DNA of 64,000 nt. It comes from Bacteroidales bacterium (GTDB lineage Bacteria; Bacteroidota; Bacteroidia; Bacteroidales; WCHB1-69). This document shows, piece by piece, positions 1 to 64,000 of the stretch. The notes below the pieces were generated by a model. That model did not search any database. It saw only the letters and a list, made by a program, of their open reading frames with translations, and was not told the DNA's origin. The first letter of the stretch is position 1. The number at the start of each line of letters is the position of its first letter. Made by a program: the position numbers and the translations under genes. The stretch covers positions 21,390-85,389 of the forward strand of contig JAEEQA010000002.1 of assembly GCA_016285085.1 (NCBI GenBank), given 5' to 3'.

Positions 1-2785
1 TCTGGGGAGTGACGACCGTGTCTTCTGGTTCAACAAACTTGATCACATAATCCTTCGGCTGAACCTTCAGGGGGTTAATCACCTTCACGTTGATAGGTCC
101 ATGGTTGTTCTTATAGGTAAGTTTGTCCATTTTGCCGTTCTTTAAAATCTGGTCGCGGCATTCGTCGGTCAGATCGAGGAAGAAACCACCATTGCCCTGT
201 CCTTCGATACGGGTAATCATCGGTTGTGTACCATACTCGCAGTTGACGACGGTACCACCATTCTCCTGTTGCGGGTCATGCGGGATGCCCACATAGGGTT
301 TACCAGAATTTTCAACATCACCGATATTGCGACGGCCGGCGAGGAAAGTGACTTTCTGTCCTTCAAGGCCATGTTCTACACCGGGTTCCGTTGAATAAGG
401 CGCGAAATTGTTGTAGGCATACGCCAAAACGAGGAAATAGTATTTTTTATGGTTAACCAGTTGGGTTGAGGTCGTTGCAAAGGCGTCTTCCGTAATCAAG
501 AAAGAGTGACGGAGACCCTGGTCTTCACCATTTACTTTCAATTGCGGGGCGCTCGTACCGATAGCGTCATCATAAACCCAGTTCACCAACTGGCTGACAC
601 CATTCTGAATATCGCACTGGGCGATCAGGCGGATTTTGTCAAGGTCACCGATATCCGTTGCGCTCACGTATTCATTGATGCACTGGTAAATCATATAACC
701 CTCAAAACGATATTTTCTGTCGTAAACAATTTCTTCAAAAGCGGAACTGTCGCGAGCCTGGAGGAGGAACGTATCTACGCCGTTGATCTGACAACGTACC
801 GTATCATAAAGAGTATAAATAACCTCGTCTATACGGGATTCTGAAATGGAAGGATCTTCTTCCTCATAGCCCTCACGGTAGTTGTTGCTGGATTCAGCAT
901 TGCTGAGATAGAGGATCAACTGGTTGTTCATTTCTTCAATGGTGAGGTCCGGAGCATCGGGGCCGTCCAAAACCTTGAAGCAGTTTTCAAACAAGGACTG
1001 GCACTTGTCGTCAGCCACTTTCAGAGCGTCAACAGAGGCGGCAGCGCCACCGCTTGTAGCGCGAGCCCACGGAATACCGACGGTAATGTAGTTGACAGCA
1101 CCGGCATGAAGGGTGAAGGGACCGGCAGACTGCATGAAACGACGGTCAGCAGGAGCATTACCGACAGCGGTTTCTGTCCAGCCGTCAGCGGAGTTGTTAT
1201 AAGTGGATGGAGCCGGTATTTCACCAAGTGTACCCCAGTTACACGGGTCGGTAAGACCGGGGAACATGAAGTCACACGGCGGACCGAAAGCACCGTTCTG
1301 CGGGTGGGCATTGGCGCCGTATTTCATTTTCAAGTTATCTTTCCAGATACCACGCAACATATTGTAGTACTCGAAAGCCACATCGGGGTCACCGACAACA
1401 GAGTTGTCATTATTGTGATAAACGAAACGGCGCATACCGAAACGTTCATTATCCACAATACCGTCACCGAAGTTCACACCGTTGATAGCTTCGGCGCGAA
1501 CCAGCACCATTGAATCCTCTACCATGACAACAGAATCGCTGTCCGGATCGGGATTCCAAGAGAAAGCCTTCATCTGGCCGTCCAAACCCACAATCTCGCA
1601 GCTTCCACCCATTGTCGGACCGAATTCAGCTGGACCGTTGAAGGAGGGGTTGTCATAACCATCGGGGTCGAGGTAAGGACCCTGGAAGAAGTCCACACCG
1701 ACCGCAGGTGGCTGGGCACCATAGTGCTGCACCAAGCCCTGACCGTCGATGTTTCTACCATTGTAGCAATAGCCCAAACCACGGGCAACATCGCAACCCA
1801 CATAGTCATCGTCGGCATAACCCAAGTCGGGGTCAACCCACTGTGAGAAATAAGTGTTGGTCAAGTCGTAGGTGGAACGGTTGATAATCTCGTAGCTGTA
1901 GAACGTCATGTTGTTCAACTCATCGTTGGTGGAGAAGCCGAATGCCTGTGCACGGATTTCCAAACCGATGGGAGAACCCTGTGATTCTGTGTGGGAGCCG
2001 CCCTTGTCGTTGAAGATCCAGTAAAGGGTCTGGTCACCTTTCAACACATGGTCGGCATAAACCATACCGGAGGAGATACCCATTCTCTCTTCGGGGGTTT
2101 TGGGCAGTTGGCCGGCAGCGGCAAGAGCGCGGTTGGCCGTGGTCCACGGGCAGAGTTCGTTGTCAAGGTCATAGTACGGATAGTCACCGTTTGCAGGGTT
2201 GTATTCACCATCTTCATCGTAGTCGAAGAAGGGGGCGAGATAATAGGATTGTCCTGCGGAAAGGTCGTACGGATGGGCCGGCCAGTCACGGATGCTGTTG
2301 GGCATCGTATAGTCTGAATTCTGCCAGTTGGCAATATGGTCTTCCACCTCTGCGCGGGTGATCTTGTAGAATTTATCGTAATCGGCGCAGGTTTGCTGGG
2401 TAATGGAAGCACCATTCAATGTGAGAGGGCCTGTCCAGAAATCGTCACCGCGTTGGCGGAAACGGACGGCGGCCAGTTTCAGCTGGTCGTTGATATCCAT
2501 ACCGCCGATCCAAAGGGCCGCAGCAAACATGGAAGTTTTTCCAGAGCCATACGGAATTTCATACTGTGCGATTTCTTCAAACCACATAGTACCGTTTGTT
2601 TCCAAGTAGGCGCGCACGTTGTTGACAAGCAGCTGGTTGGAATTGGATGCAGGCAAACAAGTAGCAGCCGCACGGGGTTGAATTCTCGAAACCGCGGAAC
2701 CGCCCCTGTACTTTTCAGCCTGAACAGAACCGAATGTCATCAACAGGGCAGCTGCGAGAACTAAAAGCTTACTGATATTTTTCAT
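1..2785 (-). CDS. large secreted protein of unknown function; 5' part only, gene runs off the left edge
   Basis: ATG on the minus strand at 2785-2783, 27 nt after the stop of the upstream receptor gene. By hand translation the frame stays open to position 1 (>=928 codons). It is absent from the ORF track, presumably because no stop lies in the window. The N-terminus MKNISKLLVLAAALLMTFGSVQA looks like a signal peptide. Track ORFs at 506-2764 are in other frames and are shadows. Confidence 0.7.
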   Translation of the reverse strand, partial: MKNISKLLVLAAALLMTFGSVQAEKYRGGSAVSRIQPRAAATCLPASNSNQLLVNNVRAYLETNGTMWFEEIAQYEIPYGSGKTSMFAAALWIGGMDINDQLKLAAVRFRQRGDDFWTGPLTLNGASITQQTCADYDKFYKITRAEVEDHIANWQNSDYTMPNSIRDWPAHPYDLSAGQSYYLAPFFDYDEDGEYNPANGDYPYYDLDNELCPWTTANRALAAAGQLPKTPEERMGISSGMVYADHVLKGDQTLYWIFNDKGGSHTESQGSPIGLEIRAQAFGFSTNDELNNMTFYSYEIINRSTYDLTNTYFSQWVDPDLGYADDDYVGCDVARGLGYCYNGRNIDGQGLVQHYGAQPPAVGVDFFQGPYLDPDGYDNPSFNGPAEFGPTMGGSCEIVGLDGQMKAFSWNPDPDSDSVVMVEDSMVLVRAEAINGVNFGDGIVDNERFGMRRFVYHNNDNSVVGDPDVAFEYYNMLRGIWKDNLKMKYGANAHPQNGAFGPPCDFMFPGLTDPCNWGTLGEIPAPSTYNNSADGWTETAVGNAPADRRFMQSAGPFTLHAGAVNYITVGIPWARATSGGAAASVDALKVADDKCQSLFENCFKVLDGPDAPDLTIEEMNNQLILYLSNAESSNNYREGYEEEDPSISESRIDEVIYTLYDTVRCQINGVDTFLLQARDSSAFEEIVYDRKYRFEGYMIYQCINEYVSATDIGDLDKIRLIAQCDIQNGVSQLVNWVYDDAIGTSAPQLKVNGEDQGLRHSFLITEDAFATTSTQLVNHKKYYFLVLAYAYNNFAPYSTEPGVEHGLEGQKVTFLAGRRNIGDVENSGKPYVGIPHDPQQENGGTVVNCEYGTQPMITRIEGQGNGGFFLDLTDECRDQILKNGKMDKLTYKNNHGPINVKVINPLKVQPKDYVIKFVEPEDTVVTPQ

Positions 2786-2812
2786 ATTCTATAATTTTTT
2801 TTCTACGGTTGA

Positions 2813-5800
2813 TTAAAAAGAGAAACTGACACCCAATACCACACGGGTAGGTCTTGTGTAGTTGTACGGATCCTGCATTCTCATCAGGTAGTAGTTGCTA
2901 TAGGAAGCGACACTGACCTGGGAGTTGATCTGTTGCTGATATTCAGTAGCGGTCAGATAACCATCATCGTCGGCGTTACCGGTATATTCATATACATAAA
3001 TAACATTCTTGAAGTTGAAGAGGTTCAACACTTCCAGATAGACATCGAGGAATCCTCTCTTGGTGGTTTCACCCTTCTCGTCTTTCTTGAGGCTCAGCAT
3101 GAAGGATTTGTTGATACGGAGGTCGCACTGGAAGATCCACGGCATATTGGAACCGTTGATGGTACCGGCGAGCTGGCTCTTCGTACCGCTGACATAGATG
3201 GAGTAGGGCTTGCTGGAACGGCTGTAAGGCATACCAGAACCTGCGGAGAAGTTGAGGTTGACGCCGAAGCCTTCCAAAACTTTGGTTTCTTTCACCTTGC
3301 CGTTCTTTTCCTTGCGGACAGTCGGGCCGTTGTAGTCGCCGCCCCAACCGAAACGGTAGTCAATCGTAGCGGCCAGTTTGTGGCGCTGGTCGAAGCTCAG
3401 GTTAGTGAGGGTACGCAAGTTGGGCTGACCGGAAGAGATGATGGCCAGACCGGAAGTGGCGGAAGAACCGGTACCTTTTGCAAACTGCAACGTGTAGCTT
3501 GCACGGAGGGTGATGTTCTTGGTGCGCTGGAGGTCATAGCTGACCGTGAAGCCCTGCACTGTACCGAAGTCGATATTGTCATAAGAATAATAGGTGGTGG
3601 GATATGCACCGGAGTAACGGTAGGCTTGGATCTGGTCACGTTCCTCTCTATAGTATGCGGCCAAGCTCAAAGCGGAGCTTTCGCCGATGGCCTGACGGAA
3701 ACCCAATTCATAGTCGATGGTCTTGGAGGGTTTCAGACGCGGGTTGTTGACGCGGGAATCGGGGGTGTTGTACTTCTCAATCCAGAGATAGCTGATCGGG
3801 TCCAGACGGAGGTAGCTCGGACGAGAGGTGATGATGTTGTAGTGGGCATAGAACAATGATTTGTTGCTCACCGGGAAGGAGAAGGAAAGACGCGGCATCA
3901 CAGACCATTGCGGTTTGTAATCTTCGAAGGCGTCGTAGTCAACCTTGGAAACGTAGGTAGCCGGGAGGGCTTTTTTCAGGATCGGACCGCCGGTGGCACC
4001 CAAAACGGTGGTCGGGTCAGTGACCTCGGCACCATTGGCGTCGTACCATGTGTTGCCACTACGGAAAGCCACGATATTGGTATTGTCGGGATCCAAGGTC
4101 ATATCGGACTGGTTCACATAGACCACCCAATCATCTGCGGCGTTGCCGGGGATGTACTTGGAATCAAAGCTTCCGCGAATTTCACCCACTCTATAGGCAT
4201 CTCTAAACAAATAGGGGTCTTTCAGAACAGACTGGTTGGCGTCGAAGCGGTCGATACGGACACCCACGTTGAACAACAGGCTCTGGATGGAGAATTTATC
4301 CTGAATATACATTGCCATATAGACGGGTTCGTAAGCACCTACGCGGTAGGTATTGTCTCCGTTTTCATCTGTTTCCGTAAAGAACTGCTCGATGTTGGTT
4401 TTGGTCTTGGTTCTCTTGGAGCCGGTGTAATCATAACCATAATAAGAAATATAGGTATTACCACCATTGAAGAGTTCACCGGGGGAGAACATGCTGAGGT
4501 CAAACTGGTCGGGAGAGAGGTTGTCCAAGTCAATCCAATCCGTACCGTCAGGATTCAAACCGAGGGAGGTACGGAGATTCCGGTCGAAAGTTGTTTGGTT
4601 CTCCCGGTCAAAATACATATCATACATCACGGTGTCGTAACCGCCAACAAAGTACGGATGATCCATATCCAACTCACTGATATGGCTGTTTGTGTTGCTA
4701 CGCATCAATGTCCACAAACCAACAGGGGCGATGGAGAAAGCTCTTGATGTACGTTTCTCAAATTGGTAACCGAGTTTGATATCGTGGTTCTTCACCGTCA
4801 TGGACAAACTCACGTTGGCGCCGATCTGTGACTCTTCCGATCTGGAGTAGCTGTTATAGACGGTTCCGGGAGCGGAGAAAAGTCCATATATGCTATTCGG
4901 GGAGTCACCGTTCAACAGGGCACCGAACTGCTGGTAAAGAGTGAGGTTGTAAGGAATCACTCCGAAGTAGTCATAAATTGTACTCGGAGAATAGGTGTCT
5001 GTGAAGTTCGTCACATAATAAATAAGGTCGGGGTTGGAGATGAGGGATTCGTCGTTGTTGCCCCACGGGGTCGGGCTGAATTCAACGATGGAGTCATAGA
5101 TGTTGGAGAGAACCGTCACACCGTAGTAATCAATACCATCAATCGTAATGAATTCATCTTGACTGAGTTTGTTGTAGTATTTGGCGCGGGTGGTCTTGAA
5201 GTAACCGATATGTCCGTAGTCGAACAGGTTCTTTTTATGACGGTTGTCCTGCGCGAGTTGGGAGAAGTGCGTATAGTTGACGTTGATGTTATACATAATG
5301 TTATCAAACACAGAGCTGGTATCCAGCGGAATTCTGTGCTGGAACTTGGCATTGATACGCCATGTGTTGTAAGTGACGTTGGCGTTGTTCTGTGCATTGA
5401 AGAGGGCTGAAGCGATACCCCAGTTTTTGGCGCGGGTGTATTCATACATACCGCCGATGGAGAGGTCTATGTTCTTTTTGGAACCCAAAAGGAAGTCCAA
5501 CTTGGCTTGACCGAGGTAGTTCTGGGAACCGGCGTGGTCTCTCACACGTTTTTTGTAGAAACTTTCTTCGGTGAGGTATTCTCCGTTGGCGTAGTTGGCA
5601 CCGATTTCAGTGGCACTGTAGCGGAGAGGGTTCTTGATGAGGTAATCGATGGTTTCATCGGTGGCGCGCCATGTGCCGCCGCGGGCGGGGCTACCGTCCT
5701 TGGTGTAGGAGGCGTCGCCGGTGATCATGAAGCCGATACGGGCGGGGTCGCCTGACTTCTTGCCGCGGAGGATGGGGCCTGTGAGGGAGACCTCCCCGAG

Positions 5801-6538
5801 GAAGTCGTTATAACCTTCGATGGAGCCGCGGAGCTCGGCGGAACCGTGGAGGTCTTTGGAGATACCCTTGGTGGTGATGACCATGAAGCTGGTACCGTCA
5901 CCATATTCAGCGGGGATACCACCCTGGATCAACTCGGCCTGTTCAACGGAAGCCATGGAAACGCCGCCGGTACCGCGGACAACCATACCGTCGATCATTG
6001 TCTTCTGACCGTCGGAGCGGGCACCACGGACACTGGTGAGGCTACCGTCAACGGAGGTGACACCTTCGGAGCTGGCCAAGGCACCGGTGATGGAACGACC
6101 CGGAGTCTGCTTGATGTCATCCACGCTGAGGGTCGTGGCGGTCTTCGTATTATCAGCGCGGAAGACCGGCTCTTTCCATGTAACCGTCACCTCGTCCAAT
6201 GCCTGAGAGGAGCAATTGATTTTGTGGTTCACGAAAAGGTCCTGACCGTTGCTGATCTTCACGCCCTTTTCCGTTTCCTGCTTACCGCAGGAGGTAATCA
6301 GCGTGGCATCGAACGTAATGTCATACGTACCTGCGGGCACACCGTGCAGGGCGTAGTTACCGTCACCATCCGTCATCGCATAGTTGACAACACTACCCTC
6401 TTTTTTCAGGAGGACGTTGGCAAACTCGATGGCGCCGCCGCCCTGGTCCGTGACCTTTCCTTTGATGGTACCCTGAGAGAACGCAAGACTGCTACAGAAT
6501 AGAACGATTCCAAGCGTCAAGAGTAACTTTTTAATCAT
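2813..6538 (-). CDS. TonB-dependent-receptor-like outer membrane protein with N-terminal carboxypeptidase-regulatory-like domain
   Basis: 1241 aa. Signal peptide MIKKLLLTLGIVLFCSSLAFSQ. CarboxypepD_reg-like segment GTIKGKVTDQGGGAIEFANVLLKK...DGDGNYALHGVPAGTYDITF. Plug-like region (TVTWKEPVF...DDIKQTPGRSITGAL...TMIDGM). Long beta-barrel-type sequence ending in an aromatic residue (LGVSFSF). Confidence 0.85.
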   Translation of the reverse strand: MIKKLLLTLGIVLFCSSLAFSQGTIKGKVTDQGGGAIEFANVLLKKEGSVVNYAMTDGDGNYALHGVPAGTYDITFDATLITSCGKQETEKGVKISNGQDLFVNHKINCSSQALDEVTVTWKEPVFRADNTKTATTLSVDDIKQTPGRSITGALASSEGVTSVDGSLTSVRGARSDGQKTMIDGMVVRGTGGVSMASVEQAELIQGGIPAEYGDGTSFMVITTKGISKDLHGSAELRGSIEGYNDFLGEVSLTGPILRGKKSGDPARIGFMITGDASYTKDGSPARGGTWRATDETIDYLIKNPLRYSATEIGANYANGEYLTEESFYKKRVRDHAGSQNYLGQAKLDFLLGSKKNIDLSIGGMYEYTRAKNWGIASALFNAQNNANVTYNTWRINAKFQHRIPLDTSSVFDNIMYNINVNYTHFSQLAQDNRHKKNLFDYGHIGYFKTTRAKYYNKLSQDEFITIDGIDYYGVTVLSNIYDSIVEFSPTPWGNNDESLISNPDLIYYVTNFTDTYSPSTIYDYFGVIPYNLTLYQQFGALLNGDSPNSIYGLFSAPGTVYNSYSRSEESQIGANVSLSMTVKNHDIKLGYQFEKRTSRAFSIAPVGLWTLMRSNTNSHISELDMDHPYFVGGYDTVMYDMYFDRENQTTFDRNLRTSLGLNPDGTDWIDLDNLSPDQFDLSMFSPGELFNGGNTYISYYGYDYTGSKRTKTKTNIEQFFTETDENGDNTYRVGAYEPVYMAMYIQDKFSIQSLLFNVGVRIDRFDANQSVLKDPYLFRDAYRVGEIRGSFDSKYIPGNAADDWVVYVNQSDMTLDPDNTNIVAFRSGNTWYDANGAEVTDPTTVLGATGGPILKKALPATYVSKVDYDAFEDYKPQWSVMPRLSFSFPVSNKSLFYAHYNIITSRPSYLRLDPISYLWIEKYNTPDSRVNNPRLKPSKTIDYELGFRQAIGESSALSLAAYYREERDQIQAYRYSGAYPTTYYSYDNIDFGTVQGFTVSYDLQRTKNITLRASYTLQFAKGTGSSATSGLAIISSGQPNLRTLTNLSFDQRHKLAATIDYRFGWGGDYNGPTVRKEKNGKVKETKVLEGFGVNLNFSAGSGMPYSRSSKPYSIYVSGTKSQLAGTINGSNMPWIFQCDLRINKSFMLSLKKDEKGETTKRGFLDVYLEVLNLFNFKNVIYVYEYTGNADDDGYLTATEYQQQINSQVSVASYSNYYLMRMQDPYNYTRPTRVVLGVSFSF

Positions 6539-6599
6539 AACTGAGATTTTATATTAAACATTAATTTACTATCCAACAAAATACACACAAATTAGGGCG

Positions 6600-6607
6600 C
6601 AAATTTA
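6600..6607 (-). promoter_or_regulatory. Bacteroidota -7 box TAAATTTG (receptor operon)
   Basis: Matches TAnnTTTG, ~60 nt upstream of ATG 6538, followed by GCGCC. Confidence 0.5.
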
Positions 6608-6666
6608 CAAAAAAATCTTTTGCAGATTCGCGCCCTTTCTTTCTTTTTTTTATTATTTATAACTTT

Positions 6667-7092
6667 CTAATTATAAGGTCTTTTCAATATTTCTGAATAA
6701 ACAATCCCTTTGTATAAATCTTCCATATCAAGCGATATTTGCATTTTTTTTCTCTCCTCATCTTCAATGTTTTGAACATTTATTTCAACATCACTCCCGG
6801 AACAACTTTTCACCGCTGACGTTTCTTCGTTGATTTCCGGTTCAAGATTTTCGTAAGTGAAATAGGGGTTGTTTTTCGGAATTTCCTCGTAAGATGTCGG
6901 CGGTTTCGCTTCCTCTTCCTGATAATCTGCCTCCAATGTTTCCCATTCAGGTTCTGACATCACAGTGGGTTGAGGAAACGGGCTTGGTTTCGGTTTGCGT
7001 TGCGCCTGTTGCTGCGCCTTTCTCTTCGATTTGCTGTATGCCCGAAGAAGCACAAACGCAATGATGCCAATTGTTATTAGGGTATCTACCAT
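6667..7092 (-). CDS. hypothetical single-pass membrane protein with acidic tail
   Basis: 141 aa. N-terminal TM helix (LITIGIIAFVLL), then a KR-rich stretch and an E/P-rich region. No recognisable domain. Confidence 0.4.
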   Translation of the reverse strand: MVDTLITIGIIAFVLLRAYSKSKRKAQQQAQRKPKPSPFPQPTVMSEPEWETLEADYQEEEAKPPTSYEEIPKNNPYFTYENLEPEINEETSAVKSCSGSDVEINVQNIEDEERKKMQISLDMEDLYKGIVYSEILKRPYN

Positions 7093-7129
7093 ATTTTTAT
7101 ATATACTATTATTAAATTATTGGTTGGGT

Positions 7130-7159
7130 TGTAGAGACGCAAAATTTTGCGTCTCTACA
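7130..7159. repeat. GTAGAGACGC palindromic element (perfect 30-nt palindrome, AT loop)
   Basis: TGTAGAGACGCAAAATTTTGCGTCTCTACA, intergenic upstream of mutS. Confidence 0.9.
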
Positions 7160-7270
7160 CACCGCCTTGTTTCACAATAACGCCCGCAAAAATACGACAA
7201 AATTACATCATTTCGTATGTAACCCGTGTTTTTTTGCAAAAATGGCGGACAAAATCTCATAAAATTCGTG

Positions 7271-7278
7271 TACCTTTG
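7271..7278 (+). promoter_or_regulatory. -7 box TACCTTTG (mutS)
   Basis: TAnnTTTG followed by CGCC, 21 nt before ATG 7299. Confidence 0.55.
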
Positions 7279-7298
7279 CGCCTCAAAATCGTGCAAGT

Positions 7299-9905
7299 AT
7301 GGGAAAACAGGCGGAAACCCCGTTAATGAGGCAGTACAACCAGTTCAAAGCGAAGTATCCGGATGCTATTTTGCTGTTTCGGGTGGGTGACTTTTATGAA
7401 ACTTTCGGCGAGGATGCCGTGAAGACCTCGCAAATTCTCGGAATTGTGCTCACCAAACGGTCGAACGGGGCCGCCGCCGACCAGGACCTTGCCGGATTTC
7501 CGCATCATGCACTCGACACCTACCTTCCCAAACTGGTCCGGGCCGGCTACCGTGTCGCCATCTGCGACCAGCTGGAAGACCCAAAACTCACCAAAACCCT
7601 TGTCAAACGCGGTATCACCGAACTGGTAACCCCCGGCATCGCCACCAACGACAAGATTTTGGAACAGAAGGAGAACAACTTCCTCGGGGCCATCCATTAC
7701 GACAGCAACTGCAGCGGCATTGCCTTTGTGGATGCCTCCACCGGCGAATTTTACCTCGCCGAAGGCAATAACGAGTACATTGACAAACTGTTGCAGAATT
7801 TCAAACCCGCTGAAATGGTGATCCAGAAGGGAAAGGTGCAGGAGTTCCGCGAACATTTCGGGGAGAAGATTCTGCTCACCACCTTTGAGGACTGGGTCTT
7901 CACCTCCGACTACACCGTGCCTCTGTTGACCCAACACTTTCAGACGAACTCTTTAAAAGGTTTCGGTATCGAAAATCTCACCAAAGGCATCATTGCTGCC
8001 GGCGCTGCCCTCCACTACCTCAGCGAAACCCAGAACCATAAGGTACAACATATTAACAAGTTGAACCGAATTGAGGAAGAACATTACGTCTGGCTCGACC
8101 GCTTCACCATCCGGAATCTGGAACTGATCCACTCCCCCAACGAAAATGCGGTGACCCTGCTGCAAATCCTTGACAAAACCCTCACCCCGATGGGCGGCCG
8201 CCTCCTCAAGAAATGGATTCTGATGCCCCTGAAGGAGAAAATGCTGATTGAGGAACGGCTTTCCGTGGTCAATTTCCTCATTGACAATGAGGAATTTAAA
8301 TGCGATATTGAAGCCCTTGTCCGCACCATTGGCGACCTGGAGCGTATCGGCTCGAAGATTGCCACGGGCAAGGTGAACCCTCGCGAACTCTTACAACTGG
8401 CGCGGGCACTCCGTTCCATCGCCGCCCTGCAGAAACTGTGCGCGGCACAGTCACAACCTGCCCTCAACAAAATGGCGGAACAACTGAATCCGTGCCTGTC
8501 GGTTTGCAAACGCATTGAAAACGAGATAAGTGAGGATGCTCCCGTGGCCATCAACAAGGGACGGATTTTCAAGAAAGGGGTGGATGCCGAATTGGACGAA
8601 CTCACCTCGCTTTCGCAGAACAGCAAGGCGATTTTGGCGGAAATCCAGCGTCGCGAGACCGAAAAAACAGGCATTTCCTCCCTCAAAATCGGATTCAACA
8701 ACGTGTTTGGCTATTATTTGGAGGTGACCAACGCCCATAAGGACAAGGTCCCGGCCGAATGGATCCGCAAGCAGACCCTCACCAACGCCGAACGCTATAT
8801 CACTGAGGAACTTAAAGAGCTAGAAAGCAAAATCCTGGGCGCAGAGGACAAAATCCTGAGCATCGAAACGCGCCTGTTCAATGAATTGGCCCTCTCCCTC
8901 ATCGACTATATCCCGATGATTCAGACGGACGCCCGTATTGTCGCCAGAATTGATGTACTTTCCTGTTTTTCAACTATTTCTAAAGAAAATCAATACATCC
9001 GGCCCGTCATTGACGACAGCACCGTGATTGACATCAAGGGTGGACGGCACGCCGTGATTGAAACGCAGCTGCCGCCAGGAGAATCGTACATTGCCAACGA
9101 TGTGTATTTGGATAACGAAAAACAGCAGATCATCATCATCACCGGACCCAACATGTCGGGTAAGTCGGCGCTGCTGCGGCAAACGGCGCTGATTGTGTTA
9201 ATGGCGCAGATGGGCTGCTACGTTCCCGCCGTCAGCGCCCGCATCGGCGTGGTGGACAAGATCTTCACACGCGTCGGGGCTTCCGACAACATCTCCACCG
9301 GTGAATCCACTTTCATGGTCGAGATGAACGAGACGGCCAGCATCCTCAACAACATCTCCAACCGGAGCCTCGTGCTTTTGGACGAAATCGGCAGAGGAAC
9401 AAGTACTTACGACGGTGTTTCCATCGCTTGGGCCATTGCCGAATATCTGCATGAACACCCCGTACACCGTGCCAAGGTGCTGTTTGCCACCCACTACCAT
9501 GAGTTGAACGATATGGCGGCGCAGTTCAAACGCATCAAGAACTACCATGTTTCCGTCAAGGAAGTGAACAATAAAATCCTGTTTTTAAGGAAGTTGAAAG
9601 AAGGAGGAAGCGAGCACAGTTTCGGTATCCACGTGGCAAGGATGGCCGGGATGCCCCAACAGGTGCTGAACCGCGCCGACGAGGTGCTGAAGCAGTTGGA
9701 GGAGAGCCACAGCAGCAAGGAGGAACGAAGCATCAAGAAGAAACCCGCCCAAGCTGGCTACCAGCTCAGCTTTATCAATCTGGACGACCCGCTGCTGCTG
9801 GACATCAAAGACATCATCATTGATTTGGATATCAATTCGTTAACACCCGTAGAGGCCTTGATGAAATTGAATGAAATCAAAACGATGCTGACACGGGGTA
9901 AATAA
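7299..9905 (+). CDS. mutS: DNA mismatch repair protein MutS
   Basis: 868 aa. N-terminus [34 protein letters not shown]. Walker [16 protein letters not shown] and [12 protein letters not shown] motifs. Confidence 0.97.
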
Positions 9906-9910
9906 TGTCA

Positions 9911-10729
9911 TTAGCGCACGGAAAACACATTTTTGCCATTCGCCTTCAACACCTCCTGTGCCGCCTGGTTCTGCATAATGGCACCGCCCCATTCGTTGAA
10001 ATCATACACATTAGGTTCTCTGAACCAATTATTTACATTCATTCTCAAGGTGATTTCCGATGTGGTGGACTCGCCTATTTCCAAAGAGGCAAGCGGCAAG
10101 GTGACGGTAAAGAAATTATGGACAAATCCCGTGATTTCCCCATCTTGATAGGTTTGGCCTATGCCGCTGTGCAGGCAGAAAGGCGTCAATTCATCGTTGG
10201 TATTCAACCACTTGCCATTGATTTGCATATAGTGGTAGCCGCCGCCGATGGGTTCAGGCCACGCCATGTTGGTTTCCGGTGGATTGACGAAAAAGCCCGT
10301 GACGTTCTGTGCGGCATCCAAGCCGAAGACAAAAGAGATGCTTTTGTATTTTCCTACAGATAACTCATCGTCAATCAACCAATTAAAGGTTGAAGAAATA
10401 TCGGAGTCGTAGTAATGGATTCCGTCATTGTCGGTAACGGACACCTGTGTGCCGTCGGATTTGGTCAGCACCACGCGGGAGATGAAGTAACGGACCTCAT
10501 TAACCTCGTAGTGATTTCCCGCATCGTTCACATAATCAAGCACATCATATTGCAAGGTATGGCCATCCACCTCGGTGACGAAATGCACTTTGAGGTGGCC
10601 TGTTGGAACGGGTTTTTTACAACCAATGAAACAAAACAGGAATAACAGCAGGAACAGAATACGTTGTAGAGACGCAAAATATTGCGTCTCTACGATTACG
10701 AATTTATGGGTTTTAACCATATTATCCAT
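9911..10729 (-). CDS. MbnP-like lipoprotein
   Basis: The track ORF 9911-10894 overlaps the upstream gene, so I start it at the internal ATG 10729 (or 10720). Lipobox LFLFCFIGC. The body resembles the MbnP family (VRYFISRVVLTKSDGTQVSV, GGGYHYMQINGKW, MNVNNWF); this is pattern-level recognition only. The n-region of the signal peptide contains a palindromic repeat (VETQYFASLQ). Confidence 0.5.
   Translation of the reverse strand: MDNMVKTHKFVIVETQYFASLQRILFLLLFLFCFIGCKKPVPTGHLKVHFVTEVDGHTLQYDVLDYVNDAGNHYEVNEVRYFISRVVLTKSDGTQVSVTDNDGIHYYDSDISSTFNWLIDDELSVGKYKSISFVFGLDAAQNVTGFFVNPPETNMAWPEPIGGGYHYMQINGKWLNTNDELTPFCLHSGIGQTYQDGEITGFVHNFFTVTLPLASLEIGESTTSEITLRMNVNNWFREPNVYDFNEWGGAIMQNQAAQEVLKANGKNVFSVR
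10666..10693. repeat. GTAGAGACGC palindromic element
   Basis: GTAGAGACGCAAAATATTGCGTCTCTAC, inside the predicted N-terminal region of the MbnP-like CDS. Confidence 0.9.
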
Positions 10730-10733
10730 TTTT

Positions 10734-10774
10734 CTACTACCCTGGCCTACGGCCACCCCTTCTACATAGAAGGG
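10734..10774. repeat. double-hairpin REP-like element (CTACTACCC-GC hairpin-ACCCCTTCT-loop-AGAAGGG)
   Basis: CTACTACCCTGGCCTACGGCCACCCCTTCTACATAGAAGGG. It fills the 50-nt gap between two minus-strand genes. Confidence 0.8.
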
Positions 10775-10779
10775 AAATT

Positions 10780-11334
10780 TTACCATTCGTCGGTTTTTTC
10801 GGCGGCGGGCTGCATGCCGTCCACCAGGGAGGAGATGAGGGCCTGGATCTGTTCGTCCACCTCCTGGAGGTTGATGAAACATTCGGGATCCCATTTTTTA
10901 TCCTCGGGATTGAGCCACCGTTCAATGGGGGCTGCAGCTGTCGCTTTTTCATTGAAATCGGTGATGGTATAGCGGTAGCGGCCGTCGCGGCACTGGAGTT
11001 TAAAATTGTAATAGACCACGTTCTTTGTCAGTTTGGAACCGTCTTTCTGGTGGGAATAGATTCGGACGGAGGAGCGGAAATCGATGACGTGGTTGGTAGC
11101 GTCGTTGTTTTTGATGACTTCGGCGGTGTTCTTGTAGAACGACTTGGCCCATTTCAAGGCGCGTTCATACAGCTCCTGTGCGGAGCCGTTTTCTTGTATA
11201 ACCTCCTTGTACGTAATAAGTTGTGTTTCATCATCAATGGGCATGTCCGGCGCAACGGGAGCGGTGCCTTTTTTCTGTGAAAAGCCTGTCATTGCTACGG
11301 CGAGCAACATAACGAACAAAAAAATCCTTTTCAT
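10780..11334 (-). CDS. DUF4468-like secreted protein
   Basis: Start taken at MKRIFLFVMLLAVAMTGFSQ (ATG 11334), preceded by a TAnnTTTG box. The upstream track extension translates the promoter. Domain call from general resemblance (YERALKWAKSFY..., RYRYTITDF). Confidence 0.55.
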   Translation of the reverse strand: MKRIFLFVMLLAVAMTGFSQKKGTAPVAPDMPIDDETQLITYKEVIQENGSAQELYERALKWAKSFYKNTAEVIKNNDATNHVIDFRSSVRIYSHQKDGSKLTKNVVYYNFKLQCRDGRYRYTITDFNEKATAAAPIERWLNPEDKKWDPECFINLQEVDEQIQALISSLVDGMQPAAEKTDEW

Positions 11335-11357
11335 AACAATTGGGTTTAATGGAGCGG

Positions 11358-11365
11358 CAAAGATA
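11358..11365 (-). promoter_or_regulatory. -7 box TATCTTTG (DUF4468 gene)
   Basis: TAnnTTTGCCGC, 24 nt before ATG 11334. Confidence 0.55.
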
Positions 11366-11404
11366 CAACTTTTCTTCAAAAGGTTTTTCTAATATTCGAT
11401 ACAA

Positions 11405-11444
11405 CTACCCCGCGCTTCGCGCACCCCTTCTTGGCAAGAAGGGG
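11405..11444. repeat. double-hairpin REP-like element
   Basis: CTACCCCGCGCTTCGCGCACCCCTTCTTGGCAAGAAGGGG. Confidence 0.8.
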
Positions 11445-11449
11445 AAGAA

Positions 11450-11482
11450 AAAAAGCCGCCCTTGGACGGAGCGGCTTTTTTT
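11450..11482. terminator. bidirectional rho-independent terminator candidate
   Basis: AAAAAGCCGC-ccttggacgga-GCGGCTTTTTTT, directly downstream of the 11499 T9SS gene. Confidence 0.65.
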
Positions 11483-11498
11483 ATGGTGATTTTAAAAA

Positions 11499-12860
11499 TT
11501 AGCGGACGATGCTCACTTTAGCGGTGGAAACTTCGTTGCCATTGACCACGCGGACGATGTAGAGACCGGCGTTGAGGTTGCTGACATTGAGGGTTTCGTT
11601 GGCTTCAGCGTTTTCGACGGACATCACTTCCTGACCGGCGATGTTGTACACAGAGATCTGTGAACCAGCAGCATTCTCCACATTGATGGTAGTGCTTGCC
11701 GGGTTCGGGGAAACCGTCAAAGTGTTTGTATTCTCGGAAATGCTAACATCATTAGCGTTGGTAACCGTGATGCAATAAGTGTCGTTATTTACATCATTAT
11801 CAATGCAGGTGTAGTTGGAAGCCATTGTATAAGTGATGTGCATGCAGAGTTCAAACGGGAAGTCATAACCCATTCCCTGAAGTTCTTCCCAAGAAGTATA
11901 ATCGGGATCGTCATTACCCGGGAAAGTGAACAAAGCGATGGGCTGCCATGAATAAATGTAACCAGCCAACATAGAATCCATAGCGCTGATGGTATCAGCC
12001 TGGAGGAAATAAGCGGGTTCAGTAGCGGTCGGGCAATCAATGTAAATATCCGTCATAAGATCGCCATAAAACATATCAATACCGTCATTGCTCACGCCAA
12101 ATCTGCAATAGAATGCATCCTGAAGGTCGGGCTTGACAGCCATAGAAGTGATACGAACAGCGCCATCTTCTTCCGGATCCAAGAAAGTGGGAACCAGGTC
12201 GCACTTATTCACATAGGGCTGACCATCGTTGTAGTACACAGCCAAGGAGAAAGGCATCGGGTCATACTCTTCAGTATCGGCATCACCGAAAATATAACTT
12301 GCGATGACATCGGGATCTGCAGCTGCAAATCTTGCAAAATTGTGTGAATGTTTAGCTGAGTCGGGGGTACCCAAACCGATGTAAGAAGTACCATCCATCA
12401 CAATACCGATACAAAGAGACTCGCCAGCCACAACGGTGTAGGGAGTGGTGAAAGGAACTTGTTGAGCATCCGTTTCCATGGGAGCAGTGTATCCCTGTGA
12501 GAAAATGAGTTCACCCGGAGTCAAATGATGCTGGTCATCAACGGAGGGGTTACGATACAGATTAATCGTGTATTCCGTATTGGTGCAGCTAACAGACTGG
12601 TTGTACACATGAATAAAATAGACTTTTTCCAAGACCGAGCCAGCAGGAATTTCATCGGCATCAATCACCAAATAATAAGCATCTTCGGCAGAGGTCTGAC
12701 GAAAACCTGATTCCCAAGAGAAAGAACCATACCAGTCGGAACGATCAATGCTGGAAATATTTCCAACATAGTGTTCATGGTCAATGGGAGAAATTCTTTG
12801 CTGTGCAAAGCCCATTACTACAAATGCAGCAAGCATCAAGAAAGTAAACAGTTTTTTCAT
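11499..12860 (-). CDS. secreted protein with T9SS C-terminal sorting domain
   Basis: 453 aa. Signal peptide MKKLFTFLMLAAFVVMGFAQ. C-terminus LTVSPNPASTTINVENAAGSQISVYNIAGQEV...LNAGLYIVRVVNGNEVSTAKVSIVR is a typical Por_Secre_tail. Confidence 0.8.
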   Translation of the reverse strand: MKKLFTFLMLAAFVVMGFAQQRISPIDHEHYVGNISSIDRSDWYGSFSWESGFRQTSAEDAYYLVIDADEIPAGSVLEKVYFIHVYNQSVSCTNTEYTINLYRNPSVDDQHHLTPGELIFSQGYTAPMETDAQQVPFTTPYTVVAGESLCIGIVMDGTSYIGLGTPDSAKHSHNFARFAAADPDVIASYIFGDADTEEYDPMPFSLAVYYNDGQPYVNKCDLVPTFLDPEEDGAVRITSMAVKPDLQDAFYCRFGVSNDGIDMFYGDLMTDIYIDCPTATEPAYFLQADTISAMDSMLAGYIYSWQPIALFTFPGNDDPDYTSWEELQGMGYDFPFELCMHITYTMASNYTCIDNDVNNDTYCITVTNANDVSISENTNTLTVSPNPASTTINVENAAGSQISVYNIAGQEVMSVENAEANETLNVSNLNAGLYIVRVVNGNEVSTAKVSIVR

Positions 12861-12897
12861 AATTATTTATTTTAGGTTAGACATAAAATTTCCGCTG

Positions 12898-12905
12898 CAA
12901 AGATA
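12898..12905 (-). promoter_or_regulatory. -7 box TATCTTTG (T9SS protein 11499-12860)
   Basis: TAnnTTTGCAGC, 38 nt before ATG 12860. Confidence 0.5.
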
Positions 12906-12971
12906 CACTTTTTTTCGCAAAGAACGGAAAATGCGAGAAAATTAATGTTTTTTAGGAAATGAAACTGTGTG

Positions 12972-14660
12972 CTATATGATTCTATCCACCTCCCGGTAGA
13001 GGGCTTCGATGTCGTTGTTGTTTTGGAGAACCACATCGGCCCGGGCGATGCAGGCGGAAAGATTCTGCTTGTTCGGGTCGGTGGAGGTCATTTCGCGCCG
13101 CTCGTTCGCCAGAAATGTTTCAAAGGTGACATGGTCGGTCTCGGAATTGCGCAGCACGGCCCGACGGTACCGAATCTCGGGATCCGCATCCACGGCCCAA
13201 AGCCGGAAGTTGCCTTTGGCTTGCAGGGAGTCAATTTCGCCAGGCGTACGGATGCTTTCAATCACCGCGTCGTAGGTCTGCTGCGCCGCACGCTCGTACA
13301 GACAGTCGGTGACGTACGAAGGCGAGTGGGCCGCACGCAACTCATTGGCCACTTGTGTGAAAGAGTCACGATTCGGCTCCATGCCACGGCGCAACACCTC
13401 CTCTTTCAGGAAATCACGGACAGAAAAATGGACAAAGCCATACTTTTCCTTCAGGTACTCCACCACTGTCCCCTTCCCTGCCCCAAGCGTGCCGGTAATG
13501 CCGATAATGCGGATTTTACGACTTGATGAAATCGCATCCTTCAGATTATCAACAATATACTTCTGCATTTCATTCGTCATTTCGGTATGCATGGGAAGCG
13601 AAAGAACCGTGTGGGAGAGCTTTTCGGCCACCGGAAAATCACCCGCCTTGCAGCCGAACTTGGCAAACGCCTTCTGTTCGTGAATCGGAACGGGATAATA
13701 GACCATTGACGGGACACCTGCCGCCTTGAGCTTTTCTTGAACCTGATTCCGGTCAATGTTTTCATCCAAACAGAGCGTGAACTGGTGGTAAACGTGCGTG
13801 GTAAACGAAGCTACAGAAGGCACGGTGATGCCCGCACAACCGGAAAGAAGCCGACCGTATGTGTCCGCCGCTTTTTGTCGGGCGGAAGTGTAACTATCCA
13901 AGTACTTGAGTTTTACATTTAAGATGGCCGCTTGGATGCTGTCTAAGCGCGAGTTCACCCCGACCAAATCGTGGTGGTACTTCACAAAAGAGCCATGGTT
14001 GGCAATACCGCGCAGCTTGGTGGCAATTTCGTCATCGTTGGTGAAGATGGCGCCGCCGTCGCCGTAGCAACCGAGGTTCTTGGAGGGAAAGAAGGAGGTG
14101 CAGCCGATGGTGCCGATGGTGCCGGCTTTTCGGCGCGAACCGTCATGGAACGTCACCTCCGCGCCAATGGCCTGGCACGCATCCTCAATGACAAAAAGTC
14201 CGTGGCGTTCAGCAATTTCCATAATCCGCTCCATATCGGCGCACTGACCAAACAGGTGGACGGGCACGATGGCTTTCGTGCGGGGCGTGATGGCCGCCTC
14301 GATTTTGTCCACATCTATGTTATAGGTGTCGGGGCGGACATCCACAAAGACGGGGGTGAGTCCAAGCAACGCCACCACTTCCACTGTGGCGATGAAGGTG
14401 AACGGGGTTGTGATGACCTCGTCACCGGGCTGGAGACCGAGGGCCATCATCGAGATCTGCAGGGCGTCGGTGCCGTTGCCACAGGTGACGACGTGCCGGC
14501 AGCCCATATATTCCGCCAGGTTCTGTTGGAATTCTTTGACAATCGGTCCGTTTATAAACGCTGTTGAATCAATGACTTTTGAAATCTCGTTATCAATTTC
14601 TTCTTTAATTTTCCGGTATTGGCCTTTGAGGTCCACCATTGAAATCGTCGGGTTTTCCAT
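12972..14660 (-). CDS. fusion protein: DegT/DnrJ/EryC1/StrS-family sugar aminotransferase (N) + P-loop nucleotide/NMP-kinase-like domain (C)
   Basis: 562 aa. Residues 1-~370 are DegT-like (MVDLKGQYRKIKEEID..., TGTDALQISMMALG, FFPSKNLGCYGDGGAIFTND). Residues ~375-562 carry Walker A GITGTLGAGKGT and an NMP-kinase-like layout. Confidence 0.8.
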   Translation of the reverse strand: MENPTISMVDLKGQYRKIKEEIDNEISKVIDSTAFINGPIVKEFQQNLAEYMGCRHVVTCGNGTDALQISMMALGLQPGDEVITTPFTFIATVEVVALLGLTPVFVDVRPDTYNIDVDKIEAAITPRTKAIVPVHLFGQCADMERIMEIAERHGLFVIEDACQAIGAEVTFHDGSRRKAGTIGTIGCTSFFPSKNLGCYGDGGAIFTNDDEIATKLRGIANHGSFVKYHHDLVGVNSRLDSIQAAILNVKLKYLDSYTSARQKAADTYGRLLSGCAGITVPSVASFTTHVYHQFTLCLDENIDRNQVQEKLKAAGVPSMVYYPVPIHEQKAFAKFGCKAGDFPVAEKLSHTVLSLPMHTEMTNEMQKYIVDNLKDAISSSRKIRIIGITGTLGAGKGTVVEYLKEKYGFVHFSVRDFLKEEVLRRGMEPNRDSFTQVANELRAAHSPSYVTDCLYERAAQQTYDAVIESIRTPGEIDSLQAKGNFRLWAVDADPEIRYRRAVLRNSETDHVTFETFLANERREMTSTDPNKQNLSACIARADVVLQNNNDIEALYREVDRII

Positions 14661-14673
14661 TTCTTTAAATTTG

Positions 14674-14730
14674 GCGGCAAAAATACCATAAAATCAGTTA
14701 TAAAGTTGCAGGTTCATCAAGTTCATCAAG
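14674..14730 (-). repeat. left copy of a 56-bp inverted repeat (promoter/leader module of the degT-kinase fusion gene)
   Basis: GCGGCAAAAATACCATAAAATCAGTTATAAAGTTGCAGGTTCATCAAGTTCATCAAG. Its reverse complement matches 19476-19531 with 2 mismatches by hand alignment. Confidence 0.85.
14678..14685 (-). promoter_or_regulatory. -7 box TATTTTTG (degT-kinase fusion)
   Basis: TAnnTTTGCCGCC, 18 nt before ATG 14660. Confidence 0.55.
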
Positions 14731-14772
14731 TAAAAGGTAAATGGTAGAAAGTAGGGAGTTAAAAGGTGAAAA
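14731..14772 (+). repeat. degenerate heptad array (TAAAAGG TAAATGG TAGAAAG TAGGGAG TTAAAAG GTGAAAA)
   Basis: 7-nt periodicity read directly. Preceded by a 2x GTTCATCAA 9-mer. Confidence 0.7.
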
Positions 14773-14790
14773 GAGTTTGAAAGTTTGTTG

Positions 14791-14798
14791 TAACTTTG
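14791..14798 (+). promoter_or_regulatory. -7 box TAACTTTG (pfkB-ispE operon)
   Basis: TAnnTTTGCGGCC, 22 nt before ATG 14820. Confidence 0.55.
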
Positions 14799-14819
14799 CG
14801 GCCTCAAATTTCACAAATC

Positions 14820-15797
14820 ATGAAAAGAGTTTTAGGCGTAGGAAACGCATTGGTGGACGTGATTGTCAATCTTCCCGATGAGGCTTTGTTTCAGGAATTT
14901 TCCTTGCCGAAAGGCGGAATGGAAATGATTGATGTCGAGCGGAAAAGAAAGCTTCACGCGGCCATTTCAAGCATGAAACAGAAGCTGGCTTCGGGCGGCT
15001 CCACCTCCAACACCATCCACGGACTGGCCCGTTTGGGCGCACCGACCGGTTACATCGGAAAGGTGGGAAACGACGAAATGGGTGATTTTTTTGAAGCCGA
15101 CATGAAAAAAAGCGGCATCCATCCCCACCTCATCCACACCTCGGAAACGGACACGGGCATTGCCACCACGCTGATGACGCAGGATGCGGAACGCACTTTC
15201 GCAACCTACCTCGGCGCGGCAGCCTCTATGTCACCGGAAGAAATTGACAATGAGATATTTAAAAATTACGACTGCATCCATGTGGAGGGTTATCTGATTT
15301 TCAACCACGATCTTATTCTGGAGATCTGCAAAAAAGCCAAAGCCAACGGCCTGAAAATCTCGATGGACATGGCTTCCTTCAATTTGGTGAAAGACCACCA
15401 CGATTTTGTGGAAATGCTTCTGAAAGAATACGTTGACATCCTGTTTGCGAACGAAGAAGAAGCGGCAGCGTTCACCGGCAAAAGCGGCGAAGAGTCGTTA
15501 GACATCCTTTCCCAATACTGTGAAACGTGCGTGGTGAAACTCGGGAAACACGGCTCGGTGGCGAACATCAACGGACAGAAAGCCCGCATCGGGACGAGCG
15601 GCGTGAAGGCTCTCGACACCAACGGAGCGGGCGATGCCTACGCTTCCGGATTCCTCTATGGCCTTATCAATCAGTACACTCCGGAAAAAACGCTCCGTTT
15701 GGCTTCCCGCATCGCGGACGAAATCATCGTGACTGCCGGTGCCAAACTTTCGGACGAACAATGGGCGAAAATCCGCAACGAAAAAGAACTGTTTTGA
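14820..15797 (+). CDS. PfkB-family carbohydrate/adenosine kinase
   Basis: Start at MKRVLGVGNALVDV (ATG 14820; the track starts at an upstream TTG). PfkB motifs GGSTSNT and DTNGAGDAYASGFLYG. Confidence 0.8.
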   Translation: MKRVLGVGNALVDVIVNLPDEALFQEFSLPKGGMEMIDVERKRKLHAAISSMKQKLASGGSTSNTIHGLARLGAPTGYIGKVGNDEMGDFFEADMKKSGIHPHLIHTSETDTGIATTLMTQDAERTFATYLGAAASMSPEEIDNEIFKNYDCIHVEGYLIFNHDLILEICKKAKANGLKISMDMASFNLVKDHHDFVEMLLKEYVDILFANEEEAAAFTGKSGEESLDILSQYCETCVVKLGKHGSVANINGQKARIGTSGVKALDTNGAGDAYASGFLYGLINQYTPEKTLRLASRIADEIIVTAGAKLSDEQWAKIRNEKELF

Positions 15798-16588
15798 CCG
15801 GAAAATCCAATTTCAAAATCAATCTGGGACTGTACGTCACCGAAAAGCGTCCTGACGGCTTCCACAATTTGGAAACGGTCTTCTATCCTGTTGACAATCT
15901 GTGCGATACTATTGAGATAGAACCTGCCGACGAAGTCACCTTCGAGATGGTGGGCGGGGATTTTACGACAGACCCAGAAAAGAACCTGTGTGTCAAGGCG
16001 TTCCGGATATTACAGAAAACATATCTTCTCCCTGGCGCTTCCATTCGATTGGACAAAAAAATTCCGTCAGGTGCTGGCCTCGGCGGGGGATCAGCGGATG
16101 CGGCGACGGTGCTGAAATTGACGAACGAACTTTTCAACTTACAGATTTCCAATAGTTTGATGAAAGAGTACGCCGCCTCACTCGGCAGCGACTGCGCCTT
16201 TTTCATTGACAACGTTCCATCCTACGCCACCGGTAAAGGGGAGCTATTGACCCCCATCAATGTAAATCTGGCGGGCAAGGTGATTTCCGTTTTCAAGCCG
16301 AAAGTGTCGGTTTCCACCGCCGAAGCTTACGCGCACGTCACTCCCCTACCCGGCCGACCGAACCTCCGAGATTTGACAAAAGAGCCGATTGAACGATGGA
16401 AATATTTGATTGTCAATGATTTTGAAAAATCAGTATTTCAGAAATTTCCTGTTTTAGCCGATATTAAAAACAAGTATTACGCGTTAGGCGCAGACTACGC
16501 TTCTATGTCAGGCAGCGGATCAGCACTGTTCGCCATTGCCGACAAACCCATCCAACTTTGTCCCTATTTTTCTGGTATTGATTTATAA
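15761..16588 (+). CDS. ispE: 4-diphosphocytidyl-2-C-methyl-D-erythritol kinase
   Basis: KINLGLYVTEKRPDGFHNLETVF and the GHMP motif PSGAGLGGGSADAA. The start is uncertain: ATG 15761 (37-nt overlap with the upstream gene) or TTG 15794 (4-nt overlap). The longer track ORF (15527) is an out-of-frame read through the pfkB gene. Confidence 0.85.
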   Translation: MGENPQRKRTVLTGKSNFKINLGLYVTEKRPDGFHNLETVFYPVDNLCDTIEIEPADEVTFEMVGGDFTTDPEKNLCVKAFRILQKTYLLPGASIRLDKKIPSGAGLGGGSADAATVLKLTNELFNLQISNSLMKEYAASLGSDCAFFIDNVPSYATGKGELLTPINVNLAGKVISVFKPKVSVSTAEAYAHVTPLPGRPNLRDLTKEPIERWKYLIVNDFEKSVFQKFPVLADIKNKYYALGADYASMSGSGSALFAIADKPIQLCPYFSGIDL

Positions 16589-16606
16589 ATGAGATAATTA
16601 ACCGAA

Positions 16607-17923
16607 ATGTCCCCTACCCTATCCGAGCAAAATATCAACGTTTCCATCATCGGCACCGGCAATGTCGCTTCGTGGCTTGTTTTCGCCCTGAACCGAGCGG
16701 GCATTTCCATTCGGCAAATCTATGGGAGAAATCTTCAAAAGTGCCAAAATTTGGCAGCTTCCTGCGGTGCCGAAGCCATCAATGACTTATCGGAAATCAA
16801 AGAAAACAGCGACTTATATCTATTTTCCCTGAAAGATGATGCCTACAAAACGGTGATTTCGTCGGTACCTTTCCGTCTGCCGATGGCGGCCATCACCGCC
16901 GGGTCGGTATCGCAGGAGGTCCTCTCCCCTATCGCCGACCGTTTCGGGGTGTTTTATCCTTACCAAACTTTGACGCAAGGTATTGATTTTAAAGATATTG
17001 AAGTTCCTCTCTGCATAGAAGGCAACACGGACGAAGCCGCTCGCTTCCTTTTTGACATTGCTCAAAAAATAAGTAGCAACGTACAGTATATCAATGAACA
17101 GCAGCGGAAAAGACTGCACCTGGCCGCGGTTTTCGCCTCCAACTTCAGCAATGCAATGTACGGCATCGGATTTGACCTTTTGGAACAGGAAGGCATTCAA
17201 CCCAAAATGCTGCTGCCACTGCTTCACAACACGCTTGACAAGCTACAGACGCTGCACCCATGGCAGTCGCAGACGGGTCCTGCGCGCCGAGGCGACACCG
17301 AGGTGATGAAAAGTCACATCCATTTACTGAAAAACACTGAGTTACAAAATATCTACCGACTACTTTCGCAGTACATCCAGAAAAAAACAAACCTCAGCAA
17401 TATGGAGCAATACAAAGATAAGTTACAGAAAATCACGACATTCATTTTTGATTTTGACGGCGTTTTGTCCGACGGAAAAGTCCTGGTCCTGCCCGACGGT
17501 GACCAGCTGCGTTCAACCAACGTCAAGGACGGGTACGCCATCCAATACGCTCTGCGAAAGGGATATAACGTGGCCATCATCTCTGGCGGCTACTCCGAAA
17601 CGATGCGCCTGCGGTACAATAGCTTCCCGAACATCGACATTTATCTGAAGGTGCCTGACAAAGTGGCGAAACTGAAAGAGTATATGGCGGAAAAGTCGCT
17701 GACATCGGAGCAGTTACTGATCATGGGAGACGACATTCCCGACATCAAAATGATGCAGATGGCCGCGTTAAAATGCGCTCCGGCCGATGCTGCGGAAGAA
17801 GTAAAAGCCATTTCCGACTATGTTTCGTTCCAAAACGGCGGCAACGGAGCCGTCCGCGACGTCATTGAGCAGACCATCAAGGCACAAAACCGCTGGATGG
17901 AAGACGACGCCTGCTTGTGGTAA
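16607..17923 (+). CDS. fusion protein: DUF2520/Rossmann-like oxidoreductase domain (N) + KdsC-type HAD phosphatase (C)
   Basis: 438 aa. N-terminal part has IIGTGNVASW and QTGPARRGD. C-terminal part has FIFDFDGVLSDG...KDGYAIQYAL...GDDIPD, matching 3-deoxy-D-manno-octulosonate-8-phosphate phosphatase. Confidence 0.75.
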   Translation: MSPTLSEQNINVSIIGTGNVASWLVFALNRAGISIRQIYGRNLQKCQNLAASCGAEAINDLSEIKENSDLYLFSLKDDAYKTVISSVPFRLPMAAITAGSVSQEVLSPIADRFGVFYPYQTLTQGIDFKDIEVPLCIEGNTDEAARFLFDIAQKISSNVQYINEQQRKRLHLAAVFASNFSNAMYGIGFDLLEQEGIQPKMLLPLLHNTLDKLQTLHPWQSQTGPARRGDTEVMKSHIHLLKNTELQNIYRLLSQYIQKKTNLSNMEQYKDKLQKITTFIFDFDGVLSDGKVLVLPDGDQLRSTNVKDGYAIQYALRKGYNVAIISGGYSETMRLRYNSFPNIDIYLKVPDKVAKLKEYMAEKSLTSEQLLIMGDDIPDIKMMQMAALKCAPADAAEEVKAISDYVSFQNGGNGAVRDVIEQTIKAQNRWMEDDACLW

Positions 17924-17925
17924 CG

Positions 17926-18468
17926 CTAAAACGGCGTGACAAATTCCCGCAGGGTCGGACCAATTTTATCCTTGTCAGAAAGAATCGGGTTCTCTATCCC
18001 CCACTCCACATGGATGTCGGGATCGTTGTAAACAATATTTCCCTCCGACTCTTTATGATAGAAATCGGAACATTTGTAGGCAAAAATCGTGTTGTCCTCC
18101 AAAACGGAAAAACCATGTGCAAATCCTTTTGGGACAAATAGTTGATGGTGATTTTCACCTGTCAACACAGCTGAAACATACTGGCCGTAGGTCGGACTTC
18201 CCGCACGCAAATCCACGGCCACATCCAGAACGGCGCCCTGGATCACGCTCACCAATTTGGCCTGCGTGAACGGCGGCTTCTGGAAATGGAGGCCCCGCAC
18301 CACATTCTTCTGCGAAAATGACTGGTTGTCCTGTACAAACGTTTCGCAAACGCCTGCGGCACGGTATCGCTCTTCATTGTAAGTTTCGAAAAACCAGCCT
18401 CTTGCATCGCCAAAAATCTGAGGCTCAATCAATAAAACGCCTTCAATGGGTAATTTTGTGACTTTCAT
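17926..18468 (-). CDS. rfbC: dTDP-4-dehydrorhamnose 3,5-epimerase
   Basis: 180 aa. GVLLIEPQIFGDARGWFFETY, RGLHFQ, KLVSVIQGAVLDVAVDLR, FVPKGFAHGF. Confidence 0.92.
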   Translation of the reverse strand: MKVTKLPIEGVLLIEPQIFGDARGWFFETYNEERYRAAGVCETFVQDNQSFSQKNVVRGLHFQKPPFTQAKLVSVIQGAVLDVAVDLRAGSPTYGQYVSAVLTGENHHQLFVPKGFAHGFSVLEDNTIFAYKCSDFYHKESEGNIVYNDPDIHVEWGIENPILSDKDKIGPTLREFVTPF

Positions 18469-18490
18469 AATTTATTTGGTTCTGTTTGTC

Positions 18491-18518
18491 GTGGAGACGC
18501 GATGAATCGCGTCTCCAC
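18491..18518. repeat. palindromic element variant (GTGGAGACGC), likely also a terminator hairpin
   Basis: GTGGAGACGCGATGAATCGCGTCTCCAC, a 13-bp stem between the radical SAM gene and rfbC. Confidence 0.85.
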
Positions 18519-18525
18519 AATTGCA

Positions 18526-19299
18526 TTATTCATACACACGTGCCTCAATGCCGAGGGCACGGACTTGGTCGGCAATCTTTTCCAACTCGGCTTTGTAAAC
18601 TTTAACTAACTGTTTGGCAGGTGTTTCACGATCAAGGGAATAGAGAACCACCCGCTTCGGTCGGAGCTCACCCACAATCTTGAGCCAGGCCGAAACATTC
18701 TCCTCGGAGGTGTTGTCGAACGGCACATCTTCAATGATGCCCTTCAGGAACATCGACTGCATGATGAACTTGCCGTGAAAATGGCGCAGTCCCTCCACCG
18801 TCTGTTCCATCGTGATCGGAATGGTGGGCCGGTTGATGAGCTGGTACAGTTCCGGAAGCCCGGCGTCCAACTTCAGCATCGGATTTTCAATTTTCAACAG
18901 GGCATCACGAACCGCATCGTTCTGCAACTGAGTGGCATTTGACAAACAGGTAATGACCGAATCGGAATAGTATTTATCACGAATAACCAACAGTCCATCA
19001 ATAATTTCCGGAAATTGAGGATGCAAAGTGGGTTCGCCGTTCCCGGAAAAGGTGATGCTGTCGATGTGCGTGTTTTCCGCCTTGCATTTTTGCAACTTCG
19101 CTTCAATGGCCTGCAAGATGATATCAGCAGGTGCAAAATTCTTTGCATCAATATCTTTCCGCAACGTCCAGCCACATTCGCAGTAAATGCAGTCAAACGA
19201 GCAGATTTTCACATCGGTAGGGGAAACATTGATTCCCAAGGAGCTGCCCAAACGGCGGCTGTGAATTGGTCCGAAAGCGATGGATTCCCAGAGGAACAT
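18526..19299 (-). CDS. radical SAM protein
   Basis: 257 aa. CX3CX2C cluster motif CSFDCIYCEC near the N-terminus, and GNGEPTLHP. Confidence 0.75.
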   Translation of the reverse strand: MFLWESIAFGPIHSRRLGSSLGINVSPTDVKICSFDCIYCECGWTLRKDIDAKNFAPADIILQAIEAKLQKCKAENTHIDSITFSGNGEPTLHPQFPEIIDGLLVIRDKYYSDSVITCLSNATQLQNDAVRDALLKIENPMLKLDAGLPELYQLINRPTIPITMEQTVEGLRHFHGKFIMQSMFLKGIIEDVPFDNTSEENVSAWLKIVGELRPKRVVLYSLDRETPAKQLVKVYKAELEKIADQVRALGIEARVYE

Positions 19300-19300
19300 A

Positions 19301-19335
19301 GGTTATAGGTTATAGGGGATAGGGGATAGTAATTA
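19301..19335 (+). repeat. heptad array GGTTATA GGTTATA GGGGATA GGGGATA GTAATTA
   Basis: Begins 1 nt from the start codon (19299) of the minus-strand radical SAM gene. Confidence 0.85.
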
Positions 19336-19464
19336 GATTTTCAAACGAAGCCGCCTCTTGTTTATTGTTTGTTTTTTCAATCTTTTCAACCTTCTGCATT
19401 ATACCTTTTACCTTACATTTTCTTTGATTGAACGAACGATCGTGCTAATGCTGAGAGCACGGTT

Positions 19465-19476
19465 GTGCGTCTCTAC
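19465..19476. repeat. half copy of the palindromic element (right arm only)
   Basis: TGTGCGTCTCTAC with no matching left arm. Confidence 0.6.
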
Positions 19477-19531
19477 TTGATGAACTTTATAAACCTGCAA
19501 CTTTATAACTGATTTTATGGTATTTTTGCCG
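19476..19531 (+). repeat. right copy of the 56-bp inverted repeat (promoter/leader module of folA)
   Basis: CTTGATGAACTTTATAAACCTGCAACTTTATAACTGATTTTATGGTATTTTTGCCG. Confidence 0.85.
19521..19528 (+). promoter_or_regulatory. -7 box TATTTTTG (folA)
   Basis: TAnnTTTGCCG, 17 nt before ATG 19545. Confidence 0.55.
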
Positions 19532-19544
19532 AAAATTTCAAACG

Positions 19545-20036
19545 ATGATCCACATTATTGTAGCCATTGGAAATCAAGGCGAAATCGGGTATAAGAACCA
19601 GTTGTTGTGCCATCTTCCGGCGGATTTGAAACACTTCAAGGAGCTGACCACAGGGCATACCATTCTGATGGGACGGAAAACGTGGGATTCTTTGCCGAAG
19701 AAACCGTTGCCGAACAGACGTAACCTTGTCATTTCCAGAAACAAAGACTTGCAACTGGAAGGAGCTGAAGTTTTTGCTTCTCCGGAAGAAGCATTAAAAA
19801 ACATCGGAATAGGGGAGGAGGTCTTTATCATTGGCGGAGAACAAATTTATCAACTATTTGTAAACAAAGCAGATAAGATTCACTTAACGCACATTTTGGC
19901 CGATTTTGAAGCGGATGCCTTCTTTCCGAAAATCAATCCCGAAGAGTGGTACCTTTGCGAGGAAGTGCCATTTGAAAAAGACGAAAAGAATCCTTATAAC
20001 TTTATATTCCAGACTTTTATAAGAAAACAAAAGTGA
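19545..20036 (+). CDS. folA: dihydrofolate reductase
   Basis: 163 aa. IIVAIGNQGEIGYKNQLLCHLPADLKHFKELTTGHTILMGRKTWDSLP. Confidence 0.92.
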   Translation: MIHIIVAIGNQGEIGYKNQLLCHLPADLKHFKELTTGHTILMGRKTWDSLPKKPLPNRRNLVISRNKDLQLEGAEVFASPEEALKNIGIGEEVFIIGGEQIYQLFVNKADKIHLTHILADFEADAFFPKINPEEWYLCEEVPFEKDEKNPYNFIFQTFIRKQK

Positions 20037-20602
20037 AACGACTGTTCATTGCCTTCAAGACGGAACTGGCTTCGGAATACGATACAATGCTGAAGCAGCT
20101 GAAACTGTCCACCCGTTACGACGACATCAAGTGGGTGGAAGGCCATTTGCAACATCTGACGCTCAAATTTTTAGACAAAACACCTGAATCTAAAATAGGC
20201 CCATTATGCCAGATTCTGGCAGAAATAGCGAAAGAAATGGAACCTTTTGAAATGAAAATCAACAAATTGGGTGTTTTCGGAAGTCAGTACCATCCCACAA
20301 CCTTATGGCTTGGTTTTGAAAAACAACCCGTTTTGAACCAGTTGTTTGAAAAAGTGGAAAAGAGGCTTACTTCCGAACTGGGTTTTAAAGCCAACGATGG
20401 CAATTTCGTGCCGCATCTTAGCCTCGGACGTATCAAAAAAATGGATAGCAAAAAACGCTTTTGGGAAGCTGTAAATAAAAACCAACCATCTTATTTTCAG
20501 AATTTTATAATGGATGAGATGATATTATACCGAAGCCAGCTGGAAAAAACAGGGCCTATTTATACGGAAGTGGGGAAATGGAGATTAGGGATTAGTAATT
20601 AG
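20033..20602 (+). CDS. thpR: RNA 2',3'-cyclic phosphodiesterase (2H family)
   Basis: 189 aa. Two HxT/S motifs (HLTLKFL, HLSLGR). The GTG start overlaps the folA stop (GTGA). Confidence 0.8.
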   Translation: MKRLFIAFKTELASEYDTMLKQLKLSTRYDDIKWVEGHLQHLTLKFLDKTPESKIGPLCQILAEIAKEMEPFEMKINKLGVFGSQYHPTTLWLGFEKQPVLNQLFEKVEKRLTSELGFKANDGNFVPHLSLGRIKKMDSKKRFWEAVNKNQPSYFQNFIMDEMILYRSQLEKTGPIYTEVGKWRLGISN

Positions 20603-20622
20603 GGAATAGGGGATAGAAAGTA
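20581..20622 (+). repeat. heptad array GAGATTA GGGATTA GTAATTA GGGAATA GGGGATA GAAAGTA
   Basis: Overlaps the last codons and the stop codon (20602) of thpR. Confidence 0.8.
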
Positions 20623-20635
20623 AAAGCTATACCAT

Positions 20636-20672
20636 GGTAAGCCCCGTAGGGCCGAAGGAATACAGAAGGGTG
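20636..20672. repeat. degenerate copy of the double-hairpin element
   Basis: GGTAAGCCCCGTAGGGCCGAAGGAATACAGAAGGGTG shares GAATACAG(C)AGAAGGG with the copies at 40861-40877. Confidence 0.45.
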
Positions 20673-20696
20673 TGAAATGCCCGCATAAATAAACGG

Positions 20697-21731
20697 ATGA
20701 AATACAATACAATGAGCCAAAAGAAGTTGTGGTTTTTTATCGGAGCAATTGTAACCATTGTCGTCGGGGCGGTGGCGGCGGTATGTGTGGGGGTGATCCA
20801 GATCCCGGCAGACGCTGTTTTTGGCATTGTGAAGGCAAAGATTTGCGGACAGGAAGTTCCTATGGAGTGGCAAACCTACGACATCACGGTATGGAATCTG
20901 CGGATTCCGAGAGTTTTACTGAGCCTGTTAGCCGGGGCGGCCCTTTCTCTTTGCGGGGCGGCTTTCCAGACCATTTTCCGCAACCCCATTTGTGATCCTT
21001 ACATTTTGGGTATTTCGTCAGGTGCTTCGCTCGGCGCGGCCATCGCCATCATCACCGGACTGGACGCCTACTTTTTCGGTCTTACGGGACTGGCGCTGGT
21101 AACATCCATACTCACCCTCGTTTTGATTCTTGCCATTGCTTCCGTTGGAAAACGTAAATCAGTGGAAACCATACTATTATCAGGTGTAGCCGTCAACTTT
21201 CTCGTTTCTGCCGGCATCACCCTGCTGATGGTTCTACATCAGGAAAATTTAGATGAAATCATCTTCTGGACGATGGGGAGTTTTGCCTCCTCCACATGGG
21301 AAGAGATTGCAGGACTTTTAACAGTTTTTATCATTGTAGGAGGATTTCTCTATTTCTACTCTAAAGAATTGAATATCTTACAATTAGGAATAGAAACAGC
21401 ACAAACAACGGGCGTAAATACAAAGAAAATGACCATTTCTGTCCTCATTTTTTCTTCCATATTGGTCGCTACGGCTGTTTCATGCTGCGGAGTCATTGGA
21501 TTTGTTGGGTTGATGATTCCCCATATTGTCCGACTTATATTCGGAAACGAAACACGCACTGTTTTCACCTTTTCCATACTCTTTGGCGCTATTTTCTGTC
21601 TATTGGCCGACACCTGTGCCCGCACGCTGGCAGCACCTGCGGAATTACCTGTCGGAAGCATCACCGCCATCGTCGGCGCACCCTACTTTATTTTCCTTTT
21701 GCTCACACAACGCAGGCTTTCAGCAAAATAA
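20697..21731 (+). CDS. FecCD-family (iron-siderophore/B12 type) ABC transporter permease
   Basis: 344 aa, polytopic. Typical FecCD sequence (LLSLLAGAALSLCGAAFQTIFRNPICDPYILGISSGASLG ... GSITAIVGAPYFIFLL). No ATPase or binding-protein gene is adjacent. Confidence 0.85.
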   Translation: MKYNTMSQKKLWFFIGAIVTIVVGAVAAVCVGVIQIPADAVFGIVKAKICGQEVPMEWQTYDITVWNLRIPRVLLSLLAGAALSLCGAAFQTIFRNPICDPYILGISSGASLGAAIAIITGLDAYFFGLTGLALVTSILTLVLILAIASVGKRKSVETILLSGVAVNFLVSAGITLLMVLHQENLDEIIFWTMGSFASSTWEEIAGLLTVFIIVGGFLYFYSKELNILQLGIETAQTTGVNTKKMTISVLIFSSILVATAVSCCGVIGFVGLMIPHIVRLIFGNETRTVFTFSILFGAIFCLLADTCARTLAAPAELPVGSITAIVGAPYFIFLLLTQRRLSAK

Positions 21732-22133
21732 ATTTTTAACACTATAATGTTGAAAAATGATGATATTTTCTAATAAAACCCACCCTCAAACCATCCGTAA
21801 AAAATCCAAAAAAATCTTTCAATTTTTATCGAAATAATACTGACTTTTTATCCATCGATTATCAACAAATTTCCGAAAAATTTCCTTCTTTTTTTATCAA
21901 CAAAAGAGGTTTTCAACACAAAAAAAAGTAATCAACTCTATCAATACAATCAAGGGCTTACAAAAAAAATGCCTGTTTATTCCATGTTAGTAAAGGCTGA
22001 AAACCATAAATCCAAATAAAATTTGAAAAACTTATCAAAGATACAAACAGCTATTAATATTCATCTTTTTCCTTTTTTTAAAACAAAAAAGAATAAATGA
22101 AATATAAGGATGTTGGCGACGTTTAAAAAAAAT

Positions 22134-22913
22134 ATGAAAAAACTGTTCTTTTTCCTCCTTGCGTTTCTATTGTCACAGGCGCTTTCAGCGCAGACTATAT
22201 CGTTCAAGGGCACGGTGTATGATGCAGTGGCATACATTCCGGTGAAGGCGGCCAACATCTTGAACTTGAATACTGGAAAGTACCAGTTTACCAATGCGGA
22301 AGGCGTTTTTATTATGAATGTTTCGCTTCATGACACGTTGATCATCTCCACTTCCACTTATCGCCAAAAAGTGGTCATTATCGATGAAAAAATGTACAAA
22401 AAGGGCCATGAAGACATTCTTTTGTACCATAAGGCATTTATGTTGCAGGAGGTACGGGTGGTGGCCTTGAATCCGACGTATGAGGGATTCAAGCGTGACA
22501 TTGCCAATGCCAAGCTGCCGGATTCGTACAAGAACCTGGAAGGTGTTCACCTTACCAAGGAAGAAAAGTTTAATGCTACTTACAAAGAAGAGCCTAACAT
22601 ACTGAAAAACACGGCAATAGGAAGTCCTATCTCCTTCTTGTACAGTAAGTTCAACAAGCATGAAAAAACGAAGCGGTTGTTTTACGAAATGCAGGGTTAT
22701 GGGGATGAGGTGCAACAGGTTCCAATCAAGTACAACCGTGAAATTGTGTCTAAAATCACCGGCCTGTCAGGGAAGGATCTGATGGAGTTTATGGTGTTCT
22801 GCCGTTTCAGCTATTATGATCTGGTGCGTTGGGACAGCAATGAGATTATTTCGGCCATCCGTTACAAATTTTCTGAATATCAATATTATAAAGCATTGGA
22901 GGAGGAGGAATAA
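22134..22913 (+). CDS. carboxypeptidase-regulatory-like domain protein, secreted
   Basis: Start at MKKLFFFLLAFLLSQALSAQ (9th codon of the track ORF 22110-22913). ISFKGTVYDAVAYIPVKAANILNLNTGKYQFTNAEGVF resembles CarboxypepD_reg. Coordinates follow the track frame. Confidence 0.55.
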   Translation: MKKLFFFLLAFLLSQALSAQTISFKGTVYDAVAYIPVKAANILNLNTGKYQFTNAEGVFIMNVSLHDTLIISTSTYRQKVVIIDEKMYKKGHEDILLYHKAFMLQEVRVVALNPTYEGFKRDIANAKLPDSYKNLEGVHLTKEEKFNATYKEEPNILKNTAIGSPISFLYSKFNKHEKTKRLFYEMQGYGDEVQQVPIKYNREIVSKITGLSGKDLMEFMVFCRFSYYDLVRWDSNEIISAIRYKFSEYQYYKALEEEE

Positions 22914-23123
22914 ATGAAGGAATTCTGGCAAAAAAATATGACATGGTTCCACATTGCATCGATCCTGATCTGTGTGCTTTTTGCTGTATTTTATTGGTGG
23001 AAAGCGGGCCAGTTTTCGGAATATTTCTTCAAAAACCGGTGGTATCTGATGGTACTTTGGGGAATATTGGTGGGATGGATCACCGGTGACTTTCTGAATG
23101 GAGCCAAAAACAGGAAAGAGTAG
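22914..23123 (+). CDS. small membrane protein, hypothetical
   Basis: 69 aa. The ATG directly follows the previous stop. Two hydrophobic helices. Confidence 0.35.
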   Translation: MKEFWQKNMTWFHIASILICVLFAVFYWWKAGQFSEYFFKNRWYLMVLWGILVGWITGDFLNGAKNRKE

Positions 23124-23131
23124 GGGAGGGG

Positions 23132-25084
23132 TTAATATCCGACAATGGTAAATTCGGTCCGGCGGTTCAATGCACGTCCCTCTTCCGTGTCGTTGGTGGC
23201 GATAGGCTTGCTCATGCCGTATCCTTTATAACTCATTCTGTTAGAATTAATTCCTTTATTTACAAGATAGTCGTAAACGGCTTTGGCGCGGTCGTTGGAA
23301 AGCTTTTCATTGTAACTTTCACTGCCTTGGTTATCGGTGTGTCCGCCAATTTCAATTTTTATTCCTTTATTAGAGGTCAAATAATCGACTAATTTGTTCA
23401 ATTCAACTTCCGACTCTTTTTTCAGCGTACTCTTGTCAAAATCAAAGAAAACGTTCCTTAAAACGAAAGATTCGCCCACTTCCGGACGTTTTAGTGCAAT
23501 ATTTTTCAAATAAGGTTCCAGTTCTGTATAGTTTTTCTCAATTTGGAAGTTTTCGGAATAAAGGAGGTAGTAAGGGTGTGAAACATTCATCAGGATGTTG
23601 CTTCCTGTGAGAATACAGGCGAGAAATTCGCCGGTAACAGGATCGGAGGAGGTGGAAGTGGTGACCTTGTTTGTGTTGAGGTCTATCATTTCGATGGAGG
23701 CATGCACAGGTTCGTGCGTTTTCTCGTCGATTACTTTTCCTTTCATGTATGTAACGGGCGTGGGGCGCAGTTGTGGGTCAAGGTTGAAATAGTAGAGGTC
23801 CTGACCGCCATAGCCGCCTTCCTTATCGGTTGAAAAATAGGCAGTTGTACCTGCTGCATTGATAAGGATGTTGATTTCGTCGGCAGGCGTGTTGATGGGA
23901 TAACCGAGGTTAACGGGTTTAGTCCAGCCAGTATCGGTCAGGGTAGAATAGAAGACATCCATACCTCCCATTCCGGGGTGTCCGTCTGATGCAAAATAGA
24001 GGGTTTTTCCATCCGCATGGATGAAAGGCGCGGCATCTTCACCGTCGGTATTGATTTTTTTGCCGAGGTTTTCGGGGACGGTAAACAGGCCCTCTTCTGT
24101 CATTGTGGTTTTCCATATATCCATTTTTCCAAAGCCGTCCGGTCGGTTGGAGGCAAAGTAAATGGTTTTTCCGTCGGGTGCAATAGAAGGCTGTGATTCC
24201 CAGAACTTTGTACAAACAGGTGCATCAAAATTACGAGGTCTAGACCAGCGGTTTCCAATACGTTTTGCCCAATAAAGGTCACAGCTGCCGTTTCCGAAGT
24301 CGGTGTTGCAGATGGTGTAAAACAGGTATTTTCCGTCGGGAGAAATACATTGTGCACCTTCATTGTAACCTGTATTTATGGGATAATCAAGTTTATAACG
24401 AGGTTTCCATTCACCGTTTCCCCTTTTGCTGGCATAAAAGTCCTCCTCCATCTGACAAAAAGCGCATTGGGTGTTTTCATCGCGAGGGCGCATTACCGTA
24501 AAGATGATTTCAGATTCATCGGCTACGACTGCAGGAAGGTATTCGTCATATTCCGAATTGATGTTGGGTCCGATATTGATGGGAGAGAAGTCCACGGGAT
24601 TTTTAATGGCATTAATTGCAAACTCGCACGTTTCCAATCCTTTATGTGTTTCTTTCATTAAAGGACAGTTGGGAAGAGTTTTGTCAAGATAGATGTTGTA
24701 ATGGTCTCTTGCGCTTTCGTACCGGCCCACTTTCACCTCTTCTTCGGCTGTAATGAAATAGAGGATGGGTTTGGGATTTTTTGCGAAACGTATGGCCTTG
24801 TTATAGTTGTCGGCGGCTTCTGCTGATTTCAAGGTGAAGTTATACATATCTCCTTGAATTACATAGATATCCGCGAACGTGGAGTCAATTTTTTTTGCTT
24901 TTGCCAAATAGTTTTCAACCTTTTTGAAATTCTTGTTATTGAGTTCAACTTTTGCTTTTTTGCACAGATCAATCACTTTTTGGTTGGTATTTTGGGCAAA
25001 AACAGAAAAAGAAAGTGCGGTAATAAACACAAAAATCGGCAAAATCCTGCCGATTTTTAGAAGTGTATGGAAAATCATATTCAT
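23132..25084 (-). CDS. OmpA-family protein with TPR and TolB-like beta-propeller repeats
   Basis: 650 aa. The C-terminus is an OmpA_C peptidoglycan-binding domain: IEIGGHTDNQGSESYNEKLSNDRAKAVYDYLV...NRRTEFTIV. The middle has repeated PxxSPDGKxLYFxS beta-propeller motifs. Confidence 0.85.
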   Translation of the reverse strand: MNMIFHTLLKIGRILPIFVFITALSFSVFAQNTNQKVIDLCKKAKVELNNKNFKKVENYLAKAKKIDSTFADIYVIQGDMYNFTLKSAEAADNYNKAIRFAKNPKPILYFITAEEEVKVGRYESARDHYNIYLDKTLPNCPLMKETHKGLETCEFAINAIKNPVDFSPINIGPNINSEYDEYLPAVVADESEIIFTVMRPRDENTQCAFCQMEEDFYASKRGNGEWKPRYKLDYPINTGYNEGAQCISPDGKYLFYTICNTDFGNGSCDLYWAKRIGNRWSRPRNFDAPVCTKFWESQPSIAPDGKTIYFASNRPDGFGKMDIWKTTMTEEGLFTVPENLGKKINTDGEDAAPFIHADGKTLYFASDGHPGMGGMDVFYSTLTDTGWTKPVNLGYPINTPADEINILINAAGTTAYFSTDKEGGYGGQDLYYFNLDPQLRPTPVTYMKGKVIDEKTHEPVHASIEMIDLNTNKVTTSTSSDPVTGEFLACILTGSNILMNVSHPYYLLYSENFQIEKNYTELEPYLKNIALKRPEVGESFVLRNVFFDFDKSTLKKESEVELNKLVDYLTSNKGIKIEIGGHTDNQGSESYNEKLSNDRAKAVYDYLVNKGINSNRMSYKGYGMSKPIATNDTEEGRALNRRTEFTIVGY

Positions 25085-25108
25085 TTTTCAGAGATTTTAA
25101 TACATAAA

Positions 25109-25876
25109 TCAGCATTTTTTCGCCTCTTGCCAGAGGATTTCCATTTCATCCAGAGAAAGATCTGCGATGCTTTTTCCGCTTTCTTTTGCTTTTTGTTCAA
25201 TGAAATTGAAACGTTTGATAAATTTCTTGTTGGTTTTTTCAAGGGCGTCTTCCGGATGGATTCCGTTATGGCGTGCGAAATTGACAAGGGCAAAGAGAAG
25301 ATCGCCGAATTCTTCTTCCATTTTTTCGGAATTTTTATCCAGTTCTGCCTTGAATTCGTCCATTTCTTCCTTCACTTTATCCCAAACCTGTTCGGAATTG
25401 TCCCAGTCGAAGCCGACACCGTGAGCTTTGTCTTGAATCCGATAGGCTTTGATGATGGCGGGCAGGGAAGAGGGCACACCTCCTAGAACGGTTTTGTTTT
25501 TTCCTTCTTTCAGCTTGATTTTTTCCCAGTTAACCTTCACGTCTTCAGCGTCTTTCACTTGAGTGGTGCTAAAAATGTGGGGATGCCGGCGAATCAGTTT
25601 TTCGCATATTCCGTTCAGAACGTCTGTAATGTTGAAAAGTCCTTTTTCGTCGCCGATTTTAGCGTAGAAAACAAGGTGTAACATCAAGTCACCGAGTTCA
25701 GTACGCATTTCGTTGTAATTTTTTTCAATGATGGCGTCGGTGAGTTCGTAGGTTTCCTCGATGGTGAGGCAACGGAGCGAATCAAAGGTTTGGGTGCTGT
25801 CCCACGGACACTTGACGCGCAGTTCGTCCATAATGTCCAAAAGGCGTTTGAAAGCTTGTGTCCGGGGATCTTCCAT
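25109..25876 (-). CDS. mazG: nucleoside triphosphate pyrophosphohydrolase MazG
   Basis: 255 aa. LRVKCPWDSTQTFDSLRCLTIEETYELTDAI, EELGDLMLHLVFYA-type motifs and a duplicated MazG domain. Confidence 0.88.
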   Translation of the reverse strand: MEDPRTQAFKRLLDIMDELRVKCPWDSTQTFDSLRCLTIEETYELTDAIIEKNYNEMRTELGDLMLHLVFYAKIGDEKGLFNITDVLNGICEKLIRRHPHIFSTTQVKDAEDVKVNWEKIKLKEGKNKTVLGGVPSSLPAIIKAYRIQDKAHGVGFDWDNSEQVWDKVKEEMDEFKAELDKNSEKMEEEFGDLLFALVNFARHNGIHPEDALEKTNKKFIKRFNFIEQKAKESGKSIADLSLDEMEILWQEAKKC

Positions 25877-25901
25877 GGCGAAAAAAAGGTAAAAAAAAAA
25901 G

Positions 25902-25974
<73 letters not shown>

Positions 25975-25977
25975 TTT

Positions 25978-26001
25978 AAAAAGGTTGACGAGCAACCTTT
26001 T
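25978..26001 (-). terminator. rho-independent terminator candidate after the Cys-rich lipoprotein gene
   Basis: Hairpin AAGGTTG-acgag-CAACCTT, followed on the minus strand by a T run. Confidence 0.45.
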
Positions 26002-26023
26002 ATATTATACTAAGTGAAAGAAC

Positions 26024-26503
26024 TTATTTCTGGCAGGTTTCGCCTTCCTTCTGGCAGCAGCCTTCGCCTTCGTGCTTTTCGCAACCTTCCTTACCGCAGC
26101 ACTCTTTCTTGCAGCAACCGTCCTTCGGGCAGAATTTCTGCATCAGAGCGTCCATCTCGTCGATGAGGGCTTTTTTACCGGCTTGGTCAGCTTCAGCGTA
26201 CTCTTTGTTCCATTTTTCAACGAAAGCGCCGAGTTCAGCTTTCATTTCGGGACATTCGATTTCCTCGATGTTCTTTTCGGCGAACATGGCAGTGATTTTC
26301 TCACCACGTTTCTCGATCAGAGCGGCCTGTTCTTCTGCGGTCTTGTTGTCGAAGTCGGCCCAATCCTTCATCATTTGGCAGCAGGGATGTTCTTCTTCCA
26401 CGACTGCGGTGGTATCGGTTTCGGGTTCAACCACTTCGGCGGGTTTGTTGTTGCAAGCTACCATCACGAGGCAAGCGGCAACCAAAAGCATTAATTTTTT
26501 CAT
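26024..26503 (-). CDS. lipoprotein with Cys/His/Glu-rich C-terminal tail
   Basis: Start at MKKLMLLVAACLVMVACNNK (ATG 26503, lipobox VAC). The track extension upstream translates the promoter. Contains HPCCQMM and the tail KDGCCKKECCGKEGCEKHEGEGCCQKEGETCQK. Confidence 0.65.
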   Translation of the reverse strand: MKKLMLLVAACLVMVACNNKPAEVVEPETDTTAVVEEEHPCCQMMKDWADFDNKTAEEQAALIEKRGEKITAMFAEKNIEEIECPEMKAELGAFVEKWNKEYAEADQAGKKALIDEMDALMQKFCPKDGCCKKECCGKEGCEKHEGEGCCQKEGETCQK

Positions 26504-26538
26504 TTTTTTCTTTGATTTGGTTATTGAATTTCGGGCGG

Positions 26539-26546
26539 CAAAAATA
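26539..26546 (-). promoter_or_regulatory. -7 box TATTTTTG (Cys-rich lipoprotein)
   Basis: TAnnTTTGCCGCC, 36 nt before ATG 26503. Confidence 0.5.
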
Positions 26547-26617
26547 CAACTATTTTTGATTTCTGCTTGCTTTGAAAAAAAACTTTTTCCAAAAGATGGT
26601 AATATCATTTATTTTTG

Positions 26618-26625
26618 TATTTTTG
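26618..26625 (+). promoter_or_regulatory. -7 box TATTTTTG (tRNA-Cys)
   Basis: 12 nt before the tRNA 5' end. Confidence 0.55.
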
Positions 26626-26637
26626 CAGCCCGTTAAT

Positions 26638-26711
26638 GGTCGTGTGGCCGAACAGTCAGGCACAGGTCTGCAAAACCTGCTAAAGCGGTGCGACTCCGCT
26701 CGCGACCTCCA
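26638..26711 (+). tRNA. tRNA-Cys (anticodon GCA), CCA encoded
   Basis: Acceptor GGTCGTG/CGCGACC (one G-U pair), anticodon arm CAGGT-CTGCAAA-ACCTG, T arm AGCGG-TGCGACT-CCGCT, discriminator T + CCA. A -7 box lies 12 nt upstream. The T loop reads TGC instead of the usual TTC, so a tRNA scanner should confirm it. Confidence 0.7.
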
Positions 26712-26753
26712 CAAAAGTCTATTGTGTATCAATGCAATAGACTTTTTTTGTAA

Positions 26754-27266
26754 ATGAAATCAATCGTATTGGTCGGCTTTCCCGGATCGGGAAAAAGTAC
26801 AGTCGGAAGGCGTCTTGCTTCGCGGCTTTCGCTTCCATTTTACGATACGGATTCCTATTTTGAGGAGAAATATCGTATAACGGTTTCGGATTTTTTCGCA
26901 AAGTATGGGGAGAATTTTTTCCGGATTTGCGAAAAGTCGGTGTTGGAGGAGTTGCTTTCTTTTCCGCCATGTGTGATTGCGGCGGGAGGGGGCACGCCAT
27001 GTTATTTCAATTCCATGGAGTTGATCAACGGGTCGGCTTTGTCTGTTTATATTCGGCTGTCACCCAAATCTTTGTTTGAGAGGCTTTCCCATTCCCGGAA
27101 AGTACGTCCGTTGTTGTCTGGAAAATCTCCGGAGGAGTTGCTTGCCTACATTGAGGAGGTTCTTCCGCAGCGGGAAATTTTTTACACCCAGGCTGCGCTT
27201 TGTGTAAAAGGGGAGAATATGGATGTAAATGTGCTTGTGGATTCAGTCCAAAAGCTTTTGTTATAA
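26754..27266 (+). CDS. aroK: shikimate kinase
   Basis: 170 aa. VLVGFPGSGKSTVGRRLASRLSLPFYDTD. Confidence 0.9.
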   Translation: MKSIVLVGFPGSGKSTVGRRLASRLSLPFYDTDSYFEEKYRITVSDFFAKYGENFFRICEKSVLEELLSFPPCVIAAGGGTPCYFNSMELINGSALSVYIRLSPKSLFERLSHSRKVRPLLSGKSPEELLAYIEEVLPQREIFYTQAALCVKGENMDVNVLVDSVQKLLL

Positions 27267-27289
27267 AGGATTAAGGGAGGAAAAGTTTG

Positions 27290-27361
27290 TAGCCCCGCCG
27301 GGAATCGAACCCGAATTTAAAGTTTAGGAAACTTCCGTTCTATCCATTGAACTACAAGGCC
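27290..27361 (-). tRNA. tRNA-Arg (anticodon CCT)
   Basis: D arm GTTC-AATGGATA-GAAC, anticodon arm GAAGT-TTCCTAA-ACTTT, T arm TCGGG-TTCGATT-CCCGG. The acceptor stem GGCCTTG/CGGGGCT has three G-U pairs including 1-72, which is unusual. A -7 box lies 12 nt upstream. Confidence 0.75.
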
Positions 27362-27373
27362 TGAAACAGGCGG

Positions 27374-27381
27374 CAAAATTA
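27374..27381 (-). promoter_or_regulatory. -7 box TAATTTTG (tRNA-Arg)
   Basis: TAnnTTTGCCGCC, 12 nt before the tRNA 5' end. Confidence 0.55.
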
Positions 27382-27417
27382 CGCAACTTTTTTCAATCTC
27401 CTTCTAATTATTTTCTT

Positions 27418-27425
27418 TAATTTTG
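27418..27425 (+). promoter_or_regulatory. -7 box TAATTTTG (ybeY-mnmG)
   Basis: TAnnTTTGCGCC, 19 nt before ATG 27444. Confidence 0.55.
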
Positions 27426-27443
27426 CGCCTCAAATTTGATGCA

Positions 27444-27863
27444 ATGATTCTTTTTCATTCCGAGACGGATTTCCAGCTTACCCGAAAACTCCTGCACAAG
27501 CGTTGGCTTGCGGCGTTGGCTGCCCATGAGGGTTTCAAGATAGGGGAGGTCAACTATATTTTTTGTGATGACGATTATCTTTTGAAGATCAATTTGGCGT
27601 ATTTGAATCACGACACGCTGACGGACATCATCACTTTTGATTATGTTGAGGGAAAGCTTTTGAATGGTGATATATTCATTAGTATTGAGAGAGTTAGAGA
27701 AAATTCTAAACTATTTTCTGTCTCTTTTGAGCAGGAACTTTTGCGTGTCCTCTCCCATGGGTTGCTCCATTTGTGCGGATATAAGGACAAGAGTGATGAG
27801 GATGCGGTGGTGATGCGTGGCAAGGAGGATTTTGCCATCCAACTTTTTTCGACGATACATTGA
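27444..27863 (+). CDS. ybeY: rRNA maturation RNase YbeY
   Basis: Start at the ATG of MILFHSE. Metal-binding motif SHGLLHLCGYKD. Confidence 0.88.
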   Translation: MILFHSETDFQLTRKLLHKRWLAALAAHEGFKIGEVNYIFCDDDYLLKINLAYLNHDTLTDIITFDYVEGKLLNGDIFISIERVRENSKLFSVSFEQELLRVLSHGLLHLCGYKDKSDEDAVVMRGKEDFAIQLFSTIH

Positions 27864-27880
27864 TTTTTTCACGTGAAAAC
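27863..27880. promoter_or_regulatory. 18-nt motif ATTTTTTCACGTGAAAAC with palindromic core TTTTCACGTGAAAA (copy 1)
   Basis: Spans from the ybeY stop codon to 2 nt before the mnmG ATG. An identical 18-mer occurs at 30750. Confidence 0.4.
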
Positions 27881-27882
27881 TG

Positions 27883-29757
27883 ATGGGCGATAAAGTTTAC
27901 GATGTTTTGGTGATCGGAGCGGGCCACGCGGGATGTGAAGCTGCGGTGGCTGCAGCGCGGATGGGCGCCCAGACGCTGCTTGTCACAATGAACCTTTATT
28001 TGGTGGCGCAGATGTCGTGCAATCCTGCCATCGGTGGAATTGCAAAGGGGCAGATTGTCCGTGAAATCGACGCGCTTGGCGGCATGACGGGTGTGGTCAC
28101 CGACCATACGATGATACAGTTCAGGATGCTCAACCGTTCCAAAGGACCGGCCATGTGGAGCCCGCGAGCGCAGTGTGATAAACAGGCGTTCTCGCTTTAT
28201 TGGAAGTCGGTTTTGGAAAACCAGACCAACCTTGAGCTCCGACAGGATGTGGTGGACAGTTTGATTATTGACGATAGTGTGGTGACGGGAGTGGTCACGG
28301 TGGCGGGAAAACGTCTCATGGCCCGTAAAGTGATTGTTACGGCCGGCACGTTTCTGAACGGACGTATCCACATCGGCGAGGTGAATTTCGCTGGAGGCCG
28401 GCTCGGTGAAATGGCCTCTTTCCATCTTTCCGACCAACTTTCCGCCGCCGGCATTTTGACGAAAAAGCTGAAAACCGGCACACCGGTCCGCATTGACGGT
28501 CGTTCGGTGGATTTTTCCAAAATGGAGGAGCAACCCGGAGATGAGGAGCCTGGCGCTTTTTCTTTCTCCACCCGTACGCGACTACAAAACCAGTTGCCGT
28601 GCTATATCACCTACACGGATGAGGCGGTTCATTCCATTCTCAGAAAAGGTTTCGCCAAATCACCGATGTTCCAGGGCCGTATTCAGGGGGTGGGTCCGCG
28701 CTATTGTCCGTCCATTGAGGATAAGATCGAGCGCTTTGCCGACCGAAACCGCCACCAGTTGTTTTTGGAACCGGAAGGAAGAAGCACCTATGAATATTAT
28801 TTGAACGGTTTTTCCTCCTCCCTTCCGGAAGAAATTCAGATAGAAGCTCTTCACCATCTTCCCGGTTTGGAAAATGCAGTGGTTTTGAAGCCTGGCTATG
28901 CCATTGAATACGATTATTTTGATCCGATGCAGCTTCATTTTACGCTGGAATCAAAAGTGATTGGAAACCTGTATCTTGCCGGACAAGTAAATGGCACAAC
29001 CGGCTATGAGGAGGCTGCGTGTCAGGGGCTGATGGCGGGTATAAATGCCGTGCTTTCGTTGCGGGGCGATTCCCCTCTGGTGCTCAGTCGCAGCGAAGCC
29101 TACATAGGTGTTCTTATCGACGATTTGATTACCAAGGGCGTACAAGATCCTTATAGAATGTTCACTTCCCGTGCGGAGTATCGGACCCTTCTTCGTCAGG
29201 ATAATGCCGATCACCGTCTTATGCCCATTGGCCATCGACTAAGTCTTGTAAACGACATGCAGTATCAAGCGATGCTTGAAAAGTACCGGATACAATCAGA
29301 AATCGTTGATTATTTGAAGGTTAATGCAGCTTCGCCGGTTGAGGTCAATCCTTATTTGGAATCGGTGTCCACTCCACCGATACAGCAAAAGGTGAAATAT
29401 GAGGTTTTGCTCCGTCGTCCAAATGTACAACTTGCTGATTTGATACGGGTTATACCGAACCTGATGGAGGATTTAAATAGGTTGGGGGCCACGCCGGAAA
29501 TCGTTGTCCAGGCCGACTCGGATATCAAATATGCTTCCTATATAGAGAAGGAGCGGGAGTTGGCAAAGCGGATGGTGAATTTGGAAAATGTGAAAATTCC
29601 GGTGGAGATGGAATATGATGATTTGAATTTTCTGTCAAAGGAGGCACGTGAGAAGCTGTCTCGTGTAAGGCCTTTGAATTTGGGGCAGGCCTCCCGGATA
29701 AGTGGGGTTAGCCCGTCTGACATCGCCGGTTTGATGGTTTTCCTTTCCCACCGTTAG
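27883..29757 (+). CDS. mnmG: tRNA uridine 5-carboxymethylaminomethyl modification enzyme MnmG
   Basis: 624 aa. [49 protein letters not shown]. Confidence 0.97.
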
Positions 29758-29900
29758 TATTTCTTTGAAAATCAGATAGCATTGAAAAAACGGCCGATTT
29801 TTTAGAGTGAAATCAGTCATTGATAGTTTGGCTTCATTTTTTTTAGAAGTATCAAATTATCGACCGTTTTGTTTAAAACATTGTATTATAGATACTTAAA

Positions 29901-30656
29901 TCATCCAAGCCGTTTCAGCATATCTTTGAGTCGTGCCGCAAAGATGCGGGAAACTTTAAAAGTTTGGTTTTTGATGTAGATGGTGTTTTTTTCATACTTG
30001 TCGATTCGGTTGTAGTTGACGACAATGGATTTGTTGATGCGTATGAAGTTTTCAGCGGGCAGGATGGCAAGAAATTGTTTCAGTGTTGAGTCGTGGTAGC
30101 ATACTTTGTTGTTTGTGCTTTCAATCCGCAGGCAGTTCCCTGTGTTCCGAATAAACAGGATGTCGTCGAATGTCACCTTGATGTTCATTTTCTTATATCG
30201 GACGAACGTGTGTCCTTTCATTTTGGGACGGCTTTTGGAGGCATAATATACAGGAAGGGCTTCATTTACTTGTGGTTCTTTTTTGGGCGACATGCAATTG
30301 TAAATGTATAATATCTTACTGATTTTTCGGCAGATATCTTCCATTTCAACGCTGCTTCCGATGAAGTCGAATACGCCTAAATCCAGGAATGACTGTAGGT
30401 TGTTCTTTTTGTCGGTTATACCGATGATGAAGGGTGGTCTTTGAACCAATTTGATGATTTCGGCGAATTTTGTTTCTTTGTTGTCAAGGTTGATAAAGAG
30501 AAGGTCGGTTTGAGTCCTGTTTAGTTTTTCTATCAGTCGTGCGCTAGTTTTGATGATTTCGGTTATTTCGATGGAGTCAAATGCATGGATACGCTGAATC
30601 AGTTTTTCTTCGATGGAGTTGTCCATCATAAATGTTACACAGGATATAGCTTTCAT
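29901..30656 (-). CDS. LytTR-family DNA-binding regulator with receiver-like N-terminal domain
   Basis: Start at MKAISCV (ATG 30656). The C-terminal LytTR domain reads VTFDDILFIRNTGNCLRIESTNNKVCYHDSTLKQFLAILPAENFIRINKSIVVNYNRI. Confidence 0.75.
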   Translation of the reverse strand: MKAISCVTFMMDNSIEEKLIQRIHAFDSIEITEIIKTSARLIEKLNRTQTDLLFINLDNKETKFAEIIKLVQRPPFIIGITDKKNNLQSFLDLGVFDFIGSSVEMEDICRKISKILYIYNCMSPKKEPQVNEALPVYYASKSRPKMKGHTFVRYKKMNIKVTFDDILFIRNTGNCLRIESTNNKVCYHDSTLKQFLAILPAENFIRINKSIVVNYNRIDKYEKNTIYIKNQTFKVSRIFAARLKDMLKRLG

Positions 30657-30749
30657 AGTTAAATGGTTTAATATTAATAATGATGTTAACAAAAGTAGTC
30701 CTTGTTTGCATACCAAAATGCCCTCTATGAAAAAATATGACGAAAACTA

Positions 30750-30767
30750 ATTTTTTCACGTGAAAAC
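30750..30767. promoter_or_regulatory. 18-nt motif ATTTTTTCACGTGAAAAC (copy 2)
   Basis: Lies in the divergent intergenic region between the LytTR regulator (start 30656) and comEC (start 30924). Confidence 0.4.
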
Positions 30768-30896
30768 AGCAAAAAAACGATTGTTTGCAGCAAAAGTGTC
30801 AATTATTTCCTTTTTTTTGTAAAAAGTAGCATTTTATCAGAAAGATAGGACCAATTTTTAATTTTCTGCTTTCTTTGTTGTTTTTAAAATTATATG

Positions 30897-30904
30897 TAAC
30901 TTTG
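30897..30904 (+). promoter_or_regulatory. -7 box TAACTTTG (comEC)
   Basis: 20 nt before ATG 30924. Confidence 0.5.
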
Positions 30905-30923
30905 ATAAAATAGAATTAAGGTT

Positions 30924-33011
30924 ATGAATTTCGCAAAGTATCCCCTTCTCAGGGGTCTCGTCCCCTATATTTCTGGTATTTTATTGGCCAAATATTTTCC
31001 TTTTTATTCATTCAATTTATTGATTGTATTGATTTTATCCTCTACTTTTGTCCTAGTCGTATGGAGCACTCTTTGCAAATTTTTTCATTCTTTGCAAGGC
31101 ATTGGTAAATTTGTGTTTTTTGTTCTATTTTTACTTTCAGGGTTTGCAATGACAAACATAAAAAATTTTTCCGCTTCCTTTTTTCTTTGTCAGGAACAAG
31201 TCTGTTTTTCCGGAAAACAGGTAGTGCAGATTTTGGAAAATCCTTGCAAAAAAGGAAAAAGTGTCCGTATAATTGCAAAAATTAAAAATTCGGCCGATGG
31301 CAGTATTGCACCCAAAGTCATGCTTTATTTAAAGAGGGATTCCGCTTCCTTGTCCCTTTCGCGTGGAGATTTATTGCTGATTGATGCAGACCTTCGTCCC
31401 CCGGCGGCTCCGAAGAACCCCGATGCCTTTGATTACAAAGCCTACCTTTCCCGGCACGGGGTCGTTCTCACCGGGTATCTCGGCTCCCATTCGTGGATCC
31501 TATTGGAACACCGGAGTCCGCATACCCTTTCTTCATTCGCCTCCTCCGTGCAGTCGCGGTTTTCCAGCTTCTTTGCCGCCAACGGACTGTCCGGACCGGA
31601 GTATTCGGTTATTACCGCCATCCTGCTTGGGAACGATGACACAATGGATCCCGACCTGAAGGCGAACTATGCGGCTGCCGGTGTCAGCCATATCCTCTGT
31701 GTTTCAGGGATGCATGTTGGCATTATCTATATGATACTCAATTTTTTGCTTAAACCTTTGGACTACTCCCGCCGGCTTCGATTCCTGAAATCGCTTTTGC
31801 TGATTTTGGCCGTGTGGTTCTATGCCGCCGTCACCGGCCTCGCCCCGTCGGTGCAGCGTTCCGCCACCATGTTCACGTTCGTGACCTTCGGCGGACTGCT
31901 GCGTCGAAATGTCGATATCTTCCACAGCCTCTTCGCCTCAATGTTTCTCCTTCTTTTGATTAACCCATTGTTAATCTTTGAGATAGGATTTCAGATGAGC
32001 TATCTCGCCGTTTTCGGGATCGTCGTCTTCCAACCCCGTCTGTCCGCGCTGTATGTTGCGAAAACCCGCGTGGGAAACTACTTTTGGGAACTCATTTGTG
32101 TTTCCGTGGCGGCGCAGCTGGCCACCTTCCCGCTCTCTGTCCACTATTTCGGACAGTTCCCGAACTATTTTCTCCTCTCCAATCTTTCGGTGATGTCGCT
32201 CTCCTTTGTCGTGATCGTCACCGGGGTGACACTCCTCGTCCTGTCGTGGTGGCCGACGGTCGCCGGAGCGGTCGGCTGGCTCCTCACCAAGGAGATCCAA
32301 CTGATGAACGGCATCATTGGCTTTATCCGGGGACTGCCCTGTTCTGTTACTGACCAGATCTATTTCACTTTTCCGCAAACTCTGCTGATTTATGGCATCA
32401 TTGTCTTCTTTTTCATTTATCTTGTTAAAAAGATTAAATTGTTGAAATTCTGTTCTTTGTCATTGACTATAATCCTTTTGTTTACGTTTACCCTTCGCCT
32501 TTTAAACCGGCAGGATCAGGCGGAAATCACCTTTTATTCCATTGACAGGAAAACCGTGGTCGGCGTCAATCAAGGGAGATGCGGCATGCTGCTTTTGGAT
32601 TCGGCCGCGCTCGCCTCCACCGATTGGTATGACTTCAACGTGAAAAACCACGAATGTCGCTTGGGAATCCAGAGCCAAATGGTAAGTTTGGACAGCACTA
32701 TTTCGGAAGGATATTTTGCAATGCATCATAACTTTCTCATTTTTAATGATAAAACCTTCTACTTTCTTTCCAAGCGTACTCATTTCCATCCCCATTCGCC
32801 ACCCCTGCCCGTTGATTACCTGTTTGTGGAGGACAATAGCAAGATTCCCTTTCAAAAAATTTTGAAAACATTTGATATAAAACATGTTATCATCGGGAAT
32901 GGCGTTTCTGGCTATTACGAAAAACGGTGGTGTGATTCCTGTGCGGCGCACCATATTCCCGTCCATTCCCTGCGCGAAAACGGTTATTTGACATTAAAGA
33001 CTGACATATAA
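30924..33011 (+). CDS. comEC: ComEC/Rec2-family DNA internalization protein
   Basis: 695 aa, polytopic. AAAGVSHILCVSGMHVGIIY and the competence-domain layout. Confidence 0.85.
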   Translation: MNFAKYPLLRGLVPYISGILLAKYFPFYSFNLLIVLILSSTFVLVVWSTLCKFFHSLQGIGKFVFFVLFLLSGFAMTNIKNFSASFFLCQEQVCFSGKQVVQILENPCKKGKSVRIIAKIKNSADGSIAPKVMLYLKRDSASLSLSRGDLLLIDADLRPPAAPKNPDAFDYKAYLSRHGVVLTGYLGSHSWILLEHRSPHTLSSFASSVQSRFSSFFAANGLSGPEYSVITAILLGNDDTMDPDLKANYAAAGVSHILCVSGMHVGIIYMILNFLLKPLDYSRRLRFLKSLLLILAVWFYAAVTGLAPSVQRSATMFTFVTFGGLLRRNVDIFHSLFASMFLLLLINPLLIFEIGFQMSYLAVFGIVVFQPRLSALYVAKTRVGNYFWELICVSVAAQLATFPLSVHYFGQFPNYFLLSNLSVMSLSFVVIVTGVTLLVLSWWPTVAGAVGWLLTKEIQLMNGIIGFIRGLPCSVTDQIYFTFPQTLLIYGIIVFFFIYLVKKIKLLKFCSLSLTIILLFTFTLRLLNRQDQAEITFYSIDRKTVVGVNQGRCGMLLLDSAALASTDWYDFNVKNHECRLGIQSQMVSLDSTISEGYFAMHHNFLIFNDKTFYFLSKRTHFHPHSPPLPVDYLFVEDNSKIPFQKILKTFDIKHVIIGNGVSGYYEKRWCDSCAAHHIPVHSLRENGYLTLKTDI

Positions 33012-33021
33012 AAAAAAAGAG

Positions 33022-33029
33022 TATCTTTG
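33022..33029 (+). promoter_or_regulatory. -7 box TATCTTTG (bamD-to-thyA co-directional cluster)
   Basis: 17 nt before ATG 33046. Confidence 0.5.
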
Positions 33030-33045
33030 CAAGTTGAAAAAGTTT

Positions 33046-34041
33046 ATGCAGTTGTATTGTAAAATACTGGTAATTAGCATTTTATCTGTTGTTTTCATGT
33101 TGAAAACGACGGAATGTGCTGTGCTTGTTTCCGAAAATCAGGCACCCGAGCAGTGTGCCGCATCCCTTGAGTCTTCCAAAGCGTGTCAAACGGATGCGAA
33201 TGCTTCTGTATTAGATATTTCCAGAAAAAAACCGAAAGGTGAAAAACCTGCGGCCGGAAAGGGTGGCAAAAAAGTGACCTTTGAAACGTTTGAAGAGAAC
33301 CTTCACAAGGCGCAGGATTACTACAACCGGCAGCTGTACATCAGTGCCGCTAAACTTTTCGAGGAGCTTTACCCGCTTTCAATGGGCACGCCTTACGCCG
33401 ACACGATTCTTTTCCTGTTTGCGGACTGCTATTACCAGAACCGCGACTATGAGATGGCGGCTTTCCATTACAAGGAGTATGCGAACCGCTATTCCTCCAG
33501 TCCGCGAGCGGAAGAAGCTCATTATAATGCAATTAGGGCAATTTCAAAACTTTCTCCCGAATACAGCCTGGATCAGACAGAAACCTACTATGCGATTGAA
33601 GAGATCAACCTTTTCATCCGCAATTACCCCAACAGTCCCTATATGGCGGAGTGCAATGCACTGTTGGACCGCATGCGGGAGAAGCTGGCGCTGAAATCGT
33701 TTGAGATCCTGAAACTGTACTACAACACAGAGAATTACAAGGCTGCGCAGATTGCGGCCAAAAATTTCCTGAAAGAATTTTCCTACTCGACCTATGCGGA
33801 TGACGCCTACTTGATTTTAGTCAAGAACAACTACGATTTTGCTTCCAAAAGTGTGGAAAGCAAGAAGTTGGAACGTTATACCGCTTGTGTGGACGCATAT
33901 AACAGCATGAAAGCAAGTTATCCCTACTCGCTTCATTTGGGCGAGGCAAAAAAAGTCGCAGATGATGCTTCAGTGAAAATCCAGAAAATCAACCATAAAA
34001 TAGATTCCAAAACATCAAAAAGAAGAAATAATGAAGACTGA
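33046..34041 (+). CDS. bamD: outer membrane protein assembly factor BamD (TPR lipoprotein)
   Basis: TPR-rich (LFADCYYQNRDYEMAAFHYKEYANRYSSSPRAEEAHYNAIRA). ATG 33046 fits the -7 box at 33022 better than the TTG at 33034. Confidence 0.75.
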   Translation: MQLYCKILVISILSVVFMLKTTECAVLVSENQAPEQCAASLESSKACQTDANASVLDISRKKPKGEKPAAGKGGKKVTFETFEENLHKAQDYYNRQLYISAAKLFEELYPLSMGTPYADTILFLFADCYYQNRDYEMAAFHYKEYANRYSSSPRAEEAHYNAIRAISKLSPEYSLDQTETYYAIEEINLFIRNYPNSPYMAECNALLDRMREKLALKSFEILKLYYNTENYKAAQIAAKNFLKEFSYSTYADDAYLILVKNNYDFASKSVESKKLERYTACVDAYNSMKASYPYSLHLGEAKKVADDASVKIQKINHKIDSKTSKRRNNED

Positions 34042-34372
34042 TTTCAAAAAAAGCAACGCAGAGACGATGGCAATCACAAGAAACGTCCGTGATTTTGACA
34101 AAGACACCGACAACATTTACGAGTCCGTGGTCATCATGTCAAAGAGAGCCAACCAGATTTCCCTTGAAATCAAGGAGCAGATGCAGGAGGAGATGCAGGA
34201 GTTTACGCCGGCACAGGACACCCTCGACGAGGTTTACGAAAACCGCGATATGATTGAGCTGGCGAAGTCATACGAAAGACTCCCCAAGCCGGCTTCCATG
34301 GCCATTGAGGAGTTCTTGGAGAAGAAGATTTATTTCAAGGAATCTCCTGACGCAGAGGCGCAAAATGTGTAA
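34031..34372 (+). CDS. rpoZ: DNA-directed RNA polymerase omega subunit-like protein
   Basis: 113 aa. NIYESVVIMSKRANQIS motif. Sits in the conserved bamD-rpoZ-coaBC position. Confidence 0.55.
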   Translation: MKTDFKKSNAETMAITRNVRDFDKDTDNIYESVVIMSKRANQISLEIKEQMQEEMQEFTPAQDTLDEVYENRDMIELAKSYERLPKPASMAIEEFLEKKIYFKESPDAEAQNV

Positions 34373-35579
34373 GGATTTGCACATAGTCATTGGAATTACG
34401 GGAGGGATAGCGGCGTATAAGTCACTATCTCTCATTCGTTTATTCAAGAAGGCGGGCGCCGAAGTGAGGGTCGTGGCCACGCCCCACGCTTTGGAATTCG
34501 TCACTCCGCTCACCCTGCAGACTTTGTCGCAGAACAGTGTCTATACAGACCTTTTCGCCACGACGGAAAAGGTTGATGTAGAGCATATTTCACTGGCAGA
34601 ATGGGCCGATGCCGTCGTGGTGGCCCCCGCCACGGCCAACCTCATCGGGAAGTACGCCAACGGGATTGCCGACGACGCGCTTTCGACAATGCTGCTGGCT
34701 TGCGCCTGCCCCGTTTTCATGGCCCCCGCCATGAACAAGAATATGCTGGCCCATCCCGCCGTGCAGGAAAATCTCCAGACCTTGCAGAAACGCGGCGTGC
34801 TCCTCATCGGACCCGACGCCGGTTTCCTCGCTTGCGGCACGACAGGGGAGGGGAGGATGAAAGAGCCCGAAGAGATTTTCTCCACCGTCCAGGAATTTTT
34901 CGCCAAAAACCTGACATTGAACGGGAAACGCGCACTCGTTACCGCTGGTCCGACCTACGAGCCGATCGATCCGGTCCGTTTCATCGGAAACCACTCTTCC
35001 GGCTTGATGGGCTTTGCCTTGGCCGAAACGCTTGCCCGCCGCGGCGCGCAGGTCACTTTGGTGACAGGTCCAACCCACCTGAAGTCGCAAAATCCTTTGA
35101 TTGAGCGTGTTGACGTTAAGACGGCTGCCCAAATGCTGGAGGCGTGCCAACGTGTGGCGCCCACCGCCGACATCATCATCATGTCTGCGGCCGTGGCTGA
35201 CTATACACCCGAAACCGTCGCTCCGGAAAAGATCAAGAAGAATGACGCAAGCCTGGTGCTGAATCTGAAAAAAACGACGGACATTTTAGCTACATTGGGA
35301 AGGCAAAAAACTGAAAATCAATGTATTGTTGGTTTTGCCCTTGAAACGGAACACGAGGAAGCCAATGCGCTGGCCAAACTGAAAAATAAAAATGCCGACC
35401 TCATCGTTTTAAATTCGCTGCGGAATGAAGGCGCCGGTTTCCAGTGTTCGACCAACCGCGTCACCATTCTGGACCGGAACGGGAACAAAGTGGAGGGCGA
35501 TTTGAAAGACAAAACACAAGTGGCGGAAGATATTGTGACGTATGTTATTGATTATATGAACAATAAAAAATCCTTATAG
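34365..35579 (+). CDS. coaBC: bifunctional phosphopantothenoylcysteine decarboxylase / phosphopantothenate-cysteine ligase
   Basis: Start at MCKDLHIVIGITGGIAAYK (ATG 34365, 8-nt overlap with rpoZ). APAMNKNM, TAGPTYEPIDPVRFIGNHSSG. Confidence 0.93.
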   Translation: MCKDLHIVIGITGGIAAYKSLSLIRLFKKAGAEVRVVATPHALEFVTPLTLQTLSQNSVYTDLFATTEKVDVEHISLAEWADAVVVAPATANLIGKYANGIADDALSTMLLACACPVFMAPAMNKNMLAHPAVQENLQTLQKRGVLLIGPDAGFLACGTTGEGRMKEPEEIFSTVQEFFAKNLTLNGKRALVTAGPTYEPIDPVRFIGNHSSGLMGFALAETLARRGAQVTLVTGPTHLKSQNPLIERVDVKTAAQMLEACQRVAPTADIIIMSAAVADYTPETVAPEKIKKNDASLVLNLKKTTDILATLGRQKTENQCIVGFALETEHEEANALAKLKNKNADLIVLNSLRNEGAGFQCSTNRVTILDRNGNKVEGDLKDKTQVAEDIVTYVIDYMNNKKSL

Positions 35580-36488
35580 ATGATGATTATGAAAAAAATT
35601 AGCCTTTTCTTGTTTCTGATCGTCCTCTCGTTTGGGATAATGGCGCAGGATTTTCAGTGCCAGATGTCGGTGAACGCCACCCAGATTGCCGGTTCTAACC
35701 GTAACAGATTCAACACGTTGCAGCAGGATTTGCATAAATTCATCAATGATCGCAAATGGTGCCAATACACGTTCAAGACCAACGAACGTATTGAGTGCGC
35801 CATCATGATCAATGTTACCTCGATGGCCGGCGACACCTACGAAGCGACATTGACCATCCAGCTGCAGCGGCCGATATACGGCACGAACTACAAGTCGCCG
35901 GTGCTCAACTTTCAGGACAAGAACGTGAAGTTTGAATACGAGGAGGGCACTCCGCTTGAATATGCGGAAAACAGCAATCTTTCGCAGCTCACCTCGTTGA
36001 TTGCCTACTATCTGAATGTGTTCCTTGCGCTTGATTTCGACACCTTCTCCCTGAACGGCGGTTCGCCCTATTATGATAAGGCTCAGGCCGTTGTGAACGC
36101 CTGCCAGAATGCGACCGAACCGGGTTGGAAGTCGTACGAAACGGGTCAGCGCAACCGTTACTGGATGATTGAAAACCTGACGAACCCCACCTACGGAAAA
36201 ATCCATGACTTTTTGTATAAATATCACCGTTTGGGTTTGGATATGATGCAGGAATCAACGGATGTGGGACGTGCTTCCGTTTTGGAGGCCATCCGCGATT
36301 TGCAGAAAGTAAATTCCCAGAAATCAAACATTTACATTGTCCAAATCATGGTTCAGGCAAAGGCAGATGAAATCGTGAACATCTTCAAAGAAGCCACTCC
36401 GTCGGAAAAAACCGAAGTCGTCCGCCTGATGAAACAACTTGATCCCTCGAACGGCTCCAAATACGATGCCATCAACAAGACGAACTAA
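35580..36488 (+). CDS. DUF4835-family secreted protein
   Basis: 302 aa with a signal peptide. Family-typical sequence (NRFNTLQQDLHKFINDRKW...ERIEC) and the conserved coaBC-DUF4835-recN position. Confidence 0.65.
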   Translation: MMIMKKISLFLFLIVLSFGIMAQDFQCQMSVNATQIAGSNRNRFNTLQQDLHKFINDRKWCQYTFKTNERIECAIMINVTSMAGDTYEATLTIQLQRPIYGTNYKSPVLNFQDKNVKFEYEEGTPLEYAENSNLSQLTSLIAYYLNVFLALDFDTFSLNGGSPYYDKAQAVVNACQNATEPGWKSYETGQRNRYWMIENLTNPTYGKIHDFLYKYHRLGLDMMQESTDVGRASVLEAIRDLQKVNSQKSNIYIVQIMVQAKADEIVNIFKEATPSEKTEVVRLMKQLDPSNGSKYDAINKTN

Positions 36489-36493
36489 CGTGT

Positions 36494-38149
36494 ATGCTCC
36501 GCTCGCTTCACATTGAGAATTACGCACTTATCCGTTCTTTGCAAATCCAGTTTGACAAGGGGCTGACGGTAATTACAGGTGAAACGGGCGCCGGAAAGTC
36601 CATCCTAATGGGTGCGTTGTCGCTGATTCTGGGCAATCGCGCCGATTTGAACGTGCTTTTCGACAATACGAAAAAGTGTTCGGTGGAGGCGGTTTTCGAT
36701 GTGGCGGGTCTGGACCTTGCCGCTTTTTTTGAACAAAACGACCTTGATTATCAAGATAATACTATCATCCGTCGGGAGATTACCGAAAGTGGGAAGTCGC
36801 GGGCGTTCATCAACGACACGCCGGTGAACCTCACGGTTTTGAAGGAGCTCGCCTCGCGCCTGATCGATATCCATTCGCAGCACCAGAACCTGCTGTTCCA
36901 GAATGAAGATTTCCGGATGGAGGTGATTGACGAGTTCGCCCAAATTCGTCCGGAAGTTCTTGTGTATCGTTCTGTTTTTAAGGAGTTTAAACAGAATGAA
37001 ACGGAATTGGCCCAGTTACGGGAAAAACAGCAGAACCGGCTGGAGAAGAGGGACTTTCTGCAATTTGTTTACGACGAGCTTTCCAAAGCAAACTTGCAGG
37101 CGGACGAACAGGAGCAGTTGGAGCAGGAAATCGACTTTCTTTCCCATGCGGAAACCATTAAGGAGCATTGCTTCCAGATTTCGCAGCTTCTTTCCGAAAG
37201 CGAAGCGAGCGTGCTGAACCAGCTGCACGATGTGCGTTCCCTTTCCTCGCAAATATCTTCCTACCATTCTGATATTAAGACTATTAATGAACGGTTGGAG
37301 AGTTCTTTTATTGAACTGAAGGATCTATCCAATGAGATTGTGTCGCTGAACGACAAGGTGGAGTATGACCCGGAATTGCTGGAAAGCAAACGGCAACGTC
37401 TTGATTTGCTGAACAGTCTGCAACAGAAACACCATGTCTCCTCTATTGAGGCGTTGATTGAAAAACGGGATGCGATACAGAAAGAGTTGTCGGATTTTTC
37501 CGATGACGAACAAGCCATTGCGCAGTTGAAAGGCCGGTGCGAGCAGCTGAAGGCCGAAGCTATGGAACGTGCGGCGGCTCTTTCCGAAAAACGTGTGTCG
37601 GTTCTTCAGACGTTACAGGATAAAATTTTGGAAAAAGCCCATCAGTTGGGAATGCCTGATGCTCAATTTGTTATCAAAATTTTGCAAAGTAATACTTTGC
37701 AAAAAAACGGTATAGACAGTGTGCAGTACCTGTTTTCGGCCAATAGGGGAGTGGCGATGGCGGAATTGGAAAAGGTGGTGTCGGGCGGCGAGATGTCGCG
37801 CCTGATGCTGGCGGTGAAGTCGGTGATTTCCGACCGCTCCGTTCTGCCGACGGTGGTCTTTGACGAGATTGACACGGGCATTTCGGGCGAGATGGCCGGC
37901 AAGGTGGCGAAGCTGATGAAGGAGATGGCGAGCGCCCGCCAGCTGCTGGTGATTACCCATCTTCCGCAGATTGCGGCCAAGGGAACAACTCACTATCAGG
38001 TGTTTAAGCAGGTGGTAGGGGAGAAGAGCCACACGCAGGTTCGGAAATTGGAACCGGCGGGGCGGATTGAGGAAATTGCAAAAATGATGAGCGGTGATGC
38101 GTGCGGCGAAGCTGCACTCCAAGCCGCGAAAGAACTTATAGAACAATAA
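36494..38149 (+). CDS. recN: DNA repair protein RecN
   Basis: 551 aa. MLRSLHIENYALI, GETGAGKSILMGAL, C-terminal SGGEMSRLMLA and VFDEIDTGISG. Confidence 0.95.
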   Translation: MLRSLHIENYALIRSLQIQFDKGLTVITGETGAGKSILMGALSLILGNRADLNVLFDNTKKCSVEAVFDVAGLDLAAFFEQNDLDYQDNTIIRREITESGKSRAFINDTPVNLTVLKELASRLIDIHSQHQNLLFQNEDFRMEVIDEFAQIRPEVLVYRSVFKEFKQNETELAQLREKQQNRLEKRDFLQFVYDELSKANLQADEQEQLEQEIDFLSHAETIKEHCFQISQLLSESEASVLNQLHDVRSLSSQISSYHSDIKTINERLESSFIELKDLSNEIVSLNDKVEYDPELLESKRQRLDLLNSLQQKHHVSSIEALIEKRDAIQKELSDFSDDEQAIAQLKGRCEQLKAEAMERAAALSEKRVSVLQTLQDKILEKAHQLGMPDAQFVIKILQSNTLQKNGIDSVQYLFSANRGVAMAELEKVVSGGEMSRLMLAVKSVISDRSVLPTVVFDEIDTGISGEMAGKVAKLMKEMASARQLLVITHLPQIAAKGTTHYQVFKQVVGEKSHTQVRKLEPAGRIEEIAKMMSGDACGEAALQAAKELIEQ

Positions 38150-38152
38150 GAT

Positions 38153-38794
38153 ATGAAAAAGATTGCAGGAATTTTGGCGTTTGTTTGTCTGGTTTTGACT
38201 TCTACGGCTCTTTTTGGCCAAAACATGCAGAACACGAAGCACTATCGTTCCCATTTTGTCTATATGACCACCGGCGGCTTTAATTCCGGCGTAGGGACTC
38301 TGCATTACGGAAACAGCAAGATGCAGAATAAGATCCCGATGTTTAGTGTAAACCAAATGATTGGTTATCAGTTTAATCCGTATGTTTCTTTGGGAGTTGA
38401 GCTGGGTTTGGACGTGTGGAAACACACCGCTTTCATTCCGGTCGCGGCCAACCTGACGGTTGAATTTATGGATCGTGTGGCCACTCCGCTCTGGTATATG
38501 AATGCCGGTTACGCTTTCAAATGGTATGTTTCTTCGAAGCCCGAAAAGATGACCCATGTCATCCATGGCGCGAAGCCGGGGCTGCACCTTAATACGGGCA
38601 TTGGCGCTAAAGTTCAGATTAAGGAGAAGTTGCACCTGTTTATTGCTGCCGATTACAAAGTGCAGCACACCACTCTCCAGTATTCGGTCGTCAATCCCGG
38701 CGATTTGTATGACTATTCTTCCATTACCACCAACCGTACCGATAAGAAATTTTACCATTTCATCGGGTTGAGAATAGGTTTTATGTATTGGTAA
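38153..38794 (+). CDS. outer-membrane beta-barrel protein, hypothetical
   Basis: 213 aa. Signal peptide, alternating amphipathic strands, C-terminal LRIGFMYW. Confidence 0.5.
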   Translation: MKKIAGILAFVCLVLTSTALFGQNMQNTKHYRSHFVYMTTGGFNSGVGTLHYGNSKMQNKIPMFSVNQMIGYQFNPYVSLGVELGLDVWKHTAFIPVAANLTVEFMDRVATPLWYMNAGYAFKWYVSSKPEKMTHVIHGAKPGLHLNTGIGAKVQIKEKLHLFIAADYKVQHTTLQYSVVNPGDLYDYSSITTNRTDKKFYHFIGLRIGFMYW

Positions 38795-38815
38795 GTTCTT
38801 AAAAAATAAAAGATT

Positions 38816-39385
38816 ATGGAAAGAAAGGTCATTGTTTTTTCCGCACCTTCCGGAGCCGGCAAAACCTCCATTGTCCGCTACCTTTTGGAGCAGAATCCCC
38901 AGCTCTCCTTTTCCATTTCCGCCACCACCCGCGCCAAACGCGAGATGGAGGTGGATGGCCGCGACTACTATTTCATTTCCGTCCCCGAATTTCAGAAACG
39001 CATTGAGAATGAAGCCTTTCTGGAATGGCAGGAGGTGTACAAGGGACAATACTATGGTTCCTTGAAATCGGAAGTGGACCGCCTCTGCGGCGAAGGCAAA
39101 GTGGTACTGTTCGATGTGGATGTACTTGGCGGACTGAACATTAAGAAATACTACAAGGACGAAGCCCTTGCTATTTTCGTACAACCGCCCACGTTGGAAA
39201 CCCTGAAGGAGCGGTTGATTGGCCGCGGCACCGAAACGCCCGAATCATTGAAGAAACGCTTGGACAAAGCGGAATATGAAATGTCGTTCGCACCCCAGTT
39301 TGACGTGATTCTGATCAACGACCAGTTGGAGGACGCCCGCAACGAAGCCACCCGTTTAATCCGCGACTTCCTATGCCAAAAATAG
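38816..39385 (+). CDS. gmk: guanylate kinase
   Basis: 189 aa. FSAPSGAGKTSIV, ATTRAKREMEVDGRDYYF. Confidence 0.93.
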   Translation: MERKVIVFSAPSGAGKTSIVRYLLEQNPQLSFSISATTRAKREMEVDGRDYYFISVPEFQKRIENEAFLEWQEVYKGQYYGSLKSEVDRLCGEGKVVLFDVDVLGGLNIKKYYKDEALAIFVQPPTLETLKERLIGRGTETPESLKKRLDKAEYEMSFAPQFDVILINDQLEDARNEATRLIRDFLCQK

Positions 39386-39963
39386 GTCTTTTCTTCGGTT
39401 CATTCAATCCTATCCATATTGGCCATCTTATTATGGCTGAATATTTTGTGGAAAACACCGATTTGAAGGAAGTGTGGTTTGTGGTGTCGCCGAACAGTCC
39501 CATGAAAAAGAAAGAGTCGCTGTTGAGCGAGCACCAGCGGTTGTATATGGTCAACCTTGCGGTGGAGGACGACGCCCGCTTCCGTTCCTGCGACATCGAG
39601 TTCCATCTCTCGCTCCCCTCCTACACCTGCCACACGCTGGTGCATCTGCAGGAAAAATACCCCGACAAGGAGTTCGTGCTGATTATGGGGGAGGACAACC
39701 TGGAGACGATTGAGAAGTGGAAAAACTACGAGTTCATTTTGGAGAACTTCTCCATATATGCCTATCCCAGAATTGGTTCCGACGGCGGAAAGTACAAAAA
39801 CCATCCGCATGTGAAGTTCGTGGACGCCCCCTATATCGGGATTTCCGCCACGATGATCCGGAACGGCATCGCCGAAGGGAAAACCATGCACTACTTTATG
39901 CATCCGAAAGTGGCGCAGTTCATTGACGAGATGCGCCTCTATACCAAAAAGAAACCATTATGA
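39373..39963 (+). CDS. nadD: nicotinate-nucleotide adenylyltransferase
   Basis: 196 aa. [22 protein letters not shown]. Confidence 0.9.
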
Positions 39964-40754
39964 AACAGTACCTTGACCTATTGCAAACCATTCTGAATGA
40001 GGGACATGAAAAATCCGACCGCACCGGCACCGGCACGGTCAGCATTTTCGGGTATCAGATGCGGTTCAATCTGCAGGAGGGCTTCCCCCTGCTGACAACC
40101 AAAAAGTTGCACCTCCGTTCCATCATTTACGAACTGCTGTGGTTCCTGCAGGGCAACACTAATGTCGCCTATCTGCACGACCACAAGGTGACGATTTGGG
40201 ACGAGTGGGCCGACCCGAACGGCGACCTCGGTCCCATTTACGGCAAGCAGTGGCGTTCGTGGGCCTGTGCCGACCACCGCACCGTTGACCAAATCTCGCA
40301 GGTACTCAATGATATACAGAAAAATCCCGACTCGCGCCGGCTGATTGTGAGTGCGTGGAATGTGGGCGAAATTGAGAAAATGGCACTGCCCCCCTGCCAT
40401 GTGATGTTCCAGTTCTACGTTTGCAACGGCGAGTTGTCGTGCCAGCTGTACCAGCGCAGTGCCGACGTGTTCCTCGGCGTACCGTTCAACATCGCTTCCT
40501 ACGCCCTCCTCACCCTGATGATGGCGCAGGTGACCGGCCTCAAGCCCGGCAGTTTCATCCATACCCTCGGCGACGCCCACCTCTATTCCAACCATCTGGA
40601 ACAGGCACGGTTGCAACTCACCCGCGAGCCCCGGAAGCTGCCCGTGATGAAGCTGAACCCCGCCGTGAAATCGTTGTTTGATTTCCAATACGAGGATTTC
40701 ACCCTTGAAGGGTACGACCCGCACCCGCACATCAAAGCCGACGTTTCGGTGTAG
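39960..40754 (+). CDS. thyA: thymidylate synthase
   Basis: 264 aa. [31 protein letters not shown], catalytic-region motifs. Confidence 0.97.
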
Positions 40755-40816
40755 GGTACAGGGTACAGGGGATAGGGTACAGGGGACAGGGGACAGGGGA
40801 CAGGGGACAGGGGACA
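40754..40816 (+). repeat. heptad array GGGTACA x2, GGGGATA, GGGTACA, GGGGACA x5 (G-quadruplex-type motif)
   Basis: 9 units starting on the last base of the thyA stop codon. Nine consecutive G3-4 runs with 3-4-nt spacers. Confidence 0.9.
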
Positions 40817-40819
40817 GTT

Positions 40820-40861
40820 CCCCTTCTTTGAAGAAGGGGTGCCCGAAGGGCGGGGTAGTAG
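40820..40861. repeat. double-hairpin REP-like element, opposite orientation
   Basis: CCCCTTCTTTGAAGAAGGGGTGCCCGAAGGGCGGGGTAGTAG. Confidence 0.8.
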
Positions 40862-40869
40862 AATACAGC

Positions 40870-40899
40870 AGAAGGGGTGGCCGTAGGCCGGGGTAGTAG
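40870..40899. repeat. partial double-hairpin element, opposite orientation
   Basis: AGAAGGGGTGGCCGTAGGCCGGGGTAGTAG is the reverse complement of the 10734 copy core. Confidence 0.75.
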
Positions 40900-40968
40900 A
40901 ACACAATACCAACCTCGCCCCGTAAGGACAAAAGAAAATAGAATGAAATAATCAAAAACACCCATATT

Positions 40969-42186
40969 ATGAAATACCGTTTAGTTTGCAAAAAATGCGG
41001 CCACGTCATTCCGTCGTTCAAGGAGTGGTTTGCCGCCGATCAGGTTTGTCCCGAATGTGGAAGCAATTATGTGGAAGTCAGTTACAACGCTGACTATTCC
41101 AAATTGAAGGAGTTGTACAAAGAAGATGCTGCCAATTTCTGGCACTATTTCGACTACCTTCCGTTGGAGGACAAGGCCAACGAGATTACCTGTAACGAGG
41201 GGGCTATTCCGATGGAGGAGTGGGATTATCTGGAGAAGTTCGCCAAGGAGCAGTACGGCATCGACTGCAAGGTGATGGTGTACCGCAACGACCTCAACGG
41301 CGGCACCAACACCTTCAAGGATGTGGCGGCGGCGTTGGCGGCATCCGTGATGAAGGAGAACGGCATTAAGGAGTACTGTGTGGCCTCTACGGGCAACACG
41401 GCCACGGCCTTCAGCAAGTACTTGGCGAAGGCGGGCATCCGGCTGAGTGTGTTCGTGCCGAACTGCGTGTGCGAGGACACGGTGAAGGAGATCCGTTCCT
41501 ACGGCCAGAACCTCGTGATTTCGGAAGGAGACTATGGGGCGGCCAAGAAGGAAGCCGCTGATTACCACAAGAATAACCACGTCTTGATTTCCGGCGGCAA
41601 CATCGACCCGCTGCGGGTGGAGGCGAAGAAAACGATGGTGTTCGAGTTCATGCGCCAGATGGGACGGATGCCCGACGTGTATGTGCAGGCGGTGAGTGGC
41701 GGTACGGGCCCGATTGCCGTGGACAAGGGGGTGCGGGAGATACAGGACGTGTATCCCGAAGTGAAACTGCCGAAACTGCTTCTGGTGCAGCAGGATACGT
41801 GCGACCCGATGGTGCAGGGCTGGGAGAATGCGGTAAAGGCCGGTTTTCCGGAAGGCTACGAGAAAAACTTCCCCTCCATTCCGAACCCGCAGACGATGGT
41901 GTCGATTCTTTCGACGGGCACGCCGGGTATGTTCCCGATTGTGGCTCCGATCGTGCGGAAGAGCGGCGGCGGCTTTCTGCGTGTAAAAGAAGCTGATTTG
42001 GTGAACATTGCGCGTATTGCGTACAAGGAGCGGAACGTGTTGCTCGGCCCCGCCGCCGCCGTATGTTTGGCCGGTTTCTACGAGGCGTTGAAGGAGGGCA
42101 AGATCCAGAACGGGCAGACCGTACTGGTGAACACCGGCGAGGGTGCCGACCGTGCCCGGCAGTTCGCCGCCGAGGTGAAAGGGTGA
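40969..42186 (+). CDS. threonine-synthase-like PLP-dependent enzyme (possibly cysteate-synthase-like)
   Basis: 405 aa. N-terminal zinc ribbon CKKCGH...CPECGS. PLP-lysine context TNTFKD. ASTGNTATAF. The subfamily assignment is not resolved from sequence reading alone. Confidence 0.65.
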   Translation: MKYRLVCKKCGHVIPSFKEWFAADQVCPECGSNYVEVSYNADYSKLKELYKEDAANFWHYFDYLPLEDKANEITCNEGAIPMEEWDYLEKFAKEQYGIDCKVMVYRNDLNGGTNTFKDVAAALAASVMKENGIKEYCVASTGNTATAFSKYLAKAGIRLSVFVPNCVCEDTVKEIRSYGQNLVISEGDYGAAKKEAADYHKNNHVLISGGNIDPLRVEAKKTMVFEFMRQMGRMPDVYVQAVSGGTGPIAVDKGVREIQDVYPEVKLPKLLLVQQDTCDPMVQGWENAVKAGFPEGYEKNFPSIPNPQTMVSILSTGTPGMFPIVAPIVRKSGGGFLRVKEADLVNIARIAYKERNVLLGPAAAVCLAGFYEALKEGKIQNGQTVLVNTGEGADRARQFAAEVKG

Positions 42187-42209
42187 GGATGCGGGGATGC
42201 GAGGGCAAT

Positions 42210-43025
42210 TTATTTTGTATTTTGAAACACAGAAGGGTTCCACTTTTGTAAGTTTTGCAGAACCTCGTATGTAGGGCTACTGCTGTAAGGCAGGCATCTT
42301 TTTTCACCGTTAAGAGTCATATAAACGTTGCGTGTGGTATAGTTTACAATATGGCTGTACATTATGACGCATCGTCGGTTGATGCGCAGATAGGATTTAG
42401 GAGGCAGTAATTTTTCAATTTCAGAAAAAGTCCTTTCCTGAATATAGGTATCGGAATCAGCAAAGATAGTAACTTCTCTTTTTCTGATTTCAAAAAAGGA
42501 AATTTCATCCAGTGAAATCTCATGGCTCGTATTGGAGCCGAGAAAAACAATTTTGCCTGTAAGACTGGATATATATTTTTCTCCTTTTTGCACCGCTTTT
42601 GCGCTTAACAAGTATAATTTATATAAGGTAGAAAACATTAGAAAACACCCGTTGCGCAATGTAACGGAAACATAGGTATCATACACGTACCAATAGTAGT
42701 TTGAGGTGGTTCCATACGGAAGCACGCAGTTGCGGATATGGTCGATACAAAAAAGTTCCTCAATGCAAGCTGTTACAAGTGCAAGCGCCACGCATATCAT
42801 GCAATATAATAATTTTTTGTTCTTTAGCCATAATTTGGGAATCAGGACAAAAATATTGGTATAAACAATCCCTATGATAAGCAGGTAACAGATTAATACG
42901 TAAGTAATGCTCATTTTAGGTCGCAGGAGGGCGGTATGGAGAAACCTTCCTAAAACAATTATCCAAAAGAACACATGGGCAATAATCTCCACAACGGTTT
43001 TGGCATTTATTTTTTTGTTCATCAT
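42210..43025 (-). CDS. membrane-anchored LytTR-domain regulator
   Basis: 271 aa. About 4 N-terminal TM helices, then LytTR (ISLDEISFFEIRKREVTIFADSDTYIQERTFSEIEKLLPPKSYLRINRRCVIMYSHI). AT-rich. Confidence 0.75.
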   Translation of the reverse strand: MMNKKINAKTVVEIIAHVFFWIIVLGRFLHTALLRPKMSITYVLICYLLIIGIVYTNIFVLIPKLWLKNKKLLYCMICVALALVTACIEELFCIDHIRNCVLPYGTTSNYYWYVYDTYVSVTLRNGCFLMFSTLYKLYLLSAKAVQKGEKYISSLTGKIVFLGSNTSHEISLDEISFFEIRKREVTIFADSDTYIQERTFSEIEKLLPPKSYLRINRRCVIMYSHIVNYTTRNVYMTLNGEKRCLPYSSSPTYEVLQNLQKWNPSVFQNTK

Positions 43026-43251
43026 CGATGCTGTTCTAAAACAGTTGCAATAATACGAAAATGTTTATTAAAAAGGCAGGAGTATGTTTCTTTTCATCCC
43101 CAAAGGGCACTATTAAAAAAAGCCCCTGAATTTTTGGGACGTAATTGGGATTGATTTGGGACGAAATTGGGGAAGATGAAATCACAAATCATTATTATTC
43201 AAATAAATGTAAACTTTTGTAAAAAATTTTTGGTATTATTCAAAACGCAAT

Positions 43252-43259
43252 TAACTTTG
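43252..43259 (+). promoter_or_regulatory. -7 box TAACTTTG (Cys-rich lipoprotein 43327)
   Basis: TAnnTTTGCAGCG, ~68 nt before the ATG. Confidence 0.45.
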
Positions 43260-43326
43260 CAGCGACAAAATTCATGTTTTTGTTCAAACACTGTACAATC
43301 ATTATTAATTTCAAAATTTATCACAA

Positions 43327-43848
43327 ATGAAAACAATTTTTTTATCAAAGACATTGCCTGTCATGATGACGTTATGCATGACATTTCTTCTTTTCACTGC
43401 CTGTGAAAAAAGGCAAGCGGGAGAAAATCTTTACGACCACACGGCCCAATTGATTCCTGACAATCGTAAGACAGGATCTTTGTATAGTATCAATACAAGT
43501 TGTGGCCACACAGCCTCGCAATGTCCCAATGGATGTATTCATACTCCGAGTGGCAGTTTTCATGTTGATTGTCAGGGATGGGGTAATACGTGTGCGAAAG
43601 TAGCTTCTCTCTATGTTGTTTCTGTTTCCGGTGGTCTTTACACGGCGACGACGCAGGACAGCACCGACCTGACGAGCGAGGAGTTCTTCAATATGCCGGC
43701 GCGGTCGTTGTATACGGGTTTGGACAATTCAGGTGCCCCCCGCTGGCTCAACATTCCGGCGCAGTTCTCCATCCGCGACAGCGTCACCCGTCTCTTCACT
43801 TTCAACGGTGTCTATTTTACCCAGCAGCAGGTGTATAAGAACCAATAG
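43327..43848 (+). CDS. Cys-rich lipoprotein, hypothetical
   Basis: 173 aa. Lipobox LLFTAC. Six Cys in NTSCGHTASQCPNGCIHTPSGSFHVDCQGWGNTC. Confidence 0.6.
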   Translation: MKTIFLSKTLPVMMTLCMTFLLFTACEKRQAGENLYDHTAQLIPDNRKTGSLYSINTSCGHTASQCPNGCIHTPSGSFHVDCQGWGNTCAKVASLYVVSVSGGLYTATTQDSTDLTSEEFFNMPARSLYTGLDNSGAPRWLNIPAQFSIRDSVTRLFTFNGVYFTQQQVYKNQ

Positions 43849-43890
43849 TACTGAAATGCAAGGATGCGATTATACGATGAAACTATAACG

Positions 43891-43918
43891 TAGAAAGTAA
43901 TAGGTAAAAAGTAAAAGG
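43891..43918 (+). repeat. heptad array TAGAAAG TAATAGG TAAAAAG TAAAAGG
   Basis: Between the 43327 gene and leader copy A. Same word family as 14731. Confidence 0.7.
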
Positions 43919-43944
43919 TTTCCAACGCACGCCCCCTCTTTCAG

Positions 43945-44109
43945 ACCTCCTACTTGTTACCTATCACCTTTTATGAACCCTCCGATTAGCCGCCATACTA
44001 CGACAAAACTACCTAAAGAAAACCTTCACATCTTCACACCTTCACTTCTTAGTTTCTTAACTCCTTAACTCTAAACTTTAGACTTTAAACTTTTAAATCC
44101 AAAATAATT
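43945..44109 (+). repeat. G-depleted leader module, copy A (ends at ATG 44110)
   Basis: Hand-aligned with copies B and C. ACCNNNN heptads, core CCGATTAGCCGCCATACTA, then CTT-type heptads. Confidence 0.85.
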
Positions 44110-45708
44110 ATGAAAACCACCCAAACCCTTCTCAAATCCTTTCTCCTTCTGTCGCTGCTGATAGTGACGGGAGGAACGATGTGTGGCCAGCATATTGTGT
44201 ATGAGCCGTACGATTTTCGGCAGGTGAACGCCGATGGCGACACCCTCTATTACCGTATAACTTCCTATACAGAACCTTACACCGTGGCGGTGACCCGCTG
44301 CCACGACTCCACTTACCATCTGTTACCCCAGCCCAGTTATGAATGGCAGATTGGGCAGCCAGGATTCGCTTATCCAGTCTATGACTATGATTCGCTCATC
44401 AACATACCTCCGACCGTTACGTACGACGATGTGATATACACAGTGACAGCCATTGACATTGAGGCTTTTTATAACCAAAAAGGAATAAGTGTAGTGAATT
44501 TGCCATCCACCATTGAAACCATTGATTCGGCTGCCTTTTATCTGTCATCATTGACAGAAATTTCGTTGCCAGAAAATTTGCGATCGATAAAATATGAAGC
44601 ATTTCTTCGCACACCAATTAGTGAAATACACCTACCCCAATCCTTATCGCATATTGGAGCTTTAGCTTTTGCTCACACTAATATTTCAGAGGTTGACTTA
44701 CCCAGTGGCGTTGATACATTACGGTATCTGGCTTTTTGCGGATGTCCTATTGAAAAAATCACCTTGCCGGAAGGTCTTGTCGTTATAGAAGAGAGGGCTA
44801 TTACATGCGAGTACTTGGACACGCTCATTTTCCCGAGCAGTTTGAAATGTGTTGGCTCTTTATTTAGAAGCATATCCTCGAATTTTGATAATTTCACGGA
44901 ATGGAATCAATTAAAATATGTGAAATTCACAAATGGGCCAGAACCCTTGTCGCTTGGCAAGCGTTGTTTGGCCGGATGCCCTCATTTGGAGACATTGATA
45001 CTCTCTGACAATATAGTAAGTTTTGGTGAGGAATGCTTTTCTTACAGCACTATTGACACGATGGTGATACCTCAAAATGTCAGAATGATACCAGGCCATT
45101 GTTTTTTTCATTGTGATTCATTACGGAGTGTTATTTTCCCTGAACACCTTGACACTATATCCCATTATGCATTTTCTTTTTGTCCATTATTGGAATCCAT
45201 TGTTCTCCCTAATGATTTAAAATACATAGGAGGATATGCATTTAATGCCTATAATGGAGATTCTATCGGAGTGAAAGAGATTCGTGTTCTTAGTGAGGAA
45301 CCGCCTGTATTACATTGTAATAATTATGTATTTCCTCGGATTTGGCCCATAATGTGCACAATCCCTTGTGGAACTTTATCCGATTATCAGAATAGCATTT
45401 GGGGTGCTGTTTATACAAATTTGTCTTTCTACGAAGATTGCGATGCTGTGGAGGAGCACACTGATTCTGAAATTAGAATTTACCCCAATCCCGTAAGCGA
45501 TGTGATTTATATAGAGCTGTTAGAACAAAAGGAGAATACAAACAAACAGGCGTCTGTCTATACTATTACAGGCCAAATGATTGATTCATATATTTTTAAT
45601 TCTCATGATTTTGAAATCAACTTGCAGGATTATCCAAGCAGTGTTTATATTCTTAAGGTGACCGACAACTCGGGAATATTTTTACAGGAAAAAATCATAA
45701 AACAATAA
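44110..45708 (+). CDS. BspA-type leucine-rich-repeat surface protein with T9SS C-terminal sorting domain
   Basis: 532 aa with a signal peptide. Repeated ~22-aa LRR units (IxxxAFxxCxxLxxIxLPxxL). C-terminus IRIYPNPVSDVIYIEL...VYTITGQMI...SVYILKVTDNSGIFLQEKIIKQ. Confidence 0.85.
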   Translation: MKTTQTLLKSFLLLSLLIVTGGTMCGQHIVYEPYDFRQVNADGDTLYYRITSYTEPYTVAVTRCHDSTYHLLPQPSYEWQIGQPGFAYPVYDYDSLINIPPTVTYDDVIYTVTAIDIEAFYNQKGISVVNLPSTIETIDSAAFYLSSLTEISLPENLRSIKYEAFLRTPISEIHLPQSLSHIGALAFAHTNISEVDLPSGVDTLRYLAFCGCPIEKITLPEGLVVIEERAITCEYLDTLIFPSSLKCVGSLFRSISSNFDNFTEWNQLKYVKFTNGPEPLSLGKRCLAGCPHLETLILSDNIVSFGEECFSYSTIDTMVIPQNVRMIPGHCFFHCDSLRSVIFPEHLDTISHYAFSFCPLLESIVLPNDLKYIGGYAFNAYNGDSIGVKEIRVLSEEPPVLHCNNYVFPRIWPIMCTIPCGTLSDYQNSIWGAVYTNLSFYEDCDAVEEHTDSEIRIYPNPVSDVIYIELLEQKENTNKQASVYTITGQMIDSYIFNSHDFEINLQDYPSSVYILKVTDNSGIFLQEKIIKQ

Positions 45709-45721
45709 GGCAGAAAATCAT

Positions 45722-45729
45722 TACTTTTG
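45722..45729 (+). promoter_or_regulatory. -7 box TACTTTTG upstream of leader copy B
   Basis: TAnnTTTGCCGCC, 223 nt before ATG 45952. This implies the leader module is transcribed as a 5' UTR. Confidence 0.45.
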
Positions 45730-45782
45730 CCGCCTGAAACTCCAACTGCACCGAATGCACGCGGCGCGTTCCTGCAACCCAA

Positions 45783-45951
45783 ACTGAAAATTGTAAACCT
45801 CCTACCTGTCACCTATCACCTTTTACTACCCCACCGATAGCCGCCATACTATGACGGCACTACCAAAAGAGAACCTTCACTCCTTCACTTCTTAGTTTCT
45901 TCACTTCTTAACTCTAAACTATAGACTTTTAACTTTAAAACCCAAATAGTT
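45783..45951 (+). repeat. G-depleted leader module, copy B (ends at ATG 45952)
   Basis: Starts ACTGAAAATTGTAAACCTCCTACCTGTCACCTATCACC. Preceded by a -7 box at 45722. Confidence 0.85.
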
Positions 45952-46896
45952 ATGAAAAAAATTGCAATAACTTTTTTCTTTTATGTAGTCATTCTATCCA
46001 GCTACCCGCAAATATCAATTTGTAATAACCAAATATGGGCGTCTGATACAATTTCAAATAATTATATCGACGGACATATCTATTACTCGGCAGAAACACG
46101 GACTTTAACCCTTGATAACGCTCAAATAGATGTCCCATGGCCCAACGACGACCATATTACGGATGTATTGTTTCTGTCTGAATGTCAACTAGAGATACAC
46201 CTTATAGGTGAGAATACTATTTCAGGTATATTTCCAATTAATTTATTTCGTTCAAACTGTGTGATATCTGGTTCTGGGAAATTGATACTGAGGACATTGA
46301 ATTTCGTTCATTGTTGTAGCGTTAATTTTCAAGACACACTTACCACACTCTCTATCCAAAACAATGCAGAAGTAGAGTGTTATGCCTATAATGAATGGAA
46401 TACAGGTGCCGGATTCAGAGGACATGGATACGATTGGAATGATACGACTATAGCTCTTTCAGAACGAAGTACTGAATATGCAGGAAACGTATTCGTTAAT
46501 TCAGCTACGCTACGGATAAATGCTGACATGTGCATATATCGGTTGGCAGATTTACGACTGGACGGTTGTCATTTTTCCAGTCCGGAGAATGCTTATTTTG
46601 ATTCTGATCTTCACACAGTGGTCAGTTCGGAGCAAATGGTAACGGAGTATCTGGAAGTGTTGCCTGGGTCAGTGGGCATCCCAAATGTTCAGTTAGAGAC
46701 AGAACGTGCATGGGGAGCATTGGGGTCAATCCATATAGAAAATGTGTCGTATGGACAATCGGTAAAAATATACAATATAACGGGTCAGGAGATTTATCGA
46801 ACGAAGGCACATTCATCCAAAATCAAATTGGAAACCTCTCCTGGTATATATATTGTTCGATTCCAAAATCATAGTCAAAAAGTTGTAGTTTATTAA
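45952..46896 (+). CDS. secreted protein with T9SS C-terminal sorting domain
   Basis: 314 aa with a signal peptide. C-terminus IHIENVSYGQSVKIYNITGQEIY...SPGIYIVRFQNHSQKVVVY. Confidence 0.75.
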   Translation: MKKIAITFFFYVVILSSYPQISICNNQIWASDTISNNYIDGHIYYSAETRTLTLDNAQIDVPWPNDDHITDVLFLSECQLEIHLIGENTISGIFPINLFRSNCVISGSGKLILRTLNFVHCCSVNFQDTLTTLSIQNNAEVECYAYNEWNTGAGFRGHGYDWNDTTIALSERSTEYAGNVFVNSATLRINADMCIYRLADLRLDGCHFSSPENAYFDSDLHTVVSSEQMVTEYLEVLPGSVGIPNVQLETERAWGALGSIHIENVSYGQSVKIYNITGQEIYRTKAHSSKIKLETSPGIYIVRFQNHSQKVVVY

Positions 46897-46910
46897 AGGC
46901 CAGTACAATT

Positions 46911-47315
46911 ATGAGAAAAAGTATAGTTTTTATTGTCGTATTTTTGCTAATCACATTGATTTCCAAGGCACAGAGCGAATCTTATTACATTTATGATAAG
47001 GTGAGAATTTTAACAGAAAACGCTTCAATATATCATTTACAATTACAGCCCGGCCTCTCTGAAAGACAACAGTATATCATAGACAGTTTAGTTCGGGTTA
47101 ATTCATCTCAAGTCATTGTGACAGGGAATAATCATTATATCATTCAAGTTGACGACCACAATGCACAAAGAATAAAAAGAGAGATACTTTCATGCTCTAA
47201 TAGCATACTTTATTTCTCAAAAGAGTACCTATTTGCGCCGCACGAAGAACCAGTAGAAGGTAGGAAGTATAAAGTAGGAGGTCAATTCAACAGTTCAACA
47301 ATTCAACAACCATGA
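46911..47315 (+). CDS. small secreted protein, hypothetical (resembles the N-terminal pro-region of the nearby S8 peptidase)
   Basis: 134 aa. Signal peptide MRKSIVFIVVFLLITLISKAQ. Its 3' end overlaps the next gene by 4 nt. Confidence 0.55.
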   Translation: MRKSIVFIVVFLLITLISKAQSESYYIYDKVRILTENASIYHLQLQPGLSERQQYIIDSLVRVNSSQVIVTGNNHYIIQVDDHNAQRIKREILSCSNSILYFSKEYLFAPHEEPVEGRKYKVGGQFNSSTIQQP

Positions 47316-47719
47316 AAACAACCAACATTTTCCAAACCCTTCTGCTCGCGCTGTTGCTGGCGGCGGGAGAATTAGTATTAACAAACTGCGTTAAGCAGAA
47401 AAACTGTAAAATAACAAAAAAAACATTTTGTGTTGAAGGAATGCTTTTTTATATCTCTAAAGAAAAAGCATATATAGATGTCACTGATACAACACCTCAT
47501 GTAATTTTCGTTGAAGGAGATACAATTACTATGTACAACACCTGTAGGTGGACAATAGAGCCATCCGACATTCCCACAAAATATCAGGTTGACGGAATAG
47601 AAGTACGAGCCTCATTGCTGAACAAAGGAGTTGTGTTGGATTGGGTATCAGCAGGAGATAGCAGTAATGAGGCTGTTCTTGCCCCATACAGAGTGAAATG
47701 TATTGAATCAATAAAATAA
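47312..47719 (+). CDS. small lipoprotein, hypothetical
   Basis: 135 aa. MKTTNIFQTLLLALLLAAGELVLTNC. The N-terminus is related to those of the 44110 and 52162 genes. Confidence 0.55.
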   Translation: MKTTNIFQTLLLALLLAAGELVLTNCVKQKNCKITKKTFCVEGMLFYISKEKAYIDVTDTTPHVIFVEGDTITMYNTCRWTIEPSDIPTKYQVDGIEVRASLLNKGVVLDWVSAGDSSNEAVLAPYRVKCIESIK

Positions 47720-47729
47720 AATTAAAGCA

Positions 47730-50700
47730 ATGAAAAAATTTATATTTTTCACGTGTCTGATTTTGGTTATTCATTTGATTTATGGACAGAGTGGAGGCAA
47801 TTTTTATTATGCCGAGGGTCAACAGCATTTCTTTTCAACGGATTCTACATCTGTTAATATCCTTGTCAGAAATATGCAACATTATGACACTATTGCAAAA
47901 GCTATATCTGCTTTTTATTCTGATTCTTCTGAATATGCGGTATACTATGACAATGAAGACGATAACATTATTGTAAGTAGCAAATCTATTGTGCTGCGAA
48001 ATATCGATTCCTTGCTACAACAACTTGCTCCAAATAATAACGACATTGCTTTTATCAGCTATGCCAAACAAATTGGTGGTAGTCATTTTTGGTTAAGGAA
48101 TGAAGTGTATGTGAAATATAGGGATTCTCTTCAAGCTGTAGCAGATTTATCAAATGTTTTATCCTTATACACAGTTGAGCAGGTTGTATATGAAGGTGAT
48201 TATGAATACAGACTGATCATCAACGACGAAAATCAACTATTGAACCTTGCTAATTCGTTATATGATACGTCTAAGGTAATATATTCTACCCCTGACTTTT
48301 ACGGCGAAATAGAACTTAACACCTCCGATACGTATTTTGAAAGACAATGGGGGTTATTGAATATTGGCCAAGAAGGCGGACAATCAGGATATGACATTAA
48401 TGCCGAATTAGCGTGGGATTTTTTAAGTGACCTTTTTGGAAATTCCACATTCCCTACAATCAAGGTGGCAGTCATTGACGATGGTGTTGAAAATCATGAA
48501 GATATGTATGACTCAAATGGGCAAAGTAAGGTCTTACAAGGATGTACTCCAGGATGGACGGACCACGGTGCACCAGTCCCTAAGAGCAAACATGGTGAAT
48601 GTTGCGCTGGTATAATAGCTGCCTCTCACAATTCCATTGGTATAGCCGGAGTTGCAGAAAACACTCAAATAATCCCGATAAGAATCTTCAAAAGAACAAA
48701 TTTAAAAGCATTCAGTTACGCTCGCATTGCAAAAGGTATTACTAAGGCGTGGAAAGAACTTGGTGCAGATATTCTTAGTAACTCTTGGTCTGAAAAAGAT
48801 ATTACTGTATCAAATGACAAATTAAACAATGCTATAACAAAAGCATTGTCAAGTGGTCGTAATAACAAAGGATGCGTTGTTGTTTTTTCTTCAGGGAACA
48901 ATAATACTTTCGTTAACTATCCTGCAAATCAAAGTGGGGTTATTGCAGTTGGAGGTATTGAACGATGTGGCTGGAGAGCAGGGAACCATCTTACTGCATA
49001 TATGTGTGACCATTGGAATGGTTCTTCCTATGGCAGTTGCTTTGGCAGTGCTTTGAGTGTGGTTGCACCTGCAACTAATATTTGGGCTACAGATAGACAG
49101 GGTAATGGGTATGGCTACGATGAATATAGTAAATATATCACATTTAATGGAACATCCGCTGCTTGCCCTCACGTTTCGGGGGTTGCTGCGCTAATGCTAA
49201 GCGTTAATCCCTCTTTAACACAGAATCAAATACACTCTATTATCAATAGTACAGCCCAAAAGATCACTCATTACGAATTCGTCATCAGCAATGGTCACAA
49301 TGATGGCACATGGAACAATGACGTTGGATACGGTCTTGTTGATGCACACAAGGCTGTCTGTGAAGCTAGGTTGTTTGGACATTCCTTTGCCATCCAAGGT
49401 GCAACAACAGTGAACACCTGTTCTAATTATACTTATTCTTTAATTGGGAATTTGCCACCTGAATTCAATATCGTTTGGGAAGTGAATCCCCAAATGATTA
49501 TCATTGAAGGTCAAGGAACCACTCAGGTATTAGTTAAACCCGTATATCCAGCAACAGGAAACACTGTAGTTGCCCATATTTGTCATGGTGGGGAAATAAT
49601 TAGGACTATTGACAATTTAGGATACATTGTTTCTTATGGTACAAACTATTCTATGGCGATTTCGTCAGATAGCACATTGACATCCAATATTATTTGGGGA
49701 GACAAAAGACAATTGGCCTATACTCTTTCCATTGATTCATTGGCTACTCTTACCATTACAGATACTCTGCTTTGCGTTTCTGGTTCCCGCATCATCGTGC
49801 GTCCGGGCGGGAAGCTCATCGTGAACGGCGGCACGCTCACCAATGCGTGCGATGGCGAGATGTGGGAGGGCATCTTCGTGGAAGGCAACCGAGACCTGCG
49901 GCAGCTGGCAACAAGGCAGGGCAGCGTCATCCTTACCAATGCCACCATCGAAAACGCCCGCAACGCCATCTCCACACGGGGCTTTGAAGAAAGCACCTGG
50001 TGGTACAAGACGGGCGGCATCGTTCAGGCCACCAACACGCTGTTCCGCAACAACCGCCGCAGTGTTGAGTTCCTCGACTACGAGAACCACAAGTCAAGCG
50101 GAGGCATCGCCAGCAACGCCAGCCACTTTGACCGTTGCACCTTCACGGTGGACGACGACAACCTGTTCGCTGAAAACGACGCTACCTTCGGCAGCCATGT
50201 GACGATGTGGAAAGTCCGCGGCGTGAAGTTCAACGGCTGCACCTTCCGCAACGAGACGGTTGAGCATGTGGGGCTGACACGGGGCAGTGCCATCACTGCG
50301 GAGGAGGCGGGGTTCTTTGCCCAGCGAGTGTGCCCGCGCGTGTTGCCCCAAGACCCGTGTATGTGCCTTCCGTTGGGCAGCGACACGGTGACGCGCTGCA
50401 GTTTCGAAGGGTTCCACAAAGCGGTGAATGCCACCAACACCTTCGGGAACTACGACATCACCCTCGACAACTGCGACTTCGCCCACAACCACGCGGGTGC
50501 AACGCTGTCTGCAGCGGACAACGCAAGAGTGAGCTTCTGCGACTTCGACCTGTCGGACACGCTCTCCTACTGCGGGATAGAACTCGAAAACAGCACGGGC
50601 TACACGGTGGAGGAAAACTTTTTCCACAGACAGTACAACACCAATGCCTACAAAGTGACCGGAATCTATGTGGGAAACAGCGGCACGTCGGAGAATGTGA

Positions 50701-51995
50701 TCCGCAAGAACAGCTTCAGCAACGTCAATTGGGGAATCGCAGCCACAGGGACAAATGCCCTCAATTCAAGGACAAGGATTCCCGGCCTTCAATTTGAATG
50801 CAATAGTTTTGCTGGTGGCAAGACCGACATTTCTGTGAACAGTGGCACCGTCCGAGGGACACAAGGTTCCGCTTCTGCAGGAGCTGACAACGTGTTCACC
50901 GGCTTGTGGTCAAGCCAGAGCATTGTGCTGTCCGCCGCCAACAACATAACCTATTATTACAGCAATGGAACAAATCATATTCCGAACAATTCCAGCACAG
51001 GGGTGACACCAGTGGGTTCCGCTACGGCCAACGGCTGCGCCTCAAGCCTGTGCGGCATGCAGGTGAACCCGAAGGGCACCGGAACAGCCCTGGCGCAATA
51101 CCGTGCGCTGGCGGAAGAATATGCGGATCTGGCAGAGACGTGGTGCACCGCGTCTCTACAGCCAACCGACACGATGATGCCCGACAATCCGCAGGATGCG
51201 GAAACCGCCACCCTGCAATCGCGGCTGTCGGACCTGTCGGCGGCGATGGGCGACCTTGCCCGCACCGAAATCCGCGCCATCCTGTCCGACACCGTGGTGG
51301 ATATGGCGCTGCTGAAGGAATGGTACCGCGCCATTGTAGAGGCGTGGTGCACCGCGCCTCTACAGGACACCATACAAACCGACATCCCTGTGGCGGCCTA
51401 CCAGCTGGCGGAGGTGTACAGCCACGAGGGGGATTACGCCGCGGCCAACGCCGTGCTGTCCTCCCTCCCTGAACGGTTCAACCCGGACGAGGCCTCGCGG
51501 AACGAATACGGCAACTACCTCGCCCTCCAGCGGCTGCGGGAGAATGTGTCGGGCAACTGGTACCGCCAGACGGACACGGAAATCGCCGACCTGCAACGGG
51601 TGGCGGAATACGACAACGGCCGCGCCGCCCGCATGGCGAAGGAAATCCTCTGTTTCTTCCACCACATCTGTTATGAGGACGAACCGATTCTGCCGGAATT
51701 GTCCGATGGTGCAATCGGGGAACGCAACGCCCGTAGAGACGGGGCGCGCCCCGTCTCTACGACAACCGGCAATCTCACCCTCCACCCCAACCCCGCGCAC
51801 ACCACCCTCACGGTGGAATCCGACAGCCCCGTCCGCGAAATCACCATCTACGACCTGACGGGAAAAACGATGATGACAGTTGGAAATTGTCCGTCGCCCG
51901 CAACCGTAAATGTTGTATCTTTGCCGCGTGGCATCTACCTGCTCCGCGCCGTGACGGAAGAGGGGGCGCAGACAGCACGGTTCGTAAAGAACTGA
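47730..51995 (+). CDS. S8 (subtilisin-family) serine peptidase with parallel beta-helix region and T9SS C-terminal sorting domain
   Basis: 1421 aa. Catalytic motifs VAVIDDGV (Asp), HGECCAGIIAA (His), GTSAACPHVSGVAALM (Ser). Residues ~690-1050 have beta-helix-like repeats (NCxF/NNxA). C-terminus LTLHPNPAHTTLTVES...IYDLTGKTM...GIYLLRAVTEEGAQTARFVKN. Confidence 0.9.
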   Translation: MKKFIFFTCLILVIHLIYGQSGGNFYYAEGQQHFFSTDSTSVNILVRNMQHYDTIAKAISAFYSDSSEYAVYYDNEDDNIIVSSKSIVLRNIDSLLQQLAPNNNDIAFISYAKQIGGSHFWLRNEVYVKYRDSLQAVADLSNVLSLYTVEQVVYEGDYEYRLIINDENQLLNLANSLYDTSKVIYSTPDFYGEIELNTSDTYFERQWGLLNIGQEGGQSGYDINAELAWDFLSDLFGNSTFPTIKVAVIDDGVENHEDMYDSNGQSKVLQGCTPGWTDHGAPVPKSKHGECCAGIIAASHNSIGIAGVAENTQIIPIRIFKRTNLKAFSYARIAKGITKAWKELGADILSNSWSEKDITVSNDKLNNAITKALSSGRNNKGCVVVFSSGNNNTFVNYPANQSGVIAVGGIERCGWRAGNHLTAYMCDHWNGSSYGSCFGSALSVVAPATNIWATDRQGNGYGYDEYSKYITFNGTSAACPHVSGVAALMLSVNPSLTQNQIHSIINSTAQKITHYEFVISNGHNDGTWNNDVGYGLVDAHKAVCEARLFGHSFAIQGATTVNTCSNYTYSLIGNLPPEFNIVWEVNPQMIIIEGQGTTQVLVKPVYPATGNTVVAHICHGGEIIRTIDNLGYIVSYGTNYSMAISSDSTLTSNIIWGDKRQLAYTLSIDSLATLTITDTLLCVSGSRIIVRPGGKLIVNGGTLTNACDGEMWEGIFVEGNRDLRQLATRQGSVILTNATIENARNAISTRGFEESTWWYKTGGIVQATNTLFRNNRRSVEFLDYENHKSSGGIASNASHFDRCTFTVDDDNLFAENDATFGSHVTMWKVRGVKFNGCTFRNETVEHVGLTRGSAITAEEAGFFAQRVCPRVLPQDPCMCLPLGSDTVTRCSFEGFHKAVNATNTFGNYDITLDNCDFAHNHAGATLSAADNARVSFCDFDLSDTLSYCGIELENSTGYTVEENFFHRQYNTNAYKVTGIYVGNSGTSENVIRKNSFSNVNWGIAATGTNALNSRTRIPGLQFECNSFAGGKTDISVNSGTVRGTQGSASAGADNVFTGLWSSQSIVLSAANNITYYYSNGTNHIPNNSSTGVTPVGSATANGCASSLCGMQVNPKGTGTALAQYRALAEEYADLAETWCTASLQPTDTMMPDNPQDAETATLQSRLSDLSAAMGDLARTEIRAILSDTVVDMALLKEWYRAIVEAWCTAPLQDTIQTDIPVAAYQLAEVYSHEGDYAAANAVLSSLPERFNPDEASRNEYGNYLALQRLRENVSGNWYRQTDTEIADLQRVAEYDNGRAARMAKEILCFFHHICYEDEPILPELSDGAIGERNARRDGARPVSTTTGNLTLHPNPAHTTLTVESDSPVREITIYDLTGKTMMTVGNCPSPATVNVVSLPRGIYLLRAVTEEGAQTARFVKN
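51134..51157. repeat. palindromic element inside the S8 peptidase CDS
   Basis: AGAGACGTGGTGCACCGCGTCTCT, translated AETWCTASLQ. Confidence 0.8.
51335..51364. repeat. palindromic element variant inside the S8 peptidase CDS
   Basis: TGTAGAGGCGTGGTGCACCGCGCCTCTACA, translated VEAWCTAPLQ. Confidence 0.85.
51732..51761. repeat. palindromic element inside the S8 peptidase CDS (perfect 30-nt palindrome, GC loop)
   Basis: CGTAGAGACGGGGCGCGCCCCGTCTCTACG, translated RRDGARPVST. Confidence 0.9.
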
Positions 51996-52161
51996 AAATT
52001 GAAAACCTCCTACCTGTCACCTATCACCTTTTACGAACCTGCCGATTAGCCGCCATACTATGACGGCTCTACCAAATTAGAACCGTACCCCCCTTCACTT
52101 CTTAGTTTCTTAACTCCTTAACTCTAAACTTTAGACTTTTCACTTTACCCCCCAAATAGTT
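51991..52161 (+). repeat. G-depleted leader module, copy C (ends at ATG 52162)
   Basis: Starts ACTGAAAATTGAAAACCTCCTACCTGTCACCTATCACC. The TGA inside ACTGAAA is the stop codon of the S8 peptidase. Confidence 0.85.
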
Positions 52162-53340
52162 ATGAAAACACCCCGAACCTTTTTCCGAGCATTTCTCCTT
52201 CTGACGCTGCTGGTGGCGGGAGGGAACATCGCGGTGGCGCAAACAGACAGTTGTGCCGTGAACGTGATCCACACCTATATGAATGGGCGGCTTATCCCGT
52301 GGGACAGCGTGAAAATCAAGGTTTGTGAGCCCCCTTGTGAGAGGCCCTACCATTACCACACTTTTATGCTCTATTGGCCCGACACGTTGCTGACCAATTG
52401 TACAACAGGCATAGAGGAGTACGTCTCGGCACAGGAGACAGAGTTGTCACAAGTCTTTCCAAACCCCTGTGCTGGAACGAGCCAAGTGAAGCTGACCTTA
52501 CGGAATTCAGGAATAGTTTCTGTGAGTGTGATGGATTTGCAAGGACGGCTTTGTTGCCGGAAAACGCTGCAACTTTCGTCTGGCGAGCACCTGTTATCGC
52601 TGACGCTGCCCCAAAACGGGTTCTACTTTGTGCAGGCCGAAAGCCCGCAGGGCAGCGAAGTGTGCAAGGTGCTCTGTACGGAGGGTGAAGGCTCTGATTT
52701 CGACATCCGTCTGACATCCACCTCTTTCCAAACAATGGAAAGGATTGAAAAAGCAAGCAAAGGGGGCGAGGGATTATTCAATATGACGGACAAGATGCTA
52801 ATCACCGCGTACATTACATATACAGGGGAAGTGAGAACTTGGCAATGGAGTATAAATTACGATTTGGAGTTGGATGGGGAAGTGACTAGTGAGTGGATGT
52901 CAAATATTGGATCCCTAAATATTCATTATACTGAAACTGACAGTTGTGATAACTTCACTCTTTCTGACAGAAATTTCAACGTGATTATTGCGAGTAGTAT
53001 TTGTTTGCCAACAATGGAATATCCTGTGGGTTATCGTGTTACATTCTATGATTCAACTTTTTATTCAGAGCCGACCTCCTTAGCAGCATATACAAGTTCC
53101 ACTTGGTATTTTAATGGGTGGTACAAATATCGGTATTACCCCGAAGATCTTGGAGGATGTATTTGCATCGGAGATATAAATGGGGAGATGCCACCTGAAC
53201 ATATTGATTACTATGGACAACTATCACCTTATGATTATTGCATACGACACTTGGACAAATTAACTTGCAATGAATTTAAACTTTATAAATTCACAGTATA
53301 TGGGAATGATGATGTGGAAGTTTTTGTTAGTAACGAATAA
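52162..53340 (+). CDS. secreted protein with an internal T9SS-CTD-like domain, hypothetical
   Basis: 392 aa. Signal peptide MKTPRTFFRAFLLLTLLVAGGNIAVAQ. Residues ~94-175 (LSQVFPNPCAGTSQVKLTL...GFYFVQAESPQGSEVCKVL) look like a Por_Secre_tail but are followed by ~220 more residues. Paralog of the gene at 63292. Confidence 0.65.
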   Translation: MKTPRTFFRAFLLLTLLVAGGNIAVAQTDSCAVNVIHTYMNGRLIPWDSVKIKVCEPPCERPYHYHTFMLYWPDTLLTNCTTGIEEYVSAQETELSQVFPNPCAGTSQVKLTLRNSGIVSVSVMDLQGRLCCRKTLQLSSGEHLLSLTLPQNGFYFVQAESPQGSEVCKVLCTEGEGSDFDIRLTSTSFQTMERIEKASKGGEGLFNMTDKMLITAYITYTGEVRTWQWSINYDLELDGEVTSEWMSNIGSLNIHYTETDSCDNFTLSDRNFNVIIASSICLPTMEYPVGYRVTFYDSTFYSEPTSLAAYTSSTWYFNGWYKYRYYPEDLGGCICIGDINGEMPPEHIDYYGQLSPYDYCIRHLDKLTCNEFKLYKFTVYGNDDVEVFVSNE

Positions 53341-53350
53341 ATTGAAAAAT

Positions 53351-53755
53351 ATGAAAGCAGCAATAAAAATATTGTTTATAGTCTGTGGTTTTATCTTTTT
53401 GTTCGTTTTCCACCCTTGTTTCGGACAAACACAGGACAAAGAAAGCATCTATGACAGACAAGGAAATAAAATATATTTTGACAAGGTAGAGGATGTCTTT
53501 CATATCGGATTTGCAGAAGGAACGGAGGCTAATACAAGAAATGAGGTACTAGCAGATCTTTCAAATATTGCTAACTACACTATGTTTCCCGACAGTTCGT
53601 ATCGTCTTATTATAAAACAAGGCTGTTCTGCTTTTTTCAAAGAAAAAGCATTAAAGAACAATGTTGTGACCTATTGTACCACCTTACAATACCGACGATT
53701 AGACGCACAACCGTGCGTCTCTACATACATTTTCCTCTTAACTCTTGACTCTTGA
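53351..53755 (+). CDS. small secreted protein, hypothetical
   Basis: Start at MKAAIKILFIVCGFIFLF (ATG 53351 inside the track ORF 53270). The C-terminal 20 codons run through a palindromic repeat and into the CTCTTRA array. Confidence 0.5.
   Translation: MKAAIKILFIVCGFIFLFVFHPCFGQTQDKESIYDRQGNKIYFDKVEDVFHIGFAEGTEANTRNEVLADLSNIANYTMFPDSSYRLIIKQGCSAFFKEKALKNNVVTYCTTLQYRRLDAQPCVSTYIFLLTLDS
53701..53724. repeat. palindromic element, left arm partly degraded
   Basis: AGACGCACAACCGTGCGTCTCTAC, in the last codons of the 53351 CDS (DAQPCVSTY). Confidence 0.7.
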
Positions 53756-53832
53756 CTCTTGACTCTTGACTCTTGACTCTTGACTCTTAACTCTTAACTC
53801 TTAACTCTTAACTCTTAACTCTTAACTTCTAA
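53735..53832 (+). repeat. tandem heptamer array CTCTTAA x1, CTCTTGA x6, CTCTTAA x6, CTTCTAA x1
   Basis: Counted by hand. The stop of the plus-strand gene (53755) and the stop of lspA (53829-53831, minus strand) both lie inside it. Confidence 0.9.
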
Positions 53833-54407
53833 CTCCCCGCCTCTTCCTTCTTATCCGAAAAATCCTTTAAGAAGAACAGCAGGCCGATGAGTCCCACGGT
53901 GACACAGCTGTCGGCGAAGTTGAAAATGGCAGGGAAGAAATACTCGCCGCCGAAGACCGGGAACCAGTCGGGCAGCAGGAACAGCGGGAAGTAGAACATA
54001 TCGACCACGCTTCCGTACAAAAACGGCGCGTAGCCGAAAATCACGCCGTAAAACAGGGAGTCAACGATATTGCCGATCGCGCCGGCCAGCACCATCGACG
54101 AAAGGATAACCGTGCCCGTGCGCAACTTCCCCAATTTAATCAGTTTGAACACATAGTAGGTCAGGAACCCGACCACGCCGATGCGGAAGAGCGACAGCAG
54201 CAGTTTGCCGATATTCTGACCAAAACTCACGCCGAAGGCAATCCCTTCGTTTTCGACAAAATGAAGAAGGAACCAGTGCCCGATGACGGGAATGGTTTCT
54301 CCGGGGGTCATGTTCGTTCTGACCAAAATCTTGATAATCTGGTCAATGACAACCAACACAACCATAACGATGATGGCCGTGAGGGTTAATTTCTTGCTCT
54401 TTTCCAC
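53829..54407 (-). CDS. lspA: lipoprotein signal peptidase (signal peptidase II)
   Basis: 192 aa. FVENEGIAFG, GAIGNIVDS, IFNFADS motifs. 4 TM helices. Confidence 0.9.
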   Translation of the reverse strand: MEKSKKLTLTAIIVMVVLVVIDQIIKILVRTNMTPGETIPVIGHWFLLHFVENEGIAFGVSFGQNIGKLLLSLFRIGVVGFLTYYVFKLIKLGKLRTGTVILSSMVLAGAIGNIVDSLFYGVIFGYAPFLYGSVVDMFYFPLFLLPDWFPVFGGEYFFPAIFNFADSCVTVGLIGLLFFLKDFSDKKEEAGS

Positions 54408-54419
54408 CTTGCAGAAGTT

Positions 54420-54812
54420 CTATTTACGTTGGTTTTTGGCTTCCACGCTGAGGGTGGCGTGAGGCACGCAGCGAAGGCGTTCCTTGGGAATCAGCTTGCC
54501 GGTGACGCGGCAGATGCCGTACGTCTTGTTCTCAATACGTCCCAAAGCGGCTTCCAGGTTGTTGATGAATTTCTCCAGACGGGCGGCCTGCTGGGCGTTC
54601 TCTTCCTTGGCCAACACGTTGCTTCCCTCCTCCAGGTACTTGAACGACGGCGACGTGTCGAGCTCTTCATTGGAATTTCCGGTCGCTTCGACATAAAATT
54701 CCAGACTTTTTTTGGCTTCGGCAATCTTTGCCAGTATAATTTGGCGGAATTCCTCCAACTCTTCGTCAGAATAGCGGACGGGAACCTCGGGGTTTTGTAC
54801 GTTCTCTTCCAT
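54420..54812 (-). CDS. DksA/TraR-family protein
   Basis: 130 aa. Coiled-coil N-terminal part and C-terminal YGICRVTGKLIPKERLRCVPHATL (Bacteroidota-type degenerate zinc finger). Confidence 0.7.
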   Translation of the reverse strand: MEENVQNPEVPVRYSDEELEEFRQIILAKIAEAKKSLEFYVEATGNSNEELDTSPSFKYLEEGSNVLAKEENAQQAARLEKFINNLEAALGRIENKTYGICRVTGKLIPKERLRCVPHATLSVEAKNQRK

Positions 54813-54837
54813 AGTTACTGGTTTTTAAAGTGAGCGG

Positions 54838-54845
54838 CAAAAATA
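54838..54845 (-). promoter_or_regulatory. -7 box TATTTTTG (dksA-like/lspA)
   Basis: TAnnTTTGCCGC, 26 nt before ATG 54812. Confidence 0.5.
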
Positions 54846-54857
54846 ATAAAAAAAACG

Positions 54858-54865
54858 TACTTTTG
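54858..54865 (+). promoter_or_regulatory. -7 box TACTTTTG (CCA-type nucleotidyltransferase)
   Basis: 18 nt before ATG 54883. Confidence 0.5.
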
Positions 54866-54882
54866 CACGCTTTTTGTGAAAT

Positions 54883-56304
54883 ATGAAAGACTATCTGAAA
54901 GAACTCCGCAATCCTATCTACGAATTTGTGGGCGAAGTGGCCGAACAAACCGGCGTTTCCGCCTACGCGGTCGGCGGTGTGGTGCGCGACATGCTCCTGC
55001 ACCGGGAGTCAAAGGATATCGACATCGTGGTCGTCGGCAGCGGCATCGAGTTGGCCAAGGCGGTGGCCCGCAAACTCTCCCCAAAACTGAAAGTGAACGT
55101 TTACAAAAACTTTGGAACGGCGCAGTTTACTTGGAAAGAGGAACTTGTGGAGTTTGTGGGCGCCCGCCGTGAGTCGTACGACCGCAACTCCCGCAAGCCG
55201 CATGTGGAGGACGGCACGTTGGAGGATGATCTCAGCCGCCGCGACTTCACCGTCAATGCCCTTGCCGTCGCCCTCAACGGTCCCGAAAAAGGACAGATCA
55301 TCGACCGTTTCAATGGGTTGGAGGACCTTGACAACAAGCTGATACGCACACCATTAGACCCCGACATCACTTTTTCTGACGACCCGCTCCGAATGCTGCG
55401 TGCCATCCGGTTTGCTTCGCAGTTGAGGTTTCAAATCGTGCCGGAAACCTACGAGGCCATCGTCCGCAACGCCTACCGCTTGGAAATCATCTCCAAGGAA
55501 CGCATCGCCGACGAGATGAACAAGATTCTGCTCTCGCCGCAACCCTCCATCGGCATCAAGCTGCTGGAGGAGTCGGGGCTGTTGAAGCTCTTTCTCCCGG
55601 AACTTGTTGATTTGAAAGGTATTGAAAAGCGGGGAGAACACGGGCACAAGGACAATTTCCTGCACACCCTCGAAGTGGTGGACAAGGTGGCGATGGTGAG
55701 CAACAACCTGTGGCTGCTGTGGGCGGCGCTCTTGCACGACATCGCCAAGCCCCGCACCAAACGGTACGACCCGAAGGTGGGCTGGACCTTCCACGGGCAC
55801 GAGTTCATCGGTTCAAAGATGGTGCCGGAAATTTTTAAGGCCATGAAATTGCCCTGCAACGAGAAGATGAAGTATGTCCAAAAGTTGGTGGGGTTGCATC
55901 TTCGTCCGCAAGCCCTTGTGGATGAAAGTATTACTGATTCGGCGGTGCGGCGTCTGCTTTTCGAGGCGGGCGACGATGTGGACGACCTGATGTTGCTTTG
56001 CGAGGCCGACATCACCTCGAAAAATATGGCAAAGGTGAAAAAGTACCTCGACAACTTCGCCATCGTGCGGCAGAAGTTCGTTGAAATCGAGGAGAAGGAC
56101 AAGATCCGCAACTGGAGGCCTCCGATTGACGGAGAGTTGATTATGAAAACCTTCAACCTGCGGCCATCACGCGAAGTCGGCATCATCAAGGATGCGGTCT
56201 GCAACGCCATTCTGGACGGACTCATCGGCAACAATTACGAGGAGGCGTACCAGAAAATGCTTGAGGAGGGAGAAAAACTTGGTTTTAAGGTGGTTACTGC
56301 GTAG
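54883..56304 (+). CDS. CCA-adding enzyme / poly(A) polymerase-family tRNA nucleotidyltransferase with HD domain
   Basis: 473 aa. AVGGVVRDMLLHRESKDIDIVVVG, RRDFTVNALA, HD region LLHDIAKP. Confidence 0.85.
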   Translation: MKDYLKELRNPIYEFVGEVAEQTGVSAYAVGGVVRDMLLHRESKDIDIVVVGSGIELAKAVARKLSPKLKVNVYKNFGTAQFTWKEELVEFVGARRESYDRNSRKPHVEDGTLEDDLSRRDFTVNALAVALNGPEKGQIIDRFNGLEDLDNKLIRTPLDPDITFSDDPLRMLRAIRFASQLRFQIVPETYEAIVRNAYRLEIISKERIADEMNKILLSPQPSIGIKLLEESGLLKLFLPELVDLKGIEKRGEHGHKDNFLHTLEVVDKVAMVSNNLWLLWAALLHDIAKPRTKRYDPKVGWTFHGHEFIGSKMVPEIFKAMKLPCNEKMKYVQKLVGLHLRPQALVDESITDSAVRRLLFEAGDDVDDLMLLCEADITSKNMAKVKKYLDNFAIVRQKFVEIEEKDKIRNWRPPIDGELIMKTFNLRPSREVGIIKDAVCNAILDGLIGNNYEEAYQKMLEEGEKLGFKVVTA

Positions 56305-56647
56305 GAAGCTGTGATTTTTTCTCATCAATCTGAGACTTCGCCCGTTTCATGATATCCTCCATCCGTTTTTTGTCTGAAAAATAATAGGTTAATGAGGACT
56401 GATAACGGGGTATAGTAATATTGTATTTTTCAAGAAGTTGTGCATAGAGCGCCCGTGTCAGGGTGTCTTTGTTGTACTGCGGCGGCGCATTGAAAACAAG
56501 TGACTCTACAATCAGTTGGTCGGCAACTATCTGCACTATTGTATCTTTTCCGATGAGGTCGGCGGGGGGCTTCACGACTGGCTTGGACGAGCAGGCGGCC
56601 AGGAAAAGCAGGGGCAAGAATAGGAAAATACGGGCTGTTTTTTTCAC
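56294..56647 (-). CDS. DUF4296-like lipoprotein
   Basis: 117 aa. GTG start 5 nt after a -7 box. Lipobox LFLAAC. Confidence 0.5.
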   Translation of the reverse strand: MKKTARIFLFLPLLFLAACSSKPVVKPPADLIGKDTIVQIVADQLIVESLVFNAPPQYNKDTLTRALYAQLLEKYNITIPRYQSSLTYYFSDKKRMEDIMKRAKSQIDEKKSQLPTQ

Positions 56648-56652
56648 GGCGG

Positions 56653-56660
56653 CAAAAGTA
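56653..56660 (-). promoter_or_regulatory. -7 box TACTTTTG (DUF4296 gene, near-leaderless)
   Basis: TAnnTTTGCCGCC, only 5 nt before the GTG start at 56647. Confidence 0.45.
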
Positions 56661-56666
56661 CGAATA

Positions 56667-56701
56667 AATTGAAAACTGAAAATTGAAAACTGAAAGTTTG
56701 A
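56667..56701 (+). repeat. heptad array AAATTGA AAACTGA AAATTGA AAACTGA AAGTTTG
   Basis: Upstream of the minus-strand DUF4296 gene. The same words ACTGAAAATTGAAAAC open leader copies B and C. Confidence 0.75.
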
Positions 56702-56742
56702 GATGATCTGGTAGTCGGTCTGGGTGTTTTTTTTACGTTTTT

Positions 56743-56778
56743 AAAAAAAAAGCGGAACAGGTGGGTGTTCCGCTTTTC
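56743..56778 (-). terminator. rho-independent terminator after the small lipoprotein gene
   Basis: Hairpin GCGGAAC-aggtgggt-GTTCCGC, flanked by an A8 run (a T run on the minus strand) and by TTTT on the plus strand. Confidence 0.7.
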
Positions 56779-56797
56779 TTTCAATGCTTGGTTTCAA

Positions 56798-57013
56798 TTA
56801 CTTGCACTCGATGCCATTTTTACCGTTGCCATTATCGTAAATTGCAGTAACGGCATAGTCTGAACATTTCTTATCGGAATCTTTGTCAATTTTGTAGGTG
56901 TTGGTAGCTGTGACTTTGCCATCCTTGTAGGTTTTGCAAGTACACTCTTTGCTGCAGGAAGTGAGAGCGCCGACGAAAGCGATGCAAGCGATGATAACTA
57001 ATGCTTTTTTCAT
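56798..57013 (-). CDS. small Cys-containing lipoprotein, hypothetical
   Basis: 71 aa from MKKALVIIACIAFVGALTSC. The longer track ORF (to 57400) is antisense to the GAPDH gene start and crosses the promoter. Confidence 0.55.
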   Translation of the reverse strand: MKKALVIIACIAFVGALTSCSKECTCKTYKDGKVTATNTYKIDKDSDKKCSDYAVTAIYDNGNGKNGIECK

Positions 57014-57052
57014 GATTAAATTTTTTAAGGTTAATAAAATTGATTCACGCGG

Positions 57053-57060
57053 CAAAAGTA
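57053..57060 (-). promoter_or_regulatory. -7 box TACTTTTG (small lipoprotein 56798-57013)
   Basis: TAnnTTTGCCGCG, 40 nt before ATG 57013. Confidence 0.5.
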
Positions 57061-57126
57061 CACTTTTTTCAAATGTAAACAGATAGGTTTTTCTTGATTT
57101 TTCCTCAAAAATATGTGGAAATCGTG

Positions 57127-57134
57127 TAAATTTG
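57127..57134 (+). promoter_or_regulatory. -7 box TAAATTTG (GAPDH-like / dikinase-like operon)
   Basis: 72 nt before ATG 57206. Confidence 0.45.
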
Positions 57135-57205
57135 CAACTCTTTTCCAGAAACATTGGAAATATTATAACTATTTTATTCTCAATAAGATAAAAAAGCAAA
57201 GAAGT

Positions 57206-58213
57206 ATGACATCTGTAAAAATCGGAATCAACGGCTTTGGAAGAATCGGAAAGATGGTTTTCCGGTTGTTGGAAGGCCGCGAGGATTTTGTCGTCACCCA
57301 TATCAACGACAAGATGGACACGCGCCTGATGGCACATCTGTTGAAATACGACAGCATTCACGGGCGGTTCGGTGCGGAAATCGGCTTTGACGAATCGCAC
57401 ATCATCGTCAACGGACGGTCCATTCTCGTTACCAACTACCCGTCACCGGAGCAGATTCCGTGGGACACGACCGGTGTCACGTACGTCATCGACTCGTGCG
57501 GGAGGTTCAAGACCCGGCCGGCCTTGCAAGGCCACCTGCGCGGCGGAGTGAAGCGCGTCATCCTCAGCTGCCCTCCCGACGACGCCTCCATCGAGCGTAC
57601 CGTGGTGATGGGGGTCAACCACCTCACACTCAGACCTGAAGACGACATCATCTCCAACGCCTCCTGCACCACCAACTGTATTGCCGTGATGCTCAAGGTG
57701 GTGAACGACGAGTTCGGCATCCGCCGCGGCTTCATGAACACCGTCCACCCGATGACCAACAACCAGAACCTGCAGGACGGCTTCCACAGCGACTACCGCC
57801 GCGCACGCTCCGCCCTCGCCAACATCATCCCCACCACCTCGTCCGCCATCCGCGCCACGCAGCTGGTCATCCCGGAAATGAAGAACATTTTCGACGGTTT
57901 CGCCACCCGCGTGCCCGTCGCCGACTGCTCCTTCGTGGAACTCACCGCGGAGCTGCATCACGAAACCACCGCGCACGACATCCGCGAAACCTTCCGCCGC
58001 TACGCCGAAGGGCCGCTCAAAGGCTTCCTCGAATTCACCGACGACCCCATCGTCAGCAGCGACATCACCAACAACCCGCACTCCGCCATCTTCGACGCCA
58101 TCGCCACCAAAGTAATCGGCGGCAACTTCATCCAAATCCTCGGCTGGTACGACAACGAGTGCGGCTATTCATCCAGAATCATCGACCTTATTAAATACGT
58201 AGAAACCTTATGA
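57206..58213 (+). CDS. glyceraldehyde-3-phosphate dehydrogenase family protein (divergent paralog)
   Basis: 335 aa from MTSVKIGINGFGRIGK. LLKYDSIHGRF, catalytic SNASCTTNC, WYDNECGYSSR. The usual S-loop segment STGAAKAVGKV is replaced by TSSAIRATQLV. Confidence 0.85.
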   Translation: MTSVKIGINGFGRIGKMVFRLLEGREDFVVTHINDKMDTRLMAHLLKYDSIHGRFGAEIGFDESHIIVNGRSILVTNYPSPEQIPWDTTGVTYVIDSCGRFKTRPALQGHLRGGVKRVILSCPPDDASIERTVVMGVNHLTLRPEDDIISNASCTTNCIAVMLKVVNDEFGIRRGFMNTVHPMTNNQNLQDGFHSDYRRARSALANIIPTTSSAIRATQLVIPEMKNIFDGFATRVPVADCSFVELTAELHHETTAHDIRETFRRYAEGPLKGFLEFTDDPIVSSDITNNPHSAIFDAIATKVIGGNFIQILGWYDNECGYSSRIIDLIKYVETL

Positions 58214-61200
58214 CCAACGAAATAAACTCCAAAGCCTTAGAGGTCAACCTCAAAAACACGAATGTAGAATACGTCATTCCCGACGAACACCAGTGGTTCA
58301 TCAAACAGTCGGAAAACCAGTGGGGCTTGCACAAACGCGTGGTGGAATTCTTCACCGAGTACGACCACCCGATGTCGAACCGCACCGAAGTGGTGAAGGC
58401 GCTGCCCAACGTCACCATCAGCGACTTCTGGCTCTACAAGGAACTTCCTCTCGAAGACCAGAAACGCATCGTGGACATCGTCCTCGCCATCTACGACAAG
58501 CTGTTGAGCGAGAAGCTGCCCCACACCAAAGCCAAGGACCTCGTCACTTACTTCCTCCGCTTCATCGACAGCAACGACGGCGTGCTCAACGCCTGCGGCG
58601 ACGGGGTGAAACGGTGCATCCAGATTTTGGACAAATACTTGGATGACAATGCATTCAGCTATTATTGCCATATCGGTCAATTCAAGGTAAAACTGGCAAA
58701 GGCCGCCAACAACCCCGACACGGCGGACATCACCTTCAAGATGATGCAACGTTTGGTGAAGAGCCATATCCAATATTGGCGCGAAACCACCCAGATTATG
58801 CAGTGGTACGAAAGCCATAAGGCCAAAATGTCCCGTGATTATTCACAAGAACTTGAAACATTGGGGGATAAAATGTTTGATGAGTTTGTGGGATTGGCTG
58901 ACAATGCAAAAAGTTGGCAGGAACTCTGTGACAACGCTTTCACGTTCGGCGACATCATCAAGGCGTTCCAAAGCAAGATTTATGTCTTTGCACACACCTC
59001 CGAACAGTTCAGCTACATCTTCTACCTGCTGCATCTTCCCGGCACGGTCGATAACCATCCGCAGCTCTTGGTAGAACTGAACAAGGTGATCAAACACGTT
59101 AGCAATGAGAAAGATGAGGACCTTTGCATTGCCTCCATCGACAACCTGTTTGAGCAGTTTGCCGACTTCCGCGACAGCCATCTGAACCTCATCCTTGATT
59201 CCATTTTTGAATTGGGAAAGGAAATCATCCATACCGACAATCACCGTCTGATCCGTCATTTGGAGAAGAAAATCATTGATTTCGGCTTTGTTACGCCCGG
59301 CGTGAAGTACGTCACCAACGACTGGGAACTGAAGGTGAACCCGTGCCACATCAAGAATGTGCGGGTGTGGCTCGAACTGGTGGAGCTGGCGCCCGAAACG
59401 ATGCAGCGTCTTCTTTCCGCCCTCATCATCAACCTGCGGATCGGCGGCATCTTCGTTTTCGACACCGACTTCTTCCAGAAGGACATCACCAAACTGCTCA
59501 ACTCCGAAATCTCGCCTGTTTACAAACAGACCAAGCAGTTGGCCCGTATTTTCCCCGTCTATTTCAACGAAATCGGTGCGGAAGGGCAGCTCCGCGATGT
59601 CTCCACCAAGGTTGACGAGCTTTCGCACCGCAACGACAAACTGATTCATTTCCTCCGTAAGCAAATCCACACGGAAGGCAATAACTCCCACATACAGATT
59701 ACGTTGGATGTCATCAGTTTCTGGTACGACCGCAAGAAGGAGCGTCTGCACGAGATTCTTCCGCCCAATGTGTACGAACTGGTGGAAGACCACGGCATTT
59801 GGGTGGACGGTGTCCACGACTGCCTGCACAAGTTCTGTGAGTTTGCCAATGTTCCGTTGGAGGAACTCATTGAAATGAAGAAAGATAAGGTGGAGCAAAT
59901 CGGCCGCAAAATCAACCATCCCGACGAGATCGACGTGCAGCGTGTGTGCCTCATCATCGAGCTTTACCAGCTTTTGAAAGAGAAATACATCTTCGACTCC
60001 ACCAATATCATCAACATCATGCGGCGCAACAGCTTTGTGGAAACCGAAGATGTGAACACGTTGGAAGAGTTGCTGAAAGGGAAGGATACGGTGGCCACGT
60101 TGGAGCATATCTTCTCCATAATGAGAAAGTTGAACGAAATCATTTTTGATCCGAAGCCGAGCACGGGGTGGGAAAATGTGGTCTATAAACGGCACATTGC
60201 CTTCGGCATCCCGTCGATGTACGGCTACTACCGCGAGAACAAGTTCGACGCTTTGGGACTGATTTTCCGTCTGGAGCGAATTGTCACCGTGCTTGTTCAC
60301 GACCTCATCGAGAACATCAACACCAGCATCTTCACCCTCAAGGCCATCAAGGAGATCTGCAGCACCATCCAGCTGCTGTACGAAGGGCTGAAACTTGACG
60401 GTGTCAGCGACCAGGGGTTCGAGTCGAACCTCAAGATGCTCCAATATAGTTTGAACTCCGGCTGTTTCACTACCGAGCAGTATATCAATCTGTTCCAGTT
60501 TATGGGAAGCAGCTTGAACGAAATCATCAGCAACTATTTCATTCGTCCGTACGAGCCGCTGCTGAAGATCATCATCCCGCAATTGATGGAAGAGAACATA
60601 ACGGACAAGGTGGAGTTGAAGAAGATTCTGGCCCAAAAGTCGGAGGTGTTCTACCGCGAACTGCTCTCCTCCTCGTTCCTTATCCAGCAGGTGGACAACT
60701 TCATCGGTGAAATTCTGAACAACCTCCGCACGCAGGCCAACCTGCTGTCGCCGGAGGAGGCGCAGAACCTGATGACCTACGACCAAGAGCTGGCTATCAG
60801 TCCGTTGTACCAGGAAACGCCGGCGGTCGATAACAAAGTGTTCCTCGGCGCGAAGGCGTACTACCTGAAACGGCTGGTGCTGGGCGGCTACCCCGTCCCG
60901 CCGGGCTTCGTGGTGACCACCGAGGTGTTCCGCCGTATGAACGCCATCCTGAAGGTGGCGCCCATCAACCGCGAGTTGGATCGGATGATTAAGCGGCAAC
61001 TGACTGCCATCGAGAAGATTACGGGACAAGAGTTCGGCAATCCGAAGAACCCGCTGTTGCTGAGTGTCCGTTCCGGCTCTGCCATTTCCATGCCGGGTGC
61101 CATGAACACGTTCCTCAATGTCGGCATGAACGACGAAATCACGGAACAGCTCAGCAAGCAGGACAACTACGCATGGACCTCGTGGGATTGCTACCGCCGT

Positions 61201-62313
61201 CTGCTGCAGACGTGGGGCATGGCGCATGGCCTCGACCGTAACGACTTTGACCAGATCATCTTGAATTACAAGAAGAAATACAACGTAACGCAGAAAATCG
61301 GGTTCACGCCTGAGAACATGCGGGAGATTGCGTTCGCCTACAAGCAGTTCCTCACCGACAACGGTATCGCCTTCGAGAGTGACCCGTTCAAGCAGTTGAA
61401 GAAGGCCATCCTGTGCGTGTTTGAGTCGTGGAACTCGCCGCGTGCCAAGGTCTATCGCAGCCAGATGCACATTGCGGAAGAGTGGGGCACGGCAGCCACC
61501 ATCCAGAAGATGGTGCTGGGCAACATCCACCGCGAGTCCGGTTCCGGCGTGGTGTTCACTCGCGATGTGAAAGAGAACCGCGCCAACATCCGCCTCACCG
61601 GCGACTTCTCGTTCCTCAGCCAGGGCGAGGATATCGTGGGCGGCTTGGTCAACACGCTGCCTATCAGCGAGGCACAGCGGGAGACGGGCTATCAGAATTG
61701 TCCCTTCTCGTTGCAATCACAATACCCCGAGATTTACAACAAACTGTTGGAGGTGGCGAAGAACATGATCGAGAAGGATGGTTTCAGCCATCAGGAAATC
61801 GAGTTCACCTTTGAAACGGCGAAGGGCGAGGATCTGTACATCCTGCAAACCCGCAACATGGTGGTTTCCAACCAGACATCAGTGGAAACCTTCGGCGAAA
61901 AACCGGAAAACATGGACAAGGTTGGAACGGGTATCGGCATCGGCAACGGCGTGCTGAACGGCATCATCGTGTTCGACATGGACGACATCCGCAAGGTGCG
62001 CAACGGCGACGACCCGACGCAGCAGATTGTGCTGGTGCGTCCCGACACCGTGCCGGACGATATCGAGCTGATCATCGAGTGCGACGGCTTGCTGACGGCC
62101 CGTGGCGGCGCCACTTCCCACGCAGCCGTGACGGCGGCGGCACTCGGAAAAACCTGCGTAGTGAACTGCGAGGCCCTGCACGTCCACGAGAAGGAAAAGA
62201 GCTGCACCATCAACGGCGTTCCCTTCAAGGTGTTCGACCCTGTCGCCATCGACGGCCGCAACGGCATCATCTACAAGGGAAATTACTTGGTCGTGCTGGA
62301 CGACTTCAACTAA
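58210..62313 (+). CDS. orphan dikinase-like protein: ~800-aa unknown N-terminal region + PPDK-type ATP-grasp and phosphohistidine swivel domains, no PEP/pyruvate TIM-barrel
   Basis: 1367 aa. Its ATG overlaps the GAPDH stop (ATGA). The C-terminal third has PPDK N-terminal signatures: LSVRSGSAISMPGAMNTFLNVG, GTAATIQKMVLGN, GSGVVFTRD, SQGEDIVGG, EIEFTFE..LYILQTR, and the swivel-His motif TARGGATSHAAVTAAALGKTCV. The protein ends ~55 aa later. Confidence 0.8.
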   Translation: MTNEINSKALEVNLKNTNVEYVIPDEHQWFIKQSENQWGLHKRVVEFFTEYDHPMSNRTEVVKALPNVTISDFWLYKELPLEDQKRIVDIVLAIYDKLLSEKLPHTKAKDLVTYFLRFIDSNDGVLNACGDGVKRCIQILDKYLDDNAFSYYCHIGQFKVKLAKAANNPDTADITFKMMQRLVKSHIQYWRETTQIMQWYESHKAKMSRDYSQELETLGDKMFDEFVGLADNAKSWQELCDNAFTFGDIIKAFQSKIYVFAHTSEQFSYIFYLLHLPGTVDNHPQLLVELNKVIKHVSNEKDEDLCIASIDNLFEQFADFRDSHLNLILDSIFELGKEIIHTDNHRLIRHLEKKIIDFGFVTPGVKYVTNDWELKVNPCHIKNVRVWLELVELAPETMQRLLSALIINLRIGGIFVFDTDFFQKDITKLLNSEISPVYKQTKQLARIFPVYFNEIGAEGQLRDVSTKVDELSHRNDKLIHFLRKQIHTEGNNSHIQITLDVISFWYDRKKERLHEILPPNVYELVEDHGIWVDGVHDCLHKFCEFANVPLEELIEMKKDKVEQIGRKINHPDEIDVQRVCLIIELYQLLKEKYIFDSTNIINIMRRNSFVETEDVNTLEELLKGKDTVATLEHIFSIMRKLNEIIFDPKPSTGWENVVYKRHIAFGIPSMYGYYRENKFDALGLIFRLERIVTVLVHDLIENINTSIFTLKAIKEICSTIQLLYEGLKLDGVSDQGFESNLKMLQYSLNSGCFTTEQYINLFQFMGSSLNEIISNYFIRPYEPLLKIIIPQLMEENITDKVELKKILAQKSEVFYRELLSSSFLIQQVDNFIGEILNNLRTQANLLSPEEAQNLMTYDQELAISPLYQETPAVDNKVFLGAKAYYLKRLVLGGYPVPPGFVVTTEVFRRMNAILKVAPINRELDRMIKRQLTAIEKITGQEFGNPKNPLLLSVRSGSAISMPGAMNTFLNVGMNDEITEQLSKQDNYAWTSWDCYRRLLQTWGMAHGLDRNDFDQIILNYKKKYNVTQKIGFTPENMREIAFAYKQFLTDNGIAFESDPFKQLKKAILCVFESWNSPRAKVYRSQMHIAEEWGTAATIQKMVLGNIHRESGSGVVFTRDVKENRANIRLTGDFSFLSQGEDIVGGLVNTLPISEAQRETGYQNCPFSLQSQYPEIYNKLLEVAKNMIEKDGFSHQEIEFTFETAKGEDLYILQTRNMVVSNQTSVETFGEKPENMDKVGTGIGIGNGVLNGIIVFDMDDIRKVRNGDDPTQQIVLVRPDTVPDDIELIIECDGLLTARGGATSHAAVTAAALGKTCVVNCEALHVHEKEKSCTINGVPFKVFDPVAIDGRNGIIYKGNYLVVLDDFN

Positions 62314-62352
62314 GAACTAAGAGTTAAGAACCAAGAACTAAGAGTTAAGAGT
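62311..62352 (+). repeat. heptad array TAAGAAC TAAGAGT TAAGAAC CAAGAAC TAAGAGT TAAGAGT
   Basis: Starts exactly on the TAA stop of the 1367-aa gene. TTAAGAG is the reverse complement of the CTCTTAA unit at 53735. Confidence 0.85.
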
Positions 62353-62362
62353 GCTTGCATAA

Positions 62363-62818
62363 ATGACCGATAAACAGAAACAATACGAGCTGTTGTACAA
62401 GCAGCTGCTGGCTTTGGCGGAAGGCGAAAGCGATGAGGTGGCGTTGATGGCCAATGCGGCTGCGTTGCTGCACGATGCCTTCCATTTCTGGTGGACGGGG
62501 TTTTACCGTGTGGTGGGCGAGGAGCTGGTATTGGGGCCGTTCCAGGGACCGGTTGCATGTACCCGTATTCCGTTCGGCCGCGGGGTGTGCGGCACGGCGT
62601 GGAAGATGCGGCAAACCATCATCGTGCCCGATGTGGAGCAATTCCCGGGGCACATTGCCTGCAGCAGCGCCTCCCGCAGTGAAATCGTGGTGCCATTGTT
62701 CCGCGACGACCGTGTGGTCGCTGTTTTAGACATCGACAGCGAGCATCTCGCCACGTTCGACGAAACCGACCGGGTTGGTTTGGAAAAACTGGCGGGAATT
62801 TTAGGGGATAGTAAATAG
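62363..62818 (+). CDS. GAF-domain protein (free methionine-R-sulfoxide reductase / YebR-like)
   Basis: 151 aa. WTGFYRVVGEELVLGPFQGPVACTRIPFGRGVCGTAW...SEIVVPL. Confidence 0.8.
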   Translation: MTDKQKQYELLYKQLLALAEGESDEVALMANAAALLHDAFHFWWTGFYRVVGEELVLGPFQGPVACTRIPFGRGVCGTAWKMRQTIIVPDVEQFPGHIACSSASRSEIVVPLFRDDRVVAVLDIDSEHLATFDETDRVGLEKLAGILGDSK

Positions 62819-62873
62819 GGTATAGGGGTTAGGGGATAGTAATTAGTAGTTAGTAGTTAGTAATTAGGGGGTA
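62804..62873 (+). repeat. heptad array, 10 units (GGGGATA GTAAATA GGGTATA GGGGTTA GGGGATA GTAATTA GTAGTTA GTAGTTA GTAATTA GGGGGTA)
   Basis: Overlaps the last codons and the TAG stop (62816-62818) of the GAF gene. Confidence 0.85.
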
Positions 62874-63178
62874 GGAAAGGAGATAGGCAAAACGTTTCTT
62901 CTTTTTTTGATATTATGCCTTTTATCCATTTTCACAAAGGCACAGTCCTTTCTTTCATGGTTTGACTCCAATGTACGGAATGTGCAGTCGGACGGGCGGT
63001 TTTCTCCGAAATGCCGCCAAAATAATCCTCATGTGTCTGGTCTACATCATAATGAGATGTGAGCAAATCAAGTAATTAAGCATGATTCTACACCTATAAC
63101 ATATTGATTATTAGTATATTACCCCCTATTTTTGACAAAAAATTTATAGTAAACCCTTGGAAATCAGAATATAATATG

Positions 63179-63186
63179 TACTTTTG
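63179..63186 (+). promoter_or_regulatory. -7 box TACTTTTG (gene at 63292)
   Basis: TAnnTTTGCCGCG, ~105 nt before the ATG. Confidence 0.45.
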
Positions 63187-63291
63187 CCGCGTTGTGTTTT
63201 CTGTTTCTGTTCAAGGGACTTCGCAGAGGCGGAAAGTATAGCACACACAGAGAAAACAGAAGTCCTCTCTCAATCAAGAAGATAATCAATT

Positions 63292-64000
63292 ATGAAGAAA
63301 CTATTCCTTGTAACAGTATTTGTAATATTGGAATTCTGTCTGTTTGCACAACCAATCCCCATTTCTTTTCAAGGAAGGGATGCCAACAACAATTGGATTC
63401 AACTTAACCGTGTAATGATTACCAATATTACCGAAGGATGGCAGGAGACCATTTATTGGCCTGATACAACTTTGGTTGTGGAGAACGGAACGGGCATTCA
63501 TGATGTAGAGGTGTGCCATAGCGCATCGTTACAATTATCCCAAAACAACCCCAACCCGTTCAACGGTACCACCGACGTTTTGCTGTCAGTAGCGGATGCG
63601 GGTGCACTGACGTTGGAAATCGCGGATGTGAACGGGCGTATTGTCGTTCCCGCAATGGATATATCAACCTTCATACGGTCGAATGATTATTCGCCCCGAC
63701 ATCAATTCCGCATTTCCTTGTCAGTCGCCGGCACATACGTTATGACTGCCCGCCAAAACGGGAAAACATCGTCCATAAAAATGGTGAATAACGGCGGAGA
63801 AAACAGCGATGGCATTGAATACATGGGCATCGTTTCCGCCACACCAAAATCCCACATCCGCGGCAACAGCACCAATCCGTTCCATTTCGGCGATTTGATG
63901 GAATATGTGGGATACGCCACCATTAACGGCAATGAAACCGAAAGCCAGGTAATATCACAAATCCAGGAACATTCAGAAACTATCATATTGCAATTTACAG
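63292..64000 (+). CDS. secreted protein with internal T9SS-CTD-like domain, 5' part only (runs off the right edge); paralog of 52162-53340
   Basis: ATG 63292 with signal peptide MKKLFLVTVFVILEFCLFAQ. Hand translation is open to position 64000, and the ORF is not in the track because no stop lies in the window. Shares YWPDT..L....TGI and LSQNNPNPFNGTT...GTYVMTARQNGKTSSIKMV with the 52162 protein. Confidence 0.65.
   Translation, partial: MKKLFLVTVFVILEFCLFAQPIPISFQGRDANNNWIQLNRVMITNITEGWQETIYWPDTTLVVENGTGIHDVEVCHSASLQLSQNNPNPFNGTTDVLLSVADAGALTLEIADVNGRIVVPAMDISTFIRSNDYSPRHQFRISLSVAGTYVMTARQNGKTSSIKMVNNGGENSDGIEYMGIVSATPKSHIRGNSTNPFHFGDLMEYVGYATINGNETESQVISQIQEHSETIILQFT

What the first reader, a model, noticed from the sequence alone, without database searches (positions are those of the whole stretch)
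42210..53760. T9SS-cargo island is a compositional mosaic whose AT-rich/GC-rich junctions fall inside intact ORFs
The island alternates between AT-rich and GC-rich blocks, and four junctions lie within uninterrupted reading frames.

- The clearest is inside the S8 peptidase near 49780. The peptidase half is AT-rich (47881-47940 has 19/60 G+C by hand count). The beta-helix, linker and CTD half is GC-rich (51241-51300 has 42/60). The ORF track mirrors this, with dense long shadow ORFs only after ~49718.
- The second is inside the 52162 gene near 52790 (52201-52260 has 39/60; 52921-52980 has 19/60).
- Softer switches occur near 44440 in the LRR gene (about 30/60 versus 21/60) and near 43640 in the 43327 lipoprotein gene (25/60 versus 33/60).

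The GC-rich blocks each contain one gene's 3' end, a leader module, and the next gene's signal peptide and N-terminus. The AT-rich blocks carry the functional bodies (LRR, S8 catalytic domain, small proteins).

This looks like in-frame replacement or insertion of foreign AT-rich cassettes into resident genes. One example would be a 5.3-kb AT-rich segment (about 44440-49780) splitting an ancestral leader-A plus beta-helix plus CTD gene. A chimeric metagenomic assembly is the alternative explanation.
Basis: partly seen in the sequence, partly recalled or inferred. Interest (0 to 1): 0.7.

Follow-up and report, generated by a model that had tools for sequence, protein, structure and literature searches.

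The report
Swappable-head secreted enzymes, two-tone composition
One large secreted protease gene of an uncultured rumen Bacteroidales bacterium is AT-rich in its enzyme half and GC-rich in its anchoring half, and the boundary is a recombination point where a whole gene family in many species swaps enzyme 'heads' onto a shared 'carrier'.

Summary
GC3 in the S8 peptidase ORF (47730-51995) jumps from 0.30 to 0.76 at nt 49785 (dLL 152 against a permutation maximum of 9), while GC1 and GC2 do not change. Steps at 43639 and about 52700-52900 are significant and recur in homologs. The step near 44464 is weak.

It is not an assembly chimera: separately deposited assemblies span all four junctions at 99.4-100% identity. 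It is also not a one-off import of foreign DNA. In 74 of 75 non-redundant homologs the N-terminal 'head' has lower GC3 than the C-terminal 'carrier' (beta-helix, helical linker, T9SS CTD). The change-point lies a median of 7 codons before the conserved motif RIIVR-PGGKLIVDGG.

Heads of unrelated kinds (S8, M4, C13, M12-like, alpha/beta-hydrolase, an unknown 'HEISH' type) join carriers there. Head and carrier phylogenies disagree. A near-identical allele (L085) carries an M4 head in place of window 45517-49788, with homology resuming at 49789.

In-frame module replacement is therefore real, but the two-tone composition is an old, module-level family property. Its cause is unresolved. The closest analogue is Rhs/CdiA-type tip displacement, with polarity inverted.

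The parts
43843..53829 (.). Strain-variable island proper (9,987 nt), lying between the end of the 43327 gene and the end of lspA
   Evidence: Conspecific contig L105 is 97-98% identical up to window 43842 and resumes at 53830. It has 1,962 nt in between, encoding a 540-aa LTD/CHU_C protein.
42210..43025 (-). LytTR-domain membrane protein (271 aa). AT-rich (GC3 0.42) but not strain-variable
   Evidence: Pfam PF04397, 43 bits. 97% identical in L105. LytTR homologs flank this type of cluster in 12 loci.
43327..43848 (+). 173-aa lipoprotein-like gene with a GC3 step at nt 43639 (0.35->0.80)
   Evidence: All 24 homologs have a GC-richer and more conserved last ~68 codons.
43930..44112 (+). Leader copy 1, upstream of the LRR gene
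   Evidence: Direct-repeat families D2-D6. Alignment A4. Distribution across loci.
44110..45708 (+). BspA-type LRR_5 T9SS cargo (532 aa). It has a weak GC3 step near 44464. A recombination breakpoint at 45516/45517 falls just after the CTD motif IRIYPNPVSDVIYIE
   Evidence: Pfam LRR_5 205 bits and Por_Secre_tail 48 bits. Change-point. L085 is 99.7% identical to 45516 and then unrelated.
45517..49788 (+). 4.27-kb segment replaced relative to allele L085. It contains the LRR CTD body, leader 2, the 45952, 46911 and 47312 genes, and the S8 head
   Evidence: blastn and alignments.
45782..45954 (+). Leader copy 2, which lies in AT-rich DNA
45952..46896 (+). 314-aa protein with a weak CTD/DUF6383 tail
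   Evidence: Pfam hits below cut-off. Homologs are present in 11 other cluster loci.
47312..47719 (+). 135-aa lipoprotein 'partner' gene, 10 nt upstream of the S8 head. AT-rich (GC3 0.34)
   Evidence: Lipobox LTNC read directly from the sequence. S8-type heads in other loci are preceded by 120-157-aa lipoproteins 2-12 nt upstream. L100 carries a homolog.
47730..49784 (+). S8 'head': signal peptide, pro-region, subtilase domain, Ig-like domain and the first beta-helix rungs. GC3 0.30
   Evidence: Pfam Peptidase_S8 153 bits, aa 244-535. GC3. Nearest relatives are 44-45% aa identical.
49785..49832 (+). Junction: codons for (S)RIIVRPGGKLIVNGG. This is both the GC3 change-point and the recombination boundary
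   Evidence: Change-point at codon 685. DNA homology to L085, L086 and L087 starts at 49789, 49788 and 49784. Family median offset is -7 codons from PGG.
49785..51995 (+). 'Carrier': right-handed beta-helix (to about 51026), helical bundle (about 51078-51662), disordered linker, and T9SS type-A CTD (about 51774-51989). GC3 0.76
   Evidence: AF2 model, pLDDT 79. Foldseek matches. Pfam Por_Secre_tail 36-37 bits. The closest carrier, P0121, is 83% identical and has an M4 head. The carrier is internally mosaic against L085 and L103.
51990..52164 (+). Leader copy 3. Its start (52005/52006) is another breakpoint against L085 and L103
52162..53340 (+). 392-aa ORF: signal peptide, small domain, internal CTD-like beta-sandwich (aa 98-169) and a ~215-aa AT-rich extension. 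GC3 goes from about 0.6 to 0.3
   Evidence: Pfam 28.9 bits. The whole architecture is conserved in L006, L008, L009, L014 and L067, directly upstream of a head::carrier gene. The GC3 drop is clear in L006, L009 and L014, smaller in L008, and absent in L067.
53270..53755 (+). 161-aa ORF that looks like an orphan 5' fragment of an S8 head of the L009/L006 subtype
   Evidence: tblastn: aa 51-142 is 43% identical to the N-terminus of the L009 S8 head and 37% to that of L006.
53735..53825 (.). Heptamer tandem repeat (CTCTTGA/CTCTTAA) x13 at the right edge of the island
   Evidence: Identical in L106 and absent from L105.

Best explanation
The 47730-51995 gene belongs to a large family of T9SS cargo proteins in uncultured gut and rumen Bacteroidales. 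Each protein is built from two modules.

- Head: an N-terminal enzymatic module, together with a head-type-specific small partner gene immediately upstream.
- Carrier: a C-terminal module made of a beta-helix, a helical linker and a T9SS CTD.
- Junction: the two meet at an invariant stretch, ...RIIVR|PGGKLIVDGG..., which lies inside the first rungs of the beta-helix.

Shown here:
- Homologous recombination or gene conversion repeatedly re-pairs heads and carriers. The boundary of DNA homology always falls 12-20 nt before the PGG codons.
- The window's island (43843-53829) is a strain-variable mosaic produced by such exchanges. Further crossovers fall at other short conserved coding or leader sequences: the CTD motif YPNP...IYIE, the leader start, and positions within the carrier.
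- The sharp GC3 step marks the limit between two modules with separate evolutionary histories. It is a stable, module-level property. Heads, partner genes and their spacers sit about 0.22 below host GC3. Carriers sit at or slightly above host GC3.

Inferred, not shown:
- Carriers are kept host-like because they recombine often, allelically and among paralogs (concerted evolution), possibly with GC bias. Heads are hyper-diverse accessory modules that rarely find a homologous partner, so they sit nearer the AT-biased mutational equilibrium.
- Functionally, the carrier most likely displays the exchangeable enzyme on the cell surface after T9SS export. The partner lipoprotein is probably a head-specific chaperone or inhibitor.
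For: Real and sharp step:
- Step size and position.
- Independent assemblies span all four junctions: L103 is 100% identical over 30969 to about 51469, L104 is 100% over 39117-46250, and L106 is 99.97% over 51946-59323. The exact protein is also in GCA_016648615.1.

Family-wide:
- In 89 genes, mean GC3 goes from 0.42 to 0.67 in adjacent 50-codon bins at the motif.
- Among 45 genes with strong steps, the median offset is -7 codons, and 31 fall within +/-15 codons.
- The carrier exceeds the head in 74/75 genes, p=6e-14, with GC1 and GC2 equal.

Not linked to conservation:
- Head columns have GC3 0.33-0.39 even at >=90% conservation. Carrier columns have 0.71-0.80 even at <30% conservation.

Modular:
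- Heads include S8, M4, C13, reprolysin-like, PGAP1-like hydrolase and an unknown HEISH type.
- The window's carrier is closest to P0121 (83%), which has an M4 head. Its own head has no relative above 45%.
- N and C similarity rankings disagree.
- 24 of 26 carrier pairs at 85-96% nt identity have heads with no DNA similarity. Conversely, head pairs at 81-85% have carriers at 67-71%.

Breakpoints:
- Window vs L085 at 49789.
- L008/L009, the L057 tandem pair, L030/L062 and L034/L028 all start 12-20 nt before PGG.

Other:
- Partner genes are head-type specific.
- The junction lies inside the beta-helix fold.
- Carrier GC3 tracks the host (r=0.78) at +0.06. Heads track it less well (r=0.48) at -0.22.
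Against: - The cause of the composition difference is not demonstrated.
- The polarised synonymous-substitution test was weak: six triplets per module, with parsimony bias. It gave GC* 0.34-0.56 for S8 heads and 0.38-0.76 for carriers. This neither shows GC-biased fixation in carriers nor excludes slow amelioration of heads.
- Carrier GC3 exceeds that of distant ORFs only modestly.
- HEISH-type heads are much GC-richer (0.5-0.8), with their step further upstream. 'Head = AT-rich' is therefore not absolute.
- The AT-rich LytTR gene and the 5' part of the 43327 gene are not strain-variable. AT-richness therefore does not simply equal exchangeability.
- All relatives are MAGs or metagenome contigs. 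No isolate or long-read data exist for the window's species.
- Protein functions (surface display, partner as inhibitor) are inferred from folds and gene order only.
Confidence: 0.72

Rival explanations
1. Foreign AT-rich cassettes from an AT-rich donor were recently inserted in frame into resident GC-rich genes. One example would be a 5.3-kb segment (44440-49780) splitting an ancestral leader + beta-helix + CTD gene. The AT-richness would then be un-ameliorated donor composition.
For: - GC-rich blocks match host GC3, and AT-rich blocks do not.
- A cassette replacement ending exactly at 49788/49789 is seen against L085.
- The island 43843-53829 is absent from a conspecific strain.
Against: - The same step occurs at the same motif in 74/75 homologs in dozens of species, and in co-linear orthologs at about 73% nt identity.
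- Head GC3 partly tracks host GC3 (slope 0.45), so it is not a fixed donor value.
- The nearest head relative is only 45% identical and itself sits in a GC-rich host.
- There is no strong AT->GC excess in heads.
- S8 + beta-helix + CTD is the conserved architecture.
- Apparent headless carriers are truncated gene calls.
- The replaced unit is 45517-49788, not 44440-49780.
Confidence: 0.08
2. Chimeric metagenomic assembly. Contigs from an AT-rich organism and a GC-rich organism were joined at shared k-mers.
For: - All the data are metagenomic.
- Carriers and leaders are multi-copy repeats.
- One assembly (GCA_016648615.1) breaks between the S8 gene and the 52162 gene.
- L103 diverges from the window after about 51469.
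Against: - Four separately deposited assemblies reproduce the junctions at 99.4-100% identity.
- The junction preserves frame and homologous position.
- The same step is seen in about 70 unrelated assemblies made with different assemblers.
Confidence: 0.02
3. GC-biased gene conversion is the main cause of the step. Carriers are multi-copy and shared among strains, so they undergo frequent conversion that stops where homology stops. This drives or maintains high GC3. Heads never convert and decay towards AT. This is a more specific form of the inferred part of the best explanation.
For: - Within-genome carriers are 89-96% identical with unrelated heads (L057, L030/L062), and homology ends 12-20 nt before PGG.
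- The carrier is mosaic against L085 and L103.
- Carrier GC3 is slightly above that of distant ORFs (+0.06, p=0.008).
- The step is independent of protein conservation and, being within one ORF, of expression.
Against: - Recent substitutions in carriers are AT-biased rather than GC-biased in the rough test.
- Many genomes show only one carrier in the sampled contigs.
- The GC-rich 3' part of the 43327 gene and the LRR N-terminus are not obviously multi-copy.
- HEISH heads are GC-rich without known conversion.
Confidence: 0.35
4. Selection on nucleotide composition itself. AT-rich DNA over heads, partners and spacers is maintained for regulation (binding of the adjacent LytTR regulator or a nucleoid protein, or silencing of costly enzymes), or for slow translation and secretion of the enzyme half.
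For: - AT-richness is regional. It covers several genes on both strands and the spacers.
- It persists over deep divergence.
- A LytTR regulator is syntenic in many loci.
Against: - No binding motif or RNA family was found.
- HEISH-type heads are not AT-rich.
- The boundary coincides with a DNA-homology boundary inside a fold rather than with a functional boundary.
- Translation-speed selection would not act on spacers or on the opposite-strand LytTR gene.
Confidence: 0.1

Closest known systems
Rhs elements (C-terminal tip displacement) and related polymorphic toxin loci (CdiA-CT/VENN, MafB)
   Same: - A constant module and an exchangeable module within one ORF.
- They are separated at a short conserved motif where recombination re-pairs them.
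- The two parts have distinct GC signatures. This is stated for Rhs in PMC2935791.
- A small gene specific to the variable module lies immediately next to it.
- The loci are strain-variable and contain leftover fragments.
   Different: - Polarity is inverted. Here the variable part is N-terminal with its partner gene upstream, and the constant part is C-terminal and carries the T9SS signal.
- The variable modules are secreted hydrolases (S8, M4, C13, lipase-like), not demonstrated toxins.
- No immunity function has been shown.
- Displaced modules carrying a constant-region stub are not systematic.
- There are no YD repeats, PAAR or VgrG, and no T5SS or T6SS context.
TANFOR-domain polymorphic toxins of Bacteroidetes (PMC7073777)
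   Same: - Found in Bacteroidetes.
- Polymorphic multi-domain secreted proteins.
- Neighbourhoods are enriched in T9SS CTD cargo.
- T9SS export is hypothesised.
   Different: TANFOR proteins have a conserved N-terminal domain and variable C-terminal toxins with downstream immunity genes, and they lack a CTD. The proteins here have a bona fide C-terminal type-A CTD, variable N-termini and no TANFOR domain.
Ordinary multi-domain T9SS cargo peptidases (for example KP-43-type and other subtilases with CTDs, or mirolase of Tannerella)
   Same: - Signal peptide, then S8 catalytic domain, then accessory domains, then a C-terminal CTD.
- The CTD fold matches the mirolase CTD 8qb1.
   Different: Those are described as fixed architectures. 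Not reported for them, in the literature searched, are the ~660-aa beta-helix plus helical-bundle carrier shared by unrelated heads, the invariant recombination junction, and the GC3 dichotomy.

Membership tests
T9SS type-A CTD cargo (Por_Secre_tail, PF18962) | C-terminal ~75-aa beta-sandwich sorting domain at the extreme C-terminus | tested here: met
   Pfam gives 35.9-37.1 bits against a cut-off of 27, at aa 1352-1418 of 1421. The AF2 model has a beta-sandwich at residues 705-776, matching 8qb1 and 8glk_D.
T9SS type-A CTD cargo (Por_Secre_tail, PF18962) | N-terminal Sec signal peptide | tested here: met
   Read directly from the sequence: MKKFIFFTCLILVIHLIYGQ. No predictor was run.
T9SS type-A CTD cargo (Por_Secre_tail, PF18962) | The host genome encodes the T9SS machinery (GldK-N/SprA/PorU and so on) | not tested
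   The machinery genes were not looked for in the 64-kb window, and the rest of the genome is not available.
Peptidase family S8 (subtilases) | Subtilase domain with the Asp/His/Ser catalytic triad | tested here: met
   Pfam PF00082 gives 153 bits at aa 244-535. D250, H288 and S476 (GTS) are invariant in the 36-sequence alignment A1.
Polymorphic toxin systems (Rhs/CdiA/MafB type) | A constant region and a variable domain joined at a conserved demarcation motif, with recombinational exchange | tested here: met
   The motif is RIIVRPGGKLIVDGG. At least 6 head types are joined there. Head and carrier phylogenies disagree. Breakpoints are mapped in 5 pairs. Polarity is inverted.
Polymorphic toxin systems (Rhs/CdiA/MafB type) | The variable domain is a toxin acting on competitor cells | not testable with these tools
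   Heads are peptidases or hydrolases by Pfam. Toxicity is unknown.
Polymorphic toxin systems (Rhs/CdiA/MafB type) | A cognate immunity gene adjacent to the variable domain | tested here: inconclusive
   Head-type-specific small genes lie immediately upstream (13/13 HEISH heads; lipoproteins before S8 heads). Their function is unknown, and there is no Pfam match.
Polymorphic toxin systems (Rhs/CdiA/MafB type) | Displaced or orphan variable modules that retain a stub of the constant region | tested here: not met
   Three of four candidate head+stub ORFs are frameshifts, leaving one real case (L073). The window's orphan fragment 53270-53755 lacks the junction.
Polymorphic toxin systems (Rhs/CdiA/MafB type) | Distinct base composition of the constant and variable parts | tested here: met
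   74/75 genes, with a mean GC3 difference of 0.27.
Integrative genomic island / mobile element | Integrase or transposase, a tRNA target, and flanking direct repeats | tested here: not met
   The nearest tRNAs are at 25.9-27.4 kb. No recombinase domain is present among the island ORFs. There are no flanking direct repeats at 43843 and 53829.
Shufflon / invertible-segment or DGR diversification | Inverted repeats bracketing segments plus a site-specific recombinase, or a template repeat plus a reverse transcriptase | tested here: not met
   Only short inverted repeats at chance level were found (20-30 nt, 75-82% complementary). No recombinase or reverse transcriptase is present.

The most novel reading that the evidence does not exclude
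These loci are a T9SS-linked polymorphic effector system with inverted polarity. Cassettes of [immunity-like or inhibitor partner gene + variable enzymatic head] are exchanged onto a constant beta-helix/CTD carrier, and serve strain-level competition or niche specialisation in the rumen. In addition, the 0.3-versus-0.8 GC3 step inside a single ORF is produced by GC-biased gene conversion confined to the recombining carrier. That would give a natural test of biased conversion against codon selection in bacteria, within one gene and with expression controlled.
Probability: 0.2. Interest if true: 0.85.

Novelty: new variant of a known kind. Interest (0 to 1): 0.6.

Why it matters
1. It identifies a widespread and apparently undescribed modular family of T9SS cargo in gut and rumen Bacteroidales. 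Unrelated hydrolase heads are re-paired with a common surface-display carrier at a single invariant junction. This is a T9SS counterpart, with mirrored polarity, of Rhs/CdiA-type module exchange. It suggests rapid strain-level retooling of the secreted enzyme repertoire.

2. The two halves of one ORF share a transcript and an expression level, yet differ by about 0.3-0.5 in GC3 across dozens of species, irrespective of amino-acid conservation. That makes the family an unusually clean system for asking what maintains GC content in bacteria: recombination or biased conversion, selection, or accessory-gene turnover.

3. In practical terms, such intragenic composition steps should not be read automatically as assembly chimeras or recent horizontal transfer.

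Tried and rejected
- Rfam scan of 41000-55500 at E<=1: no match, so the leaders are not a known RNA family.
- Metagenome-contig scan with the carrier: the best hit was 66% identical and no conspecific alleles were found. It was useful only for family statistics.
- nhmmer search with a leader profile returned nothing, probably because of an input-format problem. It was replaced by blastn.
- Head + carrier-stub ORFs as Rhs-like displaced modules: three of the four are frameshifts.
- 'Headless' carriers as evidence for an ancestral leader + carrier gene: these are truncated gene calls without signal peptides.
- Protein conservation as the explanation of GC3: rejected.
- A universal AT-rich cassette pool with fixed GC3: rejected, because head GC3 scales with host GC3 (slope 0.45).
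- Polarised synonymous-substitution test for amelioration or GC-biased fixation: too few triplets and parsimony bias, so inconclusive.
- tRNA, integrase and flanking-repeat hallmarks of an integrative island: absent.
- Sequence search of the PDB with the carrier: nothing significant. The fold had to be obtained by prediction.

Full report
**1. The observation**

- GC is about 0.30-0.39 over 42250-43600 and about 0.50 over 43450-43900.
- It is 0.35-0.43 over 44350-49750 and 0.52-0.64 over 49750-52000.
- It is 0.48-0.52 to about 52750, 0.30-0.39 to 53650, and then 0.5-0.58 in the housekeeping flank.

Codon-position analysis shows that the switch lies almost entirely in third positions.
- In the 1421-codon S8 ORF (47730-51995), GC3 is 0.22-0.42 up to about 49700 and 0.63-0.88 afterwards.
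- GC1 and GC2 barely move, so amino-acid composition is not the cause.
- The flanking housekeeping genes (PALP 40969-42186, lspA 53829-54407, dksA-like 54420-54812, and 54883-56304) have GC3 of 0.67-0.77. The GC-rich blocks are therefore host-like and the AT-rich blocks are the deviant ones.

A maximum-likelihood change-point test with 1000 permutations gives the following. All four have p<=0.001.

| Gene | Change-point (nt) | GC3 change | dLL |
|---|---|---|---|
| S8 | 49785 | 0.30->0.76 | 152 (null maximum 8.8) |
| 43327 | 43639 | 0.35->0.80 | 18 |
| LRR (44110) | 44464 | 0.59->0.34 | 12 |
| 52162 | 52900 | 0.60->0.27 | 21 |

Ordinary genes in the same window also reach dLL 9-23 (57113, 30924, PALP). 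Only the S8 step is extraordinary in magnitude.

**2. Anatomy of the region**

Pfam identifies the following:
- a LytTR-domain membrane protein (42210-43025, minus strand);
- a BspA-type LRR_5 protein with a T9SS CTD (44110-45708);
- a 314-aa protein with a weak CTD (45952-46896);
- the S8 peptidase with a C-terminal CTD;
- a 392-aa ORF (52162-53340) whose CTD-like domain is internal (aa 98-169).

Other features:
- Three copies of a ~180-nt leader precede the 44110, 45952 and 52162 genes.
- No Rfam family matches.
- There is no tRNA, integrase or flanking repeat at the island edges.

**3. It is not an assembly artefact**

- The exact 1421-aa protein is present on a 42-kb contig of GCA_016648615.1 and on a 93-kb contig.
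- L103 (GCA_016295205.1) is 100% identical to the window from 30969 to about 51469.
- L104 (GCA_016648415.1) is 100% identical over 39117-46250.
- L106 (GCA_016648395.1) is 99.97% identical over 51946-59323.
- Every junction is therefore spanned by at least two separately deposited assemblies.

**4. The S8 gene is not a fusion of unrelated genes**

- A search of 5.8 billion proteins returns many full-length (~1400-aa) homologs with the same S8 + CTD architecture at about 40% identity and 100% coverage.
- Their loci are syntenic: LytTR, a ~166-aa gene, a ~300-aa gene, a ~130-aa gene, then the S8 gene.

**5. The key result: the step is a family property**

- Homolog genes from independent assemblies show the same GC3 profile.
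- I scanned one genome per GTDB species with a family alignment and anchored every gene on the conserved motif PGG[KR]L[IV][VI][DN][GD]G (window aa 692-701).
- In 89 genes, mean GC3 by 50-codon bin runs ...0.41, 0.39, 0.42 | 0.67, 0.65, 0.65... The jump falls exactly at the motif.
- Of 68 genes with enough sequence on both sides, 45 have a strong step. Their change-points have a median offset of -7 codons (interquartile range -19 to -6), and 31 lie within +/-15 codons.
- In 75 non-redundant genes the C-terminal part has higher GC3 than the N-terminal part in 74 (means 0.62 and 0.36; Wilcoxon p=6e-14). GC1 (0.45 vs 0.46) and GC2 (0.42 vs 0.45) are equal.
- AT-rich hosts show no step (about 0.2 on both sides).
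- In a codon alignment of 16 S8-type genes from GC-rich hosts, head columns have GC3 0.33-0.39 whatever their conservation. That includes columns that are >=90% conserved (0.39).
- Carrier columns in the same alignment have GC3 0.71-0.80, even at <30% conservation. The jump from 0.40 to 0.80 occurs within ten columns.
- The dichotomy is thus module-level. It is linked neither to conservation nor, being within one ORF, to expression.

**6. Heads and carriers are separate evolutionary modules**

- The window's N-half is closest (44-45% aa) to genes whose C-halves are only 35-39% identical to it.
- Its C-half is closest (50-69%) to genes whose N-parts are unrelated or only 30-41% identical.
- A search with the C-half alone finds P0121 at 83% identity over the full 737 aa, carrying an M4 (thermolysin) head. 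Other close carriers have S8, C13 or unrecognised heads.
- Pfam on the alternative N-modules gives M4, PGAP1-like alpha/beta-hydrolase, C13 legumain and reprolysin-like. A ~720-aa module with an HEISH motif has no Pfam match.
- All heads end with the same ~35-aa stretch: ...IDS..TLTI......RIIVR.
- At DNA level, 24 of 26 carrier pairs that are 85-96% identical have heads with no detectable similarity. Conversely, head pairs that are 81-85% identical have carriers at 67-71%.
- In five independent pairs the DNA homology starts 12-20 nt before the PGG codons:
  - window vs L085;
  - L008 vs L009;
  - the two tandem genes of L057;
  - L030 vs L062, from one MAG;
  - L034 vs L028, which have 95% identical flanks.
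- Heads come with type-specific partner genes immediately upstream:
  - 13 of 13 HEISH heads follow a ~300-336-aa protein beginning '...AQYESFFG...', usually with a 4-nt overlap;
  - S8 heads follow a 120-157-aa lipoprotein (window 47312-47719).
- The partner genes are AT-rich like the heads.

**7. Direct evidence of in-frame replacement at this locus**

L085 is a 4.7-kb rumen scaffold.
- It is 99.7% identical to the window over the AT-rich LRR body (44860-45516).
- It is then unrelated. Its 1.57 kb carries another CTD body and an M4 head (ORF 877-4452), where the window has 4.27 kb.
- It is identical again from 49789 (GCATCATCGTGCGTCCGGGCGGGAAG...).
- The left crossover lies directly after the CTD motif IRIYPNPVSDVIYIE.

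The carrier itself is mosaic relative to L085:
- about 100% identical over 49789-50208;
- 45-87% over 50209-51284;
- about 100% over 51285-52004;
- 80-93% in the leader.

Other comparisons:
- L103 is identical to the window up to about 51469. It then differs at 139 positions in 51469-51968 and continues into different downstream DNA.
- L087 shows the same arrangement (LRR, M4 fragment, carrier) at about 71% identity, which independently supports the L085 arrangement.
- A conspecific strain (L105, L107) is 97-98% identical through PALP, LytTR and the 43327 gene up to 43842, and 92.7% identical from 53830 onward. It has only 1,962 nt in between, encoding a 540-aa LTD/CHU_C protein.
- The strain-variable island is therefore 43843-53829. 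The AT-rich LytTR gene and the AT-rich 5' part of the 43327 gene are not variable.

**8. The other junctions**

- 43327 gene: all 24 homologs have higher GC3 in the last ~68 codons (0.53-0.92) than in the first ~100 (0.29-0.58). The 3' part is also the more conserved. This step is family-wide too.
- 52162 gene:
  - The whole architecture, including the extension after the internal CTD-like domain, is conserved in L006, L008, L009, L014 and L067, where the gene sits directly upstream of a head::carrier gene.
  - Among those five loci the GC3 drop is clear in L006, L009 and L014, smaller in L008, and absent in L067.
  - The more distant homolog L072 also shows a drop.
- LRR gene: the junction is weak and inconsistent.
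- 53270-53755: this ORF is homologous to the first ~100 aa of the S8 heads of L009 and L006. It appears to be an orphan 5' head fragment at the island's edge.

**9. What the carrier is**

An AlphaFold model of aa 645-1421 (46-sequence alignment; mean pLDDT 79) shows the following:
- a right-handed beta-helix, model residues 1-455;
- a helical bundle, residues 473-667;
- a disordered linker;
- a CTD beta-sandwich, residues 705-776.

The helix is already running 40 residues before the junction. The junction therefore lies inside a continuous fold, not at a domain boundary. This argues that it is defined at the DNA level, as the first long stretch of conserved nucleotides, rather than by protein architecture.

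Foldseek matches the helix to PL6 alginate lyases, the AlgG epimerase and phage tailspikes. It matches the last domain to T9SS CTDs.

**10. Why the composition differs**

This part is inferred, not shown.
- Head GC3 scales with host GC3 with a slope of 0.45 (r=0.64).
- Against distant long ORFs on the same contigs, heads are 0.22 lower (p=5e-9; r=0.48). Carriers are 0.06 higher (p=0.008; r=0.78).
- Co-linear orthologs at about 73% nt identity (L089, L100) keep the step.
- The nearest head relative is only 45% identical and sits in a GC-rich host.
- These facts argue against a recent import from an AT-rich donor, and against a fixed universal cassette pool.
- They fit a long-lived difference in regime between a hyper-diverse, rarely recombining accessory module and a frequently recombining, host-like module.
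- Near-identical carriers on unrelated heads within one genome (89-96%) show concerted evolution, so GC-biased conversion is an attractive cause.
- However, a rough polarised substitution test was inconclusive. It gave GC* 0.34-0.56 for S8 heads and 0.38-0.76 for carriers.
- HEISH heads are GC-rich, with their step further upstream, so the rule is not absolute.

**11. Comparison with what is known**

Literature searches found no description of this arrangement.
- The nearest Bacteroidetes example is the TANFOR polymorphic toxins (PMC7073777). These have the opposite polarity, no CTD, and only hypothesised T9SS export.
- The closest concept is Rhs C-terminal tip displacement. There, conserved and variable domains coincide 'with distinct GC signatures', and displaced fragments lie beside the intact gene (PMC2935791).
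- The present family works like this with inverted polarity, as expected for a secretion signal at the C-terminus.
- It fails or cannot be tested on several defining features of polymorphic toxin systems:
  - toxicity is untested;
  - immunity is unknown;
  - systematic orphans with constant-region stubs are absent.
- I therefore do not file it as a member of that class.

**12. Verdict**

In-frame module replacement is real, and its right end coincides with the main composition junction.
- The AT-rich DNA is not recently foreign, no ancestral headless gene was split, and the assembly is not chimeric.
- The finding is best described as a new, polarity-inverted variant of recombinational module exchange in secreted proteins, with an unusually clean intragenic GC3 dichotomy whose cause remains open.

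Noticed in passing
window 51135-51156, 51339-51360, 51736-51757: A GC-rich palindrome, GAGACG-N10-CGTCTC, occurs three times. All three lie in frame inside the variable helical linker of the carrier ORF, and 0 are expected by chance. The same palindrome appears sporadically in other loci, for example just after a carrier stop codon in L041 (9152-9173). It looks like a dispersed REP-like hairpin that has been tolerated inside a coding region.
   Followed up: partly
window 53735-53825: A tandem heptamer (CTCTTGA/CTCTTAA) x13 lies between the orphan head fragment and the lspA stop codon. It is identical in L106 and absent from the conspecific strain L105. It resembles the CT-rich core of the leaders.
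   Followed up: partly
window 43930-44112, 45782-45954, 51990-52164: Three ~180-nt leader copies (79-91% identical) sit upstream of signal-peptide genes. The ~40-nt core CCTTCACTTCTTAGTTTCTTAACTYCTTAACTC recurs in related species (L006, L014, L071, L085-L091). The leader start at 52005/52006 is a recombination breakpoint against both L085 and L103. There is no Rfam match. It may be a promoter or 5'-UTR, or a target of the LytTR protein.
   Followed up: partly
window 53270-53755: This 161-aa ORF is homologous to the N-terminal ~100 aa of the S8 heads of a different subtype (L009 43%, L006 37%). It is probably a remnant of a second head::carrier gene truncated at the island edge.
   Followed up: partly
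window 52162-53340: The Por_Secre_tail-like domain is internal (aa 98-169) and is followed by a ~215-aa extension. This unusual architecture is conserved in L006, L008, L009, L014 and L067, so it is not a fusion artefact. A CTD that is not C-terminal would not be expected to act as a T9SS signal.
   Followed up: partly
window 42210-43848, and loci L002, L005, L013, L014, L037 and others: A divergently transcribed pair recurs next to head::carrier clusters in many MAGs, which suggests a dedicated regulatory module. The pair is a LytTR-domain membrane protein and a ~170-aa lipoprotein-like gene with a conserved GC-rich 3' third.
   Followed up: no
L002 10001-24182; L057 11115-23229: Some genomes carry two or three head::carrier genes in tandem with different head types, each preceded by its own partner gene. 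In L057 the two carriers are 96.5% identical over 1.3 kb.
   Followed up: partly
window 30924-33011 and 57113-58213: Two apparently ordinary genes also have markedly AT-rich 5' parts. The first is a ComEC-like gene (first 158 codons GC3 0.34, rest 0.62). The second is a GAPDH-like gene (first 46 codons of the ORF GC3 0.35), where the cause may be an over-extended start call. Moderate intragenic GC3 steps are therefore not unique to the island.
   Followed up: no

Follow-up and report, generated by a model that had tools for sequence, protein, structure and literature searches.

G-poor mosaic repeat modules abut the start codons of surface-protein genes in a rumen Bacteroidales bacterium

The genome of an uncultured rumen Bacteroidales bacterium carries three ~170-base, near-G-free spacer copies, each of which lies directly 5' of a gene encoding a surface protein. 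We consider it somewhat probable that these copies are paralogues of a lineage-specific, mosaic and recombining spacer or 5' leader, in which the start region is kept unstructured for initiation independent of Shine-Dalgarno (SD) pairing. The copies belong to a small family of mosaic repeat leaders that is prone to recombination. Since this family also precedes housekeeping genes in related genomes, it is a variation on a phenomenon already known and not a new kind of RNA element.

Within the 64,000-nucleotide stretch of DNA that was analysed (the window), copy A spans 43945-44109 (core 43966-44024), copy B 45782-45951 (core 45818-45875) and copy C 51990-52161 (core 52026-52084), all on the plus strand, with an ATG at the 3' edge of each (44110, 45952 and 52162, respectively). 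All three were re-found with nhmmer by an HMM built from copies A-C (E values of 4.7e-47 to 2.2e-59), and an 11-copy HMM gave E values of 8.7e-54, 5.4e-55 and 2.9e-53 for A, B and C. Measured from the first ACC heptad to the ATG, copies B and C are 87.9% identical and separated by two 1-nt indels, while copy A is 82.4% identical to B and 81.2% to C. The G content is 5.5% in A, 8.3% in B and 9.4% in C, as compared with 24.3% in the window. Copy C starts in the stop-codon context of the S8 peptidase gene, whose TGA (51993-51995) is contained within the 5' start common to B and C, AACTGAAAATTG. On each of these points the original prediction was accurate: it described three copies aligning end to end and stopping on start codons, with B and C ~85% identical save for two 1-nt indels, A more diverged, and C below 10% G and starting on the peptidase stop codon. 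The module is organised as 7/8-nt repeats, a ~45-nt core and then further 7/8-nt repeats, in which 7-mers and 8-mers are mixed; its lag-7/8 autocorrelation is 0.39-0.43 as against 0.28-0.30 in shuffles, and the lag-7 value was matched by 3-17 of 2000 shuffles.

Copy A precedes gene A (44110-45708, plus strand), which Pfam annotation identifies as a BspA-type LRR protein with a T9SS-CTD; copy B precedes gene B (45952-46896, plus strand; 314 aa), whose signal peptide is unrelated; and gene C (52162-53340, plus strand) starts at the ATG that ends copy C. The signal-peptide coding stretches of genes A (44110..44175, plus strand; MKTTQTLLKSFLLLSLLIVTGG) and C (52162..52227, plus strand; MKTPRTFFRAFLLLTLLVAGG) are conserved together with the module, so that the proposed continuation of A/C similarity into the coding sequence is real, although it runs for ~65 nt (44092-44160 versus 52144-52212, 78%) rather than ~75 nt. 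After copy B, divergence is complete immediately following ATGAAAA. A candidate Bacteroidota -7 promoter box, TACTTTTG within TACTTTTGCCGCC, lies 223 nt upstream of the ATG of gene B (45722..45729, plus strand) and is conserved in a near-identical strain (L019); the extended box TACTTTTGCCGCC is also present on the minus strand at 56653-56660, upstream of a DUF4296 gene called on the matching contig. Such a TAnnTTTG box had been thought unique to copy B, but a second candidate, TATCTTTG within TATCTTTGCCGCG, is found 239 nt upstream of the ATG of gene C (51916..51923, plus strand), within the 3' part of the S8 peptidase gene, which codes for the CTD. For ordinary genes of the window, by contrast, a TAnnTTTG box lies 20-50 nt upstream and the G content is 12-20%. 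A gene encoding a LytTR-domain regulator flanks the locus.

The sense RNA of the copies is predicted to fold very weakly, with MFEs of -4.7, -16.6 and -13.2 kcal/mol as compared with -48.1 +/- 12.5 kcal/mol for 190-nt background pieces, placing them among the weakest 0-0.3% of the window. The last 100 nt contain no ATG, GTG or TTG and have stop codons in all three frames. Both the lack of folding and the lack of these triplets follow from the module being nearly G-free. Relative to the start codon, the base at -3 is A in copy A and G in copies B and C, and that at -6 is A. These predictions support one of the first suggestions, that of an unstructured leader.

Several related features accompany these copies. 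Copy A extends further upstream than first described, as part of an imperfect long hairpin (43889..43975, plus strand; MFE -24 kcal/mol, z -4.51, with 0 of 200 shuffles equally stable), in which the purine heptads GTAGAAA GTAATAG GTAAAAA GTAAAAG (43889-43920) pair with the four ACC heptads, leaving an unpaired apical loop of 21 nt. This purine-heptad 5' extension is limited to 'type A' copies; the same layout is present in L004, L013, L010 and the hisS copy of L015, where it is not significant against shuffles. Upstream of the ATG at 47312 there is a coreless repeat leader (47252..47311, plus strand), consisting of purine heptads and then G-poor CAATTCAA-type repeats, in place of which a full type-A module lies directly before the L010 ortholog of this gene. 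A fourth, diverged relative (53665..53853, plus strand; E values of 3.5e-05 to 6.8e-05) is located between convergent genes, with no start codon after it, and combines ACC-like repeats, a perfect REP-like hairpin (53701-53720; -12.7 kcal/mol, z -4.7) and a (CTCTTGA/CTCTTAA)x14 array. Purine-rich repeats likewise adjoin a start codon at 62308-62352, and 7/8-nt arrays are found everywhere in the intergenic DNA of the genome, in every orientation.

Using a 20-mer probe from the module together with an HMM, we recovered full modules in other rumen/gut Bacteroidales genomes, where a search for further copies had been proposed as a check. There are five copies in the near-identical strain L019; in L015, dxr is preceded by one and hisS by another, whose 8-mer array is expanded; and L004, L013 and L018 each have one upstream of a gene for a PNGase-like lipoprotein. 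A partial copy in L016 lies upstream of an aspartate-carbamoyltransferase-like (ATCase-like) gene. The module is thus not specific to T9SS or secreted-protein genes, contrary to what had been supposed. All full copies are oriented toward the start codon, with their 3' ends 0-45 nt before it, and upstream of each is a co-directional gene whose stop codon lies just 5' of the module. The core, GCCGCCATAnTAnGAC, is retained in 14 of 14 full copies from several genomes, the probe having lain elsewhere; conservation of the 20-mer block itself outside the window is partly ascertainment. Core-to-start-codon spacing varies over a range of more than 80 nt (hisS copy). L004 and L013 are 98.2% identical, without gaps, over all 170 nt of the module, as compared with ~90-94% for the upstream gene and 79.5% for the downstream CDS (60.8% at third codon positions).

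At orthologous junctions, close relatives have other repeats, a REP hairpin or an ordinary TAnnTTTG promoter in place of all of the module but the ~45-60 nt at the start codon. At the terC-dxr junction, L015 has the full module; L025 (Dxr 98% identical) has repeat-only filler with inverted AAGAAAC units and without a core, and keeps the same last ~45 nt as L015; L026 (92%) has a REP hairpin; and L028 and L030 have an ordinary promoter. Similarly, the lipoprotein orthologs of L004 and L013 have the full module and that of L031 only its last ~62 nt, while those of L032, L033 and L035 have ordinary TAnnTTTG promoters, the upstream neighbour being divergent in L032 and L033. In L006 and L011, a canonical TAAATTTG box precedes the ortholog of gene C, and a G-poor repeat leader of ~125 nt comes after the box.

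Comparison with L019 revealed mosaicism. The window and L019 share 99.4% identity over gene A but just 82% over its module, the changed patch being 96% identical to another L019 copy, while window copy C (wC) is 100% identical across the core to the non-orthologous L019c; the copies appear to exchange patches by gene conversion. In addition, the gene A signal peptide is identical to that of an unrelated L019 gene at 10680, and gene C and the L019 gene at 9439, whose mature parts differ, match at 100% in alignment columns 251-275, which cover the ATG and the first ~20 nt of the signal-peptide codons, so that one leader and signal peptide serves different mature proteins. In place of the B-[6 kb]-C of the window there is just one module in L019, and module copies bound gene-content differences between strains. 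This indel, the shared signal peptides and the patchwork copies support the suggestion of a recombination handle. A segmental duplication that included the flanks, raised with the original prediction, accounts for part of the picture: in L019 the modules separate paralogous genes arranged in tandem, and the sequence common to B and C in the window takes in the surroundings of an upstream gene's stop codon. Duplication alone, however, does not explain copies before unrelated genes in other species.

We propose that an optional purine-repeat arm, ACCNNNN heptads, a ~45-nt core with the look of a decayed copy of the genome's REP-like palindrome, and G-poor 7/8-nt repeats up to the start codon would together spread by duplication with neighbouring gene ends and, in T9SS-cargo arrays, also with signal-peptide codons. 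Homologous recombination and gene conversion between copies would keep reshuffling the module, leading to gain, loss and swap of the genes in between. We infer that the module fills the gap after a co-directional upstream gene, forms an extended 5' UTR or intercistronic spacer in the transcript and affects translation. Bacteroidia initiate without SD pairing, with mRNA structure and upstream adenines tuning initiation (PMC6847099, PMC7797042), and ribosome standby sites are unstructured 5' tails (PMC5934652). Because it is unfolded, free of start-like codons and has stops in all frames, the module may offer Bacteroidia ribosomes a single-stranded landing and start region; the part that matters would be the ~45-60 nt at the start codon, and the core and 5' repeats would be replaceable filler. 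Several points count against this reading. Lack of structure would not require the L004/L013 identity over the entire module, core included, which points to a promoter, a specific binder or an exchange in the very recent past; G-poverty and lack of structure need not have been selected, since repeats made by slippage could bring them about as by-products; and there are purine-rich repeats at a start codon (62308-62352) and a relative without one (53665-53853).

It is possible, if rather doubtful, that the module is a neutral by-product, that is, slippage-made 7/8-nt microsatellite DNA carried by tandem gene duplication and later gene replacement, its position at the ATG just reflecting that it fills the whole spacer. 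Such an origin would fit the arrays throughout intergenic DNA in all orientations, the L019 modules as mere spacers of a paralog array, the module-free junctions of close relatives and a module A much less conserved than gene A, whereas the 98.2% conservation in L004/L013 between flanking genes that are 80-94% identical, the survival of the start-proximal ~45-62 nt when all else is replaced, the whole composite with core before unrelated genes in several species and the single orientation of all full copies argue against it. The L004/L013 identity would also suit a sequence-specific regulatory element, in which a lineage-specific protein binds the core and/or the repeats, as RNA or as DNA, or an alternative sigma factor uses the core as a non-canonical promoter, and the module-bearing genes (T9SS cargo, dxr, hisS and others) form a co-regulated set. 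The core's retention in every full copy, the scarcity of canonical TAnnTTTG boxes inside or adjoining the copies, the flanking LytTR-domain regulator gene and the S1, Csp or CsrA-type binders proposed for heptamer repeats by MacGregor (PMC4679880) are consistent with this idea, which we nevertheless judge improbable, as close relatives do without the core at their dxr and lipoprotein junctions, the core lacks sigma-A-like hexamers, its spacing from the start codon is so variable, and the gene set has no functional coherence.

That module and signal peptide constitute a specialised recombination site, shuffling T9SS cargo behind a fixed expression site in the manner of an integron attC or a Borrelia upstream homology sequence, seems very unlikely. 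Modules do bound strain differences, identical leader and signal-peptide units are joined to different mature proteins, and MacGregor noted a possible role in gene rearrangement for such repeats (PMC4679880); but a scan of locus ORFs found neither an integrase nor a recombinase, the module lacks inverted-repeat or attC-like folding, all copies are followed by intact genes with start codons rather than silent, promoterless cassettes, single-copy housekeeping genes are also preceded by modules, and the patchy mosaics resemble ordinary homologous gene conversion. We give least credence of all to a structured cis-regulatory RNA (riboswitch, attenuator or processing site) or small RNA gene, which computation refutes to the extent that it can. 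The conserved length, and the conserved position before genes, would favour it, as would a weak stem in the core, AGCCG/CGGCT in copy C and the shorter GCCG/CGGC in copy B; this stem is, however, broken without compensation in A, L019a and L019b, Rfam gave no match even at E<=10, and the RNAalifold consensus (-0.3 kcal/mol) has 0 compensatory pairs. With zero covariation in an analysis of the kind that the original prediction had proposed, and folding among the weakest in the window, a defined RNA motif is not supported; nor does any observation favour a processing or antitermination element.

A mosaic, recombining leader has parallels in several known systems. In the Mycoplasma vlp/vsp families, conserved 5' UTR and signal-peptide blocks serve as a gene-conversion crossover point. 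Likewise, the vmp upstream homology sequences of Borrelia hermsii cover 5' non-coding sequence and signal-peptide codons, are common to otherwise different surface-protein genes and act as a crossover point for gene conversion (PMC6011951). The module differs from both in having no single expression site with silent archives, in also preceding housekeeping genes without signal peptides, and in showing no evidence of programmed switching. Among unstructured leaders, the TMV omega leader is both G-poor and repeat-rich. Standby leaders (PMC5934652, PMC6690012) resemble the module in the long single-stranded stretch that immediately precedes the start codon and in a G depletion that removes folding potential and spurious start codons, and the purine at -3 and A at -6 agree with Bacteroidia initiation rules (PMC6847099); here, however, the function is predicted, and belongs to a conserved, duplicated genomic module rather than being a single-gene property.

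Enterobacterial REP/BIME elements are also extragenic, lie between co-directional genes, combine a palindromic unit and variable flanking motifs as a mosaic, and turn over rapidly between strains. A REP-like palindrome of the genome's own, GTAGAGACG..CGTCTCTAC (5 hits versus 0.04 expected), is matched at 8/9 positions by the right arm of the module core (CGGCTCTAC) and is intact at the core position in the fourth relative and in L026. Unlike REP/BIME, the core of copies A-C is no longer a palindrome, copy number is apparently low (3 (+1) in the 64 kb of source genome analysed, and one exact 20-mer in each reference MAG), the orientation is always toward the start codon that follows, and tandem repeats make up the flanks; the window showed no RAYT transposase. 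The closest precedent is provided by the heptamer-repeat leaders of MacGregor 2015 (PMC4679880), intergenic TAACTGA direct repeats that abut start codons and belong to a wider class of long simple-sequence repeats and cyanobacterial STRR heptamers. Like the module, these are tandem, 7-nt, intergenic and in 'forward' orientation, end a few nt from the start codon, have no predicted RNA structure but stops in the forward frames, and precede functionally unrelated genes, essential ones included. In Bacteroidetes they form larger mixed-heptamer assemblages in nearly identical intergenic regions with partly identical flanking ORFs; close relatives differ in them, and they are points at which assemblies break. 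The module's units, by contrast, are not TAACTGA, which only AACTGAA/AATTGAA at the 5' edge resembles, but degenerate, mixed 7-/8-mers arranged around a conserved ~45-nt non-repetitive core, and it is the 170-215-nt composite that is itself the repeated unit, conserved across species.

Alignment with MAFFT, together with repeat finding, revealed that three copies of a G-poor leader module of about 170 nt, located at 43945-44109 (copy A), 45782-45951 (copy B) and 51990-52161 (copy C), can be aligned end to end and that each terminates at an ATG (44110, 45952 and 52162, the starts of genes A, B and C, respectively). An HMM made from the three re-detected all of them with E-values of 4.7e-47 to 2.2e-59. 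These analyses bear out the original prediction of three alignable copies ending on start codons: B and C are 87.9% identical with two 1-nt indels (the hand estimate had been roughly 85%, with the same indels), A is more diverged (81-82% identical to B or C), and the likeness of A to C extends, as claimed, across the signal-peptide codons of the two genes (repeat family D8). Copy B diverges immediately past ATGAAAA. The G content of the copies is 5.5% (A), 8.3% (B) and 9.4% (C, correctly placed below 10%) against 24.3% for the window. An HMM search of the full 64 kb returned the three copies and a weak fourth, a diverged relative at 53665-53853 flanked by convergent genes. The three (plus one) are clustered within 10 kb, and reference MAGs contain one exact match each to an invariant 20-mer of the module, CCTTCACTTCTTAGTTTCTT.

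An alignment of 11 copies was used to define the layout of the module. In type A copies only, it opens with optional purine repeats and a unique 25-nt stretch; there follow ACCNNNN heptads, a non-repetitive core of about 45 nt (ACCTTTTACGAACC..CCGAT.AGCCGCCATAnTAnGAC..CTAC) and a run of G-poor 7/8-mers that leads through CTCTAAACTTTAGACTTTTAACTT to the start codon. Repeat units include ACCTNNN, CTTCACT/TTCTTAG and TTAACTC/TAAACTT, and the arrays found by TRF inside the modules have a period of 7/8. Lag-7 autocorrelation was 0.39-0.40, compared with 0.28-0.30 for shuffled sequence (matched by 3-17 of 2000 shuffles). Of the heptad architecture put forward earlier, the 7-nt periodicity is therefore genuine, but the units are 7-mers mixed with 8-mers. 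TAACTGA is not the repeat unit; its nearest match, AACTGAA AATTGAA, lies at the 5' edge of copies B and C. With a core-only HMM, neither the window nor any of the related loci yielded a stand-alone core.

A structured cis-regulatory RNA was among the candidate readings of the module. This candidate was rejected on computational grounds, as there was no Rfam covariance-model match, no conserved fold and no compensatory change. Rfam yielded only tRNAs at the gathering threshold and only chance-level matches at E<=10, in agreement with the earlier failure to match any named RNA motif; the covariation check proposed with the original prediction came out negative, RNAalifold on ten copies giving -0.3 kcal/mol with four invariant and zero compensatory pairs; and a core stem, AGCCG/CGGCT, is weak and is disrupted without compensation in A and in two copies from the near-identical strain L019 (L019a and L019b). 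In copy A, the ACC heptads can form a hairpin with upstream purine heptads (43889-43975; -24 kcal/mol, z -4.5), which is significant in this copy only and not in L004, L015 or L010. Overall, the predicted MFE of the sense RNA (-4.7, -16.6 and -13.2 kcal/mol) compares with -48.1 +/- 12.5 for 672 background pieces, placing the modules in the least-structured 0-0.3%. The structural part of the proposed unstructured leader is thus upheld by these folding predictions, with the module in the weakest-folding class of window pieces and no conserved fold. In addition, ATG, GTG and TTG are absent from the final 100 nt ahead of each ATG, and stop codons interrupt each of the three frames there. A general depletion of G ahead of all genes was ruled out, because the G content upstream of ordinary window genes is 12-20% and a TAnnTTTG box precedes them by 20-50 nt; a genome-wide tally of G-poor tracts (<=3 G per 50 nt) was uninformative, the cut-off being too loose for AT-rich intergenic DNA.

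Nor does the module appear to carry its own canonical promoter. The sense strand has no TAnnTTTG inside any of the three copies, which argues against an internal sigma-A promoter, and the sole match within module coordinates is an antisense one in copy A (44004-44011). Inspection of the core by eye for ECF-like or sigma-70-like hexamers was negative, the spacing being unsuitable. Sense-strand boxes are found upstream of copy B (45722) and also of copy C (51916-51923), correcting the view that only B has one; copy A has none close by. In the gene C orthologues of the related loci L006 and L011, a canonical TAAATTTG box is followed by a coreless, G-poor repeat leader of about 125 nt. We also noted a recurring promoter cassette in which (CAGTTTT/CAATTTT)n repeats lie immediately 5' of TTTATTCGTAnnTTTGC (window 56653-56715, minus strand; positions 5354-5446, 6678-6743 and 7830-7907 of locus L030), and an extended box, TAnnTTTGCCGCC, that is found again at several promoters.

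The window derives from an uncultured Bacteroidales of rumen-type metagenomes. We searched for the 20-mer in JGI metagenomes and in a genome set with one representative of each species, and added HMM searches. The module is not confined to the window: full modules were identified in L019 (five copies), in L015 (two copies), and once each in L004 (a yak-rumen MAG), L013, L018 and L010, with partial, repeat-only relatives in L016, L006, L011, L023 and L008. All full copies (14/14) face a start codon 0-45 nt away, the exception being the degenerate relative at 53665-53853, and every one sits behind a co-directional gene whose stop codon lies just 5' of the module. Not every gene behind a module encodes a secreted protein. 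In L015 a module immediately precedes dxr (TTG start) and another precedes hisS, where the 8-mer array has grown to about 13 units; a partial copy lies 5' of an aspartate-carbamoyltransferase-like gene in L016; and in L004 and L013 the module precedes a PNGase-like discoidin lipoprotein gene. The dxr, hisS and partial ATCase-like contexts do not support the notion of a leader specific to secreted proteins.

Comparison of orthologous junctions indicates which parts of the module persist. Between terC and dxr, where L015 has a full module, the filler in L025 (Dxr 98% identical) is coreless and repeat-only, with inverted AAGAAAC units, yet its last ~45 nt match those of L015; in L026 (92%) a REP palindrome makes up the 70-nt spacer, and an ordinary promoter is present in L028 and L030 (about 80%). 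Upstream of the lipoprotein gene, full modules in L004 and L013 correspond to just the last ~62 nt in L031 (88%) and to ordinary TAnnTTTG promoters with short leaders in L032, L033 and L035; in L032 and L033 the upstream neighbour is divergent. These two junctions, taken together with the gene C orthologues, identify the start-proximal repeats as the persistent part. So far as these sequences go, the module appears to occur where a gene follows a neighbour in the same orientation and has no canonical promoter close by. Its position between terC and the essential dxr shows that, at the least, it does not prevent the gene behind it from being expressed.

The module exchanges sequence between copies. 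Between the window and L019, gene A is 99.4% identical and its module 82%, with 16 gap columns; the altered patch is 96% identical to a different L019 copy, which indicates gene conversion. Likewise, the core of window copy C is 100% identical to that of the non-orthologous L019c. Conversely, the L004 and L013 modules agree at 167/170 positions, with flanks at only ~90-94% (upstream gene) and 79.5% (downstream CDS; 60.8% at third codon positions). Module evolution is decoupled from that of the flanking genes. Gene content changes at the same sites. Where the window has copy B, 6 kb with four genes (the S8 peptidase among them) and copy C, L019 has one module; behind it, three paralogous CTD (T9SS C-terminal sorting domain) proteins are encoded in tandem, with a module on each. 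The order in L010 is gene X, module, a gene like that starting at 47312, S8 peptidase, and the window therefore holds 3.2 kb extra behind the same leader. Signal peptides of the MKTTQTLLKSF.. and MKTPRTFFRAF.. types are each fused to differing mature proteins across genes and strains. Such module-bounded differences, mosaic patches and different mature parts behind one leader and signal peptide lend support to the suggested recombination handle. A resemblance between the 70 nt upstream of B and the CTD-coding end before C (local score 19, equalled by 34/2000 shuffles and 33/659 window pieces) is weak and suggestive only.

We conclude that the module is a duplicated, gene-converting mosaic spacer, a reading that is well supported. 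A MITE-like insertion was rejected, as relatives' terC-dxr and lipoprotein junctions show filler replacement and no clean insertion with target-site duplication or TIRs, and a phage origin was rejected because the 20-mer had no match in viral contigs. With regard to function, we infer a transcribed leader that would keep the start region unstructured: the module would be transcribed as a long 5' UTR (for B and C, from the 45722 and 51916 boxes) or as an intercistronic spacer, and would hold the sequence ahead of the start codon in single-stranded form, with no false starts in it. This proposed role is consistent with SD-free initiation in Bacteroidia (PMC6847099, PMC7797042) and with standby leaders (PMC5934652). 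The main doubt about it is that the 98% conservation between L004 and L013 seems to exceed what unstructuredness would demand; binding by a sequence-specific factor, promoter activity or recent exchange may therefore account for it. We consider it improbable that the composite of core and repeats is a portable cis-element read by a lineage-specific factor, which would tie T9SS cargo, dxr and hisS into one regulon. That factor might be an RNA-binding protein, an alternative sigma factor or an antiterminator, with control exerted post-transcriptionally or transcriptionally; sequence-specific recognition would then explain the 98% conservation between species, and genes would join or exit the regulon by recombination between copies.

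The surrounding DNA is rich in other repeats. A REP-like palindrome, GTAGAGACG..CGTCTCTAC, which the right arm of the core (CGGCTCTAC) resembles, had 5 matches against 0.04 expected; the family, with the formula (G)TAGAGACG-N-CGTCTCTAC, is represented at 7128-7158, 10663-10693, 18488-18518, 51129-51160, 51733-51760 and 53701-53720, and at 2450-2479 of L026. Two of these are in-frame parts of the S8 peptidase coding sequence, another occupies the terC-dxr spacer in the related genome, and the fourth module relative has an intact palindrome where the core would be. Tandem arrays of 7/8 nt, with many units and on either strand (e.g. AGGGGAC x9, CTCTTRA x14), crowd the intergenic DNA at 19298-19336, 20583-20623, 40753-40817, 43890-43919, 47252-47309, 53735-53835, 56666-56695, 62308-62352 and 62801-62867, and likewise in the L015, L025 and L030 loci, and look like a lineage-wide trait. 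Two small paralogous secreted ORFs (46911-47315 and 53351-53755) extend into adjoining arrays before their stops, so the called proteins are lengthened. The S8 peptidase gene (47730-51995) is of mosaic composition, with 35-41% GC until about 49600 and 50-65% thereafter. In gene C (52162-53340) and its L006 and L011 orthologues, the Por_Secre_tail domain is internal (aa 98-169 of 392) and is followed by >200 residues. A LytTR-domain gene (42210-43025, minus strand) adjoins the variable locus; the corresponding stretch of L019 (5626-6630) is unalignable and has a different LytTR gene on the opposite strand.

Modules and heptad arrays are also assembly breakpoints. Other assemblies of the window DNA stop exactly at module C or the adjoining heptad array, and independent metagenome assemblies terminate in or beside modules or arrays (the starts of L002, L001 and L011, the ends of L019 and L006). 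Metagenome assemblies thus fragment at module loci, and ORF calls can be lengthened by module or repeat elements because neighbouring genes run into them.

Bacteroidia translate without Shine-Dalgarno pairing, and what determines efficiency at internal or long-leader starts is a matter of ongoing work. As a natural and portable element, the 170-nt G-poor leader before essential and surface-protein genes offers a test object for the idea of an unstructured landing pad, and might serve Bacteroidales engineering as an expression part. The module also marks sites at which T9SS cargo is gained, lost or re-headed between strains, and in this way helps to account for the turnover of surface proteins in rumen Bacteroidales. 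We regard it as a real feature of moderate interest, predicted to act as an SD-independent leader and a recombination substrate for such turnover.

Several known systems share some of these properties. Like REP/BIME elements, the module is mosaic and extragenic; unlike them, it lacks a stable palindrome, its core stem being weak and disrupted without compensation (the hairpin is intact only in the relative, at 53701-53720, and in the L026 spacer). For copy number, the 64-kb window gives 3 (+1). The scanned window ORFs include no RAYT (Y1 transposase); the one Y1_Tnp gene encountered (IS200/IS605 or RAYT-type) belongs to the distant locus L035 (154-603), where it lies 5' of the lipoprotein orthologue, and may be relevant to the REP-like palindromes. 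Unlike integron attC sites, copies B and C have no inverted-repeat architecture, the predicted MFE is near zero, and Pfam scans of the locus ORFs detected no integron integrase or recombinase, returning LytTR, LRR_5, Peptidase_S8, CTD, lspA and CCA/polyA polymerase. The shared leader and signal-peptide block and the crossover behaviour recall the upstream homology sequences of Borrelia vmp genes (PMC6011951); unlike that system, with one expression site and silent promoterless cassettes, each module is followed by a complete ORF that has its own start codon and signal peptide. The extended, apparently single-stranded stretch right before the start codon is like that of ribosome standby leaders, with which an unstructured module fits (PMC5934652), and initiation in Bacteroidia, which does not use SD sequences, is tuned by upstream adenines as well as by the structure of the mRNA (PMC6847099, PMC7797042).

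The nearest precedent is the set of heptamer repeats described by MacGregor in 2015 (PMC4679880): forward-oriented direct repeats just 5' of the start codons of unrelated genes, without predicted structure, which vary among close relatives and break assemblies. In Bacteroidetes, near-identical intergenic regions, mixed-heptamer assemblages and partly identical flanking ORFs were reported, and a role in translation and gene rearrangement was suggested (PMC4679880). Like these TAACTGA-type leaders, the module has a 7-nt tandem period, is intergenic and forward-oriented, and ends near the start codon; unlike them, its units are not TAACTGA, it has a conserved non-repetitive core, and the whole 170-215-nt composite is the unit that is repeated and conserved across species.

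Follow-up and report, generated by a model that had tools for sequence, protein, structure and literature searches.

Palindromic elements that reside in frame within protein-coding genes include the Rickettsia palindromic elements (RPEs), which are Rickettsia-specific, measure ~100-150 bp, encode ~30-50 residues, and fall into families RPE-1 to RPE-10; we know of no transposase associated with them. Small dispersed repeats of Nostoc, reportedly described by Elhai and co-workers in 2008, may cover the cyanobacterial members of the family considered here. REPs are associated with REP-associated tyrosine transposases (RAYTs, or TnpA-REP), and to our knowledge their mobilization by these enzymes has never been reconstituted as full transposition, even in E. 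coli. RAYTs of subclass 2.4 carry the motifs NH[IFV]H, WQ, and YIxNNP (Quentin et al. 2018, PMC6006769). The same study describes 'double foot' REPs, with GT[AG]G at the 5' end and C[TC]AC at the 3' end, in Cyanobacteria, Bacteroidetes, and various phyla, and suggests reading such a unit as two REPs in inverted orientation that a central deletion has collapsed into one; REPs in frame inside tnpA-REP genes were also reported there (PMC6006769, BMC Genomics 19:475). A separate survey found that GTAG/CGTC REPs inside ORFs add residues and leave the frame unbroken, which was read as tolerated insertion (Di Nocera, De Gregorio, and Rocco 2013, PMC3733652), with many of the intragenic REPs being N-terminal, in a part of the ORF whose start codon is in doubt (PMC3733652, BMC Genomics 14:522). 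REPINs, in turn, consist of two inverted REPs and a spacer, ~70-110 nt in total (Bertels and Rainey 2011, PMC3116915).

In the 64-kb stretch of Bacteroidales DNA analysed here (the window), the repeat unit is a 28-nt palindrome, GTAGAGRCG-N10-CGYCTCTAC, three copies of which lie inside the gene of a secreted S8 peptidase with a T9SS sorting domain (Table 1). We consider it highly probable that these palindromes are double-foot REPs, miniature non-autonomous elements associated with RAYTs (TnpA-REP) of subclass 2.4, that are carried in frame. A search with a variable interior, GTAGAGRCG-N(4-16)-CGYCTCTAC, returned 4 matches in the window against 0 expected (100 shuffles), each of exactly 28 nt, and a relaxed scan added the copies at 51132 (1 foot mismatch, GCAG) and 18491 (GTGG/CCAC feet). 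The window thus holds six complete 28-nt copies (0 expected) and 2-3 remnants. The feet read GTAG…CTAC at 7131, 10666, 51336, and 51733, GTGG…CCAC at 18491, and GCAG…CTAC at 51132. Stems of 12-14 bp fold at -20.6 to -26.4 kcal/mol (z -4.8 to -8), with 0 of 200 shuffles folding equally well, and the stem of REP2 differs from that of REP1 by a compensatory change from A-T to G-C. An Rfam gathering scan of the whole window returned three tRNAs only and no match to the palindromes. Intrinsic terminators were rejected, as no T-run follows any copy and a terminator scan of 50900-52200 was empty at the REPs, and so were CRISPR repeats, the copies being single, irregularly dispersed, and spaced 200 nt to tens of kb apart.

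Table 1. Complete and degenerate REP copies in the window, with the two genes that host complete copies
Feature	Coordinates	Strand	Sequence and form	Context and translation	Hairpin (kcal/mol)
Host gene, secreted S8 serine peptidase	47730..51995	+		1421 aa; beta-helix, helical domain, T9SS C-terminal sorting domain	
REP1	51132..51159		GCAGAGACGTGGTGCACCGCGTCTCTAC; double-foot REP, 5' foot with 1 mismatch	AETWCTASLQ, S8 residues 1135-1144	-21.9 (z -4.8)
REP2	51336..51363		GTAGAGGCGTGGTGCACCGCGCCTCTAC; core same as REP1	VEAWCTAPLQ, S8 residues 1203-1212	-25.3
REP3	51733..51760		GTAGAGACGGGGCGCGCCCCGTCTCTAC; perfect 28-nt palindrome	Second open frame, (R)RDGARPVST, S8 residues 1335-1344	-26.4
MbnP-like lipoprotein gene	9911..10786	-		Pfam MbnP E 4e-23	
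MbnP-like REP	10666..10693			Signal-peptide n-region, gene on minus strand; VETQYFASLQ	
Intergenic REP	7131..7158		GTAGAGACGCAAAATTTTGCGTCTCTAC	Divergent flanks: 6667..7092 (-), MutS 7299..9905 (+)	-24.8
Intergenic REP	18491..18518		GTGGAGACGCGATGAATCGCGTCTCCAC; GTGG/CCAC feet	Flanked by two minus-strand genes	
Degenerate single-foot REP remnant	53697..53724		…AGACGCACAACCGTGCGTCTCTAC	RLDAQPCVST, end of truncated ORF	
Degenerate REP remnant	19450..19477		GCTGAGAGCACGGTTGTGCGTCTCTAC	Intergenic	

The copies share with the double-foot REPs of subclass 2.4 their feet, hairpin, multi-copy dispersal, taxonomic range, and presence or absence at orthologous sites. The in-frame copies of Quentin et al. 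2018 lie in transposase genes, whereas the hosts here are ordinary genes, namely those of an S8/T9SS protease and of a lipoprotein, within its signal peptide, and elsewhere those of AcrB, MoeA, GH2, pullulanase, and several T9SS CTD proteins. In the 2013 survey (PMC3733652), GTAG is unpaired at one end, and no GTAG REPs were reported for Bacteroidetes, in which CGTC repeats alone were detected; conversely, both feet are base-paired in the present units of fixed 28 nt, and GTAG feet occur in Bacteroidales. The resemblance to RPEs lies in palindromic repeats carried in frame in protein-coding genes as surface peptide segments, but the element described here is 28 nt long, encodes ~10 residues, occurs in many phyla, is linked to RAYTs, and bears no sequence relation to RPEs. 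Like REPINs, the unit is symmetric, has a GTAG foot on each strand, and is linked to RAYTs; unlike them, each copy is a lone 28-nt palindrome with no spacer, and it may represent a collapsed REP doublet. The initial annotation knew of no equivalent in Bacteroidota, a novelty that does not hold, since both the element type and insertions of it that keep the frame are already on record for RAYT genes of Bacteroidetes and Cyanobacteria (PMC6006769) and intragenic GTAG REPs in unrelated genes have been described as well (PMC3733652). Intragenic REPs are therefore a known type of event, and it is the host group that is new. Text searches of the literature gave primer or shRNA matches only for GTAGAGACG and CGTCTCTAC, and no match for the peptides QNFASLQ, DAKFCVST, HGRASLQ, CHGASLQ, and DARPCVST.

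The gene that hosts REP1 to REP3 reads through in one frame across 1421 codons, from an N-terminal Peptidase_S8 domain (Pfam, residues 244-535, E 1e-44) to a C-terminal sorting domain (Por_Secre_tail, residues 1352-1418, E 9e-9). It belongs to a full-length family of ~1400 aa with 30-41% identity, about 60 homologs span 96-100% of its length, and it shows 0 differences up to codon 1304 when compared to two other strains (L002 and L003). The initial proposal of a dispersed palindromic element in frame inside real genes is supported, and the three translations proposed with it were correct, at coordinates at most 2 nt off. A sharp GC jump is also present within the ORF at ~49,700.

Alignment places REP2 within a 15-residue insertion that corresponds to a gap in 18 of 19 homologs. 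No empty site for REP1-3 was found in a close relative, and the closest homologs are 41% identical, so that exact insertion boundaries and target sites are not readable at this gene. A paralog with the same C-terminal module also has REPs at all three sites, and REP1 and REP2 are unchanged in the two strains, which makes these copies old residents rather than recent arrivals. At the REP3 site, both strains carry a different GTAG-type hairpin. The strain alleles (P0122 and P0121) diverge at their 3' ends; a CTD cassette or shufflon was rejected as the cause, since these ends do not match the orphan CTD downstream (52162-52700), and this 3'-end swap is better explained by paralog recombination in a conserved AKEILCFFHHICYED segment. 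All three copies had been assigned at first to a low-complexity region, a label that is not supported: what links the beta-helix to the CTD is a conserved alpha-helical domain, confidently modelled, that contains REP1 and REP2, and REP3 alone falls in a disordered stretch. In the AF2 model (model residues), REP1 covers the last part of helix 38-62 and the first part of loop 63-73, REP2 covers the last part of helix 112-126 together with loop 127-137, and REP3 lies in a disordered linker (238-266, pLDDT ~30) just before the CTD. These helix-end, loop, and linker positions agree with the surface loops or linkers that the initial annotation had anticipated.

The copy in the MbnP-like lipoprotein gene lies within a syntenic gene order, DUF4468-MbnP-MutS. 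The in-frame ATGs of this gene (10786, 10729, and 10720) are all upstream of the REP, and no canonical start (ATG/GTG/TTG) occurs from the REP to the h-region/lipobox. Translation most likely begins either at the ATG that overlaps the DUF4468 stop codon upstream or at one of the ATGs at 10729 and 10720. The N-terminus of the protein is removed when the lipoprotein is processed. About ten ortholog gene calls include the REP peptide in the n-region. The orthologs comprise one clade with this peptide and relatives whose signal peptide is short and plain, and the peptides at the same position read VET-QNFA/QYFA/CHGA/RLIA/CCSA-SLQ. At the DNA level, the site is filled in the window and in L125 and L126 and empty in the syntenic L124; L125 has an additional REP at 3807. 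The peptide named in the initial annotation was found upstream of the lipoprotein signal peptide, with sister orthologs in which the site is empty, and the insertions it had expected from comparison with orthologs were seen at both this gene and REP2. Its further example, a copy at the C-terminus of the 53351 protein, does encode the peptide listed in Table 1 but is not supported as a functional one: the ORF 53351..53755 is a truncated gene remnant, and the alignment of longer homologs stops at residue ~115, where the REP remnant begins. A heptamer array (53735-53835) follows this REP remnant, and 52162..53340 is a gene remnant with an internal CTD.

Beyond the window, the homologous locus of another organism (L001) has 6 copies of the REP family in 24 kb, two of them within the S8 homolog. 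A scan of one genome per species (596 Gb) returned at least 120 stretches from Bacteroidota, Cyanobacteria, Chloroflexi, Acidobacteria, Ignavibacteria, and others, with the same 28-mer in more than 100 species of many phyla. Chance, for which ~35 matches are expected with 17 effective bases, was rejected as the main source of these matches: the inner 10 nt, left unconstrained by the search, are perfectly self-complementary in 89 of the 128 matches listed and have one mismatch in 31 more (~94% together). Of 142 REPs, 32 are flanked on each side by 40 or more open codons, versus 72% of random positions. Sites near T9SS CTDs are repeatedly occupied in different species.

RAYT-like genes, with ORFs containing HuH…YIxNNP, flank or contain the 28-mer in six loci examined. 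In L016, such a gene lies between identical REPs at 1184 and 1842; a REP is located just upstream of the ORF in L038 and L074 and inside it in L015, L057, and L083. These ORFs match NCBIfam NF047646 ('REP-associated tyrosine transposase') with E 1e-14 to 1e-18 and 53-67 bits, below the curated cut-off of 80. Their top Pfam match is Y1_Tnp, at 17-23 bits against a cut-off of 23, and their sole structural match is PDB 4ER8, TnpA-REP. While RAYT-like genes are present near REPs in these other genomes, a search with a HuH…Y motif regex found none in the window, in the two strain contigs (L002 and L003), or in L001.

Each REP forms a perfect or near-perfect hairpin of 28 nt in which both strands begin with a GT[AG]G foot. 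HUH/Y1 REP-associated tyrosine transposases of subclass 2.4 (Bertels group 4) act on single-stranded hairpin DNA, and a RAYT presumably moved the copies seen here. The TAG of the foot falls in one of three frames on either strand, so only the VE[TA]xxxx[SP]L and RDxxxxVST frames can survive inside genes; the common VE..LQ frame remarked upon earlier is indeed seen, and it is not special, since only two frames lack TAG. Copies in genes would persist only where the reading frame is one of those two, on either strand, and where the extra ~10-15 residues land in a tolerant place. In the S8/T9SS protease, such places would be two helix-end or loop positions within the helical domain and, ahead of the sorting domain, the flexible linker; in the MbnP-like lipoprotein, the signal-peptide n-region would serve. 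The encoded peptides are presumably translated and neutral.

Could the palindromes instead be ancestral coding sequence that is self-complementary by chance? The occupied sites of the paralog and the retention of REP1 and REP2 in both strains would fit such an origin, but the same 18 foot nucleotides recur in the intergenic copies (7131 and 18491) as well as in over 100 species that belong to other phyla, and REP2 faces a gap in nearly all homologs. Moreover, the paralog peptides are wholly different and palindromy is retained, which points to a constraint on DNA or RNA rather than on protein; we regard an ancestral origin as exceedingly improbable. It is also very unlikely that the gene models are wrong, with the hairpins extragenic because the palindromes divide an S8 ORF that is in fact a pseudogene or a fusion, or because the MbnP start lies downstream of the REP. 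This reading is essentially correct for the 53351 ORF, and the GC jump of the S8 ORF and the two nearby remnants (52162..53340, with its internal CTD, and the truncated 53351..53755) would be in keeping with it. Against it stand the single S8 frame with its sorting domain, the near-complete coverage by ~60 homologs, the 1304 codons without difference between strains, and, for MbnP, the lack of a canonical start between the REP and the hydrophobic core together with the ortholog calls that include the peptide.

A role for the hairpins as host-selected signals, i.e. terminators or attenuators, mRNA stabilisers, or pause sites for co-translational folding or secretion, rather than tolerated selfish insertions, draws on their high stability (-21 to -26 kcal/mol), on the G·T pairs on the sense strand of REP1 and REP2, on the paired changes that maintain palindromy at paralog site 3 despite decayed feet, and on the repeated occupation near T9SS CTDs across species. 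However, the copies have no T-run and the terminator scan is empty at them, every context is used, from divergent promoters (7131) and tandem genes (18491) to the interior of AcrB and MoeA, and the hairpins are absent from most homologs. We therefore think such a role unlikely, and double-foot REPs carried in frame account better for the element.

An unexpected feature of these REPs is that a single site can hold different hairpin cores among orthologs and paralogs. Such cases retain the 9-nt feet and the flanks, whereas 6-8 of the 10 inner bases are changed, always symmetrically. At the REP1 site, the paralog and P0019 have a REP with a different core; the cores of the S8 gene and its paralog read WCTA versus CHGA at site 1 and WCTA versus QNFA at site 2, and at site 3 the paralog copy is decayed in its feet, yet a 24-nt palindrome is still perfect. 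The variants seen are those that recur across phyla, and half-REP footprints adjoin full copies (paralog site 1 and P0130). One tentative and rather doubtful interpretation is that hairpin cores at occupied sites are exchanged in situ rather than inherited, which might occur by RAYT cleavage at both feet, by insertion of one REP into another, or by template-switch 'perfecting'. If true, core exchange would locally diversify the peptides in surface loops of secreted proteins and in signal peptides.

More generally, these observations extend double-foot REPs beyond intergenic DNA and their own transposase genes to ordinary genes of Bacteroidales and other phyla, which carry copies in frame, with T9SS cargo proteins as a recurrent host, in loops and in the linker close to the sorting domain. 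They account for the frequent VETxxxxSLQ and RDxxxxVST peptides among predicted proteins and call for caution in annotation, where REP peptides should not be taken for conserved motifs, nor the ORFs that carry them for broken ones. For protein engineering, the occupied positions mark places in T9SS cargo and lipoprotein signal peptides that naturally tolerate insertion. Finally, the identity of the 28-mer across phyla, combined with different cores at a single site, provides a handle on the spreading and renewal of REPs by RAYTs.

Three palindromes lie in an uninterrupted S8 peptidase gene whose peptidase and T9SS sorting domains share one frame (table). A database search with its product returned one identical protein and dozens of homologs of ~1400 residues from Bacteroidales MAGs (96-100% query coverage, 30-41% identity). 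Because its DNA is identical up to codon 1304 in two strain contigs (L003 and L002, GCA_016295205.1, the latter 99% identical to the window across 14.3 kb), and full-length homologs exist, the ORF is neither a pseudogene nor an assembly chimera. The three copies reported in the initial annotation were recovered between 51000 and 51900 by the pattern GTAGAGRCG-N10-CGYCTCTAC, which matches four times in the window against 0 expected from shuffled sequences. A relaxed scan gave six complete copies in the window, all exactly 28 nt long, and degenerate remnants. The outer 9 nt are kept, while the inner 10 nt vary among copies yet stay self-complementary, and each copy folds as RNA into a predicted hairpin of 12-14 bp (-20.6 to -26.4 kcal/mol) that beats 200 of 200 shuffles. 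No T-run follows any copy, a terminator scan had no match at these positions, and Rfam held no family matching the window palindromes.

The reading of these palindromes as in-frame insertions is supported for both the S8 gene and the MbnP-like lipoprotein gene. Across 20 aligned full-length S8 homologs, the segment from beta-helix to sorting domain contains conserved motifs (AVRAILxDTV, EIAELQxIAE, VLCFFxGICYE) and is not low-complexity, contrary to its description in the initial annotation. The REP2 peptide (VEAWCTAPLQ) lies inside a 15-residue stretch missing from 18 of 19 homologs, REP1 in a stretch of variable length, and REP3 in the variable linker preceding the sorting domain. Residues 1081-1421 were modelled with AlphaFold2 (mean pLDDT 76) as nine helices plus a beta-sandwich and a disordered linker, and the model places the three copies at helix ends, in loops and in the linker: REP1 in the final turn of helix 38-62 and the loop after it, REP2 at the end of helix 112-126 and in loop 127-137, and REP3 in linker 238-266 (pLDDT about 30). 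Gap-flanked peptides of this kind also occur in the same module of homologs from other organisms: P0003 (VETQNLVSLQ), P0004 (VETCHGASLQ), P0005 (VETCHGASLQ and VETQDFASLQ), P0007 (VEANNYSPLQ) and P0019 (VETQNFASLQ). DNA of the P0004 locus carries the same 28-nt palindromes, six copies in 24 kb, with two within the S8 homolog gene and one right after it.

For the MbnP-like gene, translation of the REP in the putative signal-peptide n-region, as proposed, is the probable outcome. All in-frame ATGs, the first of which overlaps the stop of the upstream DUF4468 gene at 10780, precede the REP, and no ATG, GTG or TTG intervenes before the lipoprotein signal directly after it (RILFLLLFLFCFIGC), which argues against a downstream start. 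Among the 120 homologs listed, a clade at 75-98% identity has the REP peptide in the same place, with cores QNFA, QYFA, CHGA, RLIA, CCSA and decayed forms; a plain short signal, e.g. MSHRTYLFLVLSLAFLCASC, begins the protein in P0137-P0142 (75-78% identity) and in every more distant homolog. At the DNA level, the syntenic site is filled in loci L125 and L126 versus empty in L124. A second small repeat, GTAGAAGGGGTGSCCGWAGGSCRGGGTAGTAGAA, forms a short central hairpin with paired changes; one copy is read in frame within the N-terminally extended part of the MbnP-like ORF, inside a 66-nt insertion missing in L125 and L126. MutS is called as two ORFs in L125 (571 aa and 264 aa, ~100 nt apart), unlike the intact genes of the window and L124, and the gap between these ORFs contained no REP.

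One frame through each foot reads G-TAG, a stop codon, on whichever strand, and therefore only two frames are open through a REP: GTA GAG RCG, giving VE[TA]…[SP]L, and xGT AGA GAC, giving RD…VST. Both occur, in the window and in other loci. Several copies do share the VE…LQ frame remarked on in the initial annotation, though as a consequence of selection against stops rather than a property of the element.

A REP had also been thought to supply the C-terminus of the 53351 protein, but we see no functional REP-tailed protein there. Homologs, which extend to 237 and 816 residues, align to residues 1-115 only and then run on as …VTYCQNEYRDS..GVVW..NRI.VKM…, where the ORF changes to TTLQYRRLDAQPCVSTYIFLLTLDS and a stop. 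The truncation point is marked by a degenerate REP followed by a 14-copy CTCTTAA/CTCTTGA heptamer array, which provides the stop. The ORF is what remains of the 5' part of a larger S8-type gene. The neighboring ORF of 392 aa carries its T9SS sorting domain mid-protein (residues 98-169), with a low-GC tail of 220 residues after it; because this domain is expected at the C-terminus, the ORF resembles a short cargo gene fused with, or read through into, foreign sequence. Tandem heptamer arrays (AGGGGAC x9, CTCTTAA x14, AAACTGA, AACTAAG, TAGGGGA) lie at gene ends and beside REPs, and are reminiscent of the heptamer repeats of heterocystous cyanobacteria. Likewise, short tandem repeats border a REP within the RAYT of L057 and occur upstream of that of L074. 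Three T9SS cargo genes in succession are each directly preceded by a repeated segment of ~170-220 nt (82-91% identity), which may be their common promoter or 5' leader.

Coordinates of features in the window and in retrieved loci of other genomes
Feature	Locus	Position	Detail
S8/T9SS gene	window	47730..51995	1421 residues; Peptidase_S8 244-535, sorting domain 1352-1418
REP1, REP2, REP3	window	51132, 51336, 51733	in S8 gene
Other complete REPs	window	7131, 10666-10693, 18491	10666-10693 in MbnP-like gene
Degenerate REPs	window	near 19450; 53697-53724
MbnP-like gene	window	9911..10786	minus strand; ATGs 10786, 10729, 10720
GTAGAAGGGGTGSCCGWAGGSCRGGGTAGTAGAA repeat	window	10732-10766, 11404-11446, 40832-40905	last: two tandem copies
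GTAGAAGGGGTGSCCGWAGGSCRGGGTAGTAGAA repeat	L002	3089-3172
MutS	window	7299-9905	868 aa
MutS	L125	3858-6464	two ORFs
Truncated ORF	window	53351..53755
Read-through or fusion ORF	window	52162-53340
Heptamer arrays	window	40753-40817, 53735-53835, 56666-56695, 62308-62352, 62801-62867	53735-53835: CTCTTAA/CTCTTGA
Repeated upstream segment	window	43945-44116, 45797-45958, 52005-52223
GC jump in S8 gene	window	49550-50000	C-terminal module starts 49,786
Strain 3'-end divergence of S8 gene	window	51640-52006
Strain 3'-end divergence of S8 gene	L002	13900-14283
Strain 3'-end divergence of S8 gene	L003	2160-2541
S8 paralog	L003	4465-8040
AcrB with REP	L100	2414-5545	residue 422
MoeA with REP	L121	691-2001	residue 302, within MoCF_biosynth
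GH2 with REP	L060	6114-8000	residue 271, Ig-like domain
REP pair of phage	L131	559-586, 2416-2443	1857 nt apart

The element is a double-foot REP of RAYT subclass 2.4, a kind already known. Quentin et al. 2018 (PMC6006769) described this TnpA-REP subclass with 'double foot' REPs (5' GT[AG]G, 3' C[TC]AC), which are abundant in Cyanobacteria and Bacteroidetes with scattered occurrences in other groups, and reported in-frame REPs within transposase genes. Intragenic GTAG and CGTC REPs of other phyla had been catalogued by Di Nocera et al. 2013 (PMC3733652), who list no GTAG family in Bacteroidetes. Given these publications, the suggested novelty of an in-frame element of this type in Bacteroidota falls away. 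The window palindromes, together with RAYT-like neighbors elsewhere, match the subclass 2.4 picture (PMC6006769). A search for HuH…Y motifs identified RAYT-like ORFs with NH[LF]H … YIxNNP in six retrieved loci, with identical REPs at both flanks in L016, a REP directly upstream in L038 and L074, and a REP within the gene in L015, L057 and L083. These ORFs match NCBIfam 'REP-associated tyrosine transposase' at E 1e-14 to 1e-18, under the equivalog cut-off, and Pfam Y1_Tnp weakly; their sole solved relative is PDB 4ER8 (E. coli TnpA-REP). No RAYT was found in the window or in the two strain contigs, the stretches of this genome and its strains that the motif search covered.

A 28-mer scan of one genome per species (596 Gb) returned at least 120 stretches, and the matches listed include Bacteroidota, many filamentous Cyanobacteria, Anaerolineae, Acidobacteria, Ignavibacteria, Spirochaetales, Planctomycetes, Zixibacteria, Desulfuromonas, Methylococcales and others. 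Despite about 35 chance matches expected in 596 Gb, the family is real, because the unconstrained inner 10 nt form a perfect palindrome in 89 of the 128 matches listed, with a further 31 showing a single mismatch. Recurring cores include GCACGGCCGTGC (Spirochaetales, Chitinophagales, Bacteroidales), GCGATTAATCGC (Nostoc, Scytonematopsis, a Methylococcales MAG) and GTTGCATGCAAC (Trichormus, Desulfuromonas, Anaerolineales). Among the matches listed (L004-L123), the core repertoire is strongly non-uniform, and 28-mers identical even in the inner core occur in separate phyla, such as GCAATGCATTGC in Dysgonamonadaceae, Sphingobacteriales and Planctomycetaceae. Viral contigs (IMG/VR) gave 116 stretches with REPs; in L131, a recurrent phage, a REP pair brackets the HK97-like major capsid gene, which adjoins a prohead protease.

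At fixed sites, the cores differ between genes. All three sites that hold REPs in the window S8 gene do so in the L003 paralog too, with different cores: TGGTGCACCG in the window versus TGCCATGGCG, with an 18-nt half REP in front, at site 1; TGGTGCACCG versus CAAAATTTTG, with decayed feet, at site 2; and GTAGAGACGGGGCGCGCCCCGTCTCTAC versus a paired-change decay to another perfect palindrome, GGCGATGGGGCATGCCCCATCGCC, at site 3. MbnP orthologs repeat this pattern, with flanks ~15% different, feet with 0 differences, and cores that differ, always symmetrically, at 6-8 of their 10 positions; these cores are the ones that recur among phyla. The arms could plausibly be kept complementary by template-switch correction of quasi-palindromes, an established mutational mechanism. 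It is likewise plausible that one REP is replaced by another at an occupied site, which could account for the discrete cores and half-REP footprints; both explanations fit the data in hand. The paralog also shares the C-terminal module of the S8 gene (beta-helix, helical domain, sorting domain; ~70% DNA identity) behind a different N-terminus, and inside the single S8 ORF of the window GC content rises abruptly at ~49,700, from 35-43% to 55-66%, coinciding with the start of this module. Beyond codon ~1304, the remaining ~115 codons, which encode the linker and sorting domain, have ~58% amino acid identity between strains L002/L003 and the window, and downstream genes differ too. The junction falls in a segment common to paralogs, AKEILCFFHHICYED, and this arrangement suggests that the 3' end was swapped by recombination between paralogs.

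More generally, 32 of 142 REPs in the retrieved loci lie between open stretches of 40 codons or more on both sides, versus 72% of random positions, and REPs are therefore depleted from genes yet by no means excluded. Clear Pfam domains identify hosts that include AcrB, MoeA, a GH2 glycosidase, a pullulanase CBM48 and an HlyD-type protein; the AcrB, MoeA and GH2 copies are in frame inside conserved domains of other species' housekeeping proteins. Three more T9SS sorting-domain proteins host REPs within the domain or just ahead of it. Together with the S8 family in the window, L001 and L003, these make the linker and loops around the T9SS sorting domain look like a recurrent permissive site. In-frame REPs are a phenomenon already known; the finding is of value for annotation and for pinpointing permissive sites in T9SS cargo, with possible core turnover at fixed sites as one lead that may deserve follow-up.
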